A model generated the notes under the pieces. That model searched no databases and was not told where the DNA came from. It worked only from the letters and a program-made list of their open reading frames with translations. The translations under genes were made by a program, and so were the position numbers. Shown here in pieces: positions 1 to 64,000 of a DNA stretch of 64,000 nucleotides. Every line of letters starts with the position of its first letter. Within the stretch, counting starts at the first letter, position 1. Source of the DNA: Gammaproteobacteria bacterium UBA2675 (GTDB lineage Bacteria > Pseudomonadota > Gammaproteobacteria > Pseudomonadales > Pseudohongiellaceae); NCBI GenBank assembly GCA_002354805.1, contig DEMH01000015.1:116021-180020 (forward strand), written 5' to 3'.

Positions 1-1418
1 TAACGCCTTACACTGAAGCGCTGACGCGCAAACAGGGCGCCGTGAATGATCAGATCACCCGGTCCGGTGACTGAGGGATTGGCTATCTCGATGCTGCCGT
101 TGCTGGTCAGGCTGAGCAGGTGATTTGCGCCGGCGCTCTGGTCGGCATAAACCAGGTCATCAGTAATCGTGATACGGCGCGGAGAGTAGATGGCGACCTG
201 CCCATGTATGGTGCCGGATACATCAAACCGGCTGTCGTCGGTGCCGGCAATAATCAGCACATCATCAGTCAATGCCTGGTGGCCACCGAGCTGGGTGTCG
301 GGCTGATACCAGTTAAAACCATCTGCACCCAGGAAGGTAAGCTGTGTGTACTTATCATAGCTGATCACCTGGAGTCCGCTGCCTTGTCCTGGGAAAACTG
401 CTGGCACAATGGCATCAGGCATATCAATGCGGCCAATGCCGGTTTCCACTTCGTCCGTGAATATGTCGGATTCGCGCAGGCGGCGACCGATAGACTGATG
501 TGTGGCCAGTGTGACAGGGCCTGCGAAGAGTGGCCTGGCGCGCCAGTCGGTTTCAAGGTTGACCGGGCTGTTCGAGTGGAAACGACCAAAAATCTGGTCG
601 TTAGCCATGATCACATCATTGTCCCAGCGATTAATAAACTTGGCATACCAGGAGAATGGACGTTCAGTTATTGTAAGCTCCGTACTGGCGAGACCGTCGC
701 CAAGCTCGGTCTGAATGGTCACCCGGTAGCTGCTTAACGCCGTGGGACCAGATTCTGCTAACTGTGAAACGCTTATCTCATAACCTTCAGGCGGCTGAGT
801 AGTCAGCTGCTCCAGCACCTCTGTCAGAGATGCCTCGGTGGTAGATTGCAGTTGTTCGATCACCTCAGCCAGTTCCTGCTGTGTGGTCATGGAAACAGGC
901 TGAGTGATGGGCGGCGGCATGATTTCTGGCGGAGGATCTGTTGCTGGCTCCATGTCTGGCTGCTCAGCGCTTTGCGCTGGGGTCGGCGTGGCTGCTACCG
1001 GTATCGCAGCAGCCTGATCACTGGCAGCAGTGCTTGTTGGCATATTTTGCTGTTGCGGAGCTGTCACTCTGGCAGCTGCGGCCTCGGTGACAGGCCCGGC
1101 CGGGGTTTCCGGCCTTGAAGTTTCAACAACTGGTGAAGGCTCAATCGGCGGGAATTCCGCGGATGCTGGAGCAGGTGGTATGCTCGCAGCGGCAGCATCG
1201 CTTGCATTCTGGTTGCCAGCAACAGCGCTGATTGCTGAATAGCTGGCTCCCAGATCAATCGCGACACTGAGGCTTGATGCCGCAGCCTGCTCGCTCCTCA
1301 GGTCAATACCCGGCCATGCCGCTGCCAGCAGCAAGTGAATAATGGCAGAAGCGGGCACAGCTACCAGAATCAAAAAGCGGCTGGAAGCCGTCCCTGTGTG
1401 TGTGCGGCTGGCATACAC
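1..1418 (-). CDS. membrane-anchored protein of unknown function with Pro/Ala-rich linker; the 3' end runs off the window and the gene is absent from the supplied ORF track
   Basis: Manual minus-strand translation. GTG at 1418-1416 follows an in-frame TGA. The product starts VYASRTHTGTASSRFLILVAVPASAIIHLLLAAAW (one TM helix), continues with about 150 aa of Pro/Ala/Gln-rich spacer, then a globular part (ERPFSWYAKFINRWDNDV...GTIHGQVAIYSPRRITITDDLVYAD). The frame stays open to position 1. The listed + ORF 120..737 is its antisense shadow. Confidence 0.6.
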   Translation of the reverse strand, partial: MYASRTHTGTASSRFLILVAVPASAIIHLLLAAAWPGIDLRSEQAAASSLSVAIDLGASYSAISAVAGNQNASDAAAASIPPAPASAEFPPIEPSPVVETSRPETPAGPVTEAAAARVTAPQQQNMPTSTAASDQAAAIPVAATPTPAQSAEQPDMEPATDPPPEIMPPPITQPVSMTTQQELAEVIEQLQSTTEASLTEVLEQLTTQPPEGYEISVSQLAESGPTALSSYRVTIQTELGDGLASTELTITERPFSWYAKFINRWDNDVIMANDQIFGRFHSNSPVNLETDWRARPLFAGPVTLATHQSIGRRLRESDIFTDEVETGIGRIDMPDAIVPAVFPGQGSGLQVISYDKYTQLTFLGADGFNWYQPDTQLGGHQALTDDVLIIAGTDDSRFDVSGTIHGQVAIYSPRRITITDDLVYADQSAGANHLLSLTSNGSIEIANPSVTGPGDLIIHGALFARQRFSVRR

Positions 1419-1505
1419 GGAAGTCCGTCCTGATAATCTGGTGGATCAGAACAATCGTTTTTATTATAGGGTAATCCGGCAGCTTCGGTAAGCACTGATG
1501 CAAAT

Positions 1506-2117
1506 TCAGCCAATATTCCGGAAAAACAGGCGGGTGTACTTGCTGGCCTCGGTTTTCATGGCCATGGCGTCAGGGTCTGTCAGGTATTCATAGACCATCC
1601 CTGTCAGATAGGCCATCAGCGCAACACTTAAAACCTGAGGCTCAACGTCTGCAGCCAGATGGCCATGCTGTTTGGCACGCTGGAAGTAACGCGAGAACAG
1701 TTCGATGCCTTCGCGCCGATTCTTGTTCTGGTATTGGAGGATGCTCAGCATTTCGTCGGAATAGTCACACTTGAGAAAGAAAATCGTCAGTATTTTGAAA
1801 CGTCCGACATCGTTCTCGAGGTCTCTGAGTAGATCGGTACTCAGTCGTTCCAGTTGCAAGAGCGGGTGAGGGTGGTCGTTTTCCAGATCCTCAAGGATGG
1901 TGTCGGAAACAGATTGATGCAGCTGTTCGTGCAGAGCAGCAAAAACATCCAGCTTGTTTTTGAAGTGCCAGTAAATTGCGCCACGGGTGACCTGCGCTCT
2001 TATCGCGATATCGTTCAGTGTAGCCTTGGCGACACCTTTCTCGAAGAAAGTATCCACAGCGGCTTCCAGAATCCGCAGTCTGGTACGCTCAGCCTCTTCT
2101 TTGGTCCTGCGTGGCAT
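1506..2117 (-). CDS. TetR/AcrR family transcriptional regulator
   Basis: N-terminal TetR HTH signature RILEAAVDTFFEKGVAKATLNDIAIRAQVTRGAIYWHFKNK; 203 aa. Confidence 0.9.
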   Translation of the reverse strand: MPRRTKEEAERTRLRILEAAVDTFFEKGVAKATLNDIAIRAQVTRGAIYWHFKNKLDVFAALHEQLHQSVSDTILEDLENDHPHPLLQLERLSTDLLRDLENDVGRFKILTIFFLKCDYSDEMLSILQYQNKNRREGIELFSRYFQRAKQHGHLAADVEPQVLSVALMAYLTGMVYEYLTDPDAMAMKTEASKYTRLFFRNIG

Positions 2118-2147
2118 GTTGTATACCTGTACTTGGCACTGAACTGA

Positions 2148-2166
2148 AGGTTGCGCGCGGCAACCT
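2148..2166. promoter_or_regulatory. inverted repeat AGGTTGC-N5-GCAACCT in the TetR leader; candidate operator or 5'UTR hairpin
   Basis: 7-bp perfect arms read directly. It lies between a minus-strand TATAAT (2188-2183) and the TetR start codon at 2117. Confidence 0.3.
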
Positions 2167-2239
2167 GAATAACCGGAGACAGATTATACATGCAGTCATG
2201 AATGTATAGAAGGGTGGGTGCGGTGTCCCGGCAAATGGC

Positions 2240-2276
2240 AAAAAACGGGGTATCGGCCGTAGTAGGCCGATACCCC
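2240..2276 (-). terminator. orphan rho-independent terminator on the minus strand
   Basis: 12-bp GC-rich stem GGGGTATCGGCC / GGCCGATACCCC with a 6-nt loop. On the minus strand it is followed by G-TTTTTT. No minus-strand CDS lies upstream of it. Confidence 0.5.
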
Positions 2277-2426
2277 GACTGCATCACCGGATCCAGCAGG
2301 AAGCGAGGGGCTTTCTCCGGTGTCCGCCTTCCCTGACGACTAGCGTGTACATTCCCTGTACACATTCTGTTTATAGACCAGCTTTGCTGACTCTGCACAA
2401 AATTTACGAAATTTTGCACAGGCTCC

Positions 2427-2456
2427 CTTGAAATTCAAAAAGCTTGACCACAACTA
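2427..2456 (+). promoter_or_regulatory. sigma32-like heat-shock promoter for ibpA
   Basis: CTTGAAA (2427-2433), a 14-nt spacer, then CCACAACTA, compared with the consensus CTTGAAA-N13-15-CCCCATNTA (7 of 9 in the -10 element). Confidence 0.45.
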
Positions 2457-2532
2457 AGATATTAAGGTCAGGGCTCGTAGAGGCTGACCGGATGTCAGAT
2501 CTGAGGATGGGCATCATACAAACCAAACTTTA

Positions 2533-2554
2533 TATATTGCTTGATGAGGATATA
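2533..2554 (+). promoter_or_regulatory. ROSE-like RNA thermometer hairpin masking the ibpA Shine-Dalgarno
   Basis: UAUAUU-G-CUU (2533-2542) pairs with GAGGAUAUA (2546-2554) around a 3-nt loop, leaving one bulged G. A UUGCU segment therefore sits opposite the GAGGA SD, 4 nt before ATG 2558. Confidence 0.45.
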
Positions 2555-2557
2555 GCT

Positions 2558-3010
2558 ATGAGAACGATTGATTTTGCACCCCTGTACCGCTCAGCCATTG
2601 GTTTTGAGCATATCAGCCAGTTACTCGATTCTGTTGCACAGCGCGAACAGAGTCAGCCCAGTTATCCGCCCTACAATATTGAGCGGCTGGATAAAGATGA
2701 ATACCGGATCACCATGGCGGTGGCCGGATTCACCAACGAAGAATTGAACATCGAGTCTGAGCATCAGACTCTCAAGGTCAAAGGCAATAAGGCGGAAGAG
2801 TCCACCGAACGTCAGTACCTGCACCAGGGCATCGCAGCCCGTAACTTCGAAAGGGTCTTCCAGCTTGCCGACCACGTCCGTGTGATTAGTGCCAACCTGG
2901 AAAATGGCCTTCTGCACATTGAGCTGCGCCGTGAGATTCCAGAGGCGCTGAAACCGCGCCAGATCCCGATCTCTGCCAGCAATGACAAGTTGATCGAGGC
3001 AGACAAGTAA
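2558..3010 (+). CDS. ibpA: small heat-shock protein (Hsp20/alpha-crystallin, IbpA type)
   Basis: MRTIDFAPLYRSAIGFEHISQLLD...YPPYNIERLDKDEYRITMAVAGF...NGLLHIEL is IbpA/IbpB-like. I chose the internal ATG at 2558 with a GAGGA SD rather than the track start at 2444. Confidence 0.9.
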   Translation: MRTIDFAPLYRSAIGFEHISQLLDSVAQREQSQPSYPPYNIERLDKDEYRITMAVAGFTNEELNIESEHQTLKVKGNKAEESTERQYLHQGIAARNFERVFQLADHVRVISANLENGLLHIELRREIPEALKPRQIPISASNDKLIEADK

Positions 3011-3051
3011 CTCCGCACGGAAGGTTAAATGCTTTAATAGTCGCCATTATC

Positions 3052-3080
3052 AGGCAGCCCTTTGGGCTGCCTTTTTTTTG
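3052..3080 (+). terminator. rho-independent terminator after ibpA
   Basis: AGGCAGCCC-TTTG-GGCTGCCT stem followed by T8. Confidence 0.85.
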
Positions 3081-3125
3081 TCAGGCAAGTATACTCGGGG
3101 CTGATCTGACAATAAGGAAGCGTTT

Positions 3126-4130
3126 ATGCAAGCTGTAGGATATACCGGTACCAACGCCCTCGCGCTGATTGAATGTGAGAAACCTGAGCCAGGGCCGCAT
3201 GATGTGCTTGTGCGAGTCAAGGCTATTGCTGTCAACCCGGTAGATACCAAAATTCGCGGGCGGGTGACCCCGCCGGATGACCAGCCAAAGATACTCGGCT
3301 GGGATGCGGTCGGTGAGGTCGTGGGTGTGGGCAGTGCAGCGACCATGTTCAAACCTGGCGATAGAATCTGGTATGCCGGTGACGTCAGTCGCGCAGGTTG
3401 CAACGCCGAATTTCAGTGCGTGGACGAACGTATCTGCGCTCTGGCACCTAAGTCGCTGAGTGATGTCGAGGCTGCAGCCATGCCTCTAACTACGATTACT
3501 GCCTGGGAAATGCTGTTTGACCGCCTGCAGATCCCGGAAGGGGAAGCCGCGGCAGACCGGATTCTACTGGTCGTGGGTGCTGGCGGTGGTGTCGGCTCCA
3601 TGCTGATACAACTGGCTCGACAATTGACCTCTGCCACTGTTATCGGCACCGCCTCGCGTGCCCAGAGTCGCGAGTGGGTCAGTCAACTGGGCGCTCATCA
3701 CGTGCTTGATCACAGCAAACCACTGGCTGCGCAGCTGGAGGCAACCGGGCTCAGGGATGTAACTGATGTCGCCTCGATCAATCGCACTGACCAGCATTAC
3801 GCTGATCTTGTCACAATGCTGCGCCCGCAAGGACGTTTGACACTGATTGACGATCCTGCCGAGCCGCTTGATATCAAACTGATGAAGCAGAAAAGCCTGT
3901 CACTGCACTGGGAGTTCATGTTTACCAGACCGCTGTTCACAACAGCGGATATCAAGGCTCAGCATGTCCTGCTGTCGCGTGTCGCCGAGCTGGTTGATCA
4001 AGGTAAATTAAAAACCACGGTTGGAGAGAATTTTGGAGTCATGAGCCCCGAAAATCTGGAGCGGGCGCATCAGGCCATGAAAACTGAACACACCGTGGGT
4101 AAGGTCGTTCTGCAGGGGCTCGGAAGCTGA
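3126..4130 (+). CDS. zinc-binding alcohol dehydrogenase / quinone oxidoreductase family protein (MDR superfamily)
   Basis: HDVLVRVKAIAVNPVDTKIR, LLVVGAGGGVGSMLIQLAR (Rossmann fold), and a C-terminal GKVVL motif; AAGGA SD upstream. Confidence 0.85.
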   Translation: MQAVGYTGTNALALIECEKPEPGPHDVLVRVKAIAVNPVDTKIRGRVTPPDDQPKILGWDAVGEVVGVGSAATMFKPGDRIWYAGDVSRAGCNAEFQCVDERICALAPKSLSDVEAAAMPLTTITAWEMLFDRLQIPEGEAAADRILLVVGAGGGVGSMLIQLARQLTSATVIGTASRAQSREWVSQLGAHHVLDHSKPLAAQLEATGLRDVTDVASINRTDQHYADLVTMLRPQGRLTLIDDPAEPLDIKLMKQKSLSLHWEFMFTRPLFTTADIKAQHVLLSRVAELVDQGKLKTTVGENFGVMSPENLERAHQAMKTEHTVGKVVLQGLGS

Positions 4131-4201
4131 ACAGGGGCCTTTAATTATTCTGTCCATCACCACCAATATTGACTGTTGATTCATTTGCGTAGGGAGAATT
4201 C

Positions 4202-5158
4202 ATGTCACGCCTGCCCGCTGTACTGAGAGACCTGCCGCTTCCGGTAGTTGGTTCACCACTTTTTATTATCAGCAATCCAACCATGCTGATCGAGCAATGC
4301 AAAGCCGGGATCATCGGCTCCATGCCTGCCCTGAATGCCCGGCCTGCCGAACAGCTTGAAGACTGGCTGGCAGAAATTACAGAAACCCTGGACGATTACA
4401 ACCAGAAAAACCCCGACAATCCTGCGGCACCTTTTGCGATCAATCAGATCGTGCATCGCAGCAACGACCGGCTGGACCATGACATGGCGCTGTGCGAGAA
4501 GTACAAAGTGCCCATCATCATTACCAGCCTGGGCGCCCGTGAAGACGTCAATCAGGCAGTGCACGGCTGGGGCGGCATCACCCTGCATGATGTCATCAAT
4601 AATGTGTTTGCACGCAAGGCCATTGATAAGGGCGCCGACGGCCTGATTTGTGTGGCGGCGGGTGCAGGCGGGCACGCCAGCGTAAAAAGCCCGTTTGCGA
4701 TGATTCAGGAGGTGCGAGAGTGGTTTGATGGTCCTGTTTTGTTGTCAGGTTCGATTGCCACCGGCGGTGCCATTCTGGCGGCCCAGGCCATGGGTGCCGA
4801 CCTGGCTTATATCGGCTCGCCTTTTATTGCGACCCACGAAGCTCGCGCTGTTGATGACTACAAAAAGATGATTGTCGAAAGCAATTCAGATGACATCGTT
4901 TACAGCAATTTTTACACGGGTGTTCATGGCAACTACCTGAAAGGCAGTATTATCAACGCCGGTATGGATCCGGACAATCTGCCTGAATCGGATCCAAGTA
5001 AAATGAATTTTGGTGGTGGCGGTGAAAAACGGGCCTGGCGTGATATCTGGGGCTGTGGTCAGGGTATCGGGGTGGTGCGGGAAGTTGTATCAACCGCCGA
5101 GCTGGTAGCCCGCCTGAAGCGGGAATACCAAGAGGCCCGCTCCAGACTCTGCCAGTAA
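4202..5158 (+). CDS. nitronate monooxygenase / NAD(P)H-dependent flavin oxidoreductase family
   Basis: Pattern typical of NMO (2-nitropropane dioxygenase-like) proteins: PVVGSPLFIISNPTMLIEQCKAGIIGSMPA...ITSLG...GADGLICVAAGAGGH. Confidence 0.8.
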   Translation: MSRLPAVLRDLPLPVVGSPLFIISNPTMLIEQCKAGIIGSMPALNARPAEQLEDWLAEITETLDDYNQKNPDNPAAPFAINQIVHRSNDRLDHDMALCEKYKVPIIITSLGAREDVNQAVHGWGGITLHDVINNVFARKAIDKGADGLICVAAGAGGHASVKSPFAMIQEVREWFDGPVLLSGSIATGGAILAAQAMGADLAYIGSPFIATHEARAVDDYKKMIVESNSDDIVYSNFYTGVHGNYLKGSIINAGMDPDNLPESDPSKMNFGGGGEKRAWRDIWGCGQGIGVVREVVSTAELVARLKREYQEARSRLCQ

Positions 5159-5162
5159 AGGC

Positions 5163-5747
5163 CTAAAGAACGGCGACGATGATCCAGTCTGCAATCAGGG
5201 CTGGTTTGTCTTCGCCTTCGATTTCTATGGTTACAGCGTGGCGCAGCAGGTATTCGTTATGGCTGCGCTCCTGAACGCTAAGTAGTTTGAAACGCCCACG
5301 CAGGCGTGAACCAATCCGTACCGGATTAAGGAACCGCACACGATCAAGCCCGTAAATGATGCTTTGCTGCGTCCCTGCAATTTTCAGGCTGCCGTAGGTG
5401 GCAAAGGTTGGCATCAGCGCCATGACCAGCATGCCATGGGCGATGGTTCCGGCATAACAGGTCTCGCGCGCCGCACGCTGACGGTCGACATGAATAAACT
5501 GGAAGTCACCGGAAAACTCCGCAAACTGGTTAACCAGGCTCTGCGAAATAAGAAACCAGTTGGTCAAACCTACATCCTGGCCAATGTAGGCCTGTGCCTG
5601 CTCCGGTGTGACGCGAAGGGGAGGAGCTTCACCTATCAGCGTCAGTGATGTGGTTTTTACATAATTGCGGAGCTGCGAATCGGTGGTCATCTGGGCAGAG
5701 TCGTGCAGATAGTTGCGCAGGTCCTGAAGTGAATCTGTAAGAGACAT
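5163..5747 (-). CDS. MaoC-like (R)-specific enoyl-CoA hydratase / dehydratase
   Basis: Hot-dog MaoC signature FAEFSGDFQFIHVDRQRAARETCYAGTIAHGMLVMAL. Confidence 0.85.
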   Translation of the reverse strand: MSLTDSLQDLRNYLHDSAQMTTDSQLRNYVKTTSLTLIGEAPPLRVTPEQAQAYIGQDVGLTNWFLISQSLVNQFAEFSGDFQFIHVDRQRAARETCYAGTIAHGMLVMALMPTFATYGSLKIAGTQQSIIYGLDRVRFLNPVRIGSRLRGRFKLLSVQERSHNEYLLRHAVTIEIEGEDKPALIADWIIVAVL

Positions 5748-5824
5748 GGTTGTATATTCTCTAGTTCTTATTGTGCGTTAAACAAACAGCTCAAATGATG
5801 CAATCCGCTGGCTGGATTGACACT

Positions 5825-5855
5825 AAAAAGGGAATGCAGCCAATGCCGCATTCCC
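5825..5855 (-). terminator. rho-independent terminator after the RidA gene
   Basis: GGGAATGC...GCATTCCC stem. On the minus strand it is followed by TTTTT, 35 nt after the stop codon at 5890. Confidence 0.7.
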
Positions 5856-5889
5856 CCGATAGTATACGAGTTGTAGCTGATTGTAACTA

Positions 5890-6414
5890 TCAGCGGGTTT
5901 TTGCTGTAATTACCTCAACTTCAACAAACATCAGTGGTCCAACCAGGCGAGCCACTTCAACGGTGGAGCGGGCAGGCAGTCGTGGCTGCTCTTCAGTACC
6001 CCAGTACATGCGATAGGCTTCCATGAACCCATCGAAGTCCATTTCGCCGCCATTGGCCGGGTCACCCACAAGGAATACGGTCATCTTAACCACATCGCCC
6101 ATGCTCAGACCCAGGTTCTCCAGGTTGGCTTTGGTGCGCTCGAAAACACTGATTGCCTGTGTTTTTGTGTCGCCATAATATTCCGGTGTGCCGCGCTCGG
6201 CATTGGGGTTGGCGGCAGCCGGTGTGACACCACTATGGAAAATGATGGACGCGCCGGGACCCACTTCAACGGCATTGGCGATGGGGAAGGTGCCGGGGTT
6301 TGGATGGATGATGACATTTTCATCCTGAGCGTTTGTCTGGGTGCTCAACAGGGGCAAGCTGACGGCCAGTGACAGGCCCCAAAGTGAACGCTTGAATCGG
6401 TTGCTTACTGACAT
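5890..6414 (-). CDS. RidA/YjgF-family reactive-intermediate (enamine/imine) deaminase with an N-terminal Sec signal peptide
   Basis: Signal peptide MSVSNRFKRSLWGLSLAVSLPLLSTQTNAQ|DE. RidA core GDVVKMTVFLVGD...PARSTVEVARL...VEVEVI, including the Arg of the PAR motif. Confidence 0.85.
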   Translation of the reverse strand: MSVSNRFKRSLWGLSLAVSLPLLSTQTNAQDENVIIHPNPGTFPIANAVEVGPGASIIFHSGVTPAAANPNAERGTPEYYGDTKTQAISVFERTKANLENLGLSMGDVVKMTVFLVGDPANGGEMDFDGFMEAYRMYWGTEEQPRLPARSTVEVARLVGPLMFVEVEVITAKTR

Positions 6415-6453
6415 TGAAGTTCTCCTGGAAGAAGTCAGATATTACGGGCGTAT

Positions 6454-7089
6454 TCAGCGCCCCAAAGTATTGATGTAACTGGCGATCTCTTTCATGGCCT
6501 GCTCGTCGGGGATGGCGCGGGCCATCAGGGCCATTTGTGAGCCGTAGGTATCGCGCGAGTCGTAGCCGCGATGACCGTTTTTGAACAGCTCGAGCTGGTT
6601 CACGATATACCAGTCGTTCTGACCTGCCAGGGCAGGTGCGTTCATGGCCTCGTTACCTTCTGCGTCGGCACCGTGACAGGCCGCACAGGGTTGATAAAGT
6701 GTCTGTCCACGCTCGGCGTTACCATCGGTGATGGTAATTTCAGCGGGTTTGTATTCCCAGGTCGCAACCCAGTCCAGAATGTCTTCTATGCTTTCATCAG
6801 TCAGGATTTCAGCCATGGGCTGCATTTCCTGGCCGGGGATATCTTCAGGGTGTGTGCCACGCAGGCCATCCCTGAACAGTTCCAGCTGCCGCTTCAGATA
6901 CCAGCGCTCCATACCGGCCAGACGCGGTGCGTCAATGCCCTGGTTGCCCTGGCCATCGGTGCCGTGGCAGGTCAAACAGAACCGGTCACTGACTTCAACG
7001 CCATCAATGGTGGCTGCCTGTGCAGTCGTACACAGTGCGGCACCCAGCGCCAGACTAACCCAGAATCCTGCTTTTTTAGCTTTCATCAT
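6454..7089 (-). CDS. periplasmic diheme c-type cytochrome (c4-like)
   Basis: Signal peptide ending in AQA; two CxxCH motifs (CLTCH, CAACH), one in each of two repeated half-domains. Confidence 0.9.
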   Translation of the reverse strand: MMKAKKAGFWVSLALGAALCTTAQAATIDGVEVSDRFCLTCHGTDGQGNQGIDAPRLAGMERWYLKRQLELFRDGLRGTHPEDIPGQEMQPMAEILTDESIEDILDWVATWEYKPAEITITDGNAERGQTLYQPCAACHGADAEGNEAMNAPALAGQNDWYIVNQLELFKNGHRGYDSRDTYGSQMALMARAIPDEQAMKEIASYINTLGR

Positions 7090-7106
7090 GCAAATCCACT
7101 CTCGTT

Positions 7107-7137
7107 AAAAAAGGGGACGGAGCACGGCTCCGTCCCC
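7107..7137 (-). terminator. rho-independent terminator after the TonB-dependent receptor
   Basis: GGGGACGGAGC-ACG-GCTCCGTCCCC stem. On the minus strand it is followed by TTTTTT. Confidence 0.8.
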
Positions 7138-7157
7138 CCTTGTGGTCAGCTTAACGC

Positions 7158-9695
7158 TTACAGATTGATCTGTACGCGACCATAGATGAACCGTCCGTTC
7201 GGGCTGAAGGCACCATCAGTCAGGTAAATATTACTGCTGGTAGCGCTGAAGTCGACAGGACGTACTCTCTCAGGCATGGTGTTGAACAGGTTGTCTGCAC
7301 CAAGGATAAAGGTATAGCGGTTATCGTAGGTGTAGGCCACTTCGCCAGAAAAGATGGTCTTGTCGCCTGCCCAGTAGTCACGGCTCGGATCAGCACTGCT
7401 CGGCACACGGAAGTACTCATCATAGTAGTTCGCCTGCAGAGTGAAACGCCAGTCCTGATAGTTGTGGTTAGCGCGGAAGTTGATACGGTTTCTTGGTATA
7501 CCATCTTCCAGGTCAGCCACGTTGGCACGGGTCAGCAGGCCAGGTGTGAACTCCTTAAGCTCCTGCGTCTGGTACGCCCATGATGCGTTGAAGCTGGTGG
7601 TGCCGGCGTTCTGCCAGTCCATATCCCAGGACGCAACCACTTCCACACCCTCGTTGGTGGTGGACATGTCGTTGGTGTAGTAGTTGAACGACACGATGCT
7701 GCGTGCACCGGAGATACCGGAATCTTCCAGTTCCTGAGCGATCTGCGGCGTAATGTCGAAGGTCGCGGAGTTCAGGATACGGTCGTCGATATCGATGCGG
7801 TAGTAGTCCACAGACAGGTCAACCGGTCCGATTTCAGCCGTCCAGCCAATGCTGAAGTTGGTTGCTTCTTCTGGTGTCAACTCGGTACCACCAAAACGCT
7901 GGGAGATCGGGTTGGTTGGTGGAATCTGACCCTGTGTGACCGGAATGGAGTCCACAACACCGGTAGAGATGTTGGAGATGTTGGCCTGGCCGGGAGACGG
8001 AGCACGGAAGCCGGTGCTGACCGTACTACGCAGGTTCATTGTGTCAGTCAGGCGGTAACGGGCACTCAACTTGCCGTTGGTGGTGTCACCAAAGGTGTTG
8101 TAGAAGTCCTCGTAACGAATCGCGGCACCCAGCAGCAGGCGCTCGGTCACGTCAATTTCCATGTCCACGTAGAAGGCCCAGTTCTTTCGGTCCCACGAAC
8201 CCTGCTGGTCAGGACCGAAACCCTGGAAGCCGTCAGAACCCACACCGAAGCCCTGGCTGGCATATGGTCCAATGCGGTAGGCGTCCTGGTCTTCGTTACG
8301 TACCTTGAAGATTTCACGACGCCATTCTGCACCGTAGCCAATGTTCAGGTCGGAGTACATGCCAACGTCAAAGCCCTTGACCAGGTCGACGTTAACAGTG
8401 TTCTCGATCGTGGTGTAGACACCCGGCTCGAATGATGTTGGTGAGTCCGGACCCATGGACGGGTTGACGGTGTTGTAGATGAAGTAGGTCATCTCGTTAA
8501 AGCCGTTGTTGATGCTGACATCGTAACGAGTGCCGTCATCCAGCTCGCCGCGGATACCTGCCGCGGCCATGGTGTCAACGTTTCGGCCACCGAAGTCAGG
8601 CGTGTAACCGCCCGGGAACCACTCGGCAAATGAGAAACAGTTGGGGTTGGCAGCGCTGGCATCACGAGCGGCCAGCGAGCTGGTCACACCTGTCTGCGGG
8701 TTCACACCACGCGGGATGACCGGACAGCCTACACCGTCGTTGGGAGTCAGGTCAGCAAACAGCTGGTTGGAGCCGCTGGTGAATACGCCGCTTCGGTTTT
8801 CCGGGTTCCGGAAGAAGAAACCGAGCTCAACGTCTTTCTCGCCGTAGCCTGCGAAGGCATAAAGCTCCTGGTTGGCACTCAGCTGGATACCAGAGTTCAT
8901 AAAGAAATTTACTATCTCAGAGTCGGGCAGACCCTGGCGCTGGACATTGACTCGCGGTGCGTTGTTGCCAGCGTCGATCAATGCCTGCGCGTCACCGCGC
9001 TGCACGGAGCGGTCGCTGCGACGCTGGTCAGTCATGTCAAAGCTTAAACTTACGAAGCCGTCAGGGCCCAGCGGCAGGCCGACGTTACCAGCATAGTAGT
9101 TCAGCATGCCGTCGTCAGTTTCGGACAGGCGACCGTGCTTGGCTTCGAAGGTCGCGCCATCACGGTTCTCTTTCAACAGGAAGTTGATTACACCGGCGAT
9201 GGCGTCAGAACCGTACTGGGCTGATGCACCGTCACGCAGCACTTCTACCTGGCGCAGGGCAATTGGTGGAATCTGGGCAACATCCGGGAAGTGGGTGCCC
9301 TGACGGCCAAACTGGATCGCCGCTGAGCGGTGACGACGTTTGCCGTTAACCAGAACAAGCGTATCGTCTGCTGGCAGACCACGCAGTGTCGCCGGACGTA
9401 CCAGCGAGTTGGAGTCGTTGATGTCCTGGACGTCTACGTTAAATGTTGGAATCAGGTTGCGCAGCAGATCGTTCATGTCTGCGGTACCCTGGTCCTGGAA
9501 GTCCTGAGCGGAAAACACGTCGATGGGCGCTGCTGATTCAAGGGCAGTACGCGGTGCACCGCGGGAACCGGTAACCACCACTTCTTCGAGCTCCGGAGCC
9601 GCTTCCTGGCCGTATGCCAGCTGAGTGCCAGCAGTCAGCGAGCCCAGCAGCACCAGTGACGATGACAGTGTGCAGAGTTTTAGTGACTTGTTCAT
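7158..9695 (-). CDS. TonB-dependent outer-membrane receptor
   Basis: Signal peptide; plug region EEVVVTGSRG...LRGLPADDTLVLVNGKRR...VEVLRDGASAQYGSDAIAGVINF; 845 aa with a beta-barrel composition. Confidence 0.95.
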   Translation of the reverse strand: MNKSLKLCTLSSSLVLLGSLTAGTQLAYGQEAAPELEEVVVTGSRGAPRTALESAAPIDVFSAQDFQDQGTADMNDLLRNLIPTFNVDVQDINDSNSLVRPATLRGLPADDTLVLVNGKRRHRSAAIQFGRQGTHFPDVAQIPPIALRQVEVLRDGASAQYGSDAIAGVINFLLKENRDGATFEAKHGRLSETDDGMLNYYAGNVGLPLGPDGFVSLSFDMTDQRRSDRSVQRGDAQALIDAGNNAPRVNVQRQGLPDSEIVNFFMNSGIQLSANQELYAFAGYGEKDVELGFFFRNPENRSGVFTSGSNQLFADLTPNDGVGCPVIPRGVNPQTGVTSSLAARDASAANPNCFSFAEWFPGGYTPDFGGRNVDTMAAAGIRGELDDGTRYDVSINNGFNEMTYFIYNTVNPSMGPDSPTSFEPGVYTTIENTVNVDLVKGFDVGMYSDLNIGYGAEWRREIFKVRNEDQDAYRIGPYASQGFGVGSDGFQGFGPDQQGSWDRKNWAFYVDMEIDVTERLLLGAAIRYEDFYNTFGDTTNGKLSARYRLTDTMNLRSTVSTGFRAPSPGQANISNISTGVVDSIPVTQGQIPPTNPISQRFGGTELTPEEATNFSIGWTAEIGPVDLSVDYYRIDIDDRILNSATFDITPQIAQELEDSGISGARSIVSFNYYTNDMSTTNEGVEVVASWDMDWQNAGTTSFNASWAYQTQELKEFTPGLLTRANVADLEDGIPRNRINFRANHNYQDWRFTLQANYYDEYFRVPSSADPSRDYWAGDKTIFSGEVAYTYDNRYTFILGADNLFNTMPERVRPVDFSATSSNIYLTDGAFSPNGRFIYGRVQINL

Positions 9696-9897
9696 TGATA
9701 TTTCCTTTTATGTAGTAAGTGCGTCTTGTTCGTGAACCGAGTAAGAGCATGCCGGCTGGAGTTGTTATATGGTTTTTGACCCAACGGCATTCTGATTATT
9801 AGATCAGCACATGTGCAAAGTCCTCCCTAAAACCTTCTCAATACCTACTAAAACACTCTCAAGCTCACGTATGGCGCGGCTTTTGAGAGATTCTGGC

Positions 9898-12207
9898 TTA
9901 GTGGACTCGAGCGGCGTTCAGGGTGGATGCCTGGGTCAGACGCTGGGTCTTGTGATGCTCGTATTCCGCCCACTGTTGCTCATTCCACAGATTGTTTTTC
10001 TGCATGAACTGCTGGCTTTCATAGGCGTCACGAGATCGGCGGCCAAGCGAGATGCCTGTGATCGATTCCATCGCCATTACACCTTCCATCAGCCGGTGTT
10101 GCCAGCTGATGCCCGCTCCCAGGGATTCAAGCAGATCCTGATAGTCAGATGATGCAAGTACGTGGTCGGGAAAAAGCTTTTCCGCCGCGTGGGTGACATT
10201 GAAGAGACGGCGCAGATGGACCGGCTGCAGGTTCTGCCAGTAGGCGACACCAGTGTCGATATCGCCTGCCATAAAGGCCAGTACGCCGTTGTTGAAGTAG
10301 AAGTCGGGCTCTTCGCGCATGGCGCCGAGATAACTGTTGTCATCTGCCCGAATATTGCCTGCCAGAAAGTTGATCACTGACTCGCTGTAGTGAGTCAGGA
10401 TGCCGTCCTGATCGACCTCGCGCTGCTGGTTCAGATAGATCTGTGCCTGCCTGAAGTCCCCCAGCAGTGCCAGGTTGACAGCGACCGATCCCAGATAGGA
10501 GACATGGTATGGCCGCTGCTGCAATTCGTTTTTACGCGCTATGACAGCCTCTGAGGGTGTCATGACGTTGTGTCTGTAGCTCCAGACCTCGTCGGGAGAA
10601 ATTTCGAAAGGGCCAACTTCAGAAGCCTGGTCAAGAAACTGGGAAGCCTCGTCATACATGCGCGCCCCAATCAGCAGCAGCGCGTAGTGAGCCATCGCGA
10701 AGCGGGGCGGGTTACCGGACAGTATCTGTTCGCGCAGCTGCATTTCCTGTTGCACGTAGCTGGAGCCTCGCATCCGCAGTTTGATAGCGTGGATGGAGTC
10801 CAGGATGTCACTGTCAGGGTCGATGCGCGAGATTTCCCTGTGGACGTCCAGTACAACCTGTAGCAACTCATGAATGCGCTCACCCGCGCTGTACACAGCG
10901 AGATTGTTGGCGGCCGTAGCCAGGCCGTGATAGGCGTTCAGAAAATCCGGGTCAAGTTCAATGGCATTGCGGTGATAGTTCATGGCGCGCTGCCAGTCGG
11001 CCGGATTGAACTGGTTATTGTAGAACTCACCGCGCAGAAACCGTTCATAGGCGAGCGGGTTGGTTGTACCCCAGTCGCGCATCTGTTCGCGTTCGCTGTC
11101 ATTGAGGTATATGCGCAGGGCATCAACCACGTTTTCGACAATCTGGTCCTGGACGGCGAATATATCGTTCATGGGCAGGTCGAACTGATCTGAGTACTCG
11201 CGCAGCCCATCGCTGGCGCGCACCAGCTGCACGATAACGCGCAGGTGGCCCTCGGACATCATGACACTGCCCTGCAGTATGTGATCGGCATTGTACAGCT
11301 CTGAGGCGCTATCATGACGGCCTCCGCGAGACATTGAGGCATTGATCATTTCGGGGCCGCGAGGGCGCGACAATATCTGTAAATGTCCGAGTTTCGCCAG
11401 TCCATGAATCAGTGATTCACGGATACCTTCGGCCAGGATCTGATTCTCGTCACTGAAGTCGCGGCTGGCGAAAGGCAATACAGCCAGTCGCACTACACCG
11501 TCCGCAGCTGGCGTCGATTCCGGGCTCTTGATGAGCACAGGGGCTGCTACCACCATCGCAATCAACATAGCGGCCGCAAAAAATCGCTGCCAGAGCGGGC
11601 GATGGTCCAGCCAGCCAAACAGAGCGCCAGACCAGCCGCGTGCTGCAGGTGGCTCTGTAGGCGGGTTCTGTGCGGCCTGAATCGATCGTGGGTCAGTAGA
11701 CGGCCCGCCAGCAGCCGGGTTCGGGAACTGATTCGCAGTTTGCGGGTCAGAATGATCGGAGCTGGATCTATCGTCAGTAGCGGGCATGGCCACAGCCGTG
11801 ACCGGCGCAATCAGGGTGTAACCGCGCTTAGGTATCGTTTTGATATATATGGGCTTGTGTGCGTCGTCCTGCAAAGCACCTCGCAGTTCTGCAATGGCCT
11901 TATGGACAGCGTGGTCGGTGGCGATAGGTGAACGCCAGATGCTCTCAAGCATCTGCGTGGGGCTGACGACCTGGCCGGCGTTTTCAATGAGCAGTCGCAG
12001 GACGTCCATGCTGCGCGGCGTAACTTTGTTCTCGATTCTGTTCTCGACTCTGGTCTCGATGAGTTCGCCAGCGGGATGTTGCTGGCCGTGAGAGGGCTCA
12101 ATGGAGTTTTTTGAGACAGTGCAGGCACCCGGCGACACTTCCCAGTCACCGACCTTGACGAGTTGATAGTCCTGCATTTTTATCGTTGTTTTTTCGGCCA
12201 TAGGCAA
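9898..12207 (-). CDS. CadC/ToxR-like one-component regulator: N-terminal OmpR/PhoB-type winged helix, one TM helix, large periplasmic TPR-like sensor domain
   Basis: wHTH: RSMDVLRLLIENAGQVVSPTQMLESIW...AIAELRGAL...YIKTIPKRGYTLIAPV. TM helix: FFAAAMLIAMVVAAPVLI. The C-terminal ~500 aa carries TPR-like repeats. Confidence 0.85.
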   Translation of the reverse strand: MPMAEKTTIKMQDYQLVKVGDWEVSPGACTVSKNSIEPSHGQQHPAGELIETRVENRIENKVTPRSMDVLRLLIENAGQVVSPTQMLESIWRSPIATDHAVHKAIAELRGALQDDAHKPIYIKTIPKRGYTLIAPVTAVAMPATDDRSSSDHSDPQTANQFPNPAAGGPSTDPRSIQAAQNPPTEPPAARGWSGALFGWLDHRPLWQRFFAAAMLIAMVVAAPVLIKSPESTPAADGVVRLAVLPFASRDFSDENQILAEGIRESLIHGLAKLGHLQILSRPRGPEMINASMSRGGRHDSASELYNADHILQGSVMMSEGHLRVIVQLVRASDGLREYSDQFDLPMNDIFAVQDQIVENVVDALRIYLNDSEREQMRDWGTTNPLAYERFLRGEFYNNQFNPADWQRAMNYHRNAIELDPDFLNAYHGLATAANNLAVYSAGERIHELLQVVLDVHREISRIDPDSDILDSIHAIKLRMRGSSYVQQEMQLREQILSGNPPRFAMAHYALLLIGARMYDEASQFLDQASEVGPFEISPDEVWSYRHNVMTPSEAVIARKNELQQRPYHVSYLGSVAVNLALLGDFRQAQIYLNQQREVDQDGILTHYSESVINFLAGNIRADDNSYLGAMREEPDFYFNNGVLAFMAGDIDTGVAYWQNLQPVHLRRLFNVTHAAEKLFPDHVLASSDYQDLLESLGAGISWQHRLMEGVMAMESITGISLGRRSRDAYESQQFMQKNNLWNEQQWAEYEHHKTQRLTQASTLNAARVH
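12029..12064 (-). repeat. in-frame 12-nt tandem repeat x3 inside the regulator gene (encodes IETR-VENR-IENK)
   Basis: The + strand reads TTCTCGATTCTG / TTCTCGACTCTG / GTCTCGATGAGT, three consecutive units. Confidence 0.5.
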
Positions 12208-12671
12208 TCTTTCTTGTATTCATCTATGCAAACAAAAACGGCACCGGACGTCAAGCATTTACGCGCACATGTTGCGTTATATCAAGGCTTGCCCTGCCAG
12301 CGTAGTGACTATGGTCATAGCCGTGCCGAGAGGCCGGCGCCAAATATGCCAGGGTGGTTGTGATGCAAGATTGAGGCCACGCAGGCCGATGCCGCATCCT
12401 GCATGGGAGACATGGCAGTTCCGCAAATTCGAACAGATTCAAGCCGCCAGCCTTTGGTGCCGATAGTATGACAGCGCACCAGAACAGGGCGCCGCACCCT
12501 GGTCTGGAATGTTGCCAGGGTGAACCGGGTAGGTTTTTGGTATGTTTCGGGCAGGACTTTTTATGGCGGCGTGCGCATAATAGTGTTCCCGATGACCAGC
12601 CAATGGCGCGAAGACGTCAGCCCGGCCACTCGGACAAGAAGTAGAAGTATGGACTGCAGAGGATATCGCAA

Positions 12672-14243
12672 GTGTCAAAACCCGTAACGCGTCGTGAATT
12701 TCTGAATCTAATTGCTGCCACCGGCGGTGTCGCTGCCGTGCTCGGTGTCGGCGGGGCGCTGGGACTGATTCCAGCCAGCACCTCGGCCAGTGTGCCTAAC
12801 CTGATGCCCCTGAATGGTCAGAGCAAGCGTGTTGTTGTGCTGGGTGGGGGTATCTCCGGCCTGACCACAGCCTACGAGCTTGGCAAGGCTGGTTATGACT
12901 GCACCGTGCTGGAGGCTTCTCACCGTTGTGGTGGGCGAATCATGACAGTTCGCCACGGAGATCTTATCGACGAGATAGGCAACCCCCAGATCTGTAATTT
13001 TGATGATGAGCCACACCTGTACTTTAACTGCGGTGCTGCCCGAATTCCCAGTTCCCACAAGAATGTCCTGAACTACTGCAAGGAACTCGGTGTTGAGCTG
13101 GAGATGTTCATCAACGAGAACAAAAACGCACTGGTGCATGATCCCGACCTGAATGGCGGCAAGCCCATGCGTAATATCGATATCAGCACTAACCTCAAAG
13201 GCTTCATGGCCGAGATGATGTTCAAGGGCTTTAATGCCGCAGAACTTGACCAGCCCTTTACGGACGAGGAAGCCAGCAAGGTTGTGACGCTGATTCGACA
13301 GTTCGGCGACCTGGATCAGGATGGGCGCTACACCGGCAGTCTGCGCAGCGGTTATGCTTCCGGCGGGTTTATCTCTGATCCCGTGCAGGAGGAGATGATT
13401 CATATCCGTGACCTGCTGAAGGCCGATACCGGTCTCTTGCGCGCCGTGCTGCTCGAAAATGAAGGTGAGACAGGCCCGATGCTGATGCAGCCGGTTCATG
13501 GCATGGATAACATTACCAAAGGCTTCCTGCGCAAGCTGGAAGGCAAGGTGCAGTACCACGCGATGGTCATGGCTGTGCACGATCATGGCGACAGTATTGA
13601 TGTGACCTACGACCAGAACGGCGAGCGCCACACTATCACCGCTGACTACGTCTTCAACTGCATCCCGGCACACCTGATGGTTGGTATAGAAAACAACTTC
13701 CCGGAAGATTATCGCGAAGCGATGAAACAGATCCGCCGTGGTGTAGCCTATAAAGGGGCTTTCCAGATGAAGCAGCGCTTCTGGGAAGATGAAGAGATTT
13801 ATGGCGGGATCACCTGGACCAATCAGCCGATTCGTCAAATCTGGTATCCCTTCCACGGGCTGCTCAAGCAGAAGGGCGTCATGCTCGCTGCCTATGACTA
13901 CGGCGGTGGTGACCGCTGGCAGCGCCTGACACAGGAAGAGAGAATTGAAGAGATGCTGTCGCAGGGCGAAAAAATTCACCCGCAGTATCGCGAGATGGCC
14001 GAGCACGGTATCACCATCGCCTGGCACCGCATGAATCATATGCTGGGCTGTTCTGCGCGCTGGGGCAGCATGACACCCGAACGGGAAGTGCAGTATTCAC
14101 TATTGCAGCAGCCTGCCGGTCGTCACTACATGATCGGAGATCAAATCAGTCGTAAGTCCGCCTGGATGGAAAGTGCAATTCAATCTGCACACTGGGCGAT
14201 GGCACACCTGGATCAACGCGTGCGGTCGGAAGCCGCCGCTTGA
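12672..14243 (+). CDS. Tat-exported flavin-containing amine oxidase / L-amino-acid-oxidase family protein
   Basis: GTG start. Twin-arginine signal TRREFLNLIAATGGVAAVLG. FAD dinucleotide fold VVVLGGGISGLTTAYELGKAGYDCTVLEASHRCGGR. Confidence 0.9.
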   Translation: MSKPVTRREFLNLIAATGGVAAVLGVGGALGLIPASTSASVPNLMPLNGQSKRVVVLGGGISGLTTAYELGKAGYDCTVLEASHRCGGRIMTVRHGDLIDEIGNPQICNFDDEPHLYFNCGAARIPSSHKNVLNYCKELGVELEMFINENKNALVHDPDLNGGKPMRNIDISTNLKGFMAEMMFKGFNAAELDQPFTDEEASKVVTLIRQFGDLDQDGRYTGSLRSGYASGGFISDPVQEEMIHIRDLLKADTGLLRAVLLENEGETGPMLMQPVHGMDNITKGFLRKLEGKVQYHAMVMAVHDHGDSIDVTYDQNGERHTITADYVFNCIPAHLMVGIENNFPEDYREAMKQIRRGVAYKGAFQMKQRFWEDEEIYGGITWTNQPIRQIWYPFHGLLKQKGVMLAAYDYGGGDRWQRLTQEERIEEMLSQGEKIHPQYREMAEHGITIAWHRMNHMLGCSARWGSMTPEREVQYSLLQQPAGRHYMIGDQISRKSAWMESAIQSAHWAMAHLDQRVRSEAAA

Positions 14244-14312
14244 TGGCTGGCAGGTCGGGAACCCTGCCAGTTCTGTAGTACTTGAAGTTCCTCTTGATGG
14301 GTAGTCTCTTGT

Positions 14313-14350
14313 GGCTGCTCTGGCGTTTGCCGGAGCAGCCTTTCTTTTTT
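14313..14350 (+). terminator. rho-independent terminator after the amine oxidase gene
   Basis: GGCTGCTC...GAGCAGCC stem followed by TTTCTTTTTT. It is preceded by a second, weaker hairpin at 14247-14270. Confidence 0.8.
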
Positions 14351-14380
14351 ACGCGCTTGTACAATTGTCGCAATCGGCGT

Positions 14381-14394
14381 TTGATTTAAATCAA
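14381..14394 (+). promoter_or_regulatory. perfect FNR/Anr-type box TTGAT-TTAA-ATCAA with class II promoter geometry
   Basis: Exact match to TTGAT-N4-ATCAA, embedded in the 16-bp palindrome TTTGATTTAAATCAAA. TACTAT at 14416-14421 sits where a -10 element is expected for a site centred at -41.5. Confidence 0.5.
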
Positions 14395-14549
14395 AACGCT
14401 GCCGTGGCGCTTGATTACTATTCCTTCTGCATCCTTTCAATTAAAGCAAAAAGGCTGACTAAACAGCCGGGTGCGTCCGCAAATTACGATTTTGCGAGAC
14501 CTGAGAAGCCATGCAATTTTTATGATCCAACTGAGAGCAGGGGAAAGAC

Positions 14550-14954
14550 ATGATGAAGAATGCAATCAAGAACGGCGTGTGGCGAAGTGCAGTGGCCGGA
14601 GTGGCTCTGTCCTTTATGGCACCCGCTGCACTGGCCCAGATCGAAGGCGTTTATGTGTCTGATGCGGGTGATGAGTGTACCTTGACGATAACCGAGATCA
14701 ATATCCCGGAGCCCCAGTTTGGCGACGGTTATTATCGTGTCGAGTCACGTGGTAAAGCCGCATGCATGTGGGATGGTGTCGGCATGGGGCAGTCCACCAA
14801 TCTTGTCGGTGGTTACGTGACACTTCCGCCTGTGTTCAATCGTGTCTATATCACGGCCAAATGGTTGTTCGGCCCTACCAGCCCCAAGGTGGAGATGGTG
14901 CAGACCAATGAGGCCGGTGAAGTATTGATGAGCTCCACGTATACGCGTCAGTGA
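14550..14954 (+). CDS. small secreted protein of unknown function
   Basis: Signal peptide MMKNAIKNGVWRSAVAGVALSFMAPAALAQ|IE; mature protein of about 100 aa with two Cys; no family recognised. Confidence 0.7.
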   Translation: MMKNAIKNGVWRSAVAGVALSFMAPAALAQIEGVYVSDAGDECTLTITEINIPEPQFGDGYYRVESRGKAACMWDGVGMGQSTNLVGGYVTLPPVFNRVYITAKWLFGPTSPKVEMVQTNEAGEVLMSSTYTRQ

Positions 14955-15111
14955 TAGTTGTTATTCATCTGACTGTTTAGAGGATTGTCCTTTGGCGGCT
15001 CTGTATCCGGACTGATGCAAGAGCCGCTATTTGCTGCAAAAAAATCAAGCTGTTTCTGCGAAAGTGAGGTCTGACGCGTTTAAGCGAATCAGGCGGTTTT
15101 GCATGACAAAT

Positions 15112-15123
15112 TGAATCGATTCA
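15112..15123. promoter_or_regulatory. perfect 12-bp palindrome TGAATCGATTCA upstream of the acyl-CoA synthetase gene; candidate operator
   Basis: Read directly; lies about 75 bp upstream of ATG 15196. Confidence 0.3.
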
Positions 15124-15195
15124 CAATCTGTTGAACTGCGTATCTGCCTGGTTTAGTCTTGCTATCTCTATATCGTGCCACCAGGAGCAGAATAA

Positions 15196-16836
15196 ATGAC
15201 AATGCAACAGACTCCCTTACTAATGCACCGGTTGATGGACAGGGGCGCCATGCTGCAACCCGAGGTGGAGGTGCAGACGGCCACCGAAACTGGCGTTCGC
15301 AGCCAGACCATGCTGGAAACCCGAAATCGCGCGCACCAGCTCGCGCATGCGCTGCATGATGCCGGTGTCCAGATCGGGGATCGCGTTGCCACCTTCATGT
15401 GGAATGGCGCCAGACATCTTGAGTGCTATCACGCCATCGCGTGTATGGGGGCAGTGGTCCACACCTTGAATATCCGCCTTTCGCCAGTGGACCTTGAGTA
15501 CATCATCACTCACGCCAGGGATAAAGTTATTGTGGTTGATGCGGATATCCTGCCCTTGCTTGAAAAGCTTGACGGCAAGATGCCCAGTGTAGAAAAAATT
15601 GTAGTCGCGGCTGAGCCCGGGTTTGAAAACTGGTCTACTTCGCTGCCCAATGCGGTCGATTACGAGGAGTTCATCAAGGACAAGCCGACCCGTTACGAAT
15701 GGCCGGAAATTGATGAAAACTCACCCATGGGTCTTTGTTACACCAGTGGCACGACCGGCAAACCAAAAGGGGTGATGTACACTCACCGGGCCAACTATCT
15801 CCACACTATCTCTATCGCCATGACTGACGTCATGGGCCTGTCAGCCACAGATACCCTGTTGGGCATTGTGCCACTCTTCCATGCCAATGCCTGGGGTCTG
15901 CCCTGGGTTGCCACGATGCTGGGCATGAAGCAGGTCTACCCGCATCGCTTCATGGTGCCAGATCATCTGGCGAGACTGATTCGGGACTGCGATGTCACCA
16001 TCTCTGCAGGCGTGCCGACCATCTGGCAGGGCATCAAAGGTCTGATGGAAGCCAATCCGGGCAAGTATGAATTCAAGACGCTGACTCGCCTGACCTGCGG
16101 CGGTTCGGCGCCACCGCCCTCGTTGATTGAATGGTTCTGGGATGAGCTGGGCGTTGAAATGGTCCAGGGTTGGGGCATGACAGAAACCAGTCCCCTGGCA
16201 ACCATCAGCCGCCGGACAGGCAAACGAAAGCATCTTGAAATGTCTGATGCCGAGCGGGCTGCCAACCAGGCGAAAGCCGGCCTGCCGATTCCCGGGCTGG
16301 AGATCGAGATTTTTGATGACAAGTGGAATGCATTGCCGCATGACGGTAAAGCATTTGGTGAATTGCTGATTCGTGGTCCGTGGATATGCTCTGAGTATTT
16401 TAACAATCCTCAGCCGGACAAGTTCCACGATGGCTGGCTTATCACCGGCGACGTCGCCAAGATCGACCCGGAAGGCTATATCATCATTACCGACCGTTCC
16501 AAAGACTTGATCAAGTCGGGTGGGGAGTGGATTTCATCGGTGGATCTTGAAAACCATATCGCTGGCATGGCGGGTGTTGCCCAGGCCTGCGTCGTCGCGC
16601 ATCCTCATCCCAAATGGGATGAGCGACCGGTGGCCCTGGTAATCAAAAAGCCCGGCGCTGATGTGACCGGGGATCAGGTGCTTGCTCACTGCGAGCAGAA
16701 GTTTGCCAAATGGCAGCTGCCTGACGATGTGCTGTTTGTTGACAGCATCCCGCTGACGGCTACCGGCAAGATGGATAAGAAGGTTGTGCGTGCGCAACTT
16801 GAGTCAGACGGTTACAAACTGCCGGATCAGCGATAA
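15196..16836 (+). CDS. AMP-dependent acyl-CoA synthetase (medium/long-chain fatty acid--CoA ligase)
   Basis: AMP-binding motif LCYTSGTTGKPKGVMYTHR; GWGMTETS; C-terminal PLTATGKMDKK; AGGAG SD. Confidence 0.9.
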   Translation: MTMQQTPLLMHRLMDRGAMLQPEVEVQTATETGVRSQTMLETRNRAHQLAHALHDAGVQIGDRVATFMWNGARHLECYHAIACMGAVVHTLNIRLSPVDLEYIITHARDKVIVVDADILPLLEKLDGKMPSVEKIVVAAEPGFENWSTSLPNAVDYEEFIKDKPTRYEWPEIDENSPMGLCYTSGTTGKPKGVMYTHRANYLHTISIAMTDVMGLSATDTLLGIVPLFHANAWGLPWVATMLGMKQVYPHRFMVPDHLARLIRDCDVTISAGVPTIWQGIKGLMEANPGKYEFKTLTRLTCGGSAPPPSLIEWFWDELGVEMVQGWGMTETSPLATISRRTGKRKHLEMSDAERAANQAKAGLPIPGLEIEIFDDKWNALPHDGKAFGELLIRGPWICSEYFNNPQPDKFHDGWLITGDVAKIDPEGYIIITDRSKDLIKSGGEWISSVDLENHIAGMAGVAQACVVAHPHPKWDERPVALVIKKPGADVTGDQVLAHCEQKFAKWQLPDDVLFVDSIPLTATGKMDKKVVRAQLESDGYKLPDQR

Positions 16837-16946
16837 GCCAATCGGGTTTCAGCGGGCAGCCCAGTATCTTGTCGATACTGAGTTGCCCGATGCCCGTGAC
16901 GCATCCCGCCATTTGCTGCTGCGGATATTCCACCGGCCTGTTTCCT

Positions 16947-19900
16947 TCAAACGGGCAGCGCAGGTGGCCTCAACACCATTCTACAGACTGCCGGTATGAC
17001 CAGCAGCGTCAGCACGGTCGATGCCAGCAAACCGGAAATGATCGCCCAGGCCATTGGTGGCCACAAGGTTGAAGAGGACAGTGCCAGTGGCAGCAGCCCG
17101 GTCACTGTAGTGGCAGTTGTCAGCAGTATGGGACGTGTGCGACGTGTCACGGCTTCATTCACTGAGCGGTTGATGTCCATGCCCTGTTTCAAGCGTTGAT
17201 CGATGGCGTCAATCAGCACGATGGCATTATTCACAACAATGCCGACCAGGGCGATGATGCCGAGTAAGGGTTGAAAACCAAACGGTGAATTGCTGAGGAC
17301 CAGTCCGGGGAAGATGCCGGCCGCGGCCAGTGGCACGGTCAACAGAACGATGGCCACGCGTCGATAGGAATTGAACTGCGTTACCAGGAAAAACAACAGC
17401 AGCAGGATGCCGACCGGAGCTGTGTTGAGAATTGCCTGATTGGCTTCGCCTGAACTTTCTGCATCACCTCCATACTCAAGTCGGGTACCGGCTGGCAATG
17501 GTGATTCCGCCAGCTGCTGGTTCAGTGACTCGAGAACCTGACTGAAACTGTAGTCGGCCTGCAATCCAGAGGTTACACTGTAGTACCTGGCGCCGTTACG
17601 GTGCTGGATCGCAGCGGCCTGCCACTCGGCTTTCGGTTCCGCAATCATGACTAGTGGTATGGGCTCCCGGCCCGTACCGTAAACATAACTTGACATGATC
17701 TGTGGCACACTGGATCGGACTCCCTCGCTGGAGCGCAGAACGATAGCGACGGGGTCCAGCTCCTGGCGAAACTGGCTCGCGGTAATGCCAAAGCTGCGAC
17801 CAATCAATGCGGTGGCGACATCATTGCGGTCAGCACCAACACGCTGGGCACTGGCATCATCTGTTGTGAAATTGATGACTGGGGTTCCCAGATCGATATC
17901 ATGGCGAACGTCAGCAGCGCCTGGTGCCTGTTTTATCATCCGGAATATCTGTTCGGCGGCGGCCAGACGTGCTGAATCATCACCGTGATAAACGCGTACC
18001 TCCACAGGTGCCGCTCTGGGTGGTCCCTGTGCCAGCGTTCCTGCAACCAGGTCCATCTGGGGCAGTCTGGGTGCCAGCTCGCCCCGGAGCCATTCAATCA
18101 GTGGTTCGGTGGCTGCCAGCGAGGTCATATTAACTACCAGTCGGGCGCGATTCGGAGCGCGGGTGGCATTGGGAAGGTTGTAATAAAAACCTGGGCCGGT
18201 AAAACCCACAAATCGATGCACACTGGTGACATGATTCTGCTCACGAATCAGACGTTCGACGGCCGCCGACTCCCGGTCGGTATGGGCCTGGTCCGTGCCC
18301 TCCGGCAGGAATATCTCAACAACCACCTGTGCTCTGTCGGCATTCGGGAAGAACTGTACATTGATCAACGAAACAGTCATGAAGCTGCCGGTGACAAGCA
18401 ACAGCCCGGCGGCAATAATGCGACGTGGCGCTCGTTCGCTTAGCTGCCCCAGTCTCGTGCCAAGCGTCTCGAACCAGCGGCCGCGCCGTGTAGGCGCTGG
18501 GTTGAGGAACCATCCGGCCAGCAGTGGAGTCACACTGATCGCCAGCAGGTAGCTGACGCTGAGCGTCAGCATGATCATGACGGGGATCCCGCGTGTGAAA
18601 TCTGCGGTACCGCCGCTGGACAGCAGCAGCGGAGTGAAGGCAGCCAGTGTTGTTCCTGTTGATGCGCCCAGCGGGCCGGCAAGTTCCGTTACCGCCTGGC
18701 GCATCGCCTGCTCGCGTGTTTCCCCGTCATTCAGGCGTGCCTGGATGTTTTCTACGATGACAATTGCATTATCGATAAGTATGCCCAGGGATATGACCAT
18801 GCCAATCACAGCAATCTGATGCAGAACGCCATTGCCCAGGTTGTAAATGCCAAGGCTTATCAGTGTAACCATTGGCAGCATGGTTGCTACCAGCAGCCCC
18901 ATGCGCCATCCCATGCCGAGAAATACCACGCCGGTAATAATGAGCATGCTGACTAGCAGGCTTTGCTGGAGGTCATTCAGGCGCTCGGCAACCTGATCTG
19001 GCTGGAAAAACATTTCGCGGATTTCCAGAGGGGCAAACTGTCCGCGCAGGCCAGCCACTCGCTCCCTGACGGCTGTGCCGAAATTGATAGCATCGATACT
19101 GTTGCTGCGGGGATATATATTTACAGTCACCACACGCTCCCCATCCTGGTAGGTCGCCGGTTGCGCGGGCTCGACAGGACCGCGCCAGATGTCGGCAATG
19201 CTGCCCAGTGGCAGTGTTTCACCGTCAGCCAGCATGACCTGAGTGTGGCGCAGCGCGTCTACTGATTCAAACTCCGTATTGCTGCGAAGTGCCACACGCT
19301 GCTGGCCGGCGACAAGGAATCCACCTGGCACAAGCTCATTGCGCTGGCTTAGAAGTCCTGCGATGGATGCAGGTGTCAGTCCCAGTCGAAGCAACTCTGC
19401 ATCGTGAACAGCGATAGTAATCTGCTCATCAACATCACCTTCAATTTCTATCCGTGACAGTCCGGGCAGGCCGGCAAGACCCCGTTTCAGCCGCTCGGCA
19501 GCGAGACTCAATTCAACAATCGAAGGCGAGCCGGCAATAGCCAGCACCACTGCCGGCAGATCGGTCAGTCTGTCGTCTAATTCAGGACTGCCTGTGCCAG
19601 CGGGAAACTCTCTCTGTGCCCGATCCATGGCCTGTCTGACCCGATCCCAGGCTGGATCTGTGTCATAGATAGTCTCCTGCAGGCTGATTGAGAGCAGAGC
19701 AACGCCCGTGCGCGCCGTAGCCATGAATTCCTGAATCTCCTCAACCTGCGCCAGCTCGTCTTCCAGTGGTTCCAGCAACAAACGCTCGATGGCGCCAGCA
19801 GTAGCGCCTGGATAGTCGACGGTAATCAGACCATTGCGGGACGGGAATTGCGGGTCTTCCTGGCGTGCCATGCTGCCATAGGATGCCAGGCCGCTGAGAC

Positions 19901-19958
19901 AAAGCATTGTCATGATTAACATGACAAGTCGTGGCCGGGCCAGCACAAACTTGCTCAT
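16947..19958 (-). CDS. RND efflux transporter, inner-membrane permease (AcrB/AcrD/AcrF family)
   Basis: 1003 aa with a 12-TM RND layout and typical segments VISLGILIDNAIVIVENI and IALVGIVVNNAIVLIDAI. Confidence 0.95.
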   Translation of the reverse strand: MSKFVLARPRLVMLIMTMLCLSGLASYGSMARQEDPQFPSRNGLITVDYPGATAGAIERLLLEPLEDELAQVEEIQEFMATARTGVALLSISLQETIYDTDPAWDRVRQAMDRAQREFPAGTGSPELDDRLTDLPAVVLAIAGSPSIVELSLAAERLKRGLAGLPGLSRIEIEGDVDEQITIAVHDAELLRLGLTPASIAGLLSQRNELVPGGFLVAGQQRVALRSNTEFESVDALRHTQVMLADGETLPLGSIADIWRGPVEPAQPATYQDGERVVTVNIYPRSNSIDAINFGTAVRERVAGLRGQFAPLEIREMFFQPDQVAERLNDLQQSLLVSMLIITGVVFLGMGWRMGLLVATMLPMVTLISLGIYNLGNGVLHQIAVIGMVISLGILIDNAIVIVENIQARLNDGETREQAMRQAVTELAGPLGASTGTTLAAFTPLLLSSGGTADFTRGIPVMIMLTLSVSYLLAISVTPLLAGWFLNPAPTRRGRWFETLGTRLGQLSERAPRRIIAAGLLLVTGSFMTVSLINVQFFPNADRAQVVVEIFLPEGTDQAHTDRESAAVERLIREQNHVTSVHRFVGFTGPGFYYNLPNATRAPNRARLVVNMTSLAATEPLIEWLRGELAPRLPQMDLVAGTLAQGPPRAAPVEVRVYHGDDSARLAAAEQIFRMIKQAPGAADVRHDIDLGTPVINFTTDDASAQRVGADRNDVATALIGRSFGITASQFRQELDPVAIVLRSSEGVRSSVPQIMSSYVYGTGREPIPLVMIAEPKAEWQAAAIQHRNGARYYSVTSGLQADYSFSQVLESLNQQLAESPLPAGTRLEYGGDAESSGEANQAILNTAPVGILLLLFFLVTQFNSYRRVAIVLLTVPLAAAGIFPGLVLSNSPFGFQPLLGIIALVGIVVNNAIVLIDAIDQRLKQGMDINRSVNEAVTRRTRPILLTTATTVTGLLPLALSSSTLWPPMAWAIISGLLASTVLTLLVIPAVCRMVLRPPALPV

Positions 19959-21076
19959 GGCAGCACCTCGACCAGATCCCCGTCAGTCAGACGTGTCAGC
20001 CCTGCATAAACAACAGCGTCACCCGCTGCCAGTGTTTCTGTGTCAGGTGTCGATGCCAGAATGGCCAGCTCACCCTGAATCTGGCTGACAGTAACGGGTA
20101 CACGTTCAGCACGGCCGTCTGTCAGACGGAATACAGACAGGCCTCCCGCAGAACGCATAATGGCCGTAATTGGCAGCGCCAATGCATTGCCCTGCGACTG
20201 GTTGATGCTGACTTCGACCGCCTCGCCGGTCCGTAAATGCGGATCATCCATTGATACGACAAGAGGGTAAAGCGAACTGCGAGTATTGCTTTGCCCAAGT
20301 TCCAGCACCTGGCCAGACAGGCGGCGCCCGTCCAGGCTGCGGCGGACATTCACCGTTTGGCCGATGTGTAAATTGCCAATCAGGTGTGGGGGGAGATTTA
20401 CCTCCACTTCGAGACCGTCATCAGAGGACATTCGCATCACCGCCTGCCCGGGCTGCAGGTACTCACCAGGTTCGAGCAGCACGTTTTCGATGGTGCCGGC
20501 AAACGGCGCCCGAAGTTCGGACTCTACGAGCATGTCCTCTGCCTGTGACAGTTCGGCCTTAGCATTGTCGAGAGCAGCCTGCAGGCTTTCGAGGCGGGCC
20601 TGCTGCTGTTCCAGGTCCTGAATCGCCACGATTCCCCGACTGTGCAGCGCGTCGATGCGTTGCAGTTCTCGTTTCGCCTGAGAGTGGTCGCTGCTCAGCT
20701 GCGCCAGGCGGGCCTGCGCAGCGTCACGCGCCGGCGCCAGTTGAGGGTTGTGAAGTCGTGCCAGCAGCTGATTCGCGTCAACCGGGTCGCCAATCTCCAC
20801 ATGGCGCTCTGCCAGCGTACCGCTAAGCTGAAAGCTGAGTGTGGCCCGTTGTCTGACCCGTGTGGTGCCCGCGAAATAATAGTCAGGAAAGGAATCAACC
20901 GTTTGCACGGCAGTTGCGCGCACACTGACACGATCGGACACTGGGGCCTGGTTTTCGATTTCGCTGATGTCGCCGCATGCCGCCAGCAGCATCAAAGCTG
21001 GCAAGATAACGGCTTTGGCTCTGACAATTACTGGCAGACATCGCTGTTGTCGGGGGGGCACGGTAGAATGACGCAT
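19955..21076 (-). CDS. RND efflux periplasmic adaptor (membrane fusion protein, HlyD/AcrA family), lipoprotein
   Basis: Lipobox LLAAC; coiled-coil hairpin (AQARLAQLSSDHSQAKRELQR...QQQARLESLQAALDNAKAEL); ATGA overlap with the RND gene. Confidence 0.9.
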   Translation of the reverse strand: MRHSTVPPRQQRCLPVIVRAKAVILPALMLLAACGDISEIENQAPVSDRVSVRATAVQTVDSFPDYYFAGTTRVRQRATLSFQLSGTLAERHVEIGDPVDANQLLARLHNPQLAPARDAAQARLAQLSSDHSQAKRELQRIDALHSRGIVAIQDLEQQQARLESLQAALDNAKAELSQAEDMLVESELRAPFAGTIENVLLEPGEYLQPGQAVMRMSSDDGLEVEVNLPPHLIGNLHIGQTVNVRRSLDGRRLSGQVLELGQSNTRSSLYPLVVSMDDPHLRTGEAVEVSINQSQGNALALPITAIMRSAGGLSVFRLTDGRAERVPVTVSQIQGELAILASTPDTETLAAGDAVVYAGLTRLTDGDLVEVLP

Positions 21077-21109
21077 TCAAGTCACCTCGTGGTCGGGCTG
21101 CTGACAACT

Positions 21110-21217
21110 TGACAGCTTGTGCACCGTCGATTGATTGATAATGGTGTGCTTGCAACAAGGCCGGGCACTGGTTTGTGGATTTATTGACAGTTTGTCAGTT
21201 ATTGACATAATGTCAAT
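21110..21217. promoter_or_regulatory. array of three TGACA-N3-TGTCA inverted repeats in the divergent RND / TetR promoter region
   Basis: Site 1: 21110-21122, TGACA-GCT-TGTGC. Site 2: 21185-21197, TGACA-GTT-TGTCA. Site 3: 21201-21217, ATTGACA-TAA-TGTCAAT. Sites 2 and 3 overlap a TTGACA (21184-89)-N16-CATAAT (21206-11) promoter facing the TetR gene. Confidence 0.55.
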
Positions 21218-21246
21218 ACTTCTAAGATAGGAATATTGAGGACAAG

Positions 21247-21981
21247 ATGGCCAAGTCAGTTTCCGAATCCGGGGAGCCCCAGAGTGCCGCGGCCAAACGG
21301 CGTGAGCGCGACCGGTTGCGCCGGCACAACGATATTCTGGACGCCGCCGAAGAGGTTTTTTTTAAAAAGGGCGTGGAGCAGACAACCATGGACGATATCG
21401 CCAGGGCCGCGGCTTTGAGCAGAGCCTTGCTGTATGTCTATTTCGCCGACAAGCTGGCCATCTGGCGGGGTATCGTGCTGCGCGCCGGGACGGCACTGAG
21501 ACTTCGTTTCGAGCGTGCACTTGCCAGCAGTGACTCAGGGCTTGGTCAGATCATGGCGATAGGGGAGGCCTATTATCTGTTCTCCTGCGAATCACCCGAA
21601 TACTTCGACGTCCTGACCAGTGTTTCGACCTTGCCAGAGCCGGAGCAGACTGACGCACAGGCGGTTGACATGGACGTTTGCCGTGAGCAGATTAATCAAT
21701 GCATGGTTCAGGCCCTGGTCAATGGTCTGACAGATGGAACACTTAGCGGGCAGCGGATTGATGACCCGCTGCAAACAGCTTTTTATCTGCAGGGCGCACT
21801 GCATGGTGTCATCATGCAGACCCGGTCTGGTAAATCGAAGCTGAGTACCTCGGCAAATTCCGATAAACTGATTCGCTACACCATTCAGCGTTTGACATTC
21901 TCCATCGCCAGCTCATCGCCGGTAAATGATGGTGCTGTTGTTGCACCCACCAAAACCAAGACCCGTTCTGACAAGAGGTAG
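21247..21981 (+). CDS. TetR family transcriptional regulator
   Basis: ILDAAEEVFFKKGVEQTTMDDIARAAALSRALLYVYFADK HTH; divergent from the RND operon and 12 nt upstream of the acyl-CoA dehydrogenase gene. Confidence 0.9.
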   Translation: MAKSVSESGEPQSAAAKRRERDRLRRHNDILDAAEEVFFKKGVEQTTMDDIARAAALSRALLYVYFADKLAIWRGIVLRAGTALRLRFERALASSDSGLGQIMAIGEAYYLFSCESPEYFDVLTSVSTLPEPEQTDAQAVDMDVCREQINQCMVQALVNGLTDGTLSGQRIDDPLQTAFYLQGALHGVIMQTRSGKSKLSTSANSDKLIRYTIQRLTFSIASSSPVNDGAVVAPTKTKTRSDKR

Positions 21982-21992
21982 TACTGATCATT

Positions 21993-23798
21993 ATGTCCTC
22001 TCTGATACTCAACCGACGTGACATTGAATTTCTGCTGTACGAGTGGCTGGATGCCGAAAAGCTGACCGAGCTGCCCCGATATCGGGATCATAATCGGGAG
22101 ACATTTGATGCCGTTCTGGATTTGAGTGAACAGATGGCAGCCGATCGTTTCGCCAATCACAACAAGCTCAATGACAGCAACGAACCCTGGTTTGATGGCG
22201 AACGTGTGCATATGATTCCAGAGGTAAAGGTGGCGCTTGATACGTTTGGAGAAGCGGGTCTGGTCGCCGCCGGGCAGGACTATGAACTGGGTGGAATGCA
22301 ATTGCCGACGGTGGTTGAAAAGGCCTGTTTTGCATGGTTTCTTGCCGCCAACGTAGGCACGGCGGCCTATCCCTTCCTGACCATCGGTAATGCCAATCTG
22401 CTGTTGGCGCATGGCAGCCGGGAGCAGATAGAAACCTGGGTAAAACCCATGATGGAAGGGCGTTTTTTCGGCACGATGTGTCTGTCCGAACCGCAGGCAG
22501 GGTCATCACTCGCGGATGTGCGCTGTCTGGCGGAGCCGCAGGATGATAGCAGTTATCGCTTGAAGGGCAACAAGATGTGGATTTCTGGCGGAGAGCATTC
22601 GCTGTCCGAGAATATCGTGCATCTGGTGCTGGCCAGAACGCCAGGGGCGCCGGCTGGCGTCAAGGGTATCTCCCTGTTCATTGTGCCACGTCAGCTGGTC
22701 AATGCCGATGGTTCCCTGGGCGAGCGCAATGATGTGGTGCTTGCCGGACTGAATCACAAAATGGGCTACCGTGGCACGACTAACACATTGCTGAACTTTG
22801 GAGAGGGGAAGTTCCAGCCGCAGGGCAAAGCAGGGGCGGTAGCCTACCTGGTCGGTGAGGAACATAAAGGTCTGGTGTACATGTTTCACATGATGAATGA
22901 GGCGCGCATTGGGGTCGGCCTGGGCGCTGCAGCACTCGGGTACACCGGTTACCTGCACGCACTGGATTACGCCCGTGAGCGACGCCAGGGGCGCTCGGTG
23001 ACAAATAAAGACCCGTTGATGGCTCCCGTCAGATTGATAGATCACGCTGATGTGCGGCGCATGTTGCTGGCACAGAAGGCCTACGTTGAGGGCGGACTTG
23101 CGCTTAATCTGTATTGTGCCAGGCTTGTGGATCTGGAACGCGAAGCACTGGATGAAGAGCGCGATCAGCACACTCTGCTGCTGGATATTCTGACTCCGAT
23201 TGCCAAAAGCTGGCCTTCACAGTGGTGTCTGGAAGCCAATAACCTCGCAATTCAGGTTCACGGTGGTTACGGTTACACCCGCGATTACAACGTCGAGCAA
23301 TTCTATCGTGACAATCGGCTCAATCCCATCCATGAAGGCACTCATGGTATTCAGGCACTGGATCTGCTGGGCCGCAAGGTGGTGATGCAAAATGGTGCAG
23401 CGCTCGAATTGTTGACCCAGCTTATACTGCAGAGCAGCCAGCAGGCCGCCGCCCAGCCAGAACTTGCTGAATTTGCGGCCGAGCTGGATGCTGCCCTTTA
23501 TCGACTGCTTGATGTTACCGGCCAACTCCATAGTGCTGGTTTTCTGGAACTGACGCTGGCGAATGCTTCTTTATATCTGGAGACAATGGGGCACATTGTT
23601 GTAGCGTGGATATGGCTGGAGCAGATGCTGGTAGCGCAGGGTCATAAACTGGCAGGGCAGCCCGATGACTTCTATCTTGGCAAGCTGCAGGCTGGCCAGT
23701 ACTTCTTTCGATGGGAGCTGGCGCGAACCGGCCCCTGGCTCGACACCCTGGCATCCCTGGACAGCACCTGTCTGGATATGCGGGACAACTGGTTCTAA
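21993..23798 (+). CDS. large (about 600 aa) acyl-CoA dehydrogenase, FadE-like
   Basis: FGTMCLSEPQAGSSLADV, WISGGEH, VHGGYGYTRDYNVEQFYRDNRLNPIHEGTHGIQ, plus a C-terminal extension typical of long ACADs. Confidence 0.9.
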   Translation: MSSLILNRRDIEFLLYEWLDAEKLTELPRYRDHNRETFDAVLDLSEQMAADRFANHNKLNDSNEPWFDGERVHMIPEVKVALDTFGEAGLVAAGQDYELGGMQLPTVVEKACFAWFLAANVGTAAYPFLTIGNANLLLAHGSREQIETWVKPMMEGRFFGTMCLSEPQAGSSLADVRCLAEPQDDSSYRLKGNKMWISGGEHSLSENIVHLVLARTPGAPAGVKGISLFIVPRQLVNADGSLGERNDVVLAGLNHKMGYRGTTNTLLNFGEGKFQPQGKAGAVAYLVGEEHKGLVYMFHMMNEARIGVGLGAAALGYTGYLHALDYARERRQGRSVTNKDPLMAPVRLIDHADVRRMLLAQKAYVEGGLALNLYCARLVDLEREALDEERDQHTLLLDILTPIAKSWPSQWCLEANNLAIQVHGGYGYTRDYNVEQFYRDNRLNPIHEGTHGIQALDLLGRKVVMQNGAALELLTQLILQSSQQAAAQPELAEFAAELDAALYRLLDVTGQLHSAGFLELTLANASLYLETMGHIVVAWIWLEQMLVAQGHKLAGQPDDFYLGKLQAGQYFFRWELARTGPWLDTLASLDSTCLDMRDNWF

Positions 23799-23809
23799 AA
23801 GACTCCCAA

Positions 23810-23832
23810 TTTGTGACACAAGGTGTCACAAA
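23810..23832. promoter_or_regulatory. perfect 10-bp inverted repeat TTTGTGACAC-AAG-GTGTCACAAA
   Basis: Read directly. It contains the same TGACA/TGTCA half-sites as the 21.1-21.2 kb array but with a 5-nt spacing. It starts 12 nt after the ACAD stop codon and ends 10 nt before the terminator stem at 23843. Confidence 0.4.
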
Positions 23833-23842
23833 CACTCATGAC

Positions 23843-23884
23843 AACCCCTGTGAAGGCTGTCCGGCGCACAGGGGTTTGTTGGTT
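23843..23884 (+). terminator. rho-independent terminator after the acyl-CoA dehydrogenase gene
   Basis: AACCCCTGTG...CACAGGGGTT stem followed by TGTTGGTT. Confidence 0.7.
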
Positions 23885-24133
23885 CAGGCGTCGGTAAGTC
23901 AGGCATCAGCTGCGACAGGACGAGCGTTCTGTCGGTCGAATGAACCCGTTTTTATTTGTATCAGAGTTGTAACAGCAATTGTGATTTTTTTTACCAGAGC
24001 GCCAAAGCTCTGATTACTTGAGTATAGTCCAGCGGTGCGAAAGCTGACGTTTGTCGCTACTCGTCTGCTTTGCGGCCATCAAGAGCCTACACTGAAGTAC
24101 TAATTAAAATTATAAACGGAGTGATACAACGCA

Positions 24134-27001
24134 ATGACTATTCACCGTAAAACTCAATCGTTGAGATATCTCATCCATGCCTGCCTGGCCGGGACATTGA
24201 CGCTGCCAGCCATGGCAGTCGCCCAGCAGGAAGAGCCCGCCGAAATCGAAGAAGTAATCGTTACCGGCTCCTTTATCCGCAACAGTGCCTTTGCCCAGAA
24301 CAACCCGGTAGATACCGTCAGCCAGGCAGACATTCTTGAGTCTGGCGCGCCAAACATGGGCAACTACATCCGTGACCTGACCTATACCCAGAACACCAAC
24401 ACGGTCGCCAACGTTAATGCCGGTAACAGTGGTACACAGTCGAGTGTTGGCACCACGTTCAACCTGCGTGGTCTGGGTGAGAACAGCACCCTGACACTGA
24501 TGGACGGTACCCGTTCCGTCGATGCCGGTATCAACACATTGCTTCCGGAAATTGCCATTGATCGTCTGGAAGTCGTTCTGGACGGTGGTTCTGCACTGTA
24601 CGGCTCCGACGCGGTGGCCGGTGTTGTCAACCTGATCCCCGTTAAAGATTTTGACGGTCTGCGTACGCGCGTATATCACCAGCGCGACGACCCCGGTGCC
24701 TTTGAAGACAACAAGATTGGCATCCTGTTTGGCCGCAACTTCCGCAATGGCCTCAACTGGGTAGTCGCCGCGGATTACGCGCGCACCACACCGCTGATGA
24801 CCTTTGAACGCCCACGTACGCTGCGCGCTGACTATGGTTGGGCGACTTCTGGTAACCCAGGTGTATGGCGGGAACTTCAGGGTGCCACTGCTGACCCCGG
24901 TCGCGTCCATGGAGGCAGCCAGGTTGGTTCCAATCTCGTTGATCCCAGTTGCGGTACCTTCAATGCTGTGACTGATTTCGGTCAGGCAGATAACAATCCC
25001 AGCGGTATCCGTCGCGGTAGCAACTGCTATTTTAACTATTCGCAGCAATGGCCGCTGGCCGAAGGCAAGACTGAAGCCAACCTGTTTCAGAATCTTACCT
25101 ATCAGCTGAACCAGCGCGTCCAGCTGGAAGCGCAAATGTCACTGGCCAGTCGCGAGAGCGAAAACCACAATACGCTGTCCTATCAGTTGAATGCCAACAA
25201 CCGTGAAGCGCTGGTTGTTCCTGCAGCGCATCCGGCTAACCCGTTTAATGTCGACGTTGGTCCTTTCCTGTGGCGTCCGTTTGCTGCCGCAGGCACGCTG
25301 CCATCCTATGCTGACGATGCAACTGGTGCACGTAAGCAGACCTACGAAGACAAGATTCAGCGCTACAAGGTCGGTGCACGTTTTGATGTCACTGATACCT
25401 GGACGGCAAATACTTCGTACTCCTTCCAGCACACGCATCGTGATTACACGGCACGTATGATCAACATGCCGAACCTTGCCAATGCGCTGATCGGTCGTGG
25501 TGGTCCTGGCGGTAACGAGTGGTTCAACCCCTTCGGCTCTGCAGACCCACGTTCGCCGTTCTATAATGCCAGCGTTACGGGTAACAGCCAGGAGCTGGTG
25601 GACTGGATTGCGCCAACAGTGCCTTTCCGTACTTCCGAGCAAGAGTTGACGGTGTTCGAAGTAAACGCAACGGGTGACCTGTATGAGCTGCCAGCGGGTA
25701 TGGCGCAGATGGCTGTTGGTTACCAGATGCGTGACATCCAGGAGTGGAACTACGCCAACCCGCTGTCTGCGGCTGGCATCGACTACAACACCAGTATCAT
25801 TGATACACCGCCGACATCACGCAACTACGGCAGCCGTGTCCAGGCCGCCTATCTGGAATTCGAAGTGCCGATTCTGGAAACGTTGGATGCACAGATTGCT
25901 GTACGTCACGAAAACTTCACCACATTTGGTCTGGAAACCACCACGCCTAAAGTGGCTCTGCGTTGGGAAGCGCTGCCCACTCTGGCATTCCGGGCCTCTG
26001 TTGGTGAAAGCTTCCTGGCGCCAACTCCGGCCAACGCACGTCCGTTTGATCCAAACGAGAACTGCGGTGAAATTTTCTTCGGTGCTGACCCGATCACAGG
26101 TGGTGTACTCAACGGTGGCGCTACCTGTTCGTCAGGCAACCCAAACCTGAAGCCAGAAACTTCTGACATCTGGAACGTGGGCTTTACCTGGGAGCCGCTG
26201 GACGACCTGAGTCTGAGCCTGGACTACCAGTCAATTGAATACACTGACCGTATCCGTACCCTTGGTACCCTGGATATCGTGGCGATCGAGTTTGAAGAAA
26301 TGCTGGCAGCGATTGGTTCCACACCAGGCGCCTACGATCCTACACCGGGCTCCGCGACTCGTCAGGCAGCCAATGCCTGGATTGCTGCTGGCGGCACGCC
26401 TAAAGCCAGCGTGACGCGTGAAGCGGGCACTCAGCGCGTTTCCCGTGTGGTAAGCCAGGCGCAGAACGTCAGTACGGTATGGGTCGATCTTTTTGATGCC
26501 CGTGCCAACTACTCGTTCGACACCAGCCTGGGTAACTTCTCCGCCACTCTGAGCGCCACGTACAACACCAAGTACGAGTATGCGGACGGTGGTGATGTGG
26601 TTGATGCACTGGGTCGCCAGAATGCGCGTACCGGTATCGTTGCACCTGTACCTGAGTTAAAGTCACAGCTGCGTGTAGGCTGGATGCGCGAGAATCATAA
26701 CGCCTCGGTAACGTACAACTATCAGGACGAAGTGATTTTCGATGACGCCGTCAACAATCTGCTGACCGGCACACCGCCACCCGCTGACGGTAAGGTCGAT
26801 GCGTGGGATACGGTGAACGCTCAGTACACTTACCTGTTCGACGATTATTTCGACAGTGATATCAGCCTGAGTGTCGGTGTCAGCAACCTGTTTGACAAAC
26901 AGCCACAGTTGCTGCCGATTCTGGGTGGTTTCGAAAGCCGTCTGCACGCTCCGTGGGGACGTCAGTTCTGGATGTCAGTAGACTGGCAGCCACGCTTCTG
27001 A
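24134..27001 (+). CDS. TonB-dependent outer-membrane receptor
   Basis: Signal peptide; EEVIVTGSFIRN TonB-box/plug region; LEVVLDGGSALYGSDAVAGVVNLI; C-terminal ...SVDWQPRF ending in an aromatic residue. Confidence 0.95.
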   Translation: MTIHRKTQSLRYLIHACLAGTLTLPAMAVAQQEEPAEIEEVIVTGSFIRNSAFAQNNPVDTVSQADILESGAPNMGNYIRDLTYTQNTNTVANVNAGNSGTQSSVGTTFNLRGLGENSTLTLMDGTRSVDAGINTLLPEIAIDRLEVVLDGGSALYGSDAVAGVVNLIPVKDFDGLRTRVYHQRDDPGAFEDNKIGILFGRNFRNGLNWVVAADYARTTPLMTFERPRTLRADYGWATSGNPGVWRELQGATADPGRVHGGSQVGSNLVDPSCGTFNAVTDFGQADNNPSGIRRGSNCYFNYSQQWPLAEGKTEANLFQNLTYQLNQRVQLEAQMSLASRESENHNTLSYQLNANNREALVVPAAHPANPFNVDVGPFLWRPFAAAGTLPSYADDATGARKQTYEDKIQRYKVGARFDVTDTWTANTSYSFQHTHRDYTARMINMPNLANALIGRGGPGGNEWFNPFGSADPRSPFYNASVTGNSQELVDWIAPTVPFRTSEQELTVFEVNATGDLYELPAGMAQMAVGYQMRDIQEWNYANPLSAAGIDYNTSIIDTPPTSRNYGSRVQAAYLEFEVPILETLDAQIAVRHENFTTFGLETTTPKVALRWEALPTLAFRASVGESFLAPTPANARPFDPNENCGEIFFGADPITGGVLNGGATCSSGNPNLKPETSDIWNVGFTWEPLDDLSLSLDYQSIEYTDRIRTLGTLDIVAIEFEEMLAAIGSTPGAYDPTPGSATRQAANAWIAAGGTPKASVTREAGTQRVSRVVSQAQNVSTVWVDLFDARANYSFDTSLGNFSATLSATYNTKYEYADGGDVVDALGRQNARTGIVAPVPELKSQLRVGWMRENHNASVTYNYQDEVIFDDAVNNLLTGTPPPADGKVDAWDTVNAQYTYLFDDYFDSDISLSVGVSNLFDKQPQLLPILGGFESRLHAPWGRQFWMSVDWQPRF

Positions 27002-27025
27002 TTTACGCCAACAGAGCGTAACTGC

Positions 27026-27063
27026 AAAAAGAAGCCCGGATCTCACGATCCGGGCTTCTTTGT
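27026..27063. terminator. bidirectional rho-independent terminator between the convergent TBDR and csp genes
   Basis: GAAGCCCGGATC-TCAC-GATCCGGGCTTC stem flanked by A5 upstream and a T-rich tract downstream. Confidence 0.8.
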
Positions 27064-27108
27064 CTGGGGCTGTTCCCCAGAATTAACTGCCTGAGCTGTG
27101 CGTATGCC

Positions 27109-27315
27109 TTACAGGCCGACGACGTTCTCAGCCTGCAGGCCTTTGGCGCCTTGCGAAACTGTGAACTCAACACGCTGGCCTTCTGCCAGAGTCTTGAAGC
27201 CGTCTGATTTGATGGCGCTGTAGTGAACGAAGACATCAGGACCGTTGTCCTGCTGAATGAAGCCAAAACCTTTGGTTTCGTTGAAGAATTTCACCTGGCC
27301 GGTAACTGTAGACAT
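27109..27315 (-). CDS. cold-shock protein, CspA family
   Basis: [51 protein letters not shown] (RNP1/RNP2 motifs); 68 aa. The track ORF 27109..27576 is an artefactual N-terminal extension. AAGGA SD before ATG 27315. Confidence 0.9.
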
Positions 27316-27773
27316 ACTGAATTTCCTTGTTGCTGCAAATGTTGCAGCGGTATTAAATAGGTATTGATAACACTTTGCACGGCCTTGACGGTCACGCCCG
27401 GCGCCAAAGTGGATAAACGCACCCAAAGCATCAAGCTTAAAAGCACGAAGCTCAAATACGATTACAAATATGAGATACAGAACGAGGGACTGATTGCGGT
27501 ACTTCGTATTGCAGACATAAATATAGCCGGTATTCTGGCTTATCACGCAGTCTACAGCAGCTTCCTGGAATGTCAACGAGTATTTTTGCTGCTGTTCCGC
27601 GAGCTGATACTCCCCTGAAGCTCAGTGTGGCAGCAATCCACCCGCAGTGGTGTTGGAAGCGCTGGCCTGCAGCAGAGTATTACAATATCCGGGGGGCTGA
27701 GTTATCATCTGAACCTGTTCACAATAAATCGAATAACGACGTACAAGAATCACAATAGAAAAGGGGTGGGGAT

Positions 27774-29069
27774 ATGCAATTGACGACATTCTCGGGCCGA
27801 CAGGTACTGAGGGCTGCAGCATTTCTGGGCGCAGCCCTGGCGCTGGTTTCCACAGCAGCAGCCGACAATCTCTCCTACGGTACACCCGAATCGGTCGGCA
27901 TGTCTTCGGAGCGCCTGGAACGTATTGCACCAGTTCTGAATCAATATGTCGACGACGGAGAACTGGTCGGTGTTGTCAGCATGATTGCCCGGCGCGGGGA
28001 AATCGTCCATTTCGATGCCTATGGTGACATCAATCAGCAGACCGGTCAGGATGTTGAGCGGGACAGCATATTCCGTATTTACTCAATGACCAAACCGATC
28101 ACCACGCTGGCCGTGATGATGTTGTACGAGGAAGGCAAACTGCTGCTTACCGACCCGGTGGAGAAATATCTGCCGGCTTTCCGCAACGTTCGCGTGGCGG
28201 GTCCAGGCGGTGCACTGGTGGCGCCTGAGCGTCCGATGACCGTGCAGATGTTGATGACGCATACTTCAGGTCTGACGTACGGCGTGTTTGGCGATACCAT
28301 GGTTGACCGCCAGTATCGGGAAGCCAATGTCATGGCTGCTCCCGACCTTGATACCTTCATTGAGCGACTGGGACAGATACCATTGCAGTATCAGCCCGGC
28401 ACGCGTTTTCATTACAGTGTGTCAACTGACGTTCTGGGTGCGCTTGTTGAAGCTGTGTCAGGTATGACACTGGGTGAATTCTTTGAGACCCGTATCTTTG
28501 AGCCGCTGCAGATGCAGGACACTTTTTTCCAGGTGCCACAGGAAAAGCTGAACCGCTTCGGTACCAATCATAGTTACAATCCGCAAACTGCTCAGCTGGA
28601 AATCGCTGACAATCCTGCCAATAGCAATTTTGTGAACCGTATGACCTTCGAGTCCGGTGGTGGCGGTCTGCTGTCCACCACGGAAGATTACATGCGTTTC
28701 GCCCAGATGGTACTCAACGGTGGTGAGCTTGATGGTGTACGCATCATTGGCAACAAGACCCTCGAGTACATGACACAAAACCATCTGCCAGGCATTTTTG
28801 GTGACCAGGGCACGCATGACCCGCAGACATTACCGGGTTTCGTAAATGGTACCGGCTTCGGTCTGGGTTTTGCAGTGGTGGAAGACCAGACAGCTGCTGG
28901 TGGTGTTGGCTCTGACGGTGAATATTACTGGGGTGGTGCCGCAGGTACCATTTTCTGGATCGATCCCGTCGAAGACCTGATCGGTATCGTCATGATTCAG
29001 CACATGAACGTCCGTGTTCCTCTGCGTGCCACATTCAAGGCACTGACCTATGCAGCCATCACAGACTGA
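27774..29069 (+). CDS. secreted serine hydrolase of the beta-lactamase/esterase (class C-like) family
   Basis: Signal peptide; SxxK motif in FRIYSMTKPIT; 431 aa. Confidence 0.85.
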   Translation: MQLTTFSGRQVLRAAAFLGAALALVSTAAADNLSYGTPESVGMSSERLERIAPVLNQYVDDGELVGVVSMIARRGEIVHFDAYGDINQQTGQDVERDSIFRIYSMTKPITTLAVMMLYEEGKLLLTDPVEKYLPAFRNVRVAGPGGALVAPERPMTVQMLMTHTSGLTYGVFGDTMVDRQYREANVMAAPDLDTFIERLGQIPLQYQPGTRFHYSVSTDVLGALVEAVSGMTLGEFFETRIFEPLQMQDTFFQVPQEKLNRFGTNHSYNPQTAQLEIADNPANSNFVNRMTFESGGGGLLSTTEDYMRFAQMVLNGGELDGVRIIGNKTLEYMTQNHLPGIFGDQGTHDPQTLPGFVNGTGFGLGFAVVEDQTAAGGVGSDGEYYWGGAAGTIFWIDPVEDLIGIVMIQHMNVRVPLRATFKALTYAAITD

Positions 29070-29105
29070 TGCAATTTTGCCAAACAGATACAAAGGAATA
29101 GCTTG

Positions 29106-30248
29106 ATGCGTTTGCTTAACTCAAGTGAGCAGGTAGTGATCAGTGGTGTTGGTCTATGGACACCTGATCACGTGGTAACCAATCAGGAGCTGGTCGAGGC
29201 ACTTAATGCCTATGCTGACAAGTTCAATCAGGAGCATGCCGCTGGCATCGAAGCCGGTGATGTCAAACCGGTGATGAAGTCGGATGCAGACTTCATTGAG
29301 AAAGCCAGCGGGATCAAGCAACGCTACGTCTACGTCAAGGACGGCATTCTTGATATCGATCGTATGCGTCCCAGGATCGAAGAACGCGCTGACGGCGAGC
29401 TCAGTCACCAGGCAGAGATTGCCCTGCATGCCGCACGCAAGGCAATGACAGCAGCCAATAAAACCGGCGCCGACATTGATGCGGTGGTTGTCAGTTGTGC
29501 CTACACCCAGCGTGCCTACCCGGCGATTGCCATCGAAGTTCAGCATGAACTGGGTATAAACGGCTTTGGTTTTGACATGCTGGTTGCCTGCTCAGCGGCC
29601 ACCTTCGCGCTGCACCGTGCCTACGAAATGGTCCGTGCCGGTACCGCGCGTGCAGTGCTGGTTATCAATCCGGAACTGGTGTCACCGCAGGTTAACTATC
29701 GTGATCGCGACAGTCACTTCATATTTGGTGATGTGGCCACGGCGGTCATTGTGGAGCGCAAGGATCTGGCCAGCAGTGAACATCAGTTTGATGTACTTGG
29801 CACGCAGGCGAAAACGCTTTATTCCAACAACATACGTTCCAATTTCGGTTATATGTCACGCGCCTATGACGGAGATCCTTTTACGGCTGACAAACTCTTC
29901 CATCAGGAAGGCCGCTCAGTGTTCAAGGAAGTCTGCCCGATGGCTGCGGAGCACCTGTCTGAACATCTGCGCCTTTACGGTTACCAGCCTGAGGATGTCC
30001 GCCGCTGGTGGCTGCATCAGGCAAACATCAATATGAATCAGTTGATTTCTAAGAAACTGCTTGGCCGCATGCCTGATGGCGACGAAGCTCCCATCGTGCT
30101 GGACCGCTATGCCAATACGGCGTCGGCAGGGTCGATCATAGCGTTTAACCTGCATCACCAGGATATGGTGCAAGGGGAGCTGGGTGTGTTGTGTTCTTTT
30201 GGTGCCGGCTACTCGATTGGAAGCCTGCTTCTGAAAAAATGTGCATAA
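29106..30248 (+). CDS. beta-ketoacyl-ACP synthase III family protein (long FabH-like form)
   Basis: Cys-His-Asn triad contexts LVACSAATFAL, WWLHQANINM, DRYANTASAGS. I preferred ATG 29106 to the TTG at 29103. Confidence 0.85.
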   Translation: MRLLNSSEQVVISGVGLWTPDHVVTNQELVEALNAYADKFNQEHAAGIEAGDVKPVMKSDADFIEKASGIKQRYVYVKDGILDIDRMRPRIEERADGELSHQAEIALHAARKAMTAANKTGADIDAVVVSCAYTQRAYPAIAIEVQHELGINGFGFDMLVACSAATFALHRAYEMVRAGTARAVLVINPELVSPQVNYRDRDSHFIFGDVATAVIVERKDLASSEHQFDVLGTQAKTLYSNNIRSNFGYMSRAYDGDPFTADKLFHQEGRSVFKEVCPMAAEHLSEHLRLYGYQPEDVRRWWLHQANINMNQLISKKLLGRMPDGDEAPIVLDRYANTASAGSIIAFNLHHQDMVQGELGVLCSFGAGYSIGSLLLKKCA

Positions 30249-30263
30249 AGTCTGTCTGATGTC

Positions 30264-31424
30264 ATGTTGCACAGGTGTTTTTTTCGACAGGTAGTTCTTA
30301 TGTTCCCGAGACAGTTTGCAAGAAGATCTTTTAGACAGGCGGCGGCACTGGGCCTCGCCAGCGTATGTGCCATGTCAGGCCATGCGTCGACTCCTCAGGA
30401 GCGGGGAGAGTGGATGGCCGCCATGGGTGAGTCGGGCCTGCGGGCTTTTTACTCATCCGGCAGTGATTTTGGTGAAATCGTCAATCGCGCGGTGAGCTAT
30501 CAAACTGCTCAGCGTTTGTATCAGGGAGCGCAGGGTCGTCCTGGGGCACCTGACGCTGATGATATGCGTTCGCGAAGCAACACCTGGGTTACCCAGAATG
30601 ATTCCCTGATTCCGATTTTCGACAATGTGGCCCGGCCTGTTTTCGGGCGCGTGCTGGTTCGAGTGGCCGGCCGCGATGAACCGGGCAGAGTACAGAGCCG
30701 TAGTGATCGTCTGGATCTGGGTATTGTGTATGCGCCTACCGCTCAGTCCTTTGTCAGTATTGGCATGGGCGCTGAAGAAACGACAGCGGATATCCTGTAT
30801 GCCGATGGCCGTTCCCGAGGGCAGTCATTCGGACCTCGTTTCGATGCAGGCATGTCATTTGGACCGGTTTGGTCTGCGGGCATTCGCTACGACCACCTGA
30901 AGTATCAGGGGGGCAGCGAGGTCAATGTAAATACACCTGCTGGCCGCCTGAATATCGCTCGCGATAATGAATACACGCGGCAGTATCTGTAGGCAGACCT
31001 GATCGGACGTTTCTACCCCAATCAACTGCCATTTCTACCAGAGCGTTCAGTGCTGCGATGGACCACCAGTCTGCAGATGCTGGACAATCGCTACGAGCAG
31101 TTTACTGACAGCCTCGGGCGACAGACCTCTGAGCCCTTTGGTCGTCATGAGCGGCTCTCATTGCTGCGCAGTGGTGTTAATGTCAGCCGTTCTTTCCGCG
31201 AGGGAAGCGACTGGAGCATGTTTGGTGAACTGGCCTACGATTACCAGTTTGATACCAATATGGCCTTTCCAATTGATGACCGCTCTGTTGTGACAGGAAC
31301 AGTCGGAATTGTCAGACAGCTGGCACGTGGCAAGCGTGTTCAGGTGTTCTACGATTATTACCATCACACACGTGATCGTCGCTCAAGAAGAAATATTTCG
31401 CTGATCGGGGTCATCGACTTCTGA
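30264..31424 (+). pseudogene. outer-membrane beta-barrel (autotransporter-beta-domain-like) protein gene interrupted by one in-frame TAG (30990-30992)
   Basis: ORFs 30264..30992 and 31050..31424 share a frame. Nineteen sense codons (ADLIGRFYPNQLPFLPERS) bridge them and there is no SD before GTG 31050. A signal-like N-terminus starts at ATG 30300 (MFPRQFARRSFRQAAALGLASVCAMSGHA). The C-terminus ends ...LIGVIDF. Confidence 0.6.
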
Positions 31425-32801
31425 TCAGCGGCTGTCTGTCTGCTCCTGATAGGTATCTTTGTATTTGCGGCCAAGCCACAGCGCAAGGAAAAACCATAAC
31501 AGTGACACTGGCAGCATGGTCAAGGCCAGACCCGTCAGTCCCATGCCAAACCATGCCATGGCGGTGTATGACCAGGCACCGACCTGATCGCCAACCCGAT
31601 AGACAAAGGTGTCGTTGAAGTTTTTGGCCTTGTATTTGTCAGTGCGCGACACGACCGTGTACAGCGACTCACGCGCCGGGCGCTGAATGGCAAAGTTGCC
31701 GGCGCGCCTGATCACGTCGAAAGTAATCACCACGAGTAATACTGGTGCAACGGCGAGCATGCCGAAGCCGACAAAGCTCACGATAGGCAGTAATGCCAGG
31801 CTCACACCGATGCCCAGCCAGCGTAGAATGCGGCCAGTCAGGAACATCTGCACGATCAGTGTTATGGCGTTAACCACCAGGTCACGATTGGCAAATAACT
31901 GTGTGCGGGCAGCCCGGTCATCACCGAGAGCTTCATTGACGATGGCGATCTGCGCGAAATACAGGTAGGTCGACACGATGGTAAACATCAGCATCAGTAG
32001 CGCGATACCGAGCAGGTAAGGAGAGCGCATCACATGAGCAAGTCCCTCCCAGACACTGCCACCGATGACTTCTGTCTGTTTGGCGCTGACCTGTTGCGTG
32101 AGGGTAGCGGAATCGGGTCTTTCGATATCCCGCATGTCTTTGTCCTTACCTGCTGCCTCATCGTCGATGGCAGCCATGGCCAGAATCTGTTCGTTGTCGC
32201 TGAGATAGCGTGAAACGCGCGCGGCGACTTCCAGCAGCGCAGCTGACACCAGCAGCAGAGTGACCGGCCCCAGTGCTGATGACAGGATGGAGGTAATCGT
32301 TGACCCCATCAGGGCGCCTGCGGTGCCGCCGAACGCTATGACACCAAACAGCCGTTTACTTTGCGAGGGGCGGAATACATCGTTGACCAGCGACCAGAAC
32401 ACCGACACCACAAACAGATTGAATACGCTGGCCCAGAGAAAAAACACACGGCCGGCCCAGACTTCACTGACGCCATCAAGCGCCTGAAAGGCCAGATAGA
32501 ATATGATCAGCTGGGCAATAAAAAAACGATAAACCAGGGCAATGAACTGCCTTCGGGTATAACGCGCCACCATGGCGGTATACACAGGGTGCAACAGCAT
32601 CATGCCGATCAGCGTGCCGGTAAACAGCCAGGCGAGGTTATCGACACCGCCAGCGGCGCCCATATCATCGCGAATGGGGCGGATAATGTAATAGGCACAG
32701 AGCAGCAGGAAATAATACAGGGCTGACAAAAACAGCGACGGACCTTCACCCTGACGGATATTGATGGATCGATTGACCAGCGCGTGCCAGGTAGACTTCA
32801 T
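31425..32801 (-). CDS. MFS-like transporter resembling the ATP/ADP-translocase (NTT/TLC) family
   Basis: Polytopic, about 12 TM helices. The N-terminal LFLSALYYFLLLCAYYIIRPIRDDMG matches the characteristic TLC-family first-helix motif. Substrate unknown. Confidence 0.6.
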   Translation of the reverse strand: MKSTWHALVNRSINIRQGEGPSLFLSALYYFLLLCAYYIIRPIRDDMGAAGGVDNLAWLFTGTLIGMMLLHPVYTAMVARYTRRQFIALVYRFFIAQLIIFYLAFQALDGVSEVWAGRVFFLWASVFNLFVVSVFWSLVNDVFRPSQSKRLFGVIAFGGTAGALMGSTITSILSSALGPVTLLLVSAALLEVAARVSRYLSDNEQILAMAAIDDEAAGKDKDMRDIERPDSATLTQQVSAKQTEVIGGSVWEGLAHVMRSPYLLGIALLMLMFTIVSTYLYFAQIAIVNEALGDDRAARTQLFANRDLVVNAITLIVQMFLTGRILRWLGIGVSLALLPIVSFVGFGMLAVAPVLLVVITFDVIRRAGNFAIQRPARESLYTVVSRTDKYKAKNFNDTFVYRVGDQVGAWSYTAMAWFGMGLTGLALTMLPVSLLWFFLALWLGRKYKDTYQEQTDSR

Positions 32802-32848
32802 GATGACCCCATCACTTGTGGTTTTTTGTTATTTGCAGCGTTCTTACG

Positions 32849-33799
32849 TTACAGCCAGCCTTTCAGTTTAAAGAATACATAGGGTGCGACACCCGACAGC
32901 ACCATCAGGCCAAGTGCCCAGGGGTAGCCCATGCTCCATTCCAGCTCCGGAATAAAGTCGAAGTTCATGCCATATATGCTGGCAATAACTGTGGGCGGCA
33001 GAAACACCACAGCGGCGATAGAGAATGTCTTGATGATCTGGTTCTGCTGGATGCTGATAAAACCCTGGGCAGCGTCCATCAGGAAGTTGATTTTGTCGAA
33101 TACAAAACTGTTATGTGGCAACAGTGAATCAATGTCACGCAGCAGCTCGCGTGCGGTTTCAGCGTGGACTGCGGAAAGTTTGCCCCGACGCAGCAGGAAG
33201 CTTAGCGCCCGTTGGGTATCCATCAGGCAGAGACGGACCTTGCCGTTGGTGTCTTCCTGGCGGGCCAGTTCGTCCAGTGCGTCCTCTATATCTGTGTCGT
33301 TATCTTCGAGTACCAGATTGCTGGTTTCCTCAAGCTGGGTATAAACCTCTTCCAGCGTATCGGCCAGGTCATCGATCTTGATTTCGAAAAGGCTGAGCAG
33401 AATGGCTACCGGATCTTCCGCCAGTCCGCGAAGACGCCGACCGCGCATGCGCATCAGACGGAACGCAGGAATTTCCCGCTCTCTGAGTGTAATAAGCTGC
33501 GTGTCAGTTAAGGTAAAGGCAACGCTGGTATTGCGATGGCGCTCATCGCTCTTGTGCAGGAAAAGCGAGTGAACGTGCAGGCCGGCTTCGTCCTGATAGG
33601 AGCGCGCGGAGGCCTCGATCTCCTCAACGTCTTCAGTGTCAGGCAGCGGTTGGCTGTGCAGGCTTTCGATCAGATTACGTTCGTCATCGTCCGGGTTGAC
33701 CAGATCCAGCCACATCGCCGCGGCCAGTGACTCACTGGTAATCTCGCCCTGGCTGGGTATCAGATGTCGCTGTTTATCAAGCTGGTATCGAATCAGCAT
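32849..33799 (-). CDS. corA: magnesium/cobalt transporter CorA
   Basis: YGMNF (GMN) motif followed by two C-terminal TM helices; 316 aa. Confidence 0.9.
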   Translation of the reverse strand: MLIRYQLDKQRHLIPSQGEITSESLAAAMWLDLVNPDDDERNLIESLHSQPLPDTEDVEEIEASARSYQDEAGLHVHSLFLHKSDERHRNTSVAFTLTDTQLITLREREIPAFRLMRMRGRRLRGLAEDPVAILLSLFEIKIDDLADTLEEVYTQLEETSNLVLEDNDTDIEDALDELARQEDTNGKVRLCLMDTQRALSFLLRRGKLSAVHAETARELLRDIDSLLPHNSFVFDKINFLMDAAQGFISIQQNQIIKTFSIAAVVFLPPTVIASIYGMNFDFIPELEWSMGYPWALGLMVLSGVAPYVFFKLKGWL

Positions 33800-33811
33800 A
33801 CTGGTGCCCCT

Positions 33812-35491
33812 TTAGATGTCGCGATCAGTAACGGCACCTTCGGACGCCGAGGCAACGGTGCGCGCGTATTTTGCCAGCACACCGCGCTTGTAGCGAGGGG
33901 CTGGGGGCTGCCAGCTTTTCAACCTGTTTTCTATTTCGCTGTCGTCAATATGCAGTGTGATCTGGTATGTCTCAGCGTCAATGGTGATCTGGTCGCCATC
34001 CTCTACGATGGCGATGGGGCCACCGGCAAATGCCTCCGGCGTCACATGGCCAACCACGAATCCATGGCTGCCGCCAGAGAACCGGCCGTCCGTGATCAGC
34101 GCCACATCCTTGCCAAGGCCACGGCCCATGATGGCAGAAGTGGGGCTTAACATTTCACGCATGCCGGGTCCACCACGCGGGCCTTCGTAACGAATAACAA
34201 TCACATCACCTGAGACAACGCTGCCATCAAGAATACCCTTTAGTGACTCTTCTTCCGACTGAAATACGCGTGCCCGTCCGGTAAAGGTCAGGCCTTCCTT
34301 GCCGGTGATCTTGGCGACGGCGCCTTCGGGGGCCAGGTTGCCCTTCATGACCACCAGGTGGCTGTCTTTCTTGATGGGATTGTCGAAGGGGTAGATGATT
34401 TTCTGGTCGTCCGGGTAGGGTGCCACGTCGGCCAGGTTTTCCGCCAGCGTTTTACCCGTTACCGTAAGACAGTTTCCATCCAGCATGCCGGCATCCAGCA
34501 TGCGCTTCATCAATGGCTGAATGCCGCCGATCTCGATCAGTTCGGACATCAGGAACTGGCCGCTGGGGCGCAGGTCGGCAAGCACCGGTGTGGTTTTACC
34601 GATCCTGCTGAAATCATCCAGCGTGATGGTCACGCCTATCGTGTGTGCCATGGCAATCAGGTGCAATACGGCATTGGTGGACCCGCCAAGTGCAATGACG
34701 ACCTTGATGGCATTTTCAAAGGCTGCCCTGGTCATGATATCGGACGGTTTGATGTCCCGTTCGATCAGATTCATGATGGCCGCACCCGCTCTCAGGCAGT
34801 CGTCCTGCTTCTCTTTGGATATGGCATTCTGGGCCGAACTGTTGGGCAGGCTCATGCCGAGTGCTTCAATGGCTGAGGCCATGGTGTTGGCTGTATACAT
34901 ACCACCACAGGAGCCGGGGCCGGGGATGGCGGTTTCCTCGATCTGGCGCAGTTCGATATCGGAGACATTGCCAGCTGCATGACCACCCACCGCTTCAAAA
35001 ACCGAGACGATGTCAGTGTGGTTCCTGCCCGGCAGGATGGTGCCGCCATAAATGAACAGAGAAGGGCGGTTCAACCTTGCCAGCCCCATCAGGCAGCCAG
35101 GCATGTTTTTGTCACAGCCGCCAATAGCAATAATACCGTCGTGGCCCATACAGCCAGACACCGCTTCGATCGAGTCGGCTATGATTTCTCGCGACACCAG
35201 AGAGTACTTCATGCCTTCGGTGCCCATGGATATACCGTCCGATATGGTGATCGTGTTGTAGATGACACCCTTGCCGCTGGCACTGTCGACACCCCGATTG
35301 ACGTGCTCGGCAAGGTCGTTGATATGCATGTTGCACGGTGTCACCATGCTCCAGGTGGAGGCAATTCCGACCTGGGGTTTGCGGAAGTCTTCGCGCGTAA
35401 AGCCGACGGCGTGCAACATGGCGCGGCTCGCCGCGTGTTCGACACCATCGACAACCTGGCTGGAGTATTTGCGTGTCTTATCGTTACTCAT
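33812..35491 (-). CDS. ilvD: dihydroxy-acid dehydratase (IlvD/Edd family, short form)
   Basis: [47 protein letters not shown]. Confidence 0.9.
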
Positions 35492-35770
35492 CGGCTGTCA
35501 CTCCTTCAGGGCTTGCATGTGCTTGTTATGGCAGGGACTTTCTTGCCGCGAACTATACACCATCGGGCTGTCTGAGGGCCAGAAGCGTATGACTTTGCCG
35601 TATCCACCACTCGGCAGATCGATCATATGTTCGCTTTAATGGGCGATTGCGGTAACATCAAAGGATAAGATCATTTGCCTTGCCGGTCGTTTTCACAAGG
35701 GCATTATTGATTACAGTAAACCAGAGATGTTTACGCCTAATATGACGTTTTATGTTGATAGGGGAGTGGT

Positions 35771-37636
35771 ATGTTAAAACACAGTCGGCGCTTGCTCGCA
35801 TCGCTGTTCGCAGGCTCATTGCTGGCCAATGTCTCATTGGTGGCTGGTGTTCAGGCAGCGGAAAATCTGGATGGTGACAGTCTTTATACCCAGTACTGTG
35901 CCATGTGTCATACCGCCCCCCAGGATGACCGGACACCACCACGCGACTCACTGACAACCTATACCGCAAACAGCATTTTTCAAGCTTTGACTGAAGGCAT
36001 CATGCAACCGCAGGGAGCCGCGCTGACGGCCGAACAGCGAATTGCCCTGTCCGAATTTCTGGCGGGTGAACCGATGCGCGAGGAGAGCACTGAAATGTCC
36101 CTCGCATCTTCCCGCTGTGAACTGCCCATGCCGGAATTCGACCTGTCACTAGCCAGTAACTGGAATGGCTGGGGTAATGGTTTGAGCAATCCCCGCCACC
36201 AGGCTGCGACGGGCACCTCCATTAATGCCAGCAATATTGATCAGCTGGAGCTGGTCTGGGCATACGGGCTGGAAAACGCCTCCGTCGCGCGTGCTCAGCC
36301 GACTATCATTAATGATGTGATGATCCTGGGTAGCACCAGTGGTGAAGTGCGTGCCATGAATCTGGATACCGGTTGTGATTACTGGACGTATGAGGCGCCG
36401 CGCGAAGTACGCGCGGCGGTCACTATCGCGTTCTCCAGTACACACGATACCTGGCTGGCTGTGATCGCCGATGTCTCGAACCAGCTTCATGTCCTCGATG
36501 CGCGGACTGGTGAGCTGAAGTGGAGTGCAGAGGTTGATCCGCATCCCTACGCTGTGAGCACAGGCTCGCCGGTTGTGTATGACAACAAAATATTTGTGCC
36601 GGTGTCTTCGGCAGAAGTCAGTGCTGCCGGCCGACCTGACCATCACTGCTGTACTTTCCGTGGCAATGTGGCGGCGTTTGATCTCGATACGGGTATCAAG
36701 CTGTGGCATACCTATGTCATGGAGGAAGCGACACGGGTTGGCGAAAACAGTCTCGGCAACCCTTTCTATGCACCCTCGGGCGCGCCTATCTGGCAGGCTC
36801 CGAGCATTGATCCGGAGCGCCGCATCGTCTATGCGGGTACCGGACAGAACTACAGTCGCCCGGCCAGCAACAGCAGTGACTCTGTGATTGCCTTTAACAT
36901 GGACAGTGGTGATATCGAATGGATCCATCAGACGACACCCGACGATGCTTTCACCATGGCCTGTGCGCTGGGGCGAGAGCATCCCAACTGCCCGGATGCT
37001 GGTCCGGATGTCGACATCGGTGCGCCCATCGTGACAACCACCCTGTCCAACGGGCAGGATATTGTAGTCGCCGGCACCAAGGGTGCGGTCGTGGTCGGAC
37101 TGGATCCGGATAACAATGGCGAATTGCTGTGGTCAACACGCGTTGGCCGTGGCGGAGCCCTGGGTGGCATCCACTGGGGCATGAGTTTTGATGGTGATGT
37201 GCTGTATGTGCCGGTTTCTGATCGCGGAGGCCTGACCAACAACGGTGTCACACCGATGCCAGGTCTGCACGCTGTGGACATGAAAACTGGTGAAGTGCTC
37301 TGGTACGCACCGGCACCCGAGCGCTGCCAGGAAGGGCAGCAGGGCTGCATGGAGGCCTATTCTGGCCCGGTTACCAGCGGTGACGATGTTGTGATTGCCA
37401 GTTCACTGAATGGTCATCTGTTTGCGCACGATGCGCAGACCGGTGAGCTGGTCTGGGAATTCAACACGGTTCAGGACTATCAGACCATCAATAATGTGGA
37501 GACACGCGGTGGTTCCATCGATGCCACCGGTCCAGTCCTGTCTGGCGAATACATGGTAGTGAGTTCCGGTTACGCAACATTCAGCCAGATGCCCGGCAAT
37601 GCGATTCTGGTGTTCAAGCTGCGATCTGAACAATAA
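35771..37636 (+). CDS. periplasmic dehydrogenase with an N-terminal cytochrome c domain and a PQQ-type beta-propeller (polyvinyl-alcohol-dehydrogenase-like architecture)
   Basis: Signal peptide; CAMCH heme motif at about residue 43; repeated W-containing propeller blades (GELKWSAEV, GIKLWHTYV, GELLWSTRV, GEVLWYAP, GELVWEFN). Confidence 0.75.
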   Translation: MLKHSRRLLASLFAGSLLANVSLVAGVQAAENLDGDSLYTQYCAMCHTAPQDDRTPPRDSLTTYTANSIFQALTEGIMQPQGAALTAEQRIALSEFLAGEPMREESTEMSLASSRCELPMPEFDLSLASNWNGWGNGLSNPRHQAATGTSINASNIDQLELVWAYGLENASVARAQPTIINDVMILGSTSGEVRAMNLDTGCDYWTYEAPREVRAAVTIAFSSTHDTWLAVIADVSNQLHVLDARTGELKWSAEVDPHPYAVSTGSPVVYDNKIFVPVSSAEVSAAGRPDHHCCTFRGNVAAFDLDTGIKLWHTYVMEEATRVGENSLGNPFYAPSGAPIWQAPSIDPERRIVYAGTGQNYSRPASNSSDSVIAFNMDSGDIEWIHQTTPDDAFTMACALGREHPNCPDAGPDVDIGAPIVTTTLSNGQDIVVAGTKGAVVVGLDPDNNGELLWSTRVGRGGALGGIHWGMSFDGDVLYVPVSDRGGLTNNGVTPMPGLHAVDMKTGEVLWYAPAPERCQEGQQGCMEAYSGPVTSGDDVVIASSLNGHLFAHDAQTGELVWEFNTVQDYQTINNVETRGGSIDATGPVLSGEYMVVSSGYATFSQMPGNAILVFKLRSEQ

Positions 37637-37679
37637 CTCGAAAAATAACAAAACAGTCTGCTGTGAGCAGGGGGAATAG

Positions 37680-39854
37680 ATGAACAAACAAACACACTTG
37701 GGTCTGGTGGCGGCTGCCGCCTTGCTGTTGGCAGCCTGTGGTCCTGCAGAGCAGACTGCGCCCGCGCAAACGCAAAGTGCACCGGTGGACGTGCCATCCT
37801 ATCCGGCCTATCAGGCGTCCGTGACTACTGAACGACTGGTTAACGCTGATAACGAACCCGGCCAGTGGATGTCCACTGGACGCACATACTGGGAGCAACG
37901 CTACTCACCGCTGGATCAGATCAACGAAGACACTGTCGCGGATCTGGGGCTGGTGTGGGCGGCAGATCTCGATACCAGCCGAGGTCAGGAAGCAACACCC
38001 ATCATGGTGGATGGTGCTCTCTACGTCACCACCGCCTGGAGTATGGTGAAAGCCTATGATGCCCGCACAGGCGAGCTGCTCTGGGAGTTTGATCCGGAAG
38101 TGGATCGAGCGCGAGGCGTTGACGCCTGTTGTGACGTGGTCAATCGTGGCGTTGCAGTGTGGGATGGCAAAGTCTTTTTCGGCGCGCTGGATGGTCGACT
38201 GATTGCGCTTGACGCCGACACCGGCGAACAGGTGTGGAGCGTGGTAACCACGGATCAGAGCCAGCCCTATACCATCACCGGCGCGCCGCGCATCATTGAT
38301 GGCAAGGTCATTATCGGCAATGGCGGTGGTGAATACGGCGTACGTGGTTACATCACCGCCTATGATGCCAACAATGGCGACGAAATGTGGCGCTTCTTCA
38401 CGGTACCGGGCAATCCTGAGGATGGATTTGAACAGCCGGAACTGGAATGGGCGGCTGATACCTGGACCGGTGAGTGGTGGGTCATGGGTGGCGGTGGCAC
38501 CGTCTGGGACTCCATGGCCTACGATCCCGATTCAAACCTGCTCTACATCGGTGTGGGCAACGGTTCTCCCTGGAACCAGTCACTGCGCAGCCCCGGCGGC
38601 GGTGATAACCTGTTCCTGACCTCAATTGTGGCGGTCAATCCTGATGACGGCAGTTACGTCTGGCACTATCAGACCGTACCTGGCGAGACCTGGGACTATA
38701 CGGCTACCCAGCAGATCATCGTAGCTGACCTGAATATCGGGGGTGAAACACGTCGGGTTGTGATGCAGGCGCCCAAAAATGGTTTCTTCTATGTCCTGGA
38801 TGCTTTGACGGGACGTCTGCTGTCTGCCGAGAACTTTGTACCGGTCACCTGGGCCAGCCATATTGACCTGGAAACCGGCCGACCCGTCGAAATTCCTGAG
38901 GCGCGCTACAACGAAACAGGTGTGCCAGTCATTGTGTCGCCCGGAGCGCTGGGTGGACACAACTGGTATCCCATGTCATTCAGCCAGAAAACCAATCTGG
39001 TTTATCTGCCAGCAACCGAAAATTATATGGGTTACGTTGCCCAGCCCGAATTCGAGAGATCAGAGCGCGGCTGGAACACTGGTACCGACATGGCTGAAGG
39101 CGCACGTCTGGTAGCAGCGGCCGGCGACGCCGCGCCGCAGCGCAGTGCCTACCTGCTGGCCTGGGATCCGGTAGCGCAGCGCGAGGTGTGGCGTCAGCCG
39201 CAGCTGGTGCCGACTGCAGCAGCCGGTGTGATGTCCACTGCCGGCGGCCTGGTATTCCAGGGCAATGCGGCTGGCGAATTTGTTGCCTATCGCGATACCG
39301 ATGGTGAGCGCCTGTGGTCGCATATCACGCAATCCCACACCGTTGCCGCGCCGATCAGCTACATGCTGGATGGCACGCAGTATGTTGCGGTAGTGACAGG
39401 TTCACGCGCCTTGCCACAGGTTGGACCGGGGGCGATTGGATCTACCACGCGTGAATCCAGCAACAACTCCCGTGTGCTGGTCTACGCACTGTCCGGCGAC
39501 CACCAGTTGCCGACAGAAATCGCGGTAGCGGAAGAGCAGGAGCTGAATCCTCCTGCGCTGGTTGCCAACAATGAGATGCTGGCTCAGGGCGAGCAGACTT
39601 ACGGTCGCTTCTGTAGCGTCTGTCACGGTAACAATGCGGCCAGTGATGGCGCCGGCGTGTTCCCGGATCTGCGTTACTCCGATCGTCTACATGACCTTGA
39701 GGAGTGGGATGCTGTAGTGCTGGAAGGTGAACTGGCTGATGGCGGCATGGTCTCATTCGCCGGCCAGCTGGAAGCGTCGGACTCTGCCGCTATCCGGCAA
39801 TATGTCATTTCCCGTGCGATTGCGCTGTCAGATGAGCTGCGCTCACAACAGTGA
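37680..39854 (+). CDS. PQQ-dependent quinohemoprotein alcohol dehydrogenase (type II, C-terminal cytochrome c domain), predicted lipoprotein
   Basis: Lipobox LLLAAC; vicinal Cys pair DACCDVVNRG; blades GELLWEFDP and GEQVWSV; C-terminal CSVCHG heme motif. Confidence 0.9.
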   Translation: MNKQTHLGLVAAAALLLAACGPAEQTAPAQTQSAPVDVPSYPAYQASVTTERLVNADNEPGQWMSTGRTYWEQRYSPLDQINEDTVADLGLVWAADLDTSRGQEATPIMVDGALYVTTAWSMVKAYDARTGELLWEFDPEVDRARGVDACCDVVNRGVAVWDGKVFFGALDGRLIALDADTGEQVWSVVTTDQSQPYTITGAPRIIDGKVIIGNGGGEYGVRGYITAYDANNGDEMWRFFTVPGNPEDGFEQPELEWAADTWTGEWWVMGGGGTVWDSMAYDPDSNLLYIGVGNGSPWNQSLRSPGGGDNLFLTSIVAVNPDDGSYVWHYQTVPGETWDYTATQQIIVADLNIGGETRRVVMQAPKNGFFYVLDALTGRLLSAENFVPVTWASHIDLETGRPVEIPEARYNETGVPVIVSPGALGGHNWYPMSFSQKTNLVYLPATENYMGYVAQPEFERSERGWNTGTDMAEGARLVAAAGDAAPQRSAYLLAWDPVAQREVWRQPQLVPTAAAGVMSTAGGLVFQGNAAGEFVAYRDTDGERLWSHITQSHTVAAPISYMLDGTQYVAVVTGSRALPQVGPGAIGSTTRESSNNSRVLVYALSGDHQLPTEIAVAEEQELNPPALVANNEMLAQGEQTYGRFCSVCHGNNAASDGAGVFPDLRYSDRLHDLEEWDAVVLEGELADGGMVSFAGQLEASDSAAIRQYVISRAIALSDELRSQQ

Positions 39855-40351
39855 GCACTACTTACTATAGTGTCTATGAATCTCCGGTCGGCAGTCTGCT
39901 GCTGGCCGGAGATGGAAGTGCACTGAGGCTGATTGGTTTTCCCTCTGGCAAGGCTGCGCGTCAGCCTCAACCTGATTGGATGCGTCGTAATGAAGCATTC
40001 AAACAGGTAAAGCAACAGCTTCAGGCTTACTTCGCCGGTGAGTTAAAATCTTTTGATCTGAATCTGGCGCCGCAGGGCACTGATTTTCAACGCCAGGTCT
40101 GGCAGGCCCTGCAACAGATTCCCTATGGCGCCACAGCCAGTTACGGTGACATCGCCAGGCAGATAGGCAGGCCTGATGCCAGCCGTGCAGTTGGTGCAGC
40201 CAATGGGCAGAATCCCATCCCGATAGTCATTCCCTGCCACCGCGTTATTGGCAGTGACGGCTCATTAACCGGGTTTGGGGGAGGGCTGGCCTGCAAGCGG
40301 CAGTTGCTGGTGCTCGAACAGCAGCACTCGCCGTTCGATTTATTCGGTTAA
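39851..40351 (+). CDS. ogt: methylated-DNA--protein-cysteine methyltransferase
   Basis: Active-site motif IPCHRVIG; GTGA start/stop overlap with the upstream dehydrogenase gene. Confidence 0.9.
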   Translation: MSTTYYSVYESPVGSLLLAGDGSALRLIGFPSGKAARQPQPDWMRRNEAFKQVKQQLQAYFAGELKSFDLNLAPQGTDFQRQVWQALQQIPYGATASYGDIARQIGRPDASRAVGAANGQNPIPIVIPCHRVIGSDGSLTGFGGGLACKRQLLVLEQQHSPFDLFG

Positions 40352-40369
40352 CTGATTGACAGGCCGGGC

Positions 40370-41347
40370 TTAGCTTCTACTGGCGTGTGTCTGGTTGCGT
40401 CCTGCGTTTTTGGCCAGATAAAGCGCCTGGTCGCTCTTTTCTATCCACGCCTGATAGGCGTTCATTTCAGCGTCGAGCGCGCTGATGCCCAGACTTACTG
40501 TTACACGCAGGCATTTTTCTTCCCATTCTATTACTGTATCGGCGAGTTTTTTACGCAGACGCTCCGCGTAGATCAATGCCTGGTCGATATCGGTTTCGGG
40601 CAGAATGATGCCAAATTCTTCGCCACCGTAGCGACCAGCGGTATCTGTAGAGCGCCGAAAGCGTTTAAGCAGTCGGCCCACCACCCTCAGAACCTCATCA
40701 CCGGCCTGATGACCATGTGTGTCATTGAATTCCTTGAAGTGGTCGATATCAAACATGATCAGACAGGCAGGCCGCTGGCTGCGCTGGCAACGCATGAATT
40801 CCTGCTCAAGGCATTCTTCCCAATAGCCACGGTTAAAGACACCTGTCAGCTTGTCGGTACGACTGACACGCTTGAGCGTGTCATTGGCGGCCTCCAGCTC
40901 CTTTTTCCGGGTGGCTATTTCAGTCACGTCATAGATCAGCAGACAGACCTGGGAAACCGTGTTATTGAGTCCATGAAGCGGGATCAGCGTGACGTTCTGG
41001 TACATCTTGCCTGAGTGACCTGTCAGCGGACGTGTGCTCTTGAAATCAAATAGTCTGGGATGTTCCTCCCAGGTGCAGAACGCCCGGCTCTGAAGCTTGA
41101 AAACAGAGTCAATTTTCCGGGTCAGCCAGCTGCGCGGCAGGTCAGGAAACAGCTCGAACAGATTGCGTTCACGGGCGTCACTGATGGGGATGCCGCTGTG
41201 GTTCTCCATGAAGCTGTTCCACAACTGTACGTTGTAATTCTCGTCCAGCAGGATCAGGCCGTTGTCGAGTGTCTGCAACAGTTGCATCAGCAGATGCAGG
41301 CGTTGAGTGCTGTCAGGGGATTCGGATGACATTGTCTGAAGTGGCAT
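40370..41347 (-). CDS. PAS-domain diguanylate cyclase (GGDEF)
   Basis: N-terminal PAS domain (LDNGLILLDENYNVQLWNSFMENHSG); GGDEF domain with DIDHFKEFNDTHGHQAGD, I-site RSTD and active-site GGEEF. Confidence 0.9.
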   Translation of the reverse strand: MPLQTMSSESPDSTQRLHLLMQLLQTLDNGLILLDENYNVQLWNSFMENHSGIPISDARERNLFELFPDLPRSWLTRKIDSVFKLQSRAFCTWEEHPRLFDFKSTRPLTGHSGKMYQNVTLIPLHGLNNTVSQVCLLIYDVTEIATRKKELEAANDTLKRVSRTDKLTGVFNRGYWEECLEQEFMRCQRSQRPACLIMFDIDHFKEFNDTHGHQAGDEVLRVVGRLLKRFRRSTDTAGRYGGEEFGIILPETDIDQALIYAERLRKKLADTVIEWEEKCLRVTVSLGISALDAEMNAYQAWIEKSDQALYLAKNAGRNQTHASRS

Positions 41348-41359
41348 GCAGGTGTCTCA

Positions 41360-42370
41360 TCAATCGGACGCACTGATCAGCTGAACGCGACTGGTCAGTG
41401 CGGGTATGGAATCGGAAGTCAGCAACAACAGCAGGTGACACTCCAGAACCGGATGCATCATCTGATAGGTGATGGTGACGGCGAGCACATCCTGTTCGTT
41501 GTGCTCACTGTCCAGTAATTCAGCGCATTGCAGATTGTGGCCCAGCACAGCAGGGTAGCTATGGTTGAAATCCAGATCGAGCTGCTGGCTGATGCCTTTC
41601 AGACAGGCCCCGACCAGTAGTTCAGACAGATCAGTCAGAATACCGGCTTCGCTGTCAGCCTGCTCGGGCAAATCACTGGCAACCAGTGTGCGCAGTTTGC
41701 TCATCTGGTCGGTCCGCATCAGCAGCACACCCTCGCCAGCGATGCCATTGCCACTGAAGCCGTGGGATACCGCACTCATGCCGGTTCCATCTGCATAGCT
41801 GAGGTGTCGCGGCAATGTTTTATAGGAACACTCCAGTACATCGGGGACCGGCAGCCCTATAAAGGTGTCGAGCAGGTCACTTAGGTGGCTGCCAGCCTGT
41901 CCCATGGCGACGTTGATGACTTCGCGGAAAGCCTCCTTGAAGTCAGGTGATTGCAGCGTGTCACCGTCAACAATGTGAGCGTGGGCGTCTTCATTGGCAG
42001 CGGCATCATAGATGCCATAGCGCTCGAGCAGCTCCTGAATCTGATCAGCGGTCACTGGCTTTTTGATGAAGTCCAGTGCCCCCTTGGACATGACGCGCCG
42101 TCGAGCCTCTGCCTGTATATCGCCTGAAACCACCAGTACCAGTGTTGGCAGGTCTTCCTGGCGAATGATTTCCAGCACTTCGTAGCCGTTCATTACCGGC
42201 ATGTTGAGATCCAGAAACAGCAGGTCGCCCTTGCCCTGGCGGATCATGTCGATGGCTTCCTGGCCGTTCTCGGCAAAGGTGATTTCTACATCCCAGTGTT
42301 CCGGGAGTGATCGTGCCATCTGGCGTCGTGCCAGTCTGGAGTCGTCACATATTAGTACTGGTAAGGTCAT
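41360..42370 (-). CDS. response regulator: CheY-like receiver fused to a CheC/CheX-like domain
   Basis: Receiver: VLICDDS...DLLFLDLNMPVMNG...VVSGD...DFIKKP. The C-terminal ~190 aa contains E-x3-E-x2-N-x22-P (EAFREVINVAMGQAGSHLSDLLDTFIGLPVP), which resembles the CheC phosphatase motif. Confidence 0.75.
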   Translation of the reverse strand: MTLPVLICDDSRLARRQMARSLPEHWDVEITFAENGQEAIDMIRQGKGDLLFLDLNMPVMNGYEVLEIIRQEDLPTLVLVVSGDIQAEARRRVMSKGALDFIKKPVTADQIQELLERYGIYDAAANEDAHAHIVDGDTLQSPDFKEAFREVINVAMGQAGSHLSDLLDTFIGLPVPDVLECSYKTLPRHLSYADGTGMSAVSHGFSGNGIAGEGVLLMRTDQMSKLRTLVASDLPEQADSEAGILTDLSELLVGACLKGISQQLDLDFNHSYPAVLGHNLQCAELLDSEHNEQDVLAVTITYQMMHPVLECHLLLLLTSDSIPALTSRVQLISASD

Positions 42371-42767
42371 CCGTGGGTGGTTCCGATACGTTGCAGGCAG
42401 TCGATGTCAAAAGCTCGCTACTGTAACACACTGTGACAAATTTAGGTAAAGACAAGCGACAGAATTCGGGATTATACTTCGCCCAACTCTATTGAGTAAC
42501 TACACAGGAGTAGATTTCCATGAAGCTGGTACGACTAAAGATAGCAGCAGCCTGGTGAGACAAGGAGTGTTGTGAATTTAATGTGATCGCTCCGCATCGA
42601 CGCATTTCACTTTCTCATTAAACCCCGCCTCATTGTTTCACCTTCGGTATTAAACCCGGGTTCCACATACCCGACCTTTTGTATTTCCGACCAGTCAGAG
42701 TTTTCAGCACATCGGAATGAAGCCGACAGCGGCTGGCGCGACTGCGTCCGACGACCGGATTTGAAAC

Positions 42768-44168
42768 ATGTTTGCAAAATTAAAAGCAGGTCTGAGCCTG
42801 TTCAAACAAGCGCTGGTGGGTAACGCCAGCATCAACTACACAGAAGGCTCGATCGCACGCGCCACCTTCCTGTTGTCCGTTCCCATGATTCTGGAAATGG
42901 CCATGGAATCGGTGTTCGCGATCGTGGATATCTTTTTTGTTGCAGGTCTCGGAGCAGATGCGGTTGCTACCGTTGGCCTGACCGAAGCAGTAATCTCTCT
43001 GCTGTATGCCGTCGCGATTGGCATCAGTATGGCCGCAACCGCACTGGTGGCACGGCGAATCGGTGAGCAGAACAAACTCGCTGCAGCGCAGGCGGCCGGG
43101 CAGGCGCTGTGGATTGGTCTGTTTGTATCGAGCGTAGTGGGGGTGCTCGGGTTCTTTTACGCTGATCGCATTCTTGCCTTGATGGGTGCCAGTGACAATG
43201 TCATCGCCACGGGCGAAACCTATACGCGCATCATGTTCAGTGGCGCGTTCACTATTGTTTTTCTGTTCCTCAACAATGCCATCTTCCGGGGTGCGGGTGA
43301 TGCCAGTATCGCCATGCGTTCGCTGGTCCTGGCCAACGGGATCAACATTGTGCTGGACCCAATGCTGATTTACGGCTGGGGTCCGTTCCCGGAAATGGGG
43401 CTGACGGGTGCTGCTGTTGCCACCAATATTGGCCGTGGCGTCGGGGTTGCCTACCAGCTTTATTATCTGTGCTCGCACAACCGCCGTATTCGGGTGGCTT
43501 TGTCTGATCTGGTACTCAGACTCGGCATTGTGTTGCAGCTTTGCCGGATATCAGTTGGTGGTATTGCGCAGTACCTGATTGCGACAGCGAGCTGGGTGTT
43601 TTTGATGCGTCTGGTCTCGCTGAACAGTGCCGATGCAGTGGCAGGTTACACGATTGCCATCCGTGTCATTCTGTTTGTGATCCTGCCGTCCTGGGGCCTC
43701 AGTAATGCTGTTGCGACCCTGGTGGGGCAGAACCTGGGGGCCGGCAAACCAGATCGGGCAGAACGCACAGTCTGGCAGGTGGCGCGTTACAACCTGATGT
43801 ACATGGGATCAGTGGCGCTGGTGCTGATACTGATGCCGTCCTGGGTCATGAGCTTTTTCAGCCAGGACCCCGAGGTAGTCAGAAACGGCATCCAGAGCCT
43901 GCGTATCCTCAGTTATGGTTTTGTCTTTCTGGCGATAGGCTCAGTGGTAACACAGGCGTTTAACGGCGCCGGTGACACCATGACCCCGACCTGGATGAAC
44001 GTAACCGCCTTCTGGATCGTGCAGATTCCACTTGCCTGGAGCCTTTCCCAGGGAGCCGGCTGGGGGCCAGAGGGTGTATACTGGTCTGTCTTTATTGCCG
44101 ATGCCACGATGAGTGTTCTGGGCATTGTGCTGTTCATGCGGGGCAGCTGGAAGACGCGCTATGTCTGA
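42768..44168 (+). CDS. MATE family efflux transporter (NorM-like)
   Basis: 466 aa, 12 TM helices, typical N-terminal PMILEMAMESVFAIVDIFFV and an internal repeat. Confidence 0.9.
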   Translation: MFAKLKAGLSLFKQALVGNASINYTEGSIARATFLLSVPMILEMAMESVFAIVDIFFVAGLGADAVATVGLTEAVISLLYAVAIGISMAATALVARRIGEQNKLAAAQAAGQALWIGLFVSSVVGVLGFFYADRILALMGASDNVIATGETYTRIMFSGAFTIVFLFLNNAIFRGAGDASIAMRSLVLANGINIVLDPMLIYGWGPFPEMGLTGAAVATNIGRGVGVAYQLYYLCSHNRRIRVALSDLVLRLGIVLQLCRISVGGIAQYLIATASWVFLMRLVSLNSADAVAGYTIAIRVILFVILPSWGLSNAVATLVGQNLGAGKPDRAERTVWQVARYNLMYMGSVALVLILMPSWVMSFFSQDPEVVRNGIQSLRILSYGFVFLAIGSVVTQAFNGAGDTMTPTWMNVTAFWIVQIPLAWSLSQGAGWGPEGVYWSVFIADATMSVLGIVLFMRGSWKTRYV

Positions 44169-44228
44169 GGAATCTGTCATCGCTGCGTTGAACGTAGTAT
44201 CGCTCAAACTCAAAATGTCAGGATAGTT

Positions 44229-45203
44229 ATGCAAAGCAGTCAACACCACATCATCAACCGGGTCGCCGCCTGGCTTCGTCAGGATAAAGCCGTCTGGTTA
44301 TGTACCATCCTCAAGACCTGGGGTTCGTCACCGCGCCCTGTCGGCGCCATGATGGCCTGCACGCCGGACGGCGAGCTGGTCGGGTCGATTTCTGGTGGCT
44401 GTATTGAAGAAGACTTTTTGCAGCAGCTCCGGGACGGCAGCCTGAAGCAACAATACCAGGAAAATCCCAGGCCCTTTGTGGTTCACTATGGCGTGTCCGC
44501 TGAAGAGCAGGCGCGCCTGCGCCTTCCCTGTGGTGGACAACTGCACGTGCTGGTAGAGTTCCTGGCGCCGGACGACGCACAGCGCCAGGTTTTCGATGCG
44601 CTGGACCAGGCGCTCAACAACCATCGTCCCATCAGCCGTCGCGTTGACCTGGCCTCCGGAACGGTGACCACACTTGATGAAACCTCGGACGAGGCGGTGC
44701 TGGTTGATGAGCAACAGATGATCCACAGTCTCAGTCCGCGCTACAAACTGCTGTTGCTGGGTGCCGGAGATGTCGCCCGCTATGTGGCAGAACTGGCACT
44801 GGTAATGGACTATGAGGTGACGCTTTGTGATCCACGCCCCGCCTACCTGGACAACTGGCACGTCGAGGGGGTGCACCTGTCGACAGAGTTGCCGGACGAT
44901 CTGGTACGTGATGGGTTCAGCGATCCCTACAGCGGCATCATTGCCCTGGCGCATGATCCGCGTGTTGATGATATGGCATTGATGGAAGCCCTGAAAACGC
45001 CGGCATTTTATATTGGCGCTATGGGCTCTGACCGGACCTCTTCCAATCGACGCGAGCGACTGCCGGAACTGGGACTGTCTGAGGACGAGATCAATCGGCT
45101 GCATGCGCCGATTGGTTTCCAGATTGGCAGCAAAACCCCGGCTGAGATCGCAATCGCGATCCTTGCCGAGGTTACTGCGGTCAGGCATGGACTAAAAGCC
45201 TGA
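44229..45203 (+). CDS. XdhC/CoxI family molybdoenzyme maturation accessory protein
   Basis: N-terminal XdhC_CoxI segment (LCTILKTWGSSPRPVGAMM) and a C-terminal Rossmann-like segment (KLLLLGAGDVARYVAELA). Confidence 0.8.
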   Translation: MQSSQHHIINRVAAWLRQDKAVWLCTILKTWGSSPRPVGAMMACTPDGELVGSISGGCIEEDFLQQLRDGSLKQQYQENPRPFVVHYGVSAEEQARLRLPCGGQLHVLVEFLAPDDAQRQVFDALDQALNNHRPISRRVDLASGTVTTLDETSDEAVLVDEQQMIHSLSPRYKLLLLGAGDVARYVAELALVMDYEVTLCDPRPAYLDNWHVEGVHLSTELPDDLVRDGFSDPYSGIIALAHDPRVDDMALMEALKTPAFYIGAMGSDRTSSNRRERLPELGLSEDEINRLHAPIGFQIGSKTPAEIAIAILAEVTAVRHGLKA

Positions 45204-45213
45204 CCGTTCGCAA

Positions 45214-45837
45214 TCACTCCTGATCTTGCAGGTGACCGTAGTCCTGATCATAGTCGGCCATTGACGCTGCGATGACTTCAGCGGCGCGGTCGAAGCCGTA
45301 AGGCTCGCCGATTGTGACCTTGTTTTCTTTGCCGGGCACCATCTTGTAGGTGCGGAAGTAGTGGGCGATGCGGTGAATCATGATGGGCGGCAGCTCGCTG
45401 ATTTCATTGACATGGCCAAACGCCGGGTCATCAACGAGGACGGCAACAATTTTGTCATCCGCCTCACCACCATCGTTCATTGGCAGGCCACCAACCACTT
45501 TCGCTTTCATCAGAATTTCAGTGCGGTCTATGGCCCGCTCGCTGATTACACAGATGTCCAGCGGGTCACCGTCGCCACATTCAGCACCAGGCATCAGGTC
45601 GCGTACACGATCGCCGCAGTAGGTCCGCGGGATAAATCCGTACAGTGTGGGTTGTTGTGCGGAGGTCGGCTGGGGTCTGTCGACGCACAGGTATCCCGAA
45701 TCCTTGTCAATTTCGTACTTCATCTGATCAAAGGGGCTGATTTCAATGTAGGCGGTAACAATACGCGGAACATCCGGGCCAGCAGCAATGCCGTGCCATG
45801 GGTGAGGGCGCCAGCGGGAAAACTTGGTTTTGCTCAT
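45214..45837 (-). CDS. ppa: inorganic pyrophosphatase (family I)
   Basis: YEIDKDSG...GFIPRT...[10 protein letters not shown]...DDKIVAV pattern. Confidence 0.8.
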
Positions 45838-45971
45838 CTTCGATCAGTATCCTGTGTCAGTAGGTGAATGGTTGACAAAAAATCGGCTTGCCAGGTATCG
45901 CGTGCCGACAATAACGCACCTTTCAACAAACAATCGGTGCCAAAAAGGCGCGCATTATAACAACAGCAGGG

Positions 45972-47393
45972 TCAGCTTGCAGCAATCGGCACAACGCCCT
46001 CAATTAATGTGTTGGCCAGTTGGAGCAGCGTCTGATCGCCTCCCCAGGCGGCACTGAACATGACCCCGATGGGCAAACCCTGCTGACTCTGCCCCAGCGG
46101 CAGTGAGATGCTGGGCTGGCCGGTGCCGTTGAACAGCGCAGTAAACGGGCTGTAAGCGGCATAGCGGCTGGCGTATTCGCGCACGTCCTGGCTGTTCATG
46201 TCCAGCCAGCCCAGAGGGGCTGTCGGGCGGGCCAGCACCGGAGACAGTACAAGGTCATAGTGCTGGTGAAAGTCTGCTATTTGCCGTTCTATCGTTTTTA
46301 GTGTGTCGACTGCCTGCAGGTACTCACGGGCCGTGGCCTTGATGCCGCGCGCGACCATTCGTACCACTGACTCGGACAACTGTGCGTCTTTTAGTTCCAG
46401 CTGTTTTTGCTCCAGCAGGGGTGCGATGATCTGGGCTGCATGAATGTTGATAAGTACTGCCATGGCTCTGCCTGCAGCTGCGTAGTCCACGGGCGGCGCG
46501 GCGAGCGCAAGCTGATGTCCCATGGCTTCGCATCTACTGGCGGTTTCTTCTACGACCGCCTGACATTCCTGGTCAATATCGCCACCACCCGGGTGTTCCA
46601 GCTGCACCGCGATAGTCAGCTGGCCTGGAGCCCGCTGGCAGGCATCAGTAAAGCTTGAAGGCTGTGGTGGCAGGGCAAACAGGTCCGGCCTGGACAGCTT
46701 CTGTATATCCAGAAACGCGGCGCTGTCGCGCACCGAACGGCAGACAACATGGCTGACGCTCATGCCACTCCAGGCGTTACCCACATCAGGTTCAGTTACG
46801 GTCAGTCCGCGACTTGGTTTTAGACCAATCAGCCCGCAGCAGGCGGCTGGCACGCGTATGGAACCACCACCATCGCTGGCATCGGCAGCGGGCACAATAC
46901 CGGCAGCGACGGCACTGGCAGAGCCGCCGCTGCTGCCGCCGGCACTGAACTCCAGGTTATGCGGATTGCGGCACAGATCAAACAGTGACCACTCTGTGGT
47001 AATGGTCAGGCAAAGCTCTGGCGTGTTGCTGCTGGCAAAAGGAAGCAGCCCGGCATCGAAGTAGCGTTGTGCAATCCGGCTGTGCTGACGGGCGACATTG
47101 TCCCGCATCAATGGCGTGCTGCGTGTGTACGGCCAGTCCTTGACGGCATTGACCTCTTTGATCACAAATGGAACACCCGCCAGTGGCCCAGTACCTGGCT
47201 CGTGATCCTGTCGCCTGGCAAGTTCCATTGCCGATGTGTCTGCACGATGTACCAAAGCGTTCAGGTCAGGGTTGACGGCGTCTGCCCTCGCACAGGCAAT
47301 GGTCAACATCTCCTCGGCAGTAACTTCCCTTTTGCGGCACAACTGAGCCAGTCCTGTTGCGTCGTATTGGAGATACTCGTCAATCGTCAGCAT
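45972..47393 (-). CDS. amidase (amidase-signature family)
   Basis: AS signature GGSSGGSASAVAAG plus DGGGSIRVPAACCGL. Confidence 0.9.
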   Translation of the reverse strand: MLTIDEYLQYDATGLAQLCRKREVTAEEMLTIACARADAVNPDLNALVHRADTSAMELARRQDHEPGTGPLAGVPFVIKEVNAVKDWPYTRSTPLMRDNVARQHSRIAQRYFDAGLLPFASSNTPELCLTITTEWSLFDLCRNPHNLEFSAGGSSGGSASAVAAGIVPAADASDGGGSIRVPAACCGLIGLKPSRGLTVTEPDVGNAWSGMSVSHVVCRSVRDSAAFLDIQKLSRPDLFALPPQPSSFTDACQRAPGQLTIAVQLEHPGGGDIDQECQAVVEETASRCEAMGHQLALAAPPVDYAAAGRAMAVLINIHAAQIIAPLLEQKQLELKDAQLSESVVRMVARGIKATAREYLQAVDTLKTIERQIADFHQHYDLVLSPVLARPTAPLGWLDMNSQDVREYASRYAAYSPFTALFNGTGQPSISLPLGQSQQGLPIGVMFSAAWGGDQTLLQLANTLIEGVVPIAAS

Positions 47394-47436
47394 ATAGATT
47401 CCCTGGTTTGATTTTTCGGATCAATTGAGTTGTGGG

Positions 47437-49170
47437 TCAATCAAGCACAGTGACATTGCGCCCCGCCGATTTGGCTTCAGTGAGCATGTCGTCGAGCTGT
47501 CGTAACAAAACGGTAATATCTTTGTCAGCCGTCATGGTAATGATGGCAACGCTTACGGTTAGCTTCATGGACTGTTCTTCATCGTCCAGACTGATATCAG
47601 TAAGTGTCTGGTGTAAACGATCCGCCACCGCTCCTGCCTGATGCTTGTCTGTTGCCGGCAGTAATATAAGAAACTCCCGGTCGCCCCAGCGGCAGACAAC
47701 ATCGTACTGGCGAAAAACGCTGTTACAGATCCCTGCGAATCTGACCAGTACCTGATCACCTATTTCGTGGCCATATTGCTCATTGATATGCCGGAAATGA
47801 TCGATGTTGGCCAGCAGCAGACAGGCAGTGCGGTCGCCGCGTTGAATCCGGGCGTGTTCCTGTCGCAATCGTTCAGAAAAACTGTGCCGATTGTTCAGTC
47901 CGGTCAAAGAATCAGTGGTTTGCAGCTTTTCCAGTCTGCTCTTCAGGTGCTGAACTTCTTGCTGCAGTGCCTCAACCTGTTCGGCCTCCGTATCGGAGTT
48001 AAGGGTATTGACCGACGGCAATTCTGCCGACCAGCGATGCATGACGGAATCGATGTCGGTGAAAGTGGGGCTTGCGCCGCAGCTGGAGGGGGTGCGTGAA
48101 AAGCGCGGTGCCGGCGCAGGTTGATATTTGCCTGATTGGCCAGCCAGGCTGACAAAAGTCTCGCGTGCTCTGTTGTGTGGGTGCTCTGGCGCTTCCGACA
48201 TGCTGAGCACAGGTGCAAAGCAGGCGTCGGTTCCTTCCAGTAATTCACACCAGTGGTCACGGGAACGCATTGCAAATAGATGTTTGAGCTGTTCCTGCAT
48301 GCGTTGCCAGTTGTGCTGATTCATTTGCTCAAACAACAGGGTGTTTTCCTTGTTTGCTTTGACTTCGCAACGCAGCAGCAGCTCCTCATAGAACTGAGGT
48401 TCAATCGGGGCAATACTGATAAATTTGCCATCGGCACATTTATAGCACTGATAGAAAGGTGCACCGCCATCGAGCAGATTTTTCCCTGGTGGCTGTGTCC
48501 AGCGTCCGGAGTTATACAGCGCATAGGGCAGTGACATCAACAGCGCGGTACCGTCACTCATTGCGGCATCTATCACCTGGCCCCTGGCTGATTTTGTGCG
48601 TTCATGCAGGGCAGCAAGCACACCCGACATCAGAAGCATGCCGCCACCACCATAGTCGCCAACAAGGTTGAGTGGTGGGCGCGGTGGGGTCTCTCCATCT
48701 GCCATGGCATGCAGGGCGCCGCTCAAGGCGATGTAATTAAGATCATGGCCAGCCGCTGCAGCCAGAGGACCCTGCTGGCCCCAGCCTGTCATGCGTCCAT
48801 AGATGAGCCGCGGATTGTCCGCCATACACTGCTCCGGCCCCAGGCCAAGCCGCTCCATCACGCCAGGGCGGAATCCCTCCAGTAATACATCCGCCTGTGC
48901 AATGAGTCGTCGTGCCTGCTCAAGATCGCCAGTTTTTTTAAGGTTGAGTGTGAGATTCTGCCGACCACGATCCATGGCATTGAGCGAGCGTGAGTCTATG
49001 CTGTTTGAGCGCTCGACACGAACAACGTCGGCACCCATGTCGGCCAGCATCATTGCAGTAAACGGAACCGGGCCGATGGCCGCCATCTCCACAACTTTCA
49101 GACCCTGCAGCGGGCCGCCTGAAGTTTCCTGCGACTGCTGGATGCTGTTGTTGTCTGATTTTGGTGTCAT
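47437..49170 (-). CDS. fusion protein: family III CoA-transferase / alpha-methylacyl-CoA racemase-like domain + coiled coil + degenerate GGDEF domain
   Basis: N-terminal ~400 aa: LKVVEMAAIGPVPFTAMMLADMGADVVRVER, GHDLNYIALSG, LVGDYGGGG, LLDGGAPFYQCYKCADGKFISIAPIEPQFY. Linker: EAEQVEALQQEVQHLKSRLEKLQ. C-terminal 159 aa (47440..47916): DSLTGLNNR, NIDHFRHINEQYGHEIGD, RQYD-VVCRW-GDREF. I preferred ATG 49170 to the track's TTG at 49218. Confidence 0.85.
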   Translation of the reverse strand: MTPKSDNNSIQQSQETSGGPLQGLKVVEMAAIGPVPFTAMMLADMGADVVRVERSNSIDSRSLNAMDRGRQNLTLNLKKTGDLEQARRLIAQADVLLEGFRPGVMERLGLGPEQCMADNPRLIYGRMTGWGQQGPLAAAAGHDLNYIALSGALHAMADGETPPRPPLNLVGDYGGGGMLLMSGVLAALHERTKSARGQVIDAAMSDGTALLMSLPYALYNSGRWTQPPGKNLLDGGAPFYQCYKCADGKFISIAPIEPQFYEELLLRCEVKANKENTLLFEQMNQHNWQRMQEQLKHLFAMRSRDHWCELLEGTDACFAPVLSMSEAPEHPHNRARETFVSLAGQSGKYQPAPAPRFSRTPSSCGASPTFTDIDSVMHRWSAELPSVNTLNSDTEAEQVEALQQEVQHLKSRLEKLQTTDSLTGLNNRHSFSERLRQEHARIQRGDRTACLLLANIDHFRHINEQYGHEIGDQVLVRFAGICNSVFRQYDVVCRWGDREFLILLPATDKHQAGAVADRLHQTLTDISLDDEEQSMKLTVSVAIITMTADKDITVLLRQLDDMLTEAKSAGRNVTVLD

Positions 49171-49285
49171 TGTTGTTTTTCTCACCCGATGTTGATCTTG
49201 TTTTAAGTGCGCTATCAATAAGCACTTGCTTCAGCAGTTCGCATCTTACATGCTTGCATAATTGACTGCATGCGGAGGTTTTACC

Positions 49286-50050
49286 ATGGAGATTCAGGAA
49301 AAAACAGCATTTGTGACAGGCGCTGCCTCAGGCCTTGGGCTTGCCGCTACCCGGGCGCTGGTCGCCGGTGGTGCGAAAGTGCTGATGTTTGACCGAGATG
49401 AAGAACGGCTGCTTGAAGCTGCAGCGAGCGTGGCAGGGGAGGTGGCCTGGCAGGCTGGCGACATTACAGACGAGCAGAGTGTGCAGCGTGCCGTTGATTC
49501 TGCAATCCAACAGTTTGGCGGGCTGCATATCAATATCAATTGTGCTGGTATCGGCGGTGCTGCCAAAACCGTGGGCCGTGATGGTCCCATGCCGCTTGAT
49601 ATGTTTCGCCGAATTGTCGATGTAAATCTGATTGGCACGTTTAACGTGCTGCGTCTGTGTGCAGCTGCCATGTGTCAGCGAGAGCTTGAGGGTGATGCAG
49701 ACCGGGGAGTGATTATCAATGTTGCCTCGGTGGCAGCCTTCGATGGGCAGCGCGGGCAGGCTGCGTACAGCGCCGCCAAGGGCGGACTGGTCGGCATGAC
49801 GCTGCCAATAGCCAGAGATCTGGCTCGCGACCAGATACGGATCATGACAGTCGCCCCCGGTGTCTTTTCAACACCGATGATGCAGGCGGCTCCTGAACAG
49901 GTTCGAGACGCCCTGGTGCAGTCTATTCAGTATCCCAAACGGATGGGCTTGCCGGAAGAATTTGCCGACCTGGCGCTATCCATTGTCAGAAATCGCTATC
50001 TGAACGGCGAGGTGATCCGCCTGGATGGCGGTGTGAGAATGCCGCCCTGA
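49286..50050 (+). CDS. SDR family oxidoreductase, 3-hydroxyacyl-CoA dehydrogenase type-2-like
   Basis: TGAASGLG cofactor motif and a YSAAK catalytic motif. ATG 49286 has a GGAGG SD; the track start is a TTG at 49262. Confidence 0.85.
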   Translation: MEIQEKTAFVTGAASGLGLAATRALVAGGAKVLMFDRDEERLLEAAASVAGEVAWQAGDITDEQSVQRAVDSAIQQFGGLHININCAGIGGAAKTVGRDGPMPLDMFRRIVDVNLIGTFNVLRLCAAAMCQRELEGDADRGVIINVASVAAFDGQRGQAAYSAAKGGLVGMTLPIARDLARDQIRIMTVAPGVFSTPMMQAAPEQVRDALVQSIQYPKRMGLPEEFADLALSIVRNRYLNGEVIRLDGGVRMPP

Positions 50051-50054
50051 AGCT

Positions 50055-51224
50055 TCAGTCTTTGGGGCGCAGCGACAATCCGCTGTAATCGAAATCGGTG
50101 TTTTCCTTTTTGGTCTGAGTGCTGTTGTCCTGCCGGCTGACACCAGCAGCTGTACCCAGCTGCCCGCCACCGGCCAGTTCAAGTCGCAGCCGCAGATTGT
50201 TCTTGGAATCGGCATTGCGCAGTGCTTCGTCTATGGAAATTCTGCCTTCGCGGACCAGGCCAAACAGGGCTGAGTCAAATGTGCGCATACCCTGTTCTTC
50301 CGATTTCTCCATAACCTCTTTGATCTCGTCAACTTTCCCCTGACGAATAAGGTCGGTCACCCTGGGTGTGCCGAGCAGGATTTCGAATGCTGCCGCCCTG
50401 CGACCATCAGTCGAAGGAATAAGCCGTTGCGAGATCAGTCCGCGAAGATTCAGCGACAGGTCCATAAACAGCTGGCGATGACGCTCTTCCGGGAAAAAAT
50501 TGATAATTCTGTCCAGAGCCTGATTGGCATTGTTGGCATGTAATGTTGCCAGACAGAGATGGCCGGTCTCGGCAAACGCGATCGCATGTTCCATGGTGTC
50601 CTGGCCGCGGATTTCACCGATCAGGATCACGTCGGGTGCCTGGCGCAGGGTGTTTTTCAGGGCATTCTGATAATTGAGAGTATCTATGCCTACTTCGCGC
50701 TGACTGATCAAAGACTTTTGGTGCGGATAGATGAATTCTATGGGGTCTTCCACTGTGACGATGTGGCCACTGTCATGGGCATTACGATGATTGATCAAAG
50801 CCGCCAGTGAAGTTGACTTGCCGGTGCCCGTGCCGCCAACAAACAGGATCAGACCGCGTTTTTCCATGACCAGCTGTTTAAGAATGTCAGGGTGTCCCAA
50901 TTGCTGCGGCGTGGGAATTTCAGTCTTGATATGCCTGAAAACAAGTGCAGTCTGTCCGCGCTGGCGATAGACATTGACACGAAAACGGCCAACGTCCGGT
51001 TCCAGCCATGCCAGATTCATTTCGGACTCGCGCCGGAACTGCTCGGCCTGTTCGCTCGACATGATGTGGCTTGCCAGCGCTTCAGTGTCGCGTTCGCTGA
51101 CGGGCGAGTCTGATATCGCACTGACCTTGCCGAAAACCTTGATGCTGGCCGGCGCACCGACGGTCACAAAAAGATCCGAGGCTTCTTTGGCTACCATCGT
51201 GCTCAACAGGTTCTGAAGGTCCAT
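50055..51224 (-). CDS. pilU: PilT/PilU-family type IV pilus retraction ATPase (PilU-like)
   Basis: Walker A GGTGTGKST; VEDPIEF; RQAPDVILIGEIR; ETGHLCLATLHANNANQALDRI. ATG 51224 has an AGGAGA SD; the track start at 51308 overlaps pyrB. Confidence 0.85.
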   Translation of the reverse strand: MDLQNLLSTMVAKEASDLFVTVGAPASIKVFGKVSAISDSPVSERDTEALASHIMSSEQAEQFRRESEMNLAWLEPDVGRFRVNVYRQRGQTALVFRHIKTEIPTPQQLGHPDILKQLVMEKRGLILFVGGTGTGKSTSLAALINHRNAHDSGHIVTVEDPIEFIYPHQKSLISQREVGIDTLNYQNALKNTLRQAPDVILIGEIRGQDTMEHAIAFAETGHLCLATLHANNANQALDRIINFFPEERHRQLFMDLSLNLRGLISQRLIPSTDGRRAAAFEILLGTPRVTDLIRQGKVDEIKEVMEKSEEQGMRTFDSALFGLVREGRISIDEALRNADSKNNLRLRLELAGGGQLGTAAGVSRQDNSTQTKKENTDFDYSGLSLRPKD

Positions 51225-51243
51225 GGGTGTCTCTCCTGACGGC

Positions 51244-52257
51244 TCAGAAGCGGCGCTCTGTATACCAGTTGACGTCGCGAGCGTGTTTATCAACCTGATC
51301 TGCAACATCCAGCGTCAGCGCGAACAATGCCATACGTACCAGCACTCCATTGTCTGTCTGGCGAAAAATGGCCAGATTGGGGTGCTGGTTCAGATCATTA
51401 TCAAGTTCATTGGCATCGTCACGAGAATCACGGGGCAGTGGATGCATGATGACCGTGTTGGGCTGACAGTAGCGTGTGTAGATTGCCTGGTTAAGGCGGA
51501 AGCGTCCCCGGTAGAGGTCGGCCTCCATCTTGCTGGCGAAACGTTCTTCCTGGATCCGCGTCAGGTACACGATGTCATTGGCGGTCAGGCCTGACTCCAT
51601 GTCTTCGGTTTCCACAACTTCGTGACCACGCTGACGGAGTTCTTCAACGATCTCCTCCGGCATGCGCAATTCCCTGGGTGAAATCAGGGTGAAGCGAATA
51701 TTGCTGTACAGGCTGACCAGCTGGGACAGTGAGTGGACCGTGCGGCCGTGCTTAAGGTCGCCGACCATGGCCAGATGCATGCCGTCGATACCCTGCTGGC
51801 GTGACATCAGTTCGCGCTTGATGGTGTAAAGGTCCAGCAGGGCCTGACTGGGGTGTTCATTGGGGCCATCGCCGGCGTTCAGTACCGGGACCCGGCTGGC
51901 CCTTGAAAACTCAGCGACCGAGCCGGCCTGGGGGTGGCGCATGACGATGATGTCGCTGTAGCCGCTCATTACACGTCCAGTGTCGTAGAGAGACTCGCCT
52001 TTGGTCAGCGAGCTGGCTTTGATATCGGTTGTCTCTCGCACTTCACCGCCCAGCAGATTGAAGGCGCAACCGAAGCTGACGCGCGTGCGGGTACTCGGTT
52101 CGAAAAACATATTGCCGAGAATGGCGCCATCAAGCACTTTGGTTACCCGTTCACGGTGCGCGTACGGGCGCATGGCGCTGGCTACGTCGAAGATGCGCTC
52201 GACATCGCTGCGTTCGAACTGGGACACACTGATGATGTGGGCTCCTGGAAAATGCAT
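51244..52257 (-). CDS. pyrB: aspartate carbamoyltransferase catalytic chain
   Basis: FFEPSTRTR, HPSQALLDL, GDLKHGRTVHS and HPLPR motifs. Confidence 0.85.
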   Translation of the reverse strand: MHFPGAHIISVSQFERSDVERIFDVASAMRPYAHRERVTKVLDGAILGNMFFEPSTRTRVSFGCAFNLLGGEVRETTDIKASSLTKGESLYDTGRVMSGYSDIIVMRHPQAGSVAEFSRASRVPVLNAGDGPNEHPSQALLDLYTIKRELMSRQQGIDGMHLAMVGDLKHGRTVHSLSQLVSLYSNIRFTLISPRELRMPEEIVEELRQRGHEVVETEDMESGLTANDIVYLTRIQEERFASKMEADLYRGRFRLNQAIYTRYCQPNTVIMHPLPRDSRDDANELDNDLNQHPNLAIFRQTDNGVLVRMALFALTLDVADQVDKHARDVNWYTERRF

Positions 52258-52379
52258 AGCTGGTTTCCCTGCAAAGATGGTGAGGCGCCCGGAACGAATC
52301 CAGGCGAATGATAGCTGCCGCCAAGTTTACACCACTTGAGGCGCTTCAATAACCGGCCTTCGTGCTATATTCCGGAGCC

Positions 52380-53894
52380 ATGACTTCCAATCAGCACCCA
52401 CGACACGCAGGTAATGGCTCAGGGCCCAGTCTGTACTGGCATGACTACGAGGCTTTTGGCGCGGATGCACGTCGCGACCGCGCCTGCCAGTTTGCCGGTA
52501 TTCGTACTGACATGGACCTGAATGAGGTTGGTGAACCTCTGATTATCTACTGTCAGCCAGCCCTCGATTATCTGCCTCACCCTCAGGCTTGCCTGATTAC
52601 GGGGATTACGCCGCAACTGGCGCAGCGAGAAGGCCTGCCAGAAGCGGAGTTCATCCGACAGATTCACGCGCAGTTTAGCCAGCCACAAACCTGTGGCGTG
52701 GGTTACAACAGTATTGGTTATGATGACGAGATGACGCGTCAGCTGCTGTATCGCAACCTTTACGACCCCTACGAACGTGAGTGGAAGAATGGCAATTCCC
52801 GGTGGGATCTGATGGATGTGATGCGCCTTTGTCATGCCCTGCGTCCCGCGGGCCTGCAGTGGCCGCAACGAAGCGACGGAGGTGTTTCATTCCGTCTTGA
52901 AGATCTGAGCCGGGCCAACGGGATCGATCATGCAAATGCACACGATGCGCTGGCAGATGTGCGTGCCACCATCGGTCTTGCTCGCTGTGTCAGACAGTCG
53001 CAACCGAAACTTTATGATTTCGCATTTGAGCTGCGGCGCAAACACAGTGTCCGTGCCCAGCTGGATCTGGCCTCACATCGGCCAGTGCTGCACGTCAGTG
53101 GCATGTACCCCGCTGCGCAAGGCTGCCTGACAATAGCCATGCCACTGGCTGCGCACCCAACTGACGCAAATGGTGTATTGCTTTATGACCTGATGATTGA
53201 TCCCGGGCCCTGGCTCGAATGCGATGAGTCGGCACTCCGGCAGGCGATGTTCACGCCGGCGTCAGAGCGGTCAGAAGGGGAGCGACGCCTGCCGGTGACT
53301 ACCGTCCATCTCAATCGCAGCCCGATGCTGGCACCAATGGCGACACTGGACCAGCAGCGCATGCAGGAACTGGGCATTGACATGTCAGTTGCGCGCCAAC
53401 ACTGGGGGAAAATCCATTCTCAGCCGGACTTCATGCGCCGGATTGCCAGTGCCATGGTCAGCGAGCAGGCGCCATCTGTGCAGATTGATCCAGACTTTAT
53501 GATCTACAGTGGTGGTTTTTTCAGCGACGCTGACAAACGTCTGTTACAGAAGGTCAGACAGCTCGACGCGCAGACGCTGAAACAACAGTTTTCTGCAATA
53601 AGTGCTCAGTTTCGCGATGGGCGATTGCCGGAAATGCTGTTTCGCTACCGTGCGCGCAACTTCCCGTCCACGCTTGATGCGACGGAGCAGAAGCGCTGGC
53701 AGGAATTCTGCAGGCAGCGGTTGCAGCTGGCAGAGCCTGATGATACCGGCACACTGGCTGGTCTCAGTGTGCAACAGTGCCGCCAGGAGATTTCTTTGTT
53801 GCGTCAGGAGCTTGGCGGAGCGTCGGATAAGCTGCAGATACTCGACGCACTGGAGCAATGGGTCGAGTCAGTTTGCCTGAGACTGGCAAAATGA
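52380..53894 (+). CDS. sbcB: exodeoxyribonuclease I
   Basis: LYWHDYEAFG...DRACQFAGIRTD, GYNSIGYDDEMTR, NAHDALADV (DEDDh exonuclease). The start is uncertain: ATG 52380 or GTG 52362. Confidence 0.9.
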   Translation: MTSNQHPRHAGNGSGPSLYWHDYEAFGADARRDRACQFAGIRTDMDLNEVGEPLIIYCQPALDYLPHPQACLITGITPQLAQREGLPEAEFIRQIHAQFSQPQTCGVGYNSIGYDDEMTRQLLYRNLYDPYEREWKNGNSRWDLMDVMRLCHALRPAGLQWPQRSDGGVSFRLEDLSRANGIDHANAHDALADVRATIGLARCVRQSQPKLYDFAFELRRKHSVRAQLDLASHRPVLHVSGMYPAAQGCLTIAMPLAAHPTDANGVLLYDLMIDPGPWLECDESALRQAMFTPASERSEGERRLPVTTVHLNRSPMLAPMATLDQQRMQELGIDMSVARQHWGKIHSQPDFMRRIASAMVSEQAPSVQIDPDFMIYSGGFFSDADKRLLQKVRQLDAQTLKQQFSAISAQFRDGRLPEMLFRYRARNFPSTLDATEQKRWQEFCRQRLQLAEPDDTGTLAGLSVQQCRQEISLLRQELGGASDKLQILDALEQWVESVCLRLAK

Positions 53895-53935
53895 GTAGAA
53901 TCGCGCGCACTCGCATCGCCATGGCTGACTAACGA

Positions 53936-55117
53936 ATGACAGAGTCTTTAGCAGACACACAGCAACAGGATCCATTCCACGATATTCGTCCTTATCATGA
54001 CGACGAGATCAGGCCGGTTCTGGACCAGCTACTTTCCGATAAAGACTTCATCCGCAGTATTGCCCATTTTAATTACCCCCGGGCGCATCGCATGCTGCCA
54101 GCTGTGCTGGAGTTTCTGGCGCGTCGCAAGTTACATCAGCAACTGCGAAGTGTTCACAACGTGGCTACGATGCAGGATGTGATTGCGGGTTATATGGATC
54201 GCATGATCGAGCGGACCACAACCGCGCTGACCCACAGCGGTCTCGACCAGTTATCGAAGGACAAATCCTATCTCTTTATCAGCAACCATCGCGACATCGC
54301 AATGGACCCGGCATTTGTCAATTACATGCTGTATCACGCAGGTTTTGACACTCTATACATTGCGATTGGCGACAACCTGCTCAAGCGACCATTTGTTACA
54401 GACCTGATGCGGCTGAACAAGAGTTTTATTGTGAAACGCTCCCTGAAAGGACGAGAGCTGCTGAAATCGAGCAAACAGCTGTCGGCCTATATTCACCATT
54501 GTGTGGAGATCAATCGCAATGTCTGGATTGCCCAGCGCGAGGGGCGCGCCAAAGATGGCATTGACAGGACCGAAACGGCGCTGCTGAAAATGCTCGCCAT
54601 GCATAAGCGCAGTGCGGGTCTTGCGCAGTCACTCAATGAGCTGCATATCGTTCCGGTTTCCATCTCTTACCAGTTTGATCCCTGTGACGCGATGAAAGCC
54701 GATGAGCTTTATCAGAAACAGACGACTGGCACGTATATCAAAACCGAAAAGAGTGATATCGACAGTATCGTAACGGGTATGGTTGGCTTTAAGGGTGATG
54801 TGCATGTTGCGTTTGGATCAGAGCTGAAGCTTGAAACCGACGATGATGAACAGGTCGCGGCAATGATTGATCAGCAGGTCGTGAATAACTATCGTCTGCA
54901 ACAGACCAATCTGATGGCCTATCGGCAGTTGCGTGAACAGGGCGATAGTGATCTGCCGGCACTAAACGAGGAATGTGAGCAACAGCTTGCCAGCCTGCCA
55001 CAGGATGCAGTGGTGGCCGAACGGTTTCAGCAGCGCATAGCGGCCATGCCGAAAGAAATTCAGCCGCTGGCCCTGCGCATGTATGCCAATCCGGTGGTCA
55101 GCCGCTTCCGGCGTTAA
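53936..55117 (+). CDS. acyltransferase of the PlsC/LPLAT family
   Basis: HX4D motif in FISNHRDIAMDP; later EGRAKDG block. Confidence 0.75.
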   Translation: MTESLADTQQQDPFHDIRPYHDDEIRPVLDQLLSDKDFIRSIAHFNYPRAHRMLPAVLEFLARRKLHQQLRSVHNVATMQDVIAGYMDRMIERTTTALTHSGLDQLSKDKSYLFISNHRDIAMDPAFVNYMLYHAGFDTLYIAIGDNLLKRPFVTDLMRLNKSFIVKRSLKGRELLKSSKQLSAYIHHCVEINRNVWIAQREGRAKDGIDRTETALLKMLAMHKRSAGLAQSLNELHIVPVSISYQFDPCDAMKADELYQKQTTGTYIKTEKSDIDSIVTGMVGFKGDVHVAFGSELKLETDDDEQVAAMIDQQVVNNYRLQQTNLMAYRQLREQGDSDLPALNEECEQQLASLPQDAVVAERFQQRIAAMPKEIQPLALRMYANPVVSRFRR

Positions 55118-55125
55118 CGGTTGTT

Positions 55126-57045
55126 TCAGGCGCGTTGGCGAACGCGTTGCAGTCGCTCTGAAAATGAGACGCGGTCCATTTCGGTTAGAGGACCACTGCA
55201 GATAAGTTGCATCTCAGCCTGCTGCACATTCTCCAGTCGTTCCTTCTGAGTCGCAGGCATTCTTCCCAGACCTTTCTGAAGCTGGTTCAGCTGCTGCTGC
55301 ATTCGCAGTGCTTTATCGCTGGTTGGGGAGTCCACACCGCACATGATCTCGGCATCCACGCAGAGTAATCGCATCGCGTCTGCCTGTTGCCGTGCGGCTG
55401 CCTTGATGGTCTTGCCGTCGTCCGGGGCTGCGGCGACGTGAGCAAGCAGTTGTTGAAGCCGCTGTTCGAGGAGGTTGCCAAGTGCCGGGTCACCCACTGA
55501 GTCAAAGGCCTGCCATTGAGCAGTGATTTCATCGGCAGTCTCGGTGACCGCTTTTTTGCCCAGCAGCTGTATTTCGAGTTTCTGACAGAACTCCGCACGT
55601 GCCGTAATCAGCTGCATCAGCTGCATGGTTTTTCTGTCGGGCAGTGTTTTCATTCTGGCATCAAACCGTCTGGCCAGTTTATTAAACTGCTCCTGGAGAT
55701 TCTTGCGCTGAGCCTTCATGTCGGGGCTAAGTGCTGCCCTGAAAGCCTTGCTGAGGTCGTTATACTGAGCTCTGGCGTCTGCAAACTGCTCGTCGTCGAG
55801 GGCCAGCAAGGCGCTGAGCTGTCCAAGGACCTTGCGTGCTTCATTCTCGGCTTTATTGCCCTGATTGCGCTGCTCGCGTGACACCTGGTCTCGGCGTGCG
55901 AACAGAGCATCGCAGGCACCTCTGAACTCGGCCCAGAGTTTGCGGTCATCCTGATAGGAGCCCGGGCCCAGGGCTTTCCACTCTGCCTGCAACTGTTTTG
56001 CCTGATTGATGGCCGCCGCCAGGTCAGCCTCTTCCACCAGCGCTTTGGCCTGGTCGATCAGCGCCTGTTTCTGAGCGTTGTGAAGTTGCAGGGCAGAGCG
56101 CTTCTGTTGTTTGAGGGCATTCAGGACGTTATTGAAGCGTTGCTGCAGGCCTTTGATCTTGTTCTGGGCAACTGGCGCAAACTTTTTCCAGTCTGTGCGT
56201 GCCTGCTGTTCCAGTTTGGCAGCTTCCTGAAGATCAATGGCCTGTTCAGGCTTGTCAGCCAGGGTGGCGACGTATGCCTCAAGCTGTTCACAGATATTGG
56301 TGCGGGCTATCAGGTTGGCGGCCTGTTTCTCTTTACGTTCTTTGAAATAGGCTTTACAGGGTTCAAACGCAGTTTTGCCCAGCTCACTGAATTGCAGCCA
56401 GAGCTCATCGTTGTCATCTGAATGACCCAGCAGTTTCCATTCGTCCTGTAACTCACGGATCAGTTTGGCCTTGGCAGCGGGGGCTGACTCGTCAGTTGTC
56501 AGCGCGCGCATTTTTTCGATCAGTTCGCGTTTCTTTTCTGATGCCGCGAACTTCTTCCAGTCCAGTAATTTGGTCAGCTCGGCTTTCAGCGGGGCGAGCA
56601 GTTCCTGCAGGCGCAGCTGTTCAGCTTCTGTCAGCTTCTTTAATGTATTCTGATTGCGATCCCAAAGACTTTGCGCTTCACGCAAACGTCCATCAGTCAG
56701 CAACTGCTGCAGTGTTGCCTGGGACTTTTCGACCTCCGACACCATGGATGCCTGCCAGGCGTGGTGCTGGGCAATTCGCTCGGCAACTGTACTGGCCAGT
56801 GCCTGCAGGGCGGGGTCGTCTGCACGAGACTCTTCGCTCATCAGGGCTGCCAGGCGGGTTTGCAGCACTAGCAATGTCGGCAGGTCTTTATGTGATGTAT
56901 TGGGAATAGCGTTCTGCAGCTTTTCCTGTTCGGACACAGATGGCCGCGCCGGACGACTTTCGGTGGCGTCTGCGGTGGGCGTATCAGGCTGGCTGGTTGC
57001 CTCCTGCTGGGTTACTGCGTCATCATGTGGTGTCGAAGAAGTCAT
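55126..57045 (-). CDS. DUF349-type repeat protein (coiled-coil rich, unknown function)
   Basis: Repeated modules of the form EWKxLGP...D..LWxxFxxAcdxFF, e.g. DEWKLLGHSDDNDELWLQFSELGKTAFEPCKAYF and AEWKALGPGSYQDDRKLWAEFRGACDALF. I chose ATG 57045 because it has a GGGAGAG SD. Confidence 0.75.
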   Translation of the reverse strand: MTSSTPHDDAVTQQEATSQPDTPTADATESRPARPSVSEQEKLQNAIPNTSHKDLPTLLVLQTRLAALMSEESRADDPALQALASTVAERIAQHHAWQASMVSEVEKSQATLQQLLTDGRLREAQSLWDRNQNTLKKLTEAEQLRLQELLAPLKAELTKLLDWKKFAASEKKRELIEKMRALTTDESAPAAKAKLIRELQDEWKLLGHSDDNDELWLQFSELGKTAFEPCKAYFKERKEKQAANLIARTNICEQLEAYVATLADKPEQAIDLQEAAKLEQQARTDWKKFAPVAQNKIKGLQQRFNNVLNALKQQKRSALQLHNAQKQALIDQAKALVEEADLAAAINQAKQLQAEWKALGPGSYQDDRKLWAEFRGACDALFARRDQVSREQRNQGNKAENEARKVLGQLSALLALDDEQFADARAQYNDLSKAFRAALSPDMKAQRKNLQEQFNKLARRFDARMKTLPDRKTMQLMQLITARAEFCQKLEIQLLGKKAVTETADEITAQWQAFDSVGDPALGNLLEQRLQQLLAHVAAAPDDGKTIKAAARQQADAMRLLCVDAEIMCGVDSPTSDKALRMQQQLNQLQKGLGRMPATQKERLENVQQAEMQLICSGPLTEMDRVSFSERLQRVRQRA

Positions 57046-57127
57046 AAAGGCTGCTCTCCCTGATCGGCCCCGTATCATACCAGACAGGTGCTATAATCAC
57101 AGCACAGTCTTATCAAGTTGCCAGTTA

Positions 57128-59272
57128 ATGCTCCCCACCGAAGTCAAGGACGAAATCCAGCGCGCCTACAAACAGATCGTCTCAGCCAGGTCGCTGCGAC
57201 CGCGCTATGGCCAACGGCTGATGATTGCCGAGATTGCCCGCGCGTTGAGCGAAGTGGTAGTGGACAATGAAACAGATGATGACGGGAATGAGCATACACC
57301 GCCCATTTGTGTGGTCGAAGCCGGGACCGGCACTGGTAAAACCCTGGCCTATGTCCTCGCTGCATTGCCGCTGGCCAGACATTTAAATAAAAAGGTGGTC
57401 CTGGCTACCGCAACCGTTGCGCTGCAGGAGCAGGTGACGCAGCGCGATCTTCCCGACATTCTCAAACACAGTGGCCTGAGCTTCAGTTTTACGCTGGCAA
57501 AGGGCAGGGGGCGTTATGTCTGCCTGTCACGTCTGGACCAGGTTCTTAAGGGCAACGCCAGTGAGAACGCCCTGTTCGAACTTTTTGGTGATGTTGTTGA
57601 TGGGATGGGCGCCGCCGGGCGTGATAACCAGGCTTTGTACCAGCGAATGCTGGACAAAATTGCTGACGGCAGCTGGCAGGGCGACCGGGACGACTGGGAA
57701 GGCGTGTTGAGGGAAGATGAGTGGCGACCGGTGACGGTCGAGGCAGGGCAATGTGCTGGCCAGAAGTGCAGTAACTACAGCCGTTGCTGTTTCTATCAGG
57801 CGCGCGATCAGGTGCAAAGCGCAGACTGTGTGGTGGCCAACCACGATCTGGTGCTGGTTGATCTGGCCTTTGGCGGGGGCGCGATTCTGCCAGCACCGGA
57901 AGACACCATCTATATATTTGATGAAGCGCACCATTTACCGGTAAAGGCTAACCAGCATTTTGCAGCCAGCACCAGGCTAAACGGTTCGCTGCAATGGCTG
58001 GAAACTGTCAGCAAAACATTGAGCAAGCTGGTGGCCGACACGCGCCTTCCCGACAACGATACCCTGCGACGCGAATCACGTAAACTTGATCCGGTTGTCC
58101 AGCAGTTGCGGCAAATGCTGGTGGATGCGCGCTTGATGCTGGAGCCGCTTTGCCCGGAAGAAGGCGAGGGCATCTTCAGTTTTGAGCTCGGGCGAGTGCC
58201 GGACGAGGTCCGCGAGCAGGCTGTGCAGATGGCCGCTGGGCACTTTCGCCTGACACGAGGTCTGAAAGAGATGGTGACTCACCTGCGCCGCTTGATTGAG
58301 GATGCCCAGACGCTGCCGGAACGTCAGCAGGCTGAACAATGGTTTCCGGTTCTGGGTGGTATGGCCAGCCGGGCCGAGGCCGCAGAAAAACTCTGGCAGA
58401 CCTTTGCGGCCCAGGATCAGCAGGAAAGTGCACCGGCCGCGCGCTGGATGGCCTGGCTGGATGCCGGTGAGAATAGAGACCTGTCGCTTAACAGCAGTCC
58501 GGTGCTGGCCGACCGCACATTGACGGAACATTTGTGGTCGCGCTGTGCCGGTGCCGTGCTGACTTCAGCAACCCTGTCGGCATTGGGCAATTTTGACGTG
58601 CTGACGATGCGCAGTGGTTTGCCAGCCCATACGGTCTATCACCATATCGACAGCCCCTTCGACTATGCAGGCGCGGCGCGGCTGACCATCCCTAAAATGA
58701 ACTGTGATCCGGGCAATGCGGCGGCTCACACCGAAGCCATCATTAGCTGGCTGCCCAAGCTGATAGATCCTTCAGAGGCAACGCTGGTGCTTTTCAGTTC
58801 ACGCAGGCAGTTGCAGGAAGTGTTGGATGGCTTGAAGGCGCCCTGGCGTGAGCATGTGCTTAATCAGGATGACTACCAAAAGGCTCAGTTGCTGACTTAC
58901 CATCGCCAGCGAATCGACAGGGGGCAGCCCAGTATCATTTTCGGACTGGCCAGCTTTGCCGAGGGTGTGGACTTACCCGGCGATTACTGTCGCCATGTAG
59001 TTATCGCCAAAATACCATTTGCGGTACCCAACGACCCGATTGAAGCGACGCTGTCGCAATGGCTGCAGCAACAGGGTAAAAATCCCTTCATGACCCTGTC
59101 GGTGCCGGAAGCAGCGTTTCGGCTGGTACAGGCCACCGGTCGACTGTTGCGCAGCGAAACTGACAGCGGACGTATTACCATCCTTGATGAGCGGCTGGTG
59201 AACAAGTTCTACGGCAAGGCCATTCTGGATTCATTGCCGCCTTATCGACGCGAGATTTTTCCTCGCGTGTAG
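57128..59272 (+). CDS. dinG: ATP-dependent DNA helicase DinG
   Basis: Walker A EAGTGTGKT; Fe-S cysteines (YVCLSRL, CAGQKCSNYSRCCFY); DEAH box FDEAHHL. The real start is ATG 57128; the track ORF start at 56654 is an antisense-derived extension. Confidence 0.9.
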   Translation: MLPTEVKDEIQRAYKQIVSARSLRPRYGQRLMIAEIARALSEVVVDNETDDDGNEHTPPICVVEAGTGTGKTLAYVLAALPLARHLNKKVVLATATVALQEQVTQRDLPDILKHSGLSFSFTLAKGRGRYVCLSRLDQVLKGNASENALFELFGDVVDGMGAAGRDNQALYQRMLDKIADGSWQGDRDDWEGVLREDEWRPVTVEAGQCAGQKCSNYSRCCFYQARDQVQSADCVVANHDLVLVDLAFGGGAILPAPEDTIYIFDEAHHLPVKANQHFAASTRLNGSLQWLETVSKTLSKLVADTRLPDNDTLRRESRKLDPVVQQLRQMLVDARLMLEPLCPEEGEGIFSFELGRVPDEVREQAVQMAAGHFRLTRGLKEMVTHLRRLIEDAQTLPERQQAEQWFPVLGGMASRAEAAEKLWQTFAAQDQQESAPAARWMAWLDAGENRDLSLNSSPVLADRTLTEHLWSRCAGAVLTSATLSALGNFDVLTMRSGLPAHTVYHHIDSPFDYAGAARLTIPKMNCDPGNAAAHTEAIISWLPKLIDPSEATLVLFSSRRQLQEVLDGLKAPWREHVLNQDDYQKAQLLTYHRQRIDRGQPSIIFGLASFAEGVDLPGDYCRHVVIAKIPFAVPNDPIEATLSQWLQQQGKNPFMTLSVPEAAFRLVQATGRLLRSETDSGRITILDERLVNKFYGKAILDSLPPYRREIFPRV

Positions 59273-59472
59273 GCAATACCATTCCGTTTGTCGACGTGAT
59301 AACCAATGGCAGCGCCCACCACCAGACCAGCAAGCGTCATCCATAATACGCTACTGGCGAGAGCACCAAGACCGAAGCCCAGGAAAAGTCCGGCTGTCAG
59401 GCTCATCGGTATCAGTGCAGTGCTTGTTTTTGCAGTTCGGGCTTTGCTTTTTCTACGGGGTGCTTTGGCCAT
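59242..59472 (-). CDS. possible small (76 aa) Gly-zipper membrane protein
   Basis: MAKAPRRKSKARTAKTSTALIPMSLTAGLFLGFGLGALASSVLWMTLAGLVVGAAIGY...; GGAGGA lies 11 nt upstream of the ATG. It overlaps the PPIase 3' end by 20 nt and the dinG 3' end by 31 nt, so it may be spurious. Confidence 0.3.
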   Translation of the reverse strand: MAKAPRRKSKARTAKTSTALIPMSLTAGLFLGFGLGALASSVLWMTLAGLVVGAAIGYHVDKRNGIAYTRGKISRR

Positions 59473-60322
59473 TATTGATTGTGTCCTCCGCGGGAGTAAC
59501 GCTAACGGGTCTGACTTGATATACACGCACACTGGCATTCGGATAACGACCAATCTGCTCGACGACATCCATGCCTGACGCTACCCGACCCACCACCGTG
59601 TGGGTGCCTGTCAGCCAGGGCGCATCTCTCAGCAGGATGACCAGTTCGCCATCATTGGTATTGGGACCATAGTTCGCCATTACTACACTGCCTGCCAGCG
59701 GTCGGCGGGATGCCAGCGTACCATCATAGCGATAGCCCATTTGCTCGTAAGCCTGCAACAGATTCATGTTGCGCAACTGCCCGAGCACTTCATCCTGACG
59801 TTGTACCAGCTGTGACTCATTGCTGATATTCAGGCGACGATACAATGGCATCAACAGTTTGCTCTGAAAATCCATCTGGTCCCGTATATTCAGCCAGGCA
59901 TGGGGCCTGCCACCCGGGTCAAGCACCTGTTGCTGTTCCAGACCCAGACCGCGGGCGTTAATCTCATCACGCACAGTTGTTGCTGGACGCTCGCGTCCCG
60001 CCCGCTCTGGTGCGCCGAGTTGAATCAGAGTGTCGTTGACTGAACGATGGAAGGTCAGATTGTCATAATAAGCACGCTCGGCAGCGGCAAGCTGGCGTAC
60101 CCGTTCGACGTTTAGTGGTGCAGCATCGGGAAACAATTCGAGCTGAATATCGCCCAGCGAGCTGCTTATTTCCAGCAGGGGGTTGCGTGGATTGTTCATC
60201 GTCGGTTCGTTGAACGATTGAGCCGGCACCATGGAACTAAAGCCGACAACCAACACGCAAAGCGCCAGCAGTGCGCAGAGACGACGGGGATTAATCTGAT
60301 TGTTCCGTAAGATCGCAGTCAT
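59453..60322 (-). CDS. periplasmic cyclophilin-type peptidyl-prolyl cis-trans isomerase (long form)
   Basis: Signal peptide; FHRSV..LIQLG; MANYGPNTNDGELVILLRDAPWLTGTHTVVGRVASGMDVV. Confidence 0.8.
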   Translation of the reverse strand: MTAILRNNQINPRRLCALLALCVLVVGFSSMVPAQSFNEPTMNNPRNPLLEISSSLGDIQLELFPDAAPLNVERVRQLAAAERAYYDNLTFHRSVNDTLIQLGAPERAGRERPATTVRDEINARGLGLEQQQVLDPGGRPHAWLNIRDQMDFQSKLLMPLYRRLNISNESQLVQRQDEVLGQLRNMNLLQAYEQMGYRYDGTLASRRPLAGSVVMANYGPNTNDGELVILLRDAPWLTGTHTVVGRVASGMDVVEQIGRYPNASVRVYQVRPVSVTPAEDTINNGQSTP

Positions 60323-60331
60323 GGCGCCATT

Positions 60332-60976
60332 CTAGGCCAGATCGTGCGGCTGGTCGATATCCTGTAGAACGCCAGGATCATCAACGGGCAGGAGGTGTAC
60401 TGCATCAGGTCGGGCTCCGAGCAGCTTGCGAGCTCCGGTGTCACCTTGGCAGTTTCGCAGGTCCTCGAAAAAATCTCGTCCAAAACCGACAGGGTGGCCG
60501 CGTCGCCCCTGGTAAGTGGGGATGACAATGTTGTCCGGCTCGCAGTGTTGCAGTATCTGGCTGTAGGTGTCGGCGGCAATGTAGGGCATGTCGGCAAGAC
60601 AGATAAGACAACTGGACCAGTGGGCCGGAATGTGACACGCCCCCGTCGCCAGCGTTCTGCCCATGCCTTCGTCAGCCTGTGGACACAAGACCAGCTTCAC
60701 TCGGCATGGGTCAGTGGACTGCAGTTGTTCATAAACACCCAGTTGTGCTAATTCAGCTCTGCCGACCACAATCACTTCTGGTGCTGCAGCTAACAGGTTG
60801 CGAAGTGTTCTTGCAAACAGCGTGTTCCCGTCTGGCAGCTCGGCTGCCAGCTTGATGCTGCCGAAGCGTCGGCTGAAGCCTGCTGCCAGCAGCATGGCGC
60901 CGCCTGTGCGGGTGGGCTGGGTGCGCCTGGAGGAAGTGCCGGACGCGGCATTGTCAGACAGATGTGTGCCAGACAT
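60332..60976 (-). CDS. MobA/MocA-like nucleotidyltransferase (molybdenum cofactor cytidylyl/guanylyl-transferase family)
   Basis: LLAAGFSRRFG, LICLADMPYI, GRRGHPVGF. The start is uncertain (60976 or about 60895). Confidence 0.7.
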   Translation of the reverse strand: MSGTHLSDNAASGTSSRRTQPTRTGGAMLLAAGFSRRFGSIKLAAELPDGNTLFARTLRNLLAAAPEVIVVGRAELAQLGVYEQLQSTDPCRVKLVLCPQADEGMGRTLATGACHIPAHWSSCLICLADMPYIAADTYSQILQHCEPDNIVIPTYQGRRGHPVGFGRDFFEDLRNCQGDTGARKLLGARPDAVHLLPVDDPGVLQDIDQPHDLA

Positions 60977-61080
60977 AGTTCTAGAACCATAATGACATGG
61001 AGGAAGACACAGCGGTATCCGGCCTGGATGGTATGGCGAAAGACCACCCAGGCCGGACCCGATGTGTTAACTCTGCCCGA

Positions 61081-62508
61081 TCAATCCCAGCTCAGTGCAC
61101 CACCGGTCTGGTATTCGATGACACGTGTTTCGAAGAAGTTCTTCTCTTTGCGCAGATCCATGATTTCCGACATCCATGGGAAGGGGTTCTTCACACCCTT
61201 GAACTGCTCGGGCAGTCCAATCTGGACCAGGCGACGATTGGCAATGAACTGCAGATACTCTTCCATCATGACAGCGTTCATACCCAATACACCGCGTGGC
61301 ATGGTGTCACGTGCGTATTCAATTTCCAGCTGGGTAGCCTGCAGTATCATGCGAGTTGCATCACGCTTCATGGCATCGTCCCACAATTGCGGGTTTTCGA
61401 TCTTGATCTGGTTGATCATGTCGATGCCGAAGTTCAGGTGCATGGACTCGTCACGCAGAATGTACTGGAACTGCTCGGAAGTACCCGTCATCTTGTTGCG
61501 GCGACCCATGGACAGAATCTGGGTAAATCCGCAATAAAAGAAAATACCTTCCAGACAGCAATAGAAGGCAATCAGGTTCTTCAAAAGTGCCTTGTCGGTT
61601 TCTGGTGTACCCGTCGTAAAGTTGGGATCACTCAATTCCTGGGTGTACTTCAGACCCCAGGAAGCCTTTTTGGCGACCGAAGGGATCTCATGGTACATGT
61701 TGAAGATTTCGCCTTCGTCCATACCCAGTGACTCAATGCAGTACTGGTAGGCATGGGTGTGAATGGCTTCCTCAAATGCCTGACGCAGAATGTACTGACG
61801 GCACTCCGGGTTGGTGATCAGGCGGTAGATGGCCAGCACCAGGTTGTTGGCAACCAGCGAATCGGCGGTGGAGAAGAAACCCAGGTTACGCTTGACGATC
61901 AGCCTTTCGTCCGGCGTCAGCCCATTGGCGCTTTTCCAGAGCGCGATATCCGCGTTCATGTTGATTTCCTGCGGCATCCAGTGATTGGCGCAGCCATCAA
62001 GGTATTTTTGCCAGGCCCAGTCATACTTGAACGGCACCAGCTGGTTCAGGTCAGCGCGGCAGTTGATCATGCGCTTGTCGTCAACGGATACGCGTTCCGT
62101 CCACTCTTCAAGCTCCTGCTGACCGGCGCTGATGTCCAGCTTTTCCAGCTCGGCGTGAGCCTGTGCCAGAACGCGCTGGTTATTGGCTTCTGCCTTGGCA
62201 TCTGAAGATGCGTTGGCAGGCAGTTCCGTCTGGGTTGGCTCTGGCGCCAGGGCCTCGTCCATGGCCTGCATGGTACGGGCGGCTGCCAGCGCTTCATTGT
62301 AGCTGGACGCCGTCTGTTCGGAGACACGTGGTGCCACTGATGAGGCGACACTGTGGTGGCTGGCCTGCGCCGCAGCGGTTGCTGCCGCCTGACTGGCAGC
62401 TGCGCTTGCCGGCTGTGAGGTGGCGCGGGCGGGTTGGGCTGGTTTTGCCGCCGCCTTGTCGTCGTCCAACGAAGTCGGATCGTCGTAGAACTCATCCCAA
62501 GAAATCAT
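61081..62508 (-). CDS. nrdB: class Ia ribonucleotide reductase beta subunit with a long low-complexity N-terminal extension
   Basis: Conserved core [35 protein letters not shown]...EEAIHTHAY...[10 protein letters not shown]...RDESMH. ATG 62508 has an AGGGGG SD. The track start at 62619 would overlap nrdA. Confidence 0.9.
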
Positions 62509-62536
62509 GTTAACCCCCTGATTTTGAAATTTATTA

Positions 62537-64000
62537 TCACTGACATGCTTCGCAGTCAGGGTCATCGATAGAGCAGGCCTGAGGTACCGGTGCTGGCTCT
62601 GGTGTGCTGGAAACGGCATTCAATTTGCTACCCGCGACCGTCGACTTCTCGGTGCTGGTTGCCGCCAGAGAGCGCAGGTAATACGTAGTCTTAAGACCGC
62701 GCAACCAGGCCATGCGATAGGTGATGTCCAGCTTCTTGCCGTTGGCACCCGAGATATACAGGTTCAGCGACTGTGCCTGATCGATCCACTTCTGGCGGCG
62801 ACTGGCGGCATCTACCAGCCAGCGGGGCTCGACTTCGAACGCAGTGGCGTACAGATCTTTAAGGTGCTGCGGGATACGATCGATCTGCTGTACGCTGCCA
62901 TCGTAGTACTTCAGGTCGTTAACCATGACGTTGTCCCACAGATCCAGTGCCTTCAGGTCGCGGATCAGGTAGGGGTTAACCACGGTGAATTCGCCTGACA
63001 GGTTCGATTTGACGTACAGGTTCTGGTAGGTCGGTTCGATTGACTGCGATACACCCGAGATATTGGCGATGGTCGCAGTCGGCGCTATTGCCAGTACGTT
63101 GGAGTTGCGCATGCCGGTCTGGGCAATGCGCTGTCGCAGTGCTTCCCAGTCCTGGGTCTGACCCATATCGACTTCCAGATACTTCTCACCGCGCACTTCC
63201 TGCAGCAGCTTCAGTGAGTCGATTGGCAGTATGCCCTGATCCCACAGTGAACCCTTGTAGGACTGGTAGGGACCGCGCTCTTCGGCCAGATCAGTGGATG
63301 CCTGAATGGCATAGTAGCTGATGACTTCCATGGAGCGGTCAGCAAATTCAACCGCCTGGTCGGAACCGTAAGCAATGCGCTGGGCATACAGTGCGTCCTG
63401 GAAGCCCATCACACCCATGCCCACCGGACGGTGCTTGAGGTTGGAGTTTTCCGCCTGCGGCACCGAGTAGTAGTTGATGTCGATAACGTTATCCAGCATG
63501 CGCACAGCTGTTTTGATGGTGCGCTGCAATTTTTCGGTGTCCAGCCCCTGCTCAGTGACATGGTTGACCAGGTTGACCGAGCCCAGGTTACAGACCGCGA
63601 TTTCGTCAGCACTGGTGTTCAGTGTGATTTCCGTACACAGGTTTGATGAATGAATGGTGCCGACATGCTGCTGCGGTGAGCGCACGTTGCACGCATCCTT
63701 GAAGGTGATCCACGGGTGTCCGGTCTCGAACAGCATGGACAGCATCTTGCGCCACAGATCCTTGGCACGCACGGTTTTGTAGATTTCCATTTCGCCAGCA
63801 GCTGCCTTGCGCTCGTACTCTTCGTAGGCACGCTCGAATGCTTCGCCATGCAGGTCGTGCAGTTCAGGTACATTGTTGGGAGAGAACAGCGTCCACTCGC
63901 CGTCATCAAACACGCGCTTCATGAAGAGGTCGGGAATCCAGTTGGCCGTATTCATGTCGTGAGTACGACGACGGTCATCACCGGTGTTCTTGCGCAGCTC
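62537..64000 (-). CDS. nrdA: class Ia ribonucleotide reductase alpha subunit, C-terminal part (5' end outside the window)
   Basis: The frame is open to the window edge ([30 protein letters not shown]...). NLCTEI active-site segment; C-terminal redox Cys pair CEAC. Confidence 0.9.

What the first reader, a model, noticed from the sequence alone, without database searches (positions are those of the whole stretch)
47437..49170. Racemase-like family III CoA-transferase fused to a degenerate GGDEF domain that keeps its c-di-GMP I-site
One uninterrupted ORF joins two modules that normally have nothing to do with each other.

- **N-terminal domain (~400 aa):** alpha-methylacyl-CoA-racemase / CaiB-BaiF-type. 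It has the family's conserved His and Asp contexts (GHDLNY, VGDYGGGG), so it looks catalytically competent.
- **Linker (~25 aa):** heptad-like, EAEQVEALQQEVQHLKSRLEKLQ.
- **C-terminal domain (159 aa, 47440..47916):** GGDEF. The signature is GDREF (47671..47685) instead of GG(D/E)EF. The second Gly and the metal-binding acidic residue are lost, so cyclase activity is unlikely. The allosteric I-site is intact with canonical spacing: RQYD-x5-GDREF, compared with RSTD-x5-GGEEF in the neighbouring bona fide cyclase at 40370..41347.

This pattern is what is expected of a c-di-GMP receptor domain. It suggests direct second-messenger control of a branched-chain or methyl-acyl-CoA racemase/transferase.

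The context is coherent. An amidase lies 43 nt downstream on the same strand, a 3-hydroxyacyl-CoA-type SDR is divergent, and the window is rich in acyl-CoA enzymes. I do not know of a characterised CoA-transferase-III/GGDEF protein.
Basis: partly seen in the sequence, partly recalled or inferred. Interest (0 to 1): 0.72.

Follow-up and report, generated by a model that had tools for sequence, protein, structure and literature searches.

The report
Racemase fused to a dead GGDEF domain
In one lineage of the marine bacterium Pseudohongiella, a deletion joined a lipid-metabolism enzyme (2-methylacyl-CoA racemase) to the catalytically dead remnant of the neighbouring signalling gene; the remnant may let the messenger c-di-GMP control the enzyme, but this is untested.

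Summary
One uninterrupted 577-aa ORF (47437..49170, minus strand) has three parts:
- a full-length MCR-type family III CoA-transferase domain with all four MCR catalytic residues;
- a three-heptad coiled-coil stalk;
- a GGDEF domain reading RQYD-x5-GDREF.

It is not an assembly artefact. The same ORF occurs in six assemblies (four alleles) and eight protein variants, all from Pseudohongiella or marine MAGs. Both domains are under equally strong purifying selection (omega about 0.1).

New here is the origin. In P. spirulinae and a relative, a stand-alone MCR gene overlaps a separate, canonical GAF-GGDEF cyclase gene, followed by the same amidase. The fused module is 49% identical to that cyclase's stalk and GGDEF, against 39% or less for the best hits of the homolog search outside the clade. 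An in-frame deletion therefore removed the MCR stop and the GAF sensor.

The catalytic centre then degenerated (D327N, K332R, D336E, G369D, E370R in PleD numbering). The I-site and the base and phosphate contacts were kept.

The c-di-GMP-receptor reading is plausible and has precedent, but it is unproven. I-site retention alone is not statistically significant. The architecture is rare and undescribed, and annotated only as 'CoA transferase'. Interest is moderate.

The parts
47437..49170 (-). Whole fused CDS: 577 aa plus TGA stop, MCR-stalk-GGDEF
   Evidence: The intact ORF is present in L001, L002, L003, L005 and L006.
49120..49170 (-). N-terminal 17-aa extension (MTPKSDNNSIQQSQETS), absent from stand-alone orthologs
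   Evidence: alignment A1
48028..49119 (-). MCR-type family III CoA-transferase domain (aa 18-381)
   Evidence: Pfam PF02515 E 6e-79. 1X74 E 5e-116 over aa 18-381. AF2 pLDDT is mostly 75-96, with a 55-67 dip at aa 131-170.
48742..48747 (-). H142-D143, equivalent to MCR H126/D127 (catalytic base and its partner)
48655..48657 (-). D172, equivalent to MCR D156 (catalytic acid/base; the family III catalytic Asp position)
48400..48402 (-). E257, equivalent to MCR E241
47983..48027 (-). Fusion junction peptide (aa 382-396, AELPSVNTLNSDTEA). It has no counterpart in MCR or in GAF-GGDEF and is the least constrained segment.
   Evidence: omega is 0.22-0.57 for aa 364-417. AF2 pLDDT is below 50 at aa 385-391.
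47914..47982 (-). Coiled-coil stalk (aa 397-419), inherited from the GAF-GGDEF parent
   Evidence: 6 of 7 a/d positions are I/L/M/V. It aligns with the P. spirulinae stalk, aa 166-188. AF2 predicts a helix at 392-422.
47440..47913 (-). Degenerate GGDEF domain (aa 420-577)
   Evidence: Pfam PF00990 E 1.4e-37. PDB 7e6g (putative GGDEF domain protein) E 6.6e-29. omega 0.07-0.13.
47806..47808 (-). N455 at the PleD D327 (Mg ligand) position. It is Asp in 100% of the parent family.
47701..47712 (-). I-site RQYD (aa 487-490), equivalent to PleD R359-D362
   Evidence: Invariant in all 10 variants and fragments.
47671..47685 (-). Degenerate signature GDREF (aa 496-500), replacing GGEEF
47617..47619 (-). 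R518, equivalent to PleD R390 (second I-site arginine)
45972..47393 (-). Amidase-signature amidase, 43 nt downstream, probably co-transcribed. It is the ancestral operon partner of MCR.
   Evidence: MCR-amidase adjacency holds in all Pseudohongiella loci.
49286..50050 (+). Divergent type-II 3-hydroxyacyl-CoA dehydrogenase-like SDR (HSD10-like)
40370..42370 (-). Response regulator plus canonical PAS-GGDEF cyclase (RSTD-x5-GGEEF), a conserved syntenic pair and a possible local c-di-GMP source

Best explanation
**What it is (shown).**
- The gene is a lineage-specific fusion. The ancestral Pseudohongiella arrangement is a tight MCR-amidase operon.
- In some lineages a member of a widespread family of ~350-aa GAF-GGDEF diguanylate cyclases sits between the two genes. 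It overlaps the 3' end of MCR by 17-23 nt, in a different reading frame.
- In the window's lineage a frame-restoring deletion removed the last few MCR codons, the stop codon and the whole GAF sensor (about 160 codons).
- The cyclase's own coiled-coil stalk and GGDEF domain were thereby grafted onto the C-terminus of the racemase.

**State of the two domains (inferred from sequence).**
- The racemase half keeps every catalytic residue and diverges at the normal rate, so it is most likely still a 2-methylacyl-CoA racemase.
- It probably works in 2-methyl-branched acyl-CoA beta-oxidation together with the divergent HSD10-like dehydrogenase.
- The GGDEF half has lost both Mg ligands, the second glycine and the transition-state lysine, so it almost certainly no longer makes c-di-GMP.

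**How it most likely works (hypothesis).**
- The dead GGDEF domain, held as a pair by the stalk on the obligate MCR dimer, still binds intercalated c-di-GMP at its intact RxxD/Arg I-site.
- Binding cross-links or re-orients the two GGDEF domains. Through the stalk this changes racemase activity, oligomeric state or partner binding.

**Step confidences.** Fusion by deletion 0.9; racemase active 0.8; cyclase dead 0.85; c-di-GMP binding at the I-site about 0.4; binding regulates the enzyme about 0.25.
For: **Origin.**
- Synteny extends over 13 genes with P. spirulinae, where MCR (368 aa) and GAF-GGDEF (346 aa) are separate and overlap by 17 nt.
- A second un-fused example is L015, with a 23-nt overlap.
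- Fused aa 397-577 are 49% identical and 70% similar to GAF-GGDEF aa 166-346, with no gaps (E 5e-58). The best non-clade proteins in the word-indexed search of 5.8 billion sequences reach 39% or less.
- The separate cyclase is canonical: DLDHFK, RQSD-x5-GGEEF.

**Reality.** Six assemblies, four alleles and eight 577-aa variants carry the fused ORF.

**Selection.**
- omega is 0.07-0.17 for the MCR domain and 0.07-0.13 for the GGDEF domain.
- A binomial test on the GGDEF domain gives p = 5e-10.

**Racemase.** 1X74 matches at E 5e-116 and all four catalytic residues are present. MCR diverges no faster than the amidase.

**Dead A-site and kept ligand contacts.**
- Of 50 columns at least 90% conserved in the parent family, 10 are lost. 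These include D327N, K332R, D336E and G369D, and E370R is lost as well.
- I-site R359, D362, R366 and R390, and N335, D344, K442 and R446, are kept. They are invariant across the variants.
- GDREF is unique among the 150 nearest GGDEF relatives.

**Precedent.** PopA, PelD, CdgA and SgmT are degenerate GGDEF proteins that bind c-di-GMP (PMC3974145); PopA does so through RxxD (PMC12564702). c-di-GMP activates the metabolic enzyme GlgX.
Against: - There is no binding or activity data.
- I-site retention (4 of 4) is not significant, given that 80% of invariant columns are retained overall (p about 0.41).
- The fusion is a by-product of a deletion. A sister lineage lost the same GGDEF gene outright (scar in L012), and most Pseudohongiella manage without it.
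- The parent family is not linked to MCR outside the genus.
- Kept A-site base and phosphate contacts allow a different ligand.
- The AF2 model of the GGDEF part was poor (pLDDT about 50). It gives no structural support for domain coupling.
- All fused alleles are at least 89% identical in nucleotides, so conservation of single residues within the clade carries little weight.
Confidence: 0.45

Rival explanations
1. **Structural passenger, a frozen accident.** The deletion created a fusion in which the stalk and GGDEF merely have to stay folded and dimeric. That avoids destabilising the racemase and keeps translation of the downstream amidase intact. The domain binds no ligand of consequence and there is no signalling role.
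For: - The fusion originated by deletion between overlapping genes.
- The same gene was deleted entirely in L012 and is absent from most of the genus.
- There is no MCR linkage elsewhere.
- Retention of ligand residues is not above the background retention of invariant columns.
Against: - omega for the GGDEF domain (0.07-0.13) is as low as for the enzyme domain and much lower than for the adjacent junction and linker (0.22-0.57).
- A pure passenger would be expected to show intermediate constraint.
- It would also be easy to lose through a nonsense mutation, yet all eight variants are full length.
Confidence: 0.25
2. **A-site nucleotide sensor.** The degenerate active site, rather than the I-site, binds GTP or another guanine nucleotide without metal. 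R498 and N455 replace the Mg-binding carboxylates. This would report GTP or energy status to the racemase, by analogy with the GTP-binding GEDEF domain of Caulobacter PdeA.
For: - Guanine contacts N463 and D472 (PleD N335, D344) and phosphate contacts K567 and R571 (K442, R446) are all retained.
- The two lost metal ligands were replaced by a neutral and a cationic side chain rather than by random residues.
Against: - G369D puts a carboxylate in the phosphate-binding hairpin.
- K332R, D336E and Y439T also alter the pocket.
- The PdeA analogy is from my own recollection and was not tested here.
- There is no EAL output domain.
Confidence: 0.12
3. **Protein-interaction module.** The dead GGDEF with its stalk heterodimerises with active cyclases, for example the conserved PAS-GGDEF 6 kb away. 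It either titrates them as a dominant negative or recruits the racemase into a c-di-GMP signalling complex. The MCR half would act as an acyl-CoA-sensing input.
For: - GGDEF catalysis needs dimers, and the stalk is retained with a clean heptad pattern.
- A canonical RR and PAS-GGDEF pair is conserved in synteny.
- The literature notes complexes between cyclases and phosphodiesterases, and speculates on a role for degenerate domains in them (PMC3974145).
Against: - The fused module is only about 33-40% identical to the PAS-GGDEF GGDEF domain.
- MCR catalytic residues are fully conserved, which fits an enzyme rather than a sensor.
- There is no direct evidence.
Confidence: 0.1
4. **Still an active, unorthodox diguanylate cyclase** whose activity is gated by acyl-CoA binding to the MCR domain.
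For: - Some non-canonical motifs (AGDEF, SGDEF) retain activity (PMC3974145).
- The domain order, N-terminal 'input' and C-terminal GGDEF, mimics sensor cyclases.
Against: - The known active variants change only the first motif position.
- Here the second Gly, both Mg ligands (D327N, E370R) and K332 are changed. All are 86-100% conserved in the parent family.
Confidence: 0.03

Closest known systems
M. tuberculosis alpha-methylacyl-CoA racemase MCR (PDB 1X74) and human AMACR; family III CoA-transferase fold
   Same: - Full-length homology (E 5e-116) covering aa 18-381 against residues 2-359 of 360.
- The His/Asp catalytic pair and the assisting Asp and Glu are conserved.
- The genomic company is beta-oxidation enzymes, here an HSD10-like SDR.
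   Different: - It carries a 17-aa N-terminal extension and a roughly 195-aa C-terminal stalk plus GGDEF.
- None of the 119 other best full-length relatives listed has such an appendage.
GAF-GGDEF 'sensor domain-containing diguanylate cyclase' family (e.g. the P. spirulinae protein P0287; Halomonas, Oceanimonas, Zobellella, Pseudazoarcus orthologs)
   Same: - The stalk and GGDEF are homologous (49% identical, no gaps) and lie at the same chromosomal position, between MCR and the amidase.
- The I-site is identical in type (RQxD-x5-G).
   Different: - The GAF sensor has been deleted and replaced by an enzyme.
- The A-site is degenerate (GDREF, D327N, K332R).
- 10 of 50 family-invariant columns are lost.
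Degenerate-GGDEF c-di-GMP receptors (PopA, PelD, SgmT, CdgA)
   Same: A catalytically degenerate A-site combined with an intact RxxD I-site five residues upstream. This is the feature through which PopA binds c-di-GMP (PMC3974145, PMC12564702).
   Different: - In those proteins the partners are receiver, transmembrane/GAF or histidine-kinase modules that control proteolysis, polysaccharide secretion or signalling.
- Here the partner is a soluble lipid-metabolism enzyme.
- Binding is untested.
Stalk-containing cyclases WspR, SiaD and DgcR
   Same: - A parallel coiled-coil stalk leads directly into the DxLTGL motif of GGDEF.
- 7e6g is the best PDB hit and NCBIfam's SiaD model is the best-scoring GGDEF family.
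   Different: - Those proteins are active cyclases regulated by phosphorylation or by partner proteins.
- Scores here are far below the equivalog cut-offs (161 against 290 bits).
GlgX of Streptomyces venezuelae (a metabolic enzyme activated by c-di-GMP)
   Same: It is a precedent for direct c-di-GMP control of a catabolic enzyme (PMC12564702).
   Different: GlgX binds the messenger in its own C-terminal region, not through a grafted GGDEF domain, and acts in an unrelated pathway.

Membership tests
Family III CoA-transferase / MCR (AMACR) subfamily | PF02515 domain above the gathering threshold, with full-length similarity to characterised racemases | tested here: met
   266 bits against a cut-off of 23.3. 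1X74 E 5e-116 and the M. tuberculosis Far racemase 2G04 E 4e-99, far better than true CoA-transferases (YfdE 3e-33, Frc about 1e-28).
Family III CoA-transferase / MCR (AMACR) subfamily | Catalytic His126/Asp156 pair with assisting Asp127/Glu241 (MCR numbering) | tested here: met
   H142, D172, D143 and E257 align to these positions. They are invariant in stand-alone orthologs.
Family III CoA-transferase / MCR (AMACR) subfamily | Interlocked homodimer; racemisation of 2-methylacyl-CoA esters | not testable with these tools
   Needs enzyme assays and a structure or a multimer model.
Active diguanylate cyclase (GGDEF, PF00990) | GGDEF domain fold / profile match | tested here: met
   129 bits against a cut-off of 23.8, covering profile positions 2-160 of 161. 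40 PDB cyclase hits.
Active diguanylate cyclase (GGDEF, PF00990) | GG(D/E)EF signature and the two Mg-binding carboxylates (PleD D327, E370) | tested here: not met
   The signature is GDREF, with N455 at D327 and R498 at E370. K332R and D336E are also changed.
Degenerate-GGDEF c-di-GMP receptor (PopA/PelD/SgmT type) | Inactive A-site together with RxxD five residues upstream of the signature | tested here: met
   RQYD-VVCRW-GDREF.
Degenerate-GGDEF c-di-GMP receptor (PopA/PelD/SgmT type) | Additional I-site arginine (PleD R390 equivalent) | tested here: met
   R518 is present; the position is 99% Arg in the parent family.
Degenerate-GGDEF c-di-GMP receptor (PopA/PelD/SgmT type) | Measured c-di-GMP binding that depends on RxxD | not testable with these tools
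   A biochemical assay is required.
GAF-GGDEF sensor cyclase family (parent) | N-terminal GAF domain | tested here: not met
   There is no GAF match. The alignment starts at parent aa 166, after the GAF domain.
GAF-GGDEF sensor cyclase family (parent) | Orthologous stalk and GGDEF at the syntenic position | tested here: met
   49% identity over 181 aa with no gaps, between MCR and the amidase.
GTP-sensing degenerate GGDEF (PdeA/CC3396 type) | Guanine and phosphate contacts retained, coupled to an EAL output domain | tested here: inconclusive
   N463, D472, K567 and R571 are retained, but there is no EAL domain. Binding is untested.

The most novel reading that the evidence does not exclude
- The grafted stalk and dead GGDEF act as a true second-messenger switch. 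c-di-GMP at the I-site, or a guanine nucleotide at the remodelled metal-free A-site, would allosterically turn a 2-methylacyl-CoA racemase on or off through the coiled coil.
- That would be the first case of c-di-GMP directly gating an enzyme of branched-chain lipid beta-oxidation.
- It would also be a natural example of a new allosteric enzyme created in one step by deleting the sensor domain of a neighbouring signalling gene.
Probability: 0.25. Interest if true: 0.7.

Novelty: new variant of a known kind. Interest (0 to 1): 0.45.

Why it matters
**If the domain is a working receptor.**
- c-di-GMP signalling would extend from its usual outputs (motility, matrix, cell cycle) to direct control of lipid catabolism in an abundant marine gammaproteobacterial genus.
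- It would also provide a compact natural template (enzyme, coiled coil, I-site domain) for engineering c-di-GMP-responsive enzymes.

**Independently of function.**
- The locus is an unusually clean, datable example of how new multidomain proteins arise.
- The un-fused state (two overlapping genes), the fused state and the fully deleted state with its scar all survive in related lineages.
- The subsequent decay of the catalytic site, while other conserved positions are retained, can be read residue by residue.

**Practically.**
- These proteins are annotated only as 'CoA transferase' or 'alpha-methylacyl-CoA racemase'.
- The GGDEF domain is missing from these product names.

Tried and rejected
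1. **Assembly or frameshift artefact.** Rejected: the identical architecture occurs in six assemblies and eight protein variants.
2. **Wider phyletic spread of the architecture.**
   - The full-length homolog search found one fused cluster among the top 120.
   - An exhaustive scan of 1.84 billion representatives with the MCR tail, linker and GGDEF found only a Pseudohongiella fragment.
   - A local phmmer search of the 150 nearest GGDEF relatives found no other CoA-transferase domain.
   - This does not exclude independent, very distant fusions. A census by domain architecture could not be run.
3. **The other GGDEF gene near the locus in P. acticola (L009) as the source.** Rejected: only 34% identical.
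4. **Accelerated evolution of the MCR domain after fusion.** My first identity matrix suggested it. That was an artefact of counting the N-terminal extension as mismatches, and it disappears on gap-free columns.
5. **AlphaFold2 model of the whole protein.** The first job was lost. The second gave a good MCR domain and stalk helix but a poor GGDEF (pLDDT about 50, shallow alignment). I did not use it for domain-coupling arguments, run no fold search, and left the second prediction job unused.
6. **Remnants of the GGDEF gene in other MCR-amidase spacers.** Found in L012 only. None was found in L010, L013 or L014.
7. **Promoter and terminator scan.** Counts were not above the shuffled expectation. 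I used it only to note that no terminator lies between the fused gene and the amidase.
8. **Literature searches** for GGDEF with CoA-transferase, with methylacyl-CoA racemase, and with Pseudohongiella returned nothing relevant.
Full report

Yes.
- A single ORF runs on the minus strand from 49218 (first TTG) to the TGA at 47437-47439. The ATG at 49170, preceded by GGTGAG, gives the 577-aa product that all relatives share.
- Pfam places CoA_transf_3 on aa 21-363 (E 6e-79) and GGDEF on aa 418-572 (E 1.4e-37).
- NCBIfam agrees at domain level. No equivalog model reaches its cut-off.
- The amidase starts 43 nt downstream, behind an RBS and with no terminator between.
- The divergent SDR is a close homolog of type-II 3-hydroxyacyl-CoA dehydrogenase/HSD10 (E 5e-71).
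- The neighbouring PAS-GGDEF at 40370-41347 is canonical.
- 'Window rich in acyl-CoA enzymes' is only loosely true. Those genes lie 18-43 kb away.

**2. Is the fusion genuine?**

- Searching genome and metagenome collections with the C-terminal 217 aa found four more loci: Pseudohongiella sp. O18, the MAG SAT35 and two metagenome contigs. A fifth came from the protein database. All carry the intact 577-aa ORF with RQYD and GDREF.
- They represent four alleles, 89-94% identical in nucleotides.
- The window's own protein sits in a 90% cluster of eight 577-aa variants. These come from Pseudohongiella isolates and marine MAGs and are annotated only as 'CoA transferase' or 'alpha-methylacyl-CoA racemase'.
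- Nei-Gojobori omega values:

| Segment | omega |
|---|---|
| Racemase domain | 0.07-0.17 |
| GGDEF domain | 0.07-0.13 |
| Tail, junction and stalk (aa 364-417) | 0.22-0.57 |

- For the GGDEF domain, the deficit of non-synonymous changes between the window and L001 has binomial p = 5e-10.
- The C-terminal domain is therefore not decaying.

**3. What are the two halves?**

*The N-terminal half.*
- It aligns end to end with M. tuberculosis MCR (1X74, E 5e-116) and the Far racemase (2G04, E 4e-99).
- This is far better than with genuine family III CoA-transferases (1e-22 to 1e-33).
- H142, D143, D172 and E257 sit at MCR H126, D127, D156 and E241.
- On gap-free columns it has diverged from other Pseudohongiella orthologs exactly as much as the amidase next door (62.9% against 62.5%). 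Nothing suggests a change of function.

*The C-terminal half.*
- It begins with three clean heptads (V399, L402, V406, L409, L413, L416) that run into the DxLTGL motif. This is the stalk arrangement of WspR- and SiaD-type cyclases. The best PDB hit is 7e6g and the best NCBIfam GGDEF model is SiaD.

**4. Where did the fusion come from?**

This is the main new result.
- The closest MCR relatives (65% identity or less) are all stand-alone proteins of about 365 aa.
- Their loci are syntenic with the window over 13 genes: ExoI, ATCase, PilT-like ATPase, (ACAD), SDR, then divergently MCR, amidase, pyrophosphatase, XdhC, MatE, response regulator, PAS-GGDEF.
- In most of them the amidase follows MCR directly or within about 50 nt. 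L010 and L012 have longer spacers (283 and 172 nt).
- In P. spirulinae (L008) and a relative (L015), a separate 346-aa GAF-GGDEF gene lies between the two. It overlaps the MCR stop by 17 and 23 nt, in another frame.
- Its stalk and GGDEF (aa 166-346) are 49% identical and 70% similar to fused aa 397-577, without a single gap (E 5e-58). Outside the fused clade, the best hits of the word-indexed search of 5.8 billion proteins reach 39% or less.
- That separate gene is canonical: DLDHFK, RQSD-x5-GGEEF.
- It belongs to a widespread, well-conserved family of ~350-aa GAF-GGDEF cyclases in Halomonas, Oceanimonas, Zobellella, Marinimicrobium and Pseudazoarcus (52-61% identical).
- Elsewhere that family sits in unrelated contexts, such as ROK kinase/PriA or chemoreceptors.
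- The fusion is therefore derived. A frame-restoring deletion removed the end of MCR, its stop codon and the GAF domain, leaving a 15-residue junction peptide (aa 382-396).
- A close relative of P. spirulinae (L012; 86-90% identical in flanking proteins) shows a different outcome for the same gene. Only the first ~45 codons remain (tblastn E 5e-8), and the sequence then jumps to the amidase.
- The fused clade is a deep, separate branch in both the MCR and the amidase trees. Whether the GGDEF insertion is ancestral with several losses, or moved between lineages, remains open.

**5. What happened to the GGDEF domain after the fusion?**

I compared it with 120 members of the parent family. Fifty columns of the stalk and GGDEF are at least 90% conserved there. 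The fused module keeps 40 and loses 10.

| Fate | Positions (PleD numbering unless stated) |
|---|---|
| Lost, catalytic centre | D327N (Mg ligand), K332R, D336E, G369D; also E370R (second Mg ligand, 86% Glu in the family) |
| Lost, other GGDEF positions | R301H, A302S, Y439T, and a strand Gly to Ala (A542) |
| Lost, stalk | two positions (V399, Q417 in the fused protein) |
| Kept, base and phosphate contacts | N335, D344, K442, R446 |
| Kept, I-site | R359, D362, R366, R390 |

- PleD numbering was obtained from the gap-free correspondence with 1W25. The functional roles of these residues are from my knowledge of the PleD and WspR structural literature.
- GDREF is unique among the 150 nearest GGDEF relatives, which carry GGEEF (144 occurrences) or GGDEF (16).
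- All the kept residues are invariant in the ten fused sequences available.
- The module has diverged much more from its P. spirulinae counterpart (49%) than the PAS-GGDEF neighbour has (70%) or MCR and the amidase have (62-64%). That fits a shift in constraints.

**6. How it most likely works**

- Shown: the architecture, its origin, its restriction to one lineage, and purifying selection on both halves.
- Inferred with good confidence: the racemase is active, and the cyclase is dead. Only first-position motif variants are known to retain activity (PMC3974145).
- Hypothesis: the stalk-paired dead GGDEF domains bind c-di-GMP at the I-site, as PopA does through its RxxD site and as PelD, SgmT and CdgA also bind it (PMC3974145, PMC12564702). 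Through the stalk they alter racemase activity, oligomerisation or partnerships.
- I put c-di-GMP binding at about 0.4 and enzymatic regulation at about 0.25.
- The argument has limits:
  - Keeping four of four I-site residues has a chance probability of about 0.41, given the 80% background retention.
  - The A-site ligand contacts are kept as well.
  - The fusion is a deletion by-product.
  - Most of the genus lacks the gene.
- The rivals are a structural passenger (0.25), a metal-free A-site guanine-nucleotide sensor (0.12), a heterodimerising or scaffolding module (0.10) and a residual cyclase (0.03).

**7. Comparison with known systems and novelty**

- Each half belongs to a known family.
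- The combination was not found in the literature.
- It was found in no sequence outside this Pseudohongiella clade. I could not run a domain-architecture census.
- It fails the defining tests of an active cyclase.
- It meets the sequence-level tests of a degenerate-GGDEF receptor. The decisive feature, binding, is untestable here.
- I rate it a new variant of a known kind.
- Interest is moderate (0.45). The architecture is rare and undescribed, its evolutionary history is unusually legible, and the mechanism is plausible but unproven.
- The AF2 model (mean pLDDT 72.7) supports the MCR fold and a helix at 392-422. It was too poor in the GGDEF part to inform on coupling.

Noticed in passing
window 50050-50055 (between the SDR stop and the PilT-like ATPase stop); compare L008:5987-7135: The acyl-CoA dehydrogenase gene that follows the SDR in every other Pseudohongiella locus examined is missing in the window and in L002/L003. 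The SDR and the ATPase gene now abut within 5 nt. The clade with the fused racemase has therefore also lost the ACAD from this cluster.
   Followed up: partly
L012:6114-6285 (Logan SRR24908268_337173): The 172-nt MCR-amidase spacer of a close P. spirulinae relative keeps a scar of the first ~45 codons of the GAF-GGDEF gene (tblastn E 5e-8). The sequence then resumes at the amidase start. This is an independent deletion of about 975 nt in the same gene that was fused in the window's lineage.
   Followed up: yes
window 41360-42370 (-) and 40370-41347 (-): A response regulator has a receiver domain on aa 5-115 only, followed by about 220 aa with no Pfam match. A canonical PAS-GGDEF cyclase follows 13 nt downstream. 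The pair is conserved in synteny across the genus (69-70% identical to P. spirulinae).
   Followed up: partly
window 35771-37636 (+), 37680-39854 (+), 39851-40351 (+): A PQQ-dependent dehydrogenase gene (Pfam PQQ) is followed by a 724-aa ORF that, read by eye, looks like a second PQQ-type dehydrogenase with a C-terminal CSVCH haem-binding motif. A 166-aa gene that looks like a methylated-DNA methyltransferase (PCHRV motif; same position as the Methyltransf_1N/DNA_binding_1 gene in L008) overlaps the second gene's stop by 4 nt. Only the first gene was scanned against Pfam.
   Followed up: no
window 9898-12207 (-): A 769-aa protein has only an N-terminal OmpR/CadC-type winged-helix DNA-binding domain (Trans_reg_C, aa 61-132). 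The remaining ~640 aa have no Pfam match at E <= 1e-8. It lies next to a TonB-dependent receptor gene (7158-9695).
   Followed up: no
window 61081-62619 (-): The longest ORF for the ribonucleotide reductase small subunit is 512 aa, but the Pfam domain covers only aa 192-479. Either there is a ~190-aa N-terminal extension or the true start is internal.
   Followed up: no
window 30264-30992 (+): A 242-aa ORF directly after a KASIII-like gene (29103-30248) has no Pfam match at E <= 1e-8.
   Followed up: no
window 50055-51308 (-): The longest ORF of the PilT/PilU-like ATPase is 417 aa, but it aligns to the 373-aa P. spirulinae ortholog only from window 51224 downwards. The real start is probably internal, about 28 codons downstream of the first start codon.
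   Followed up: partly
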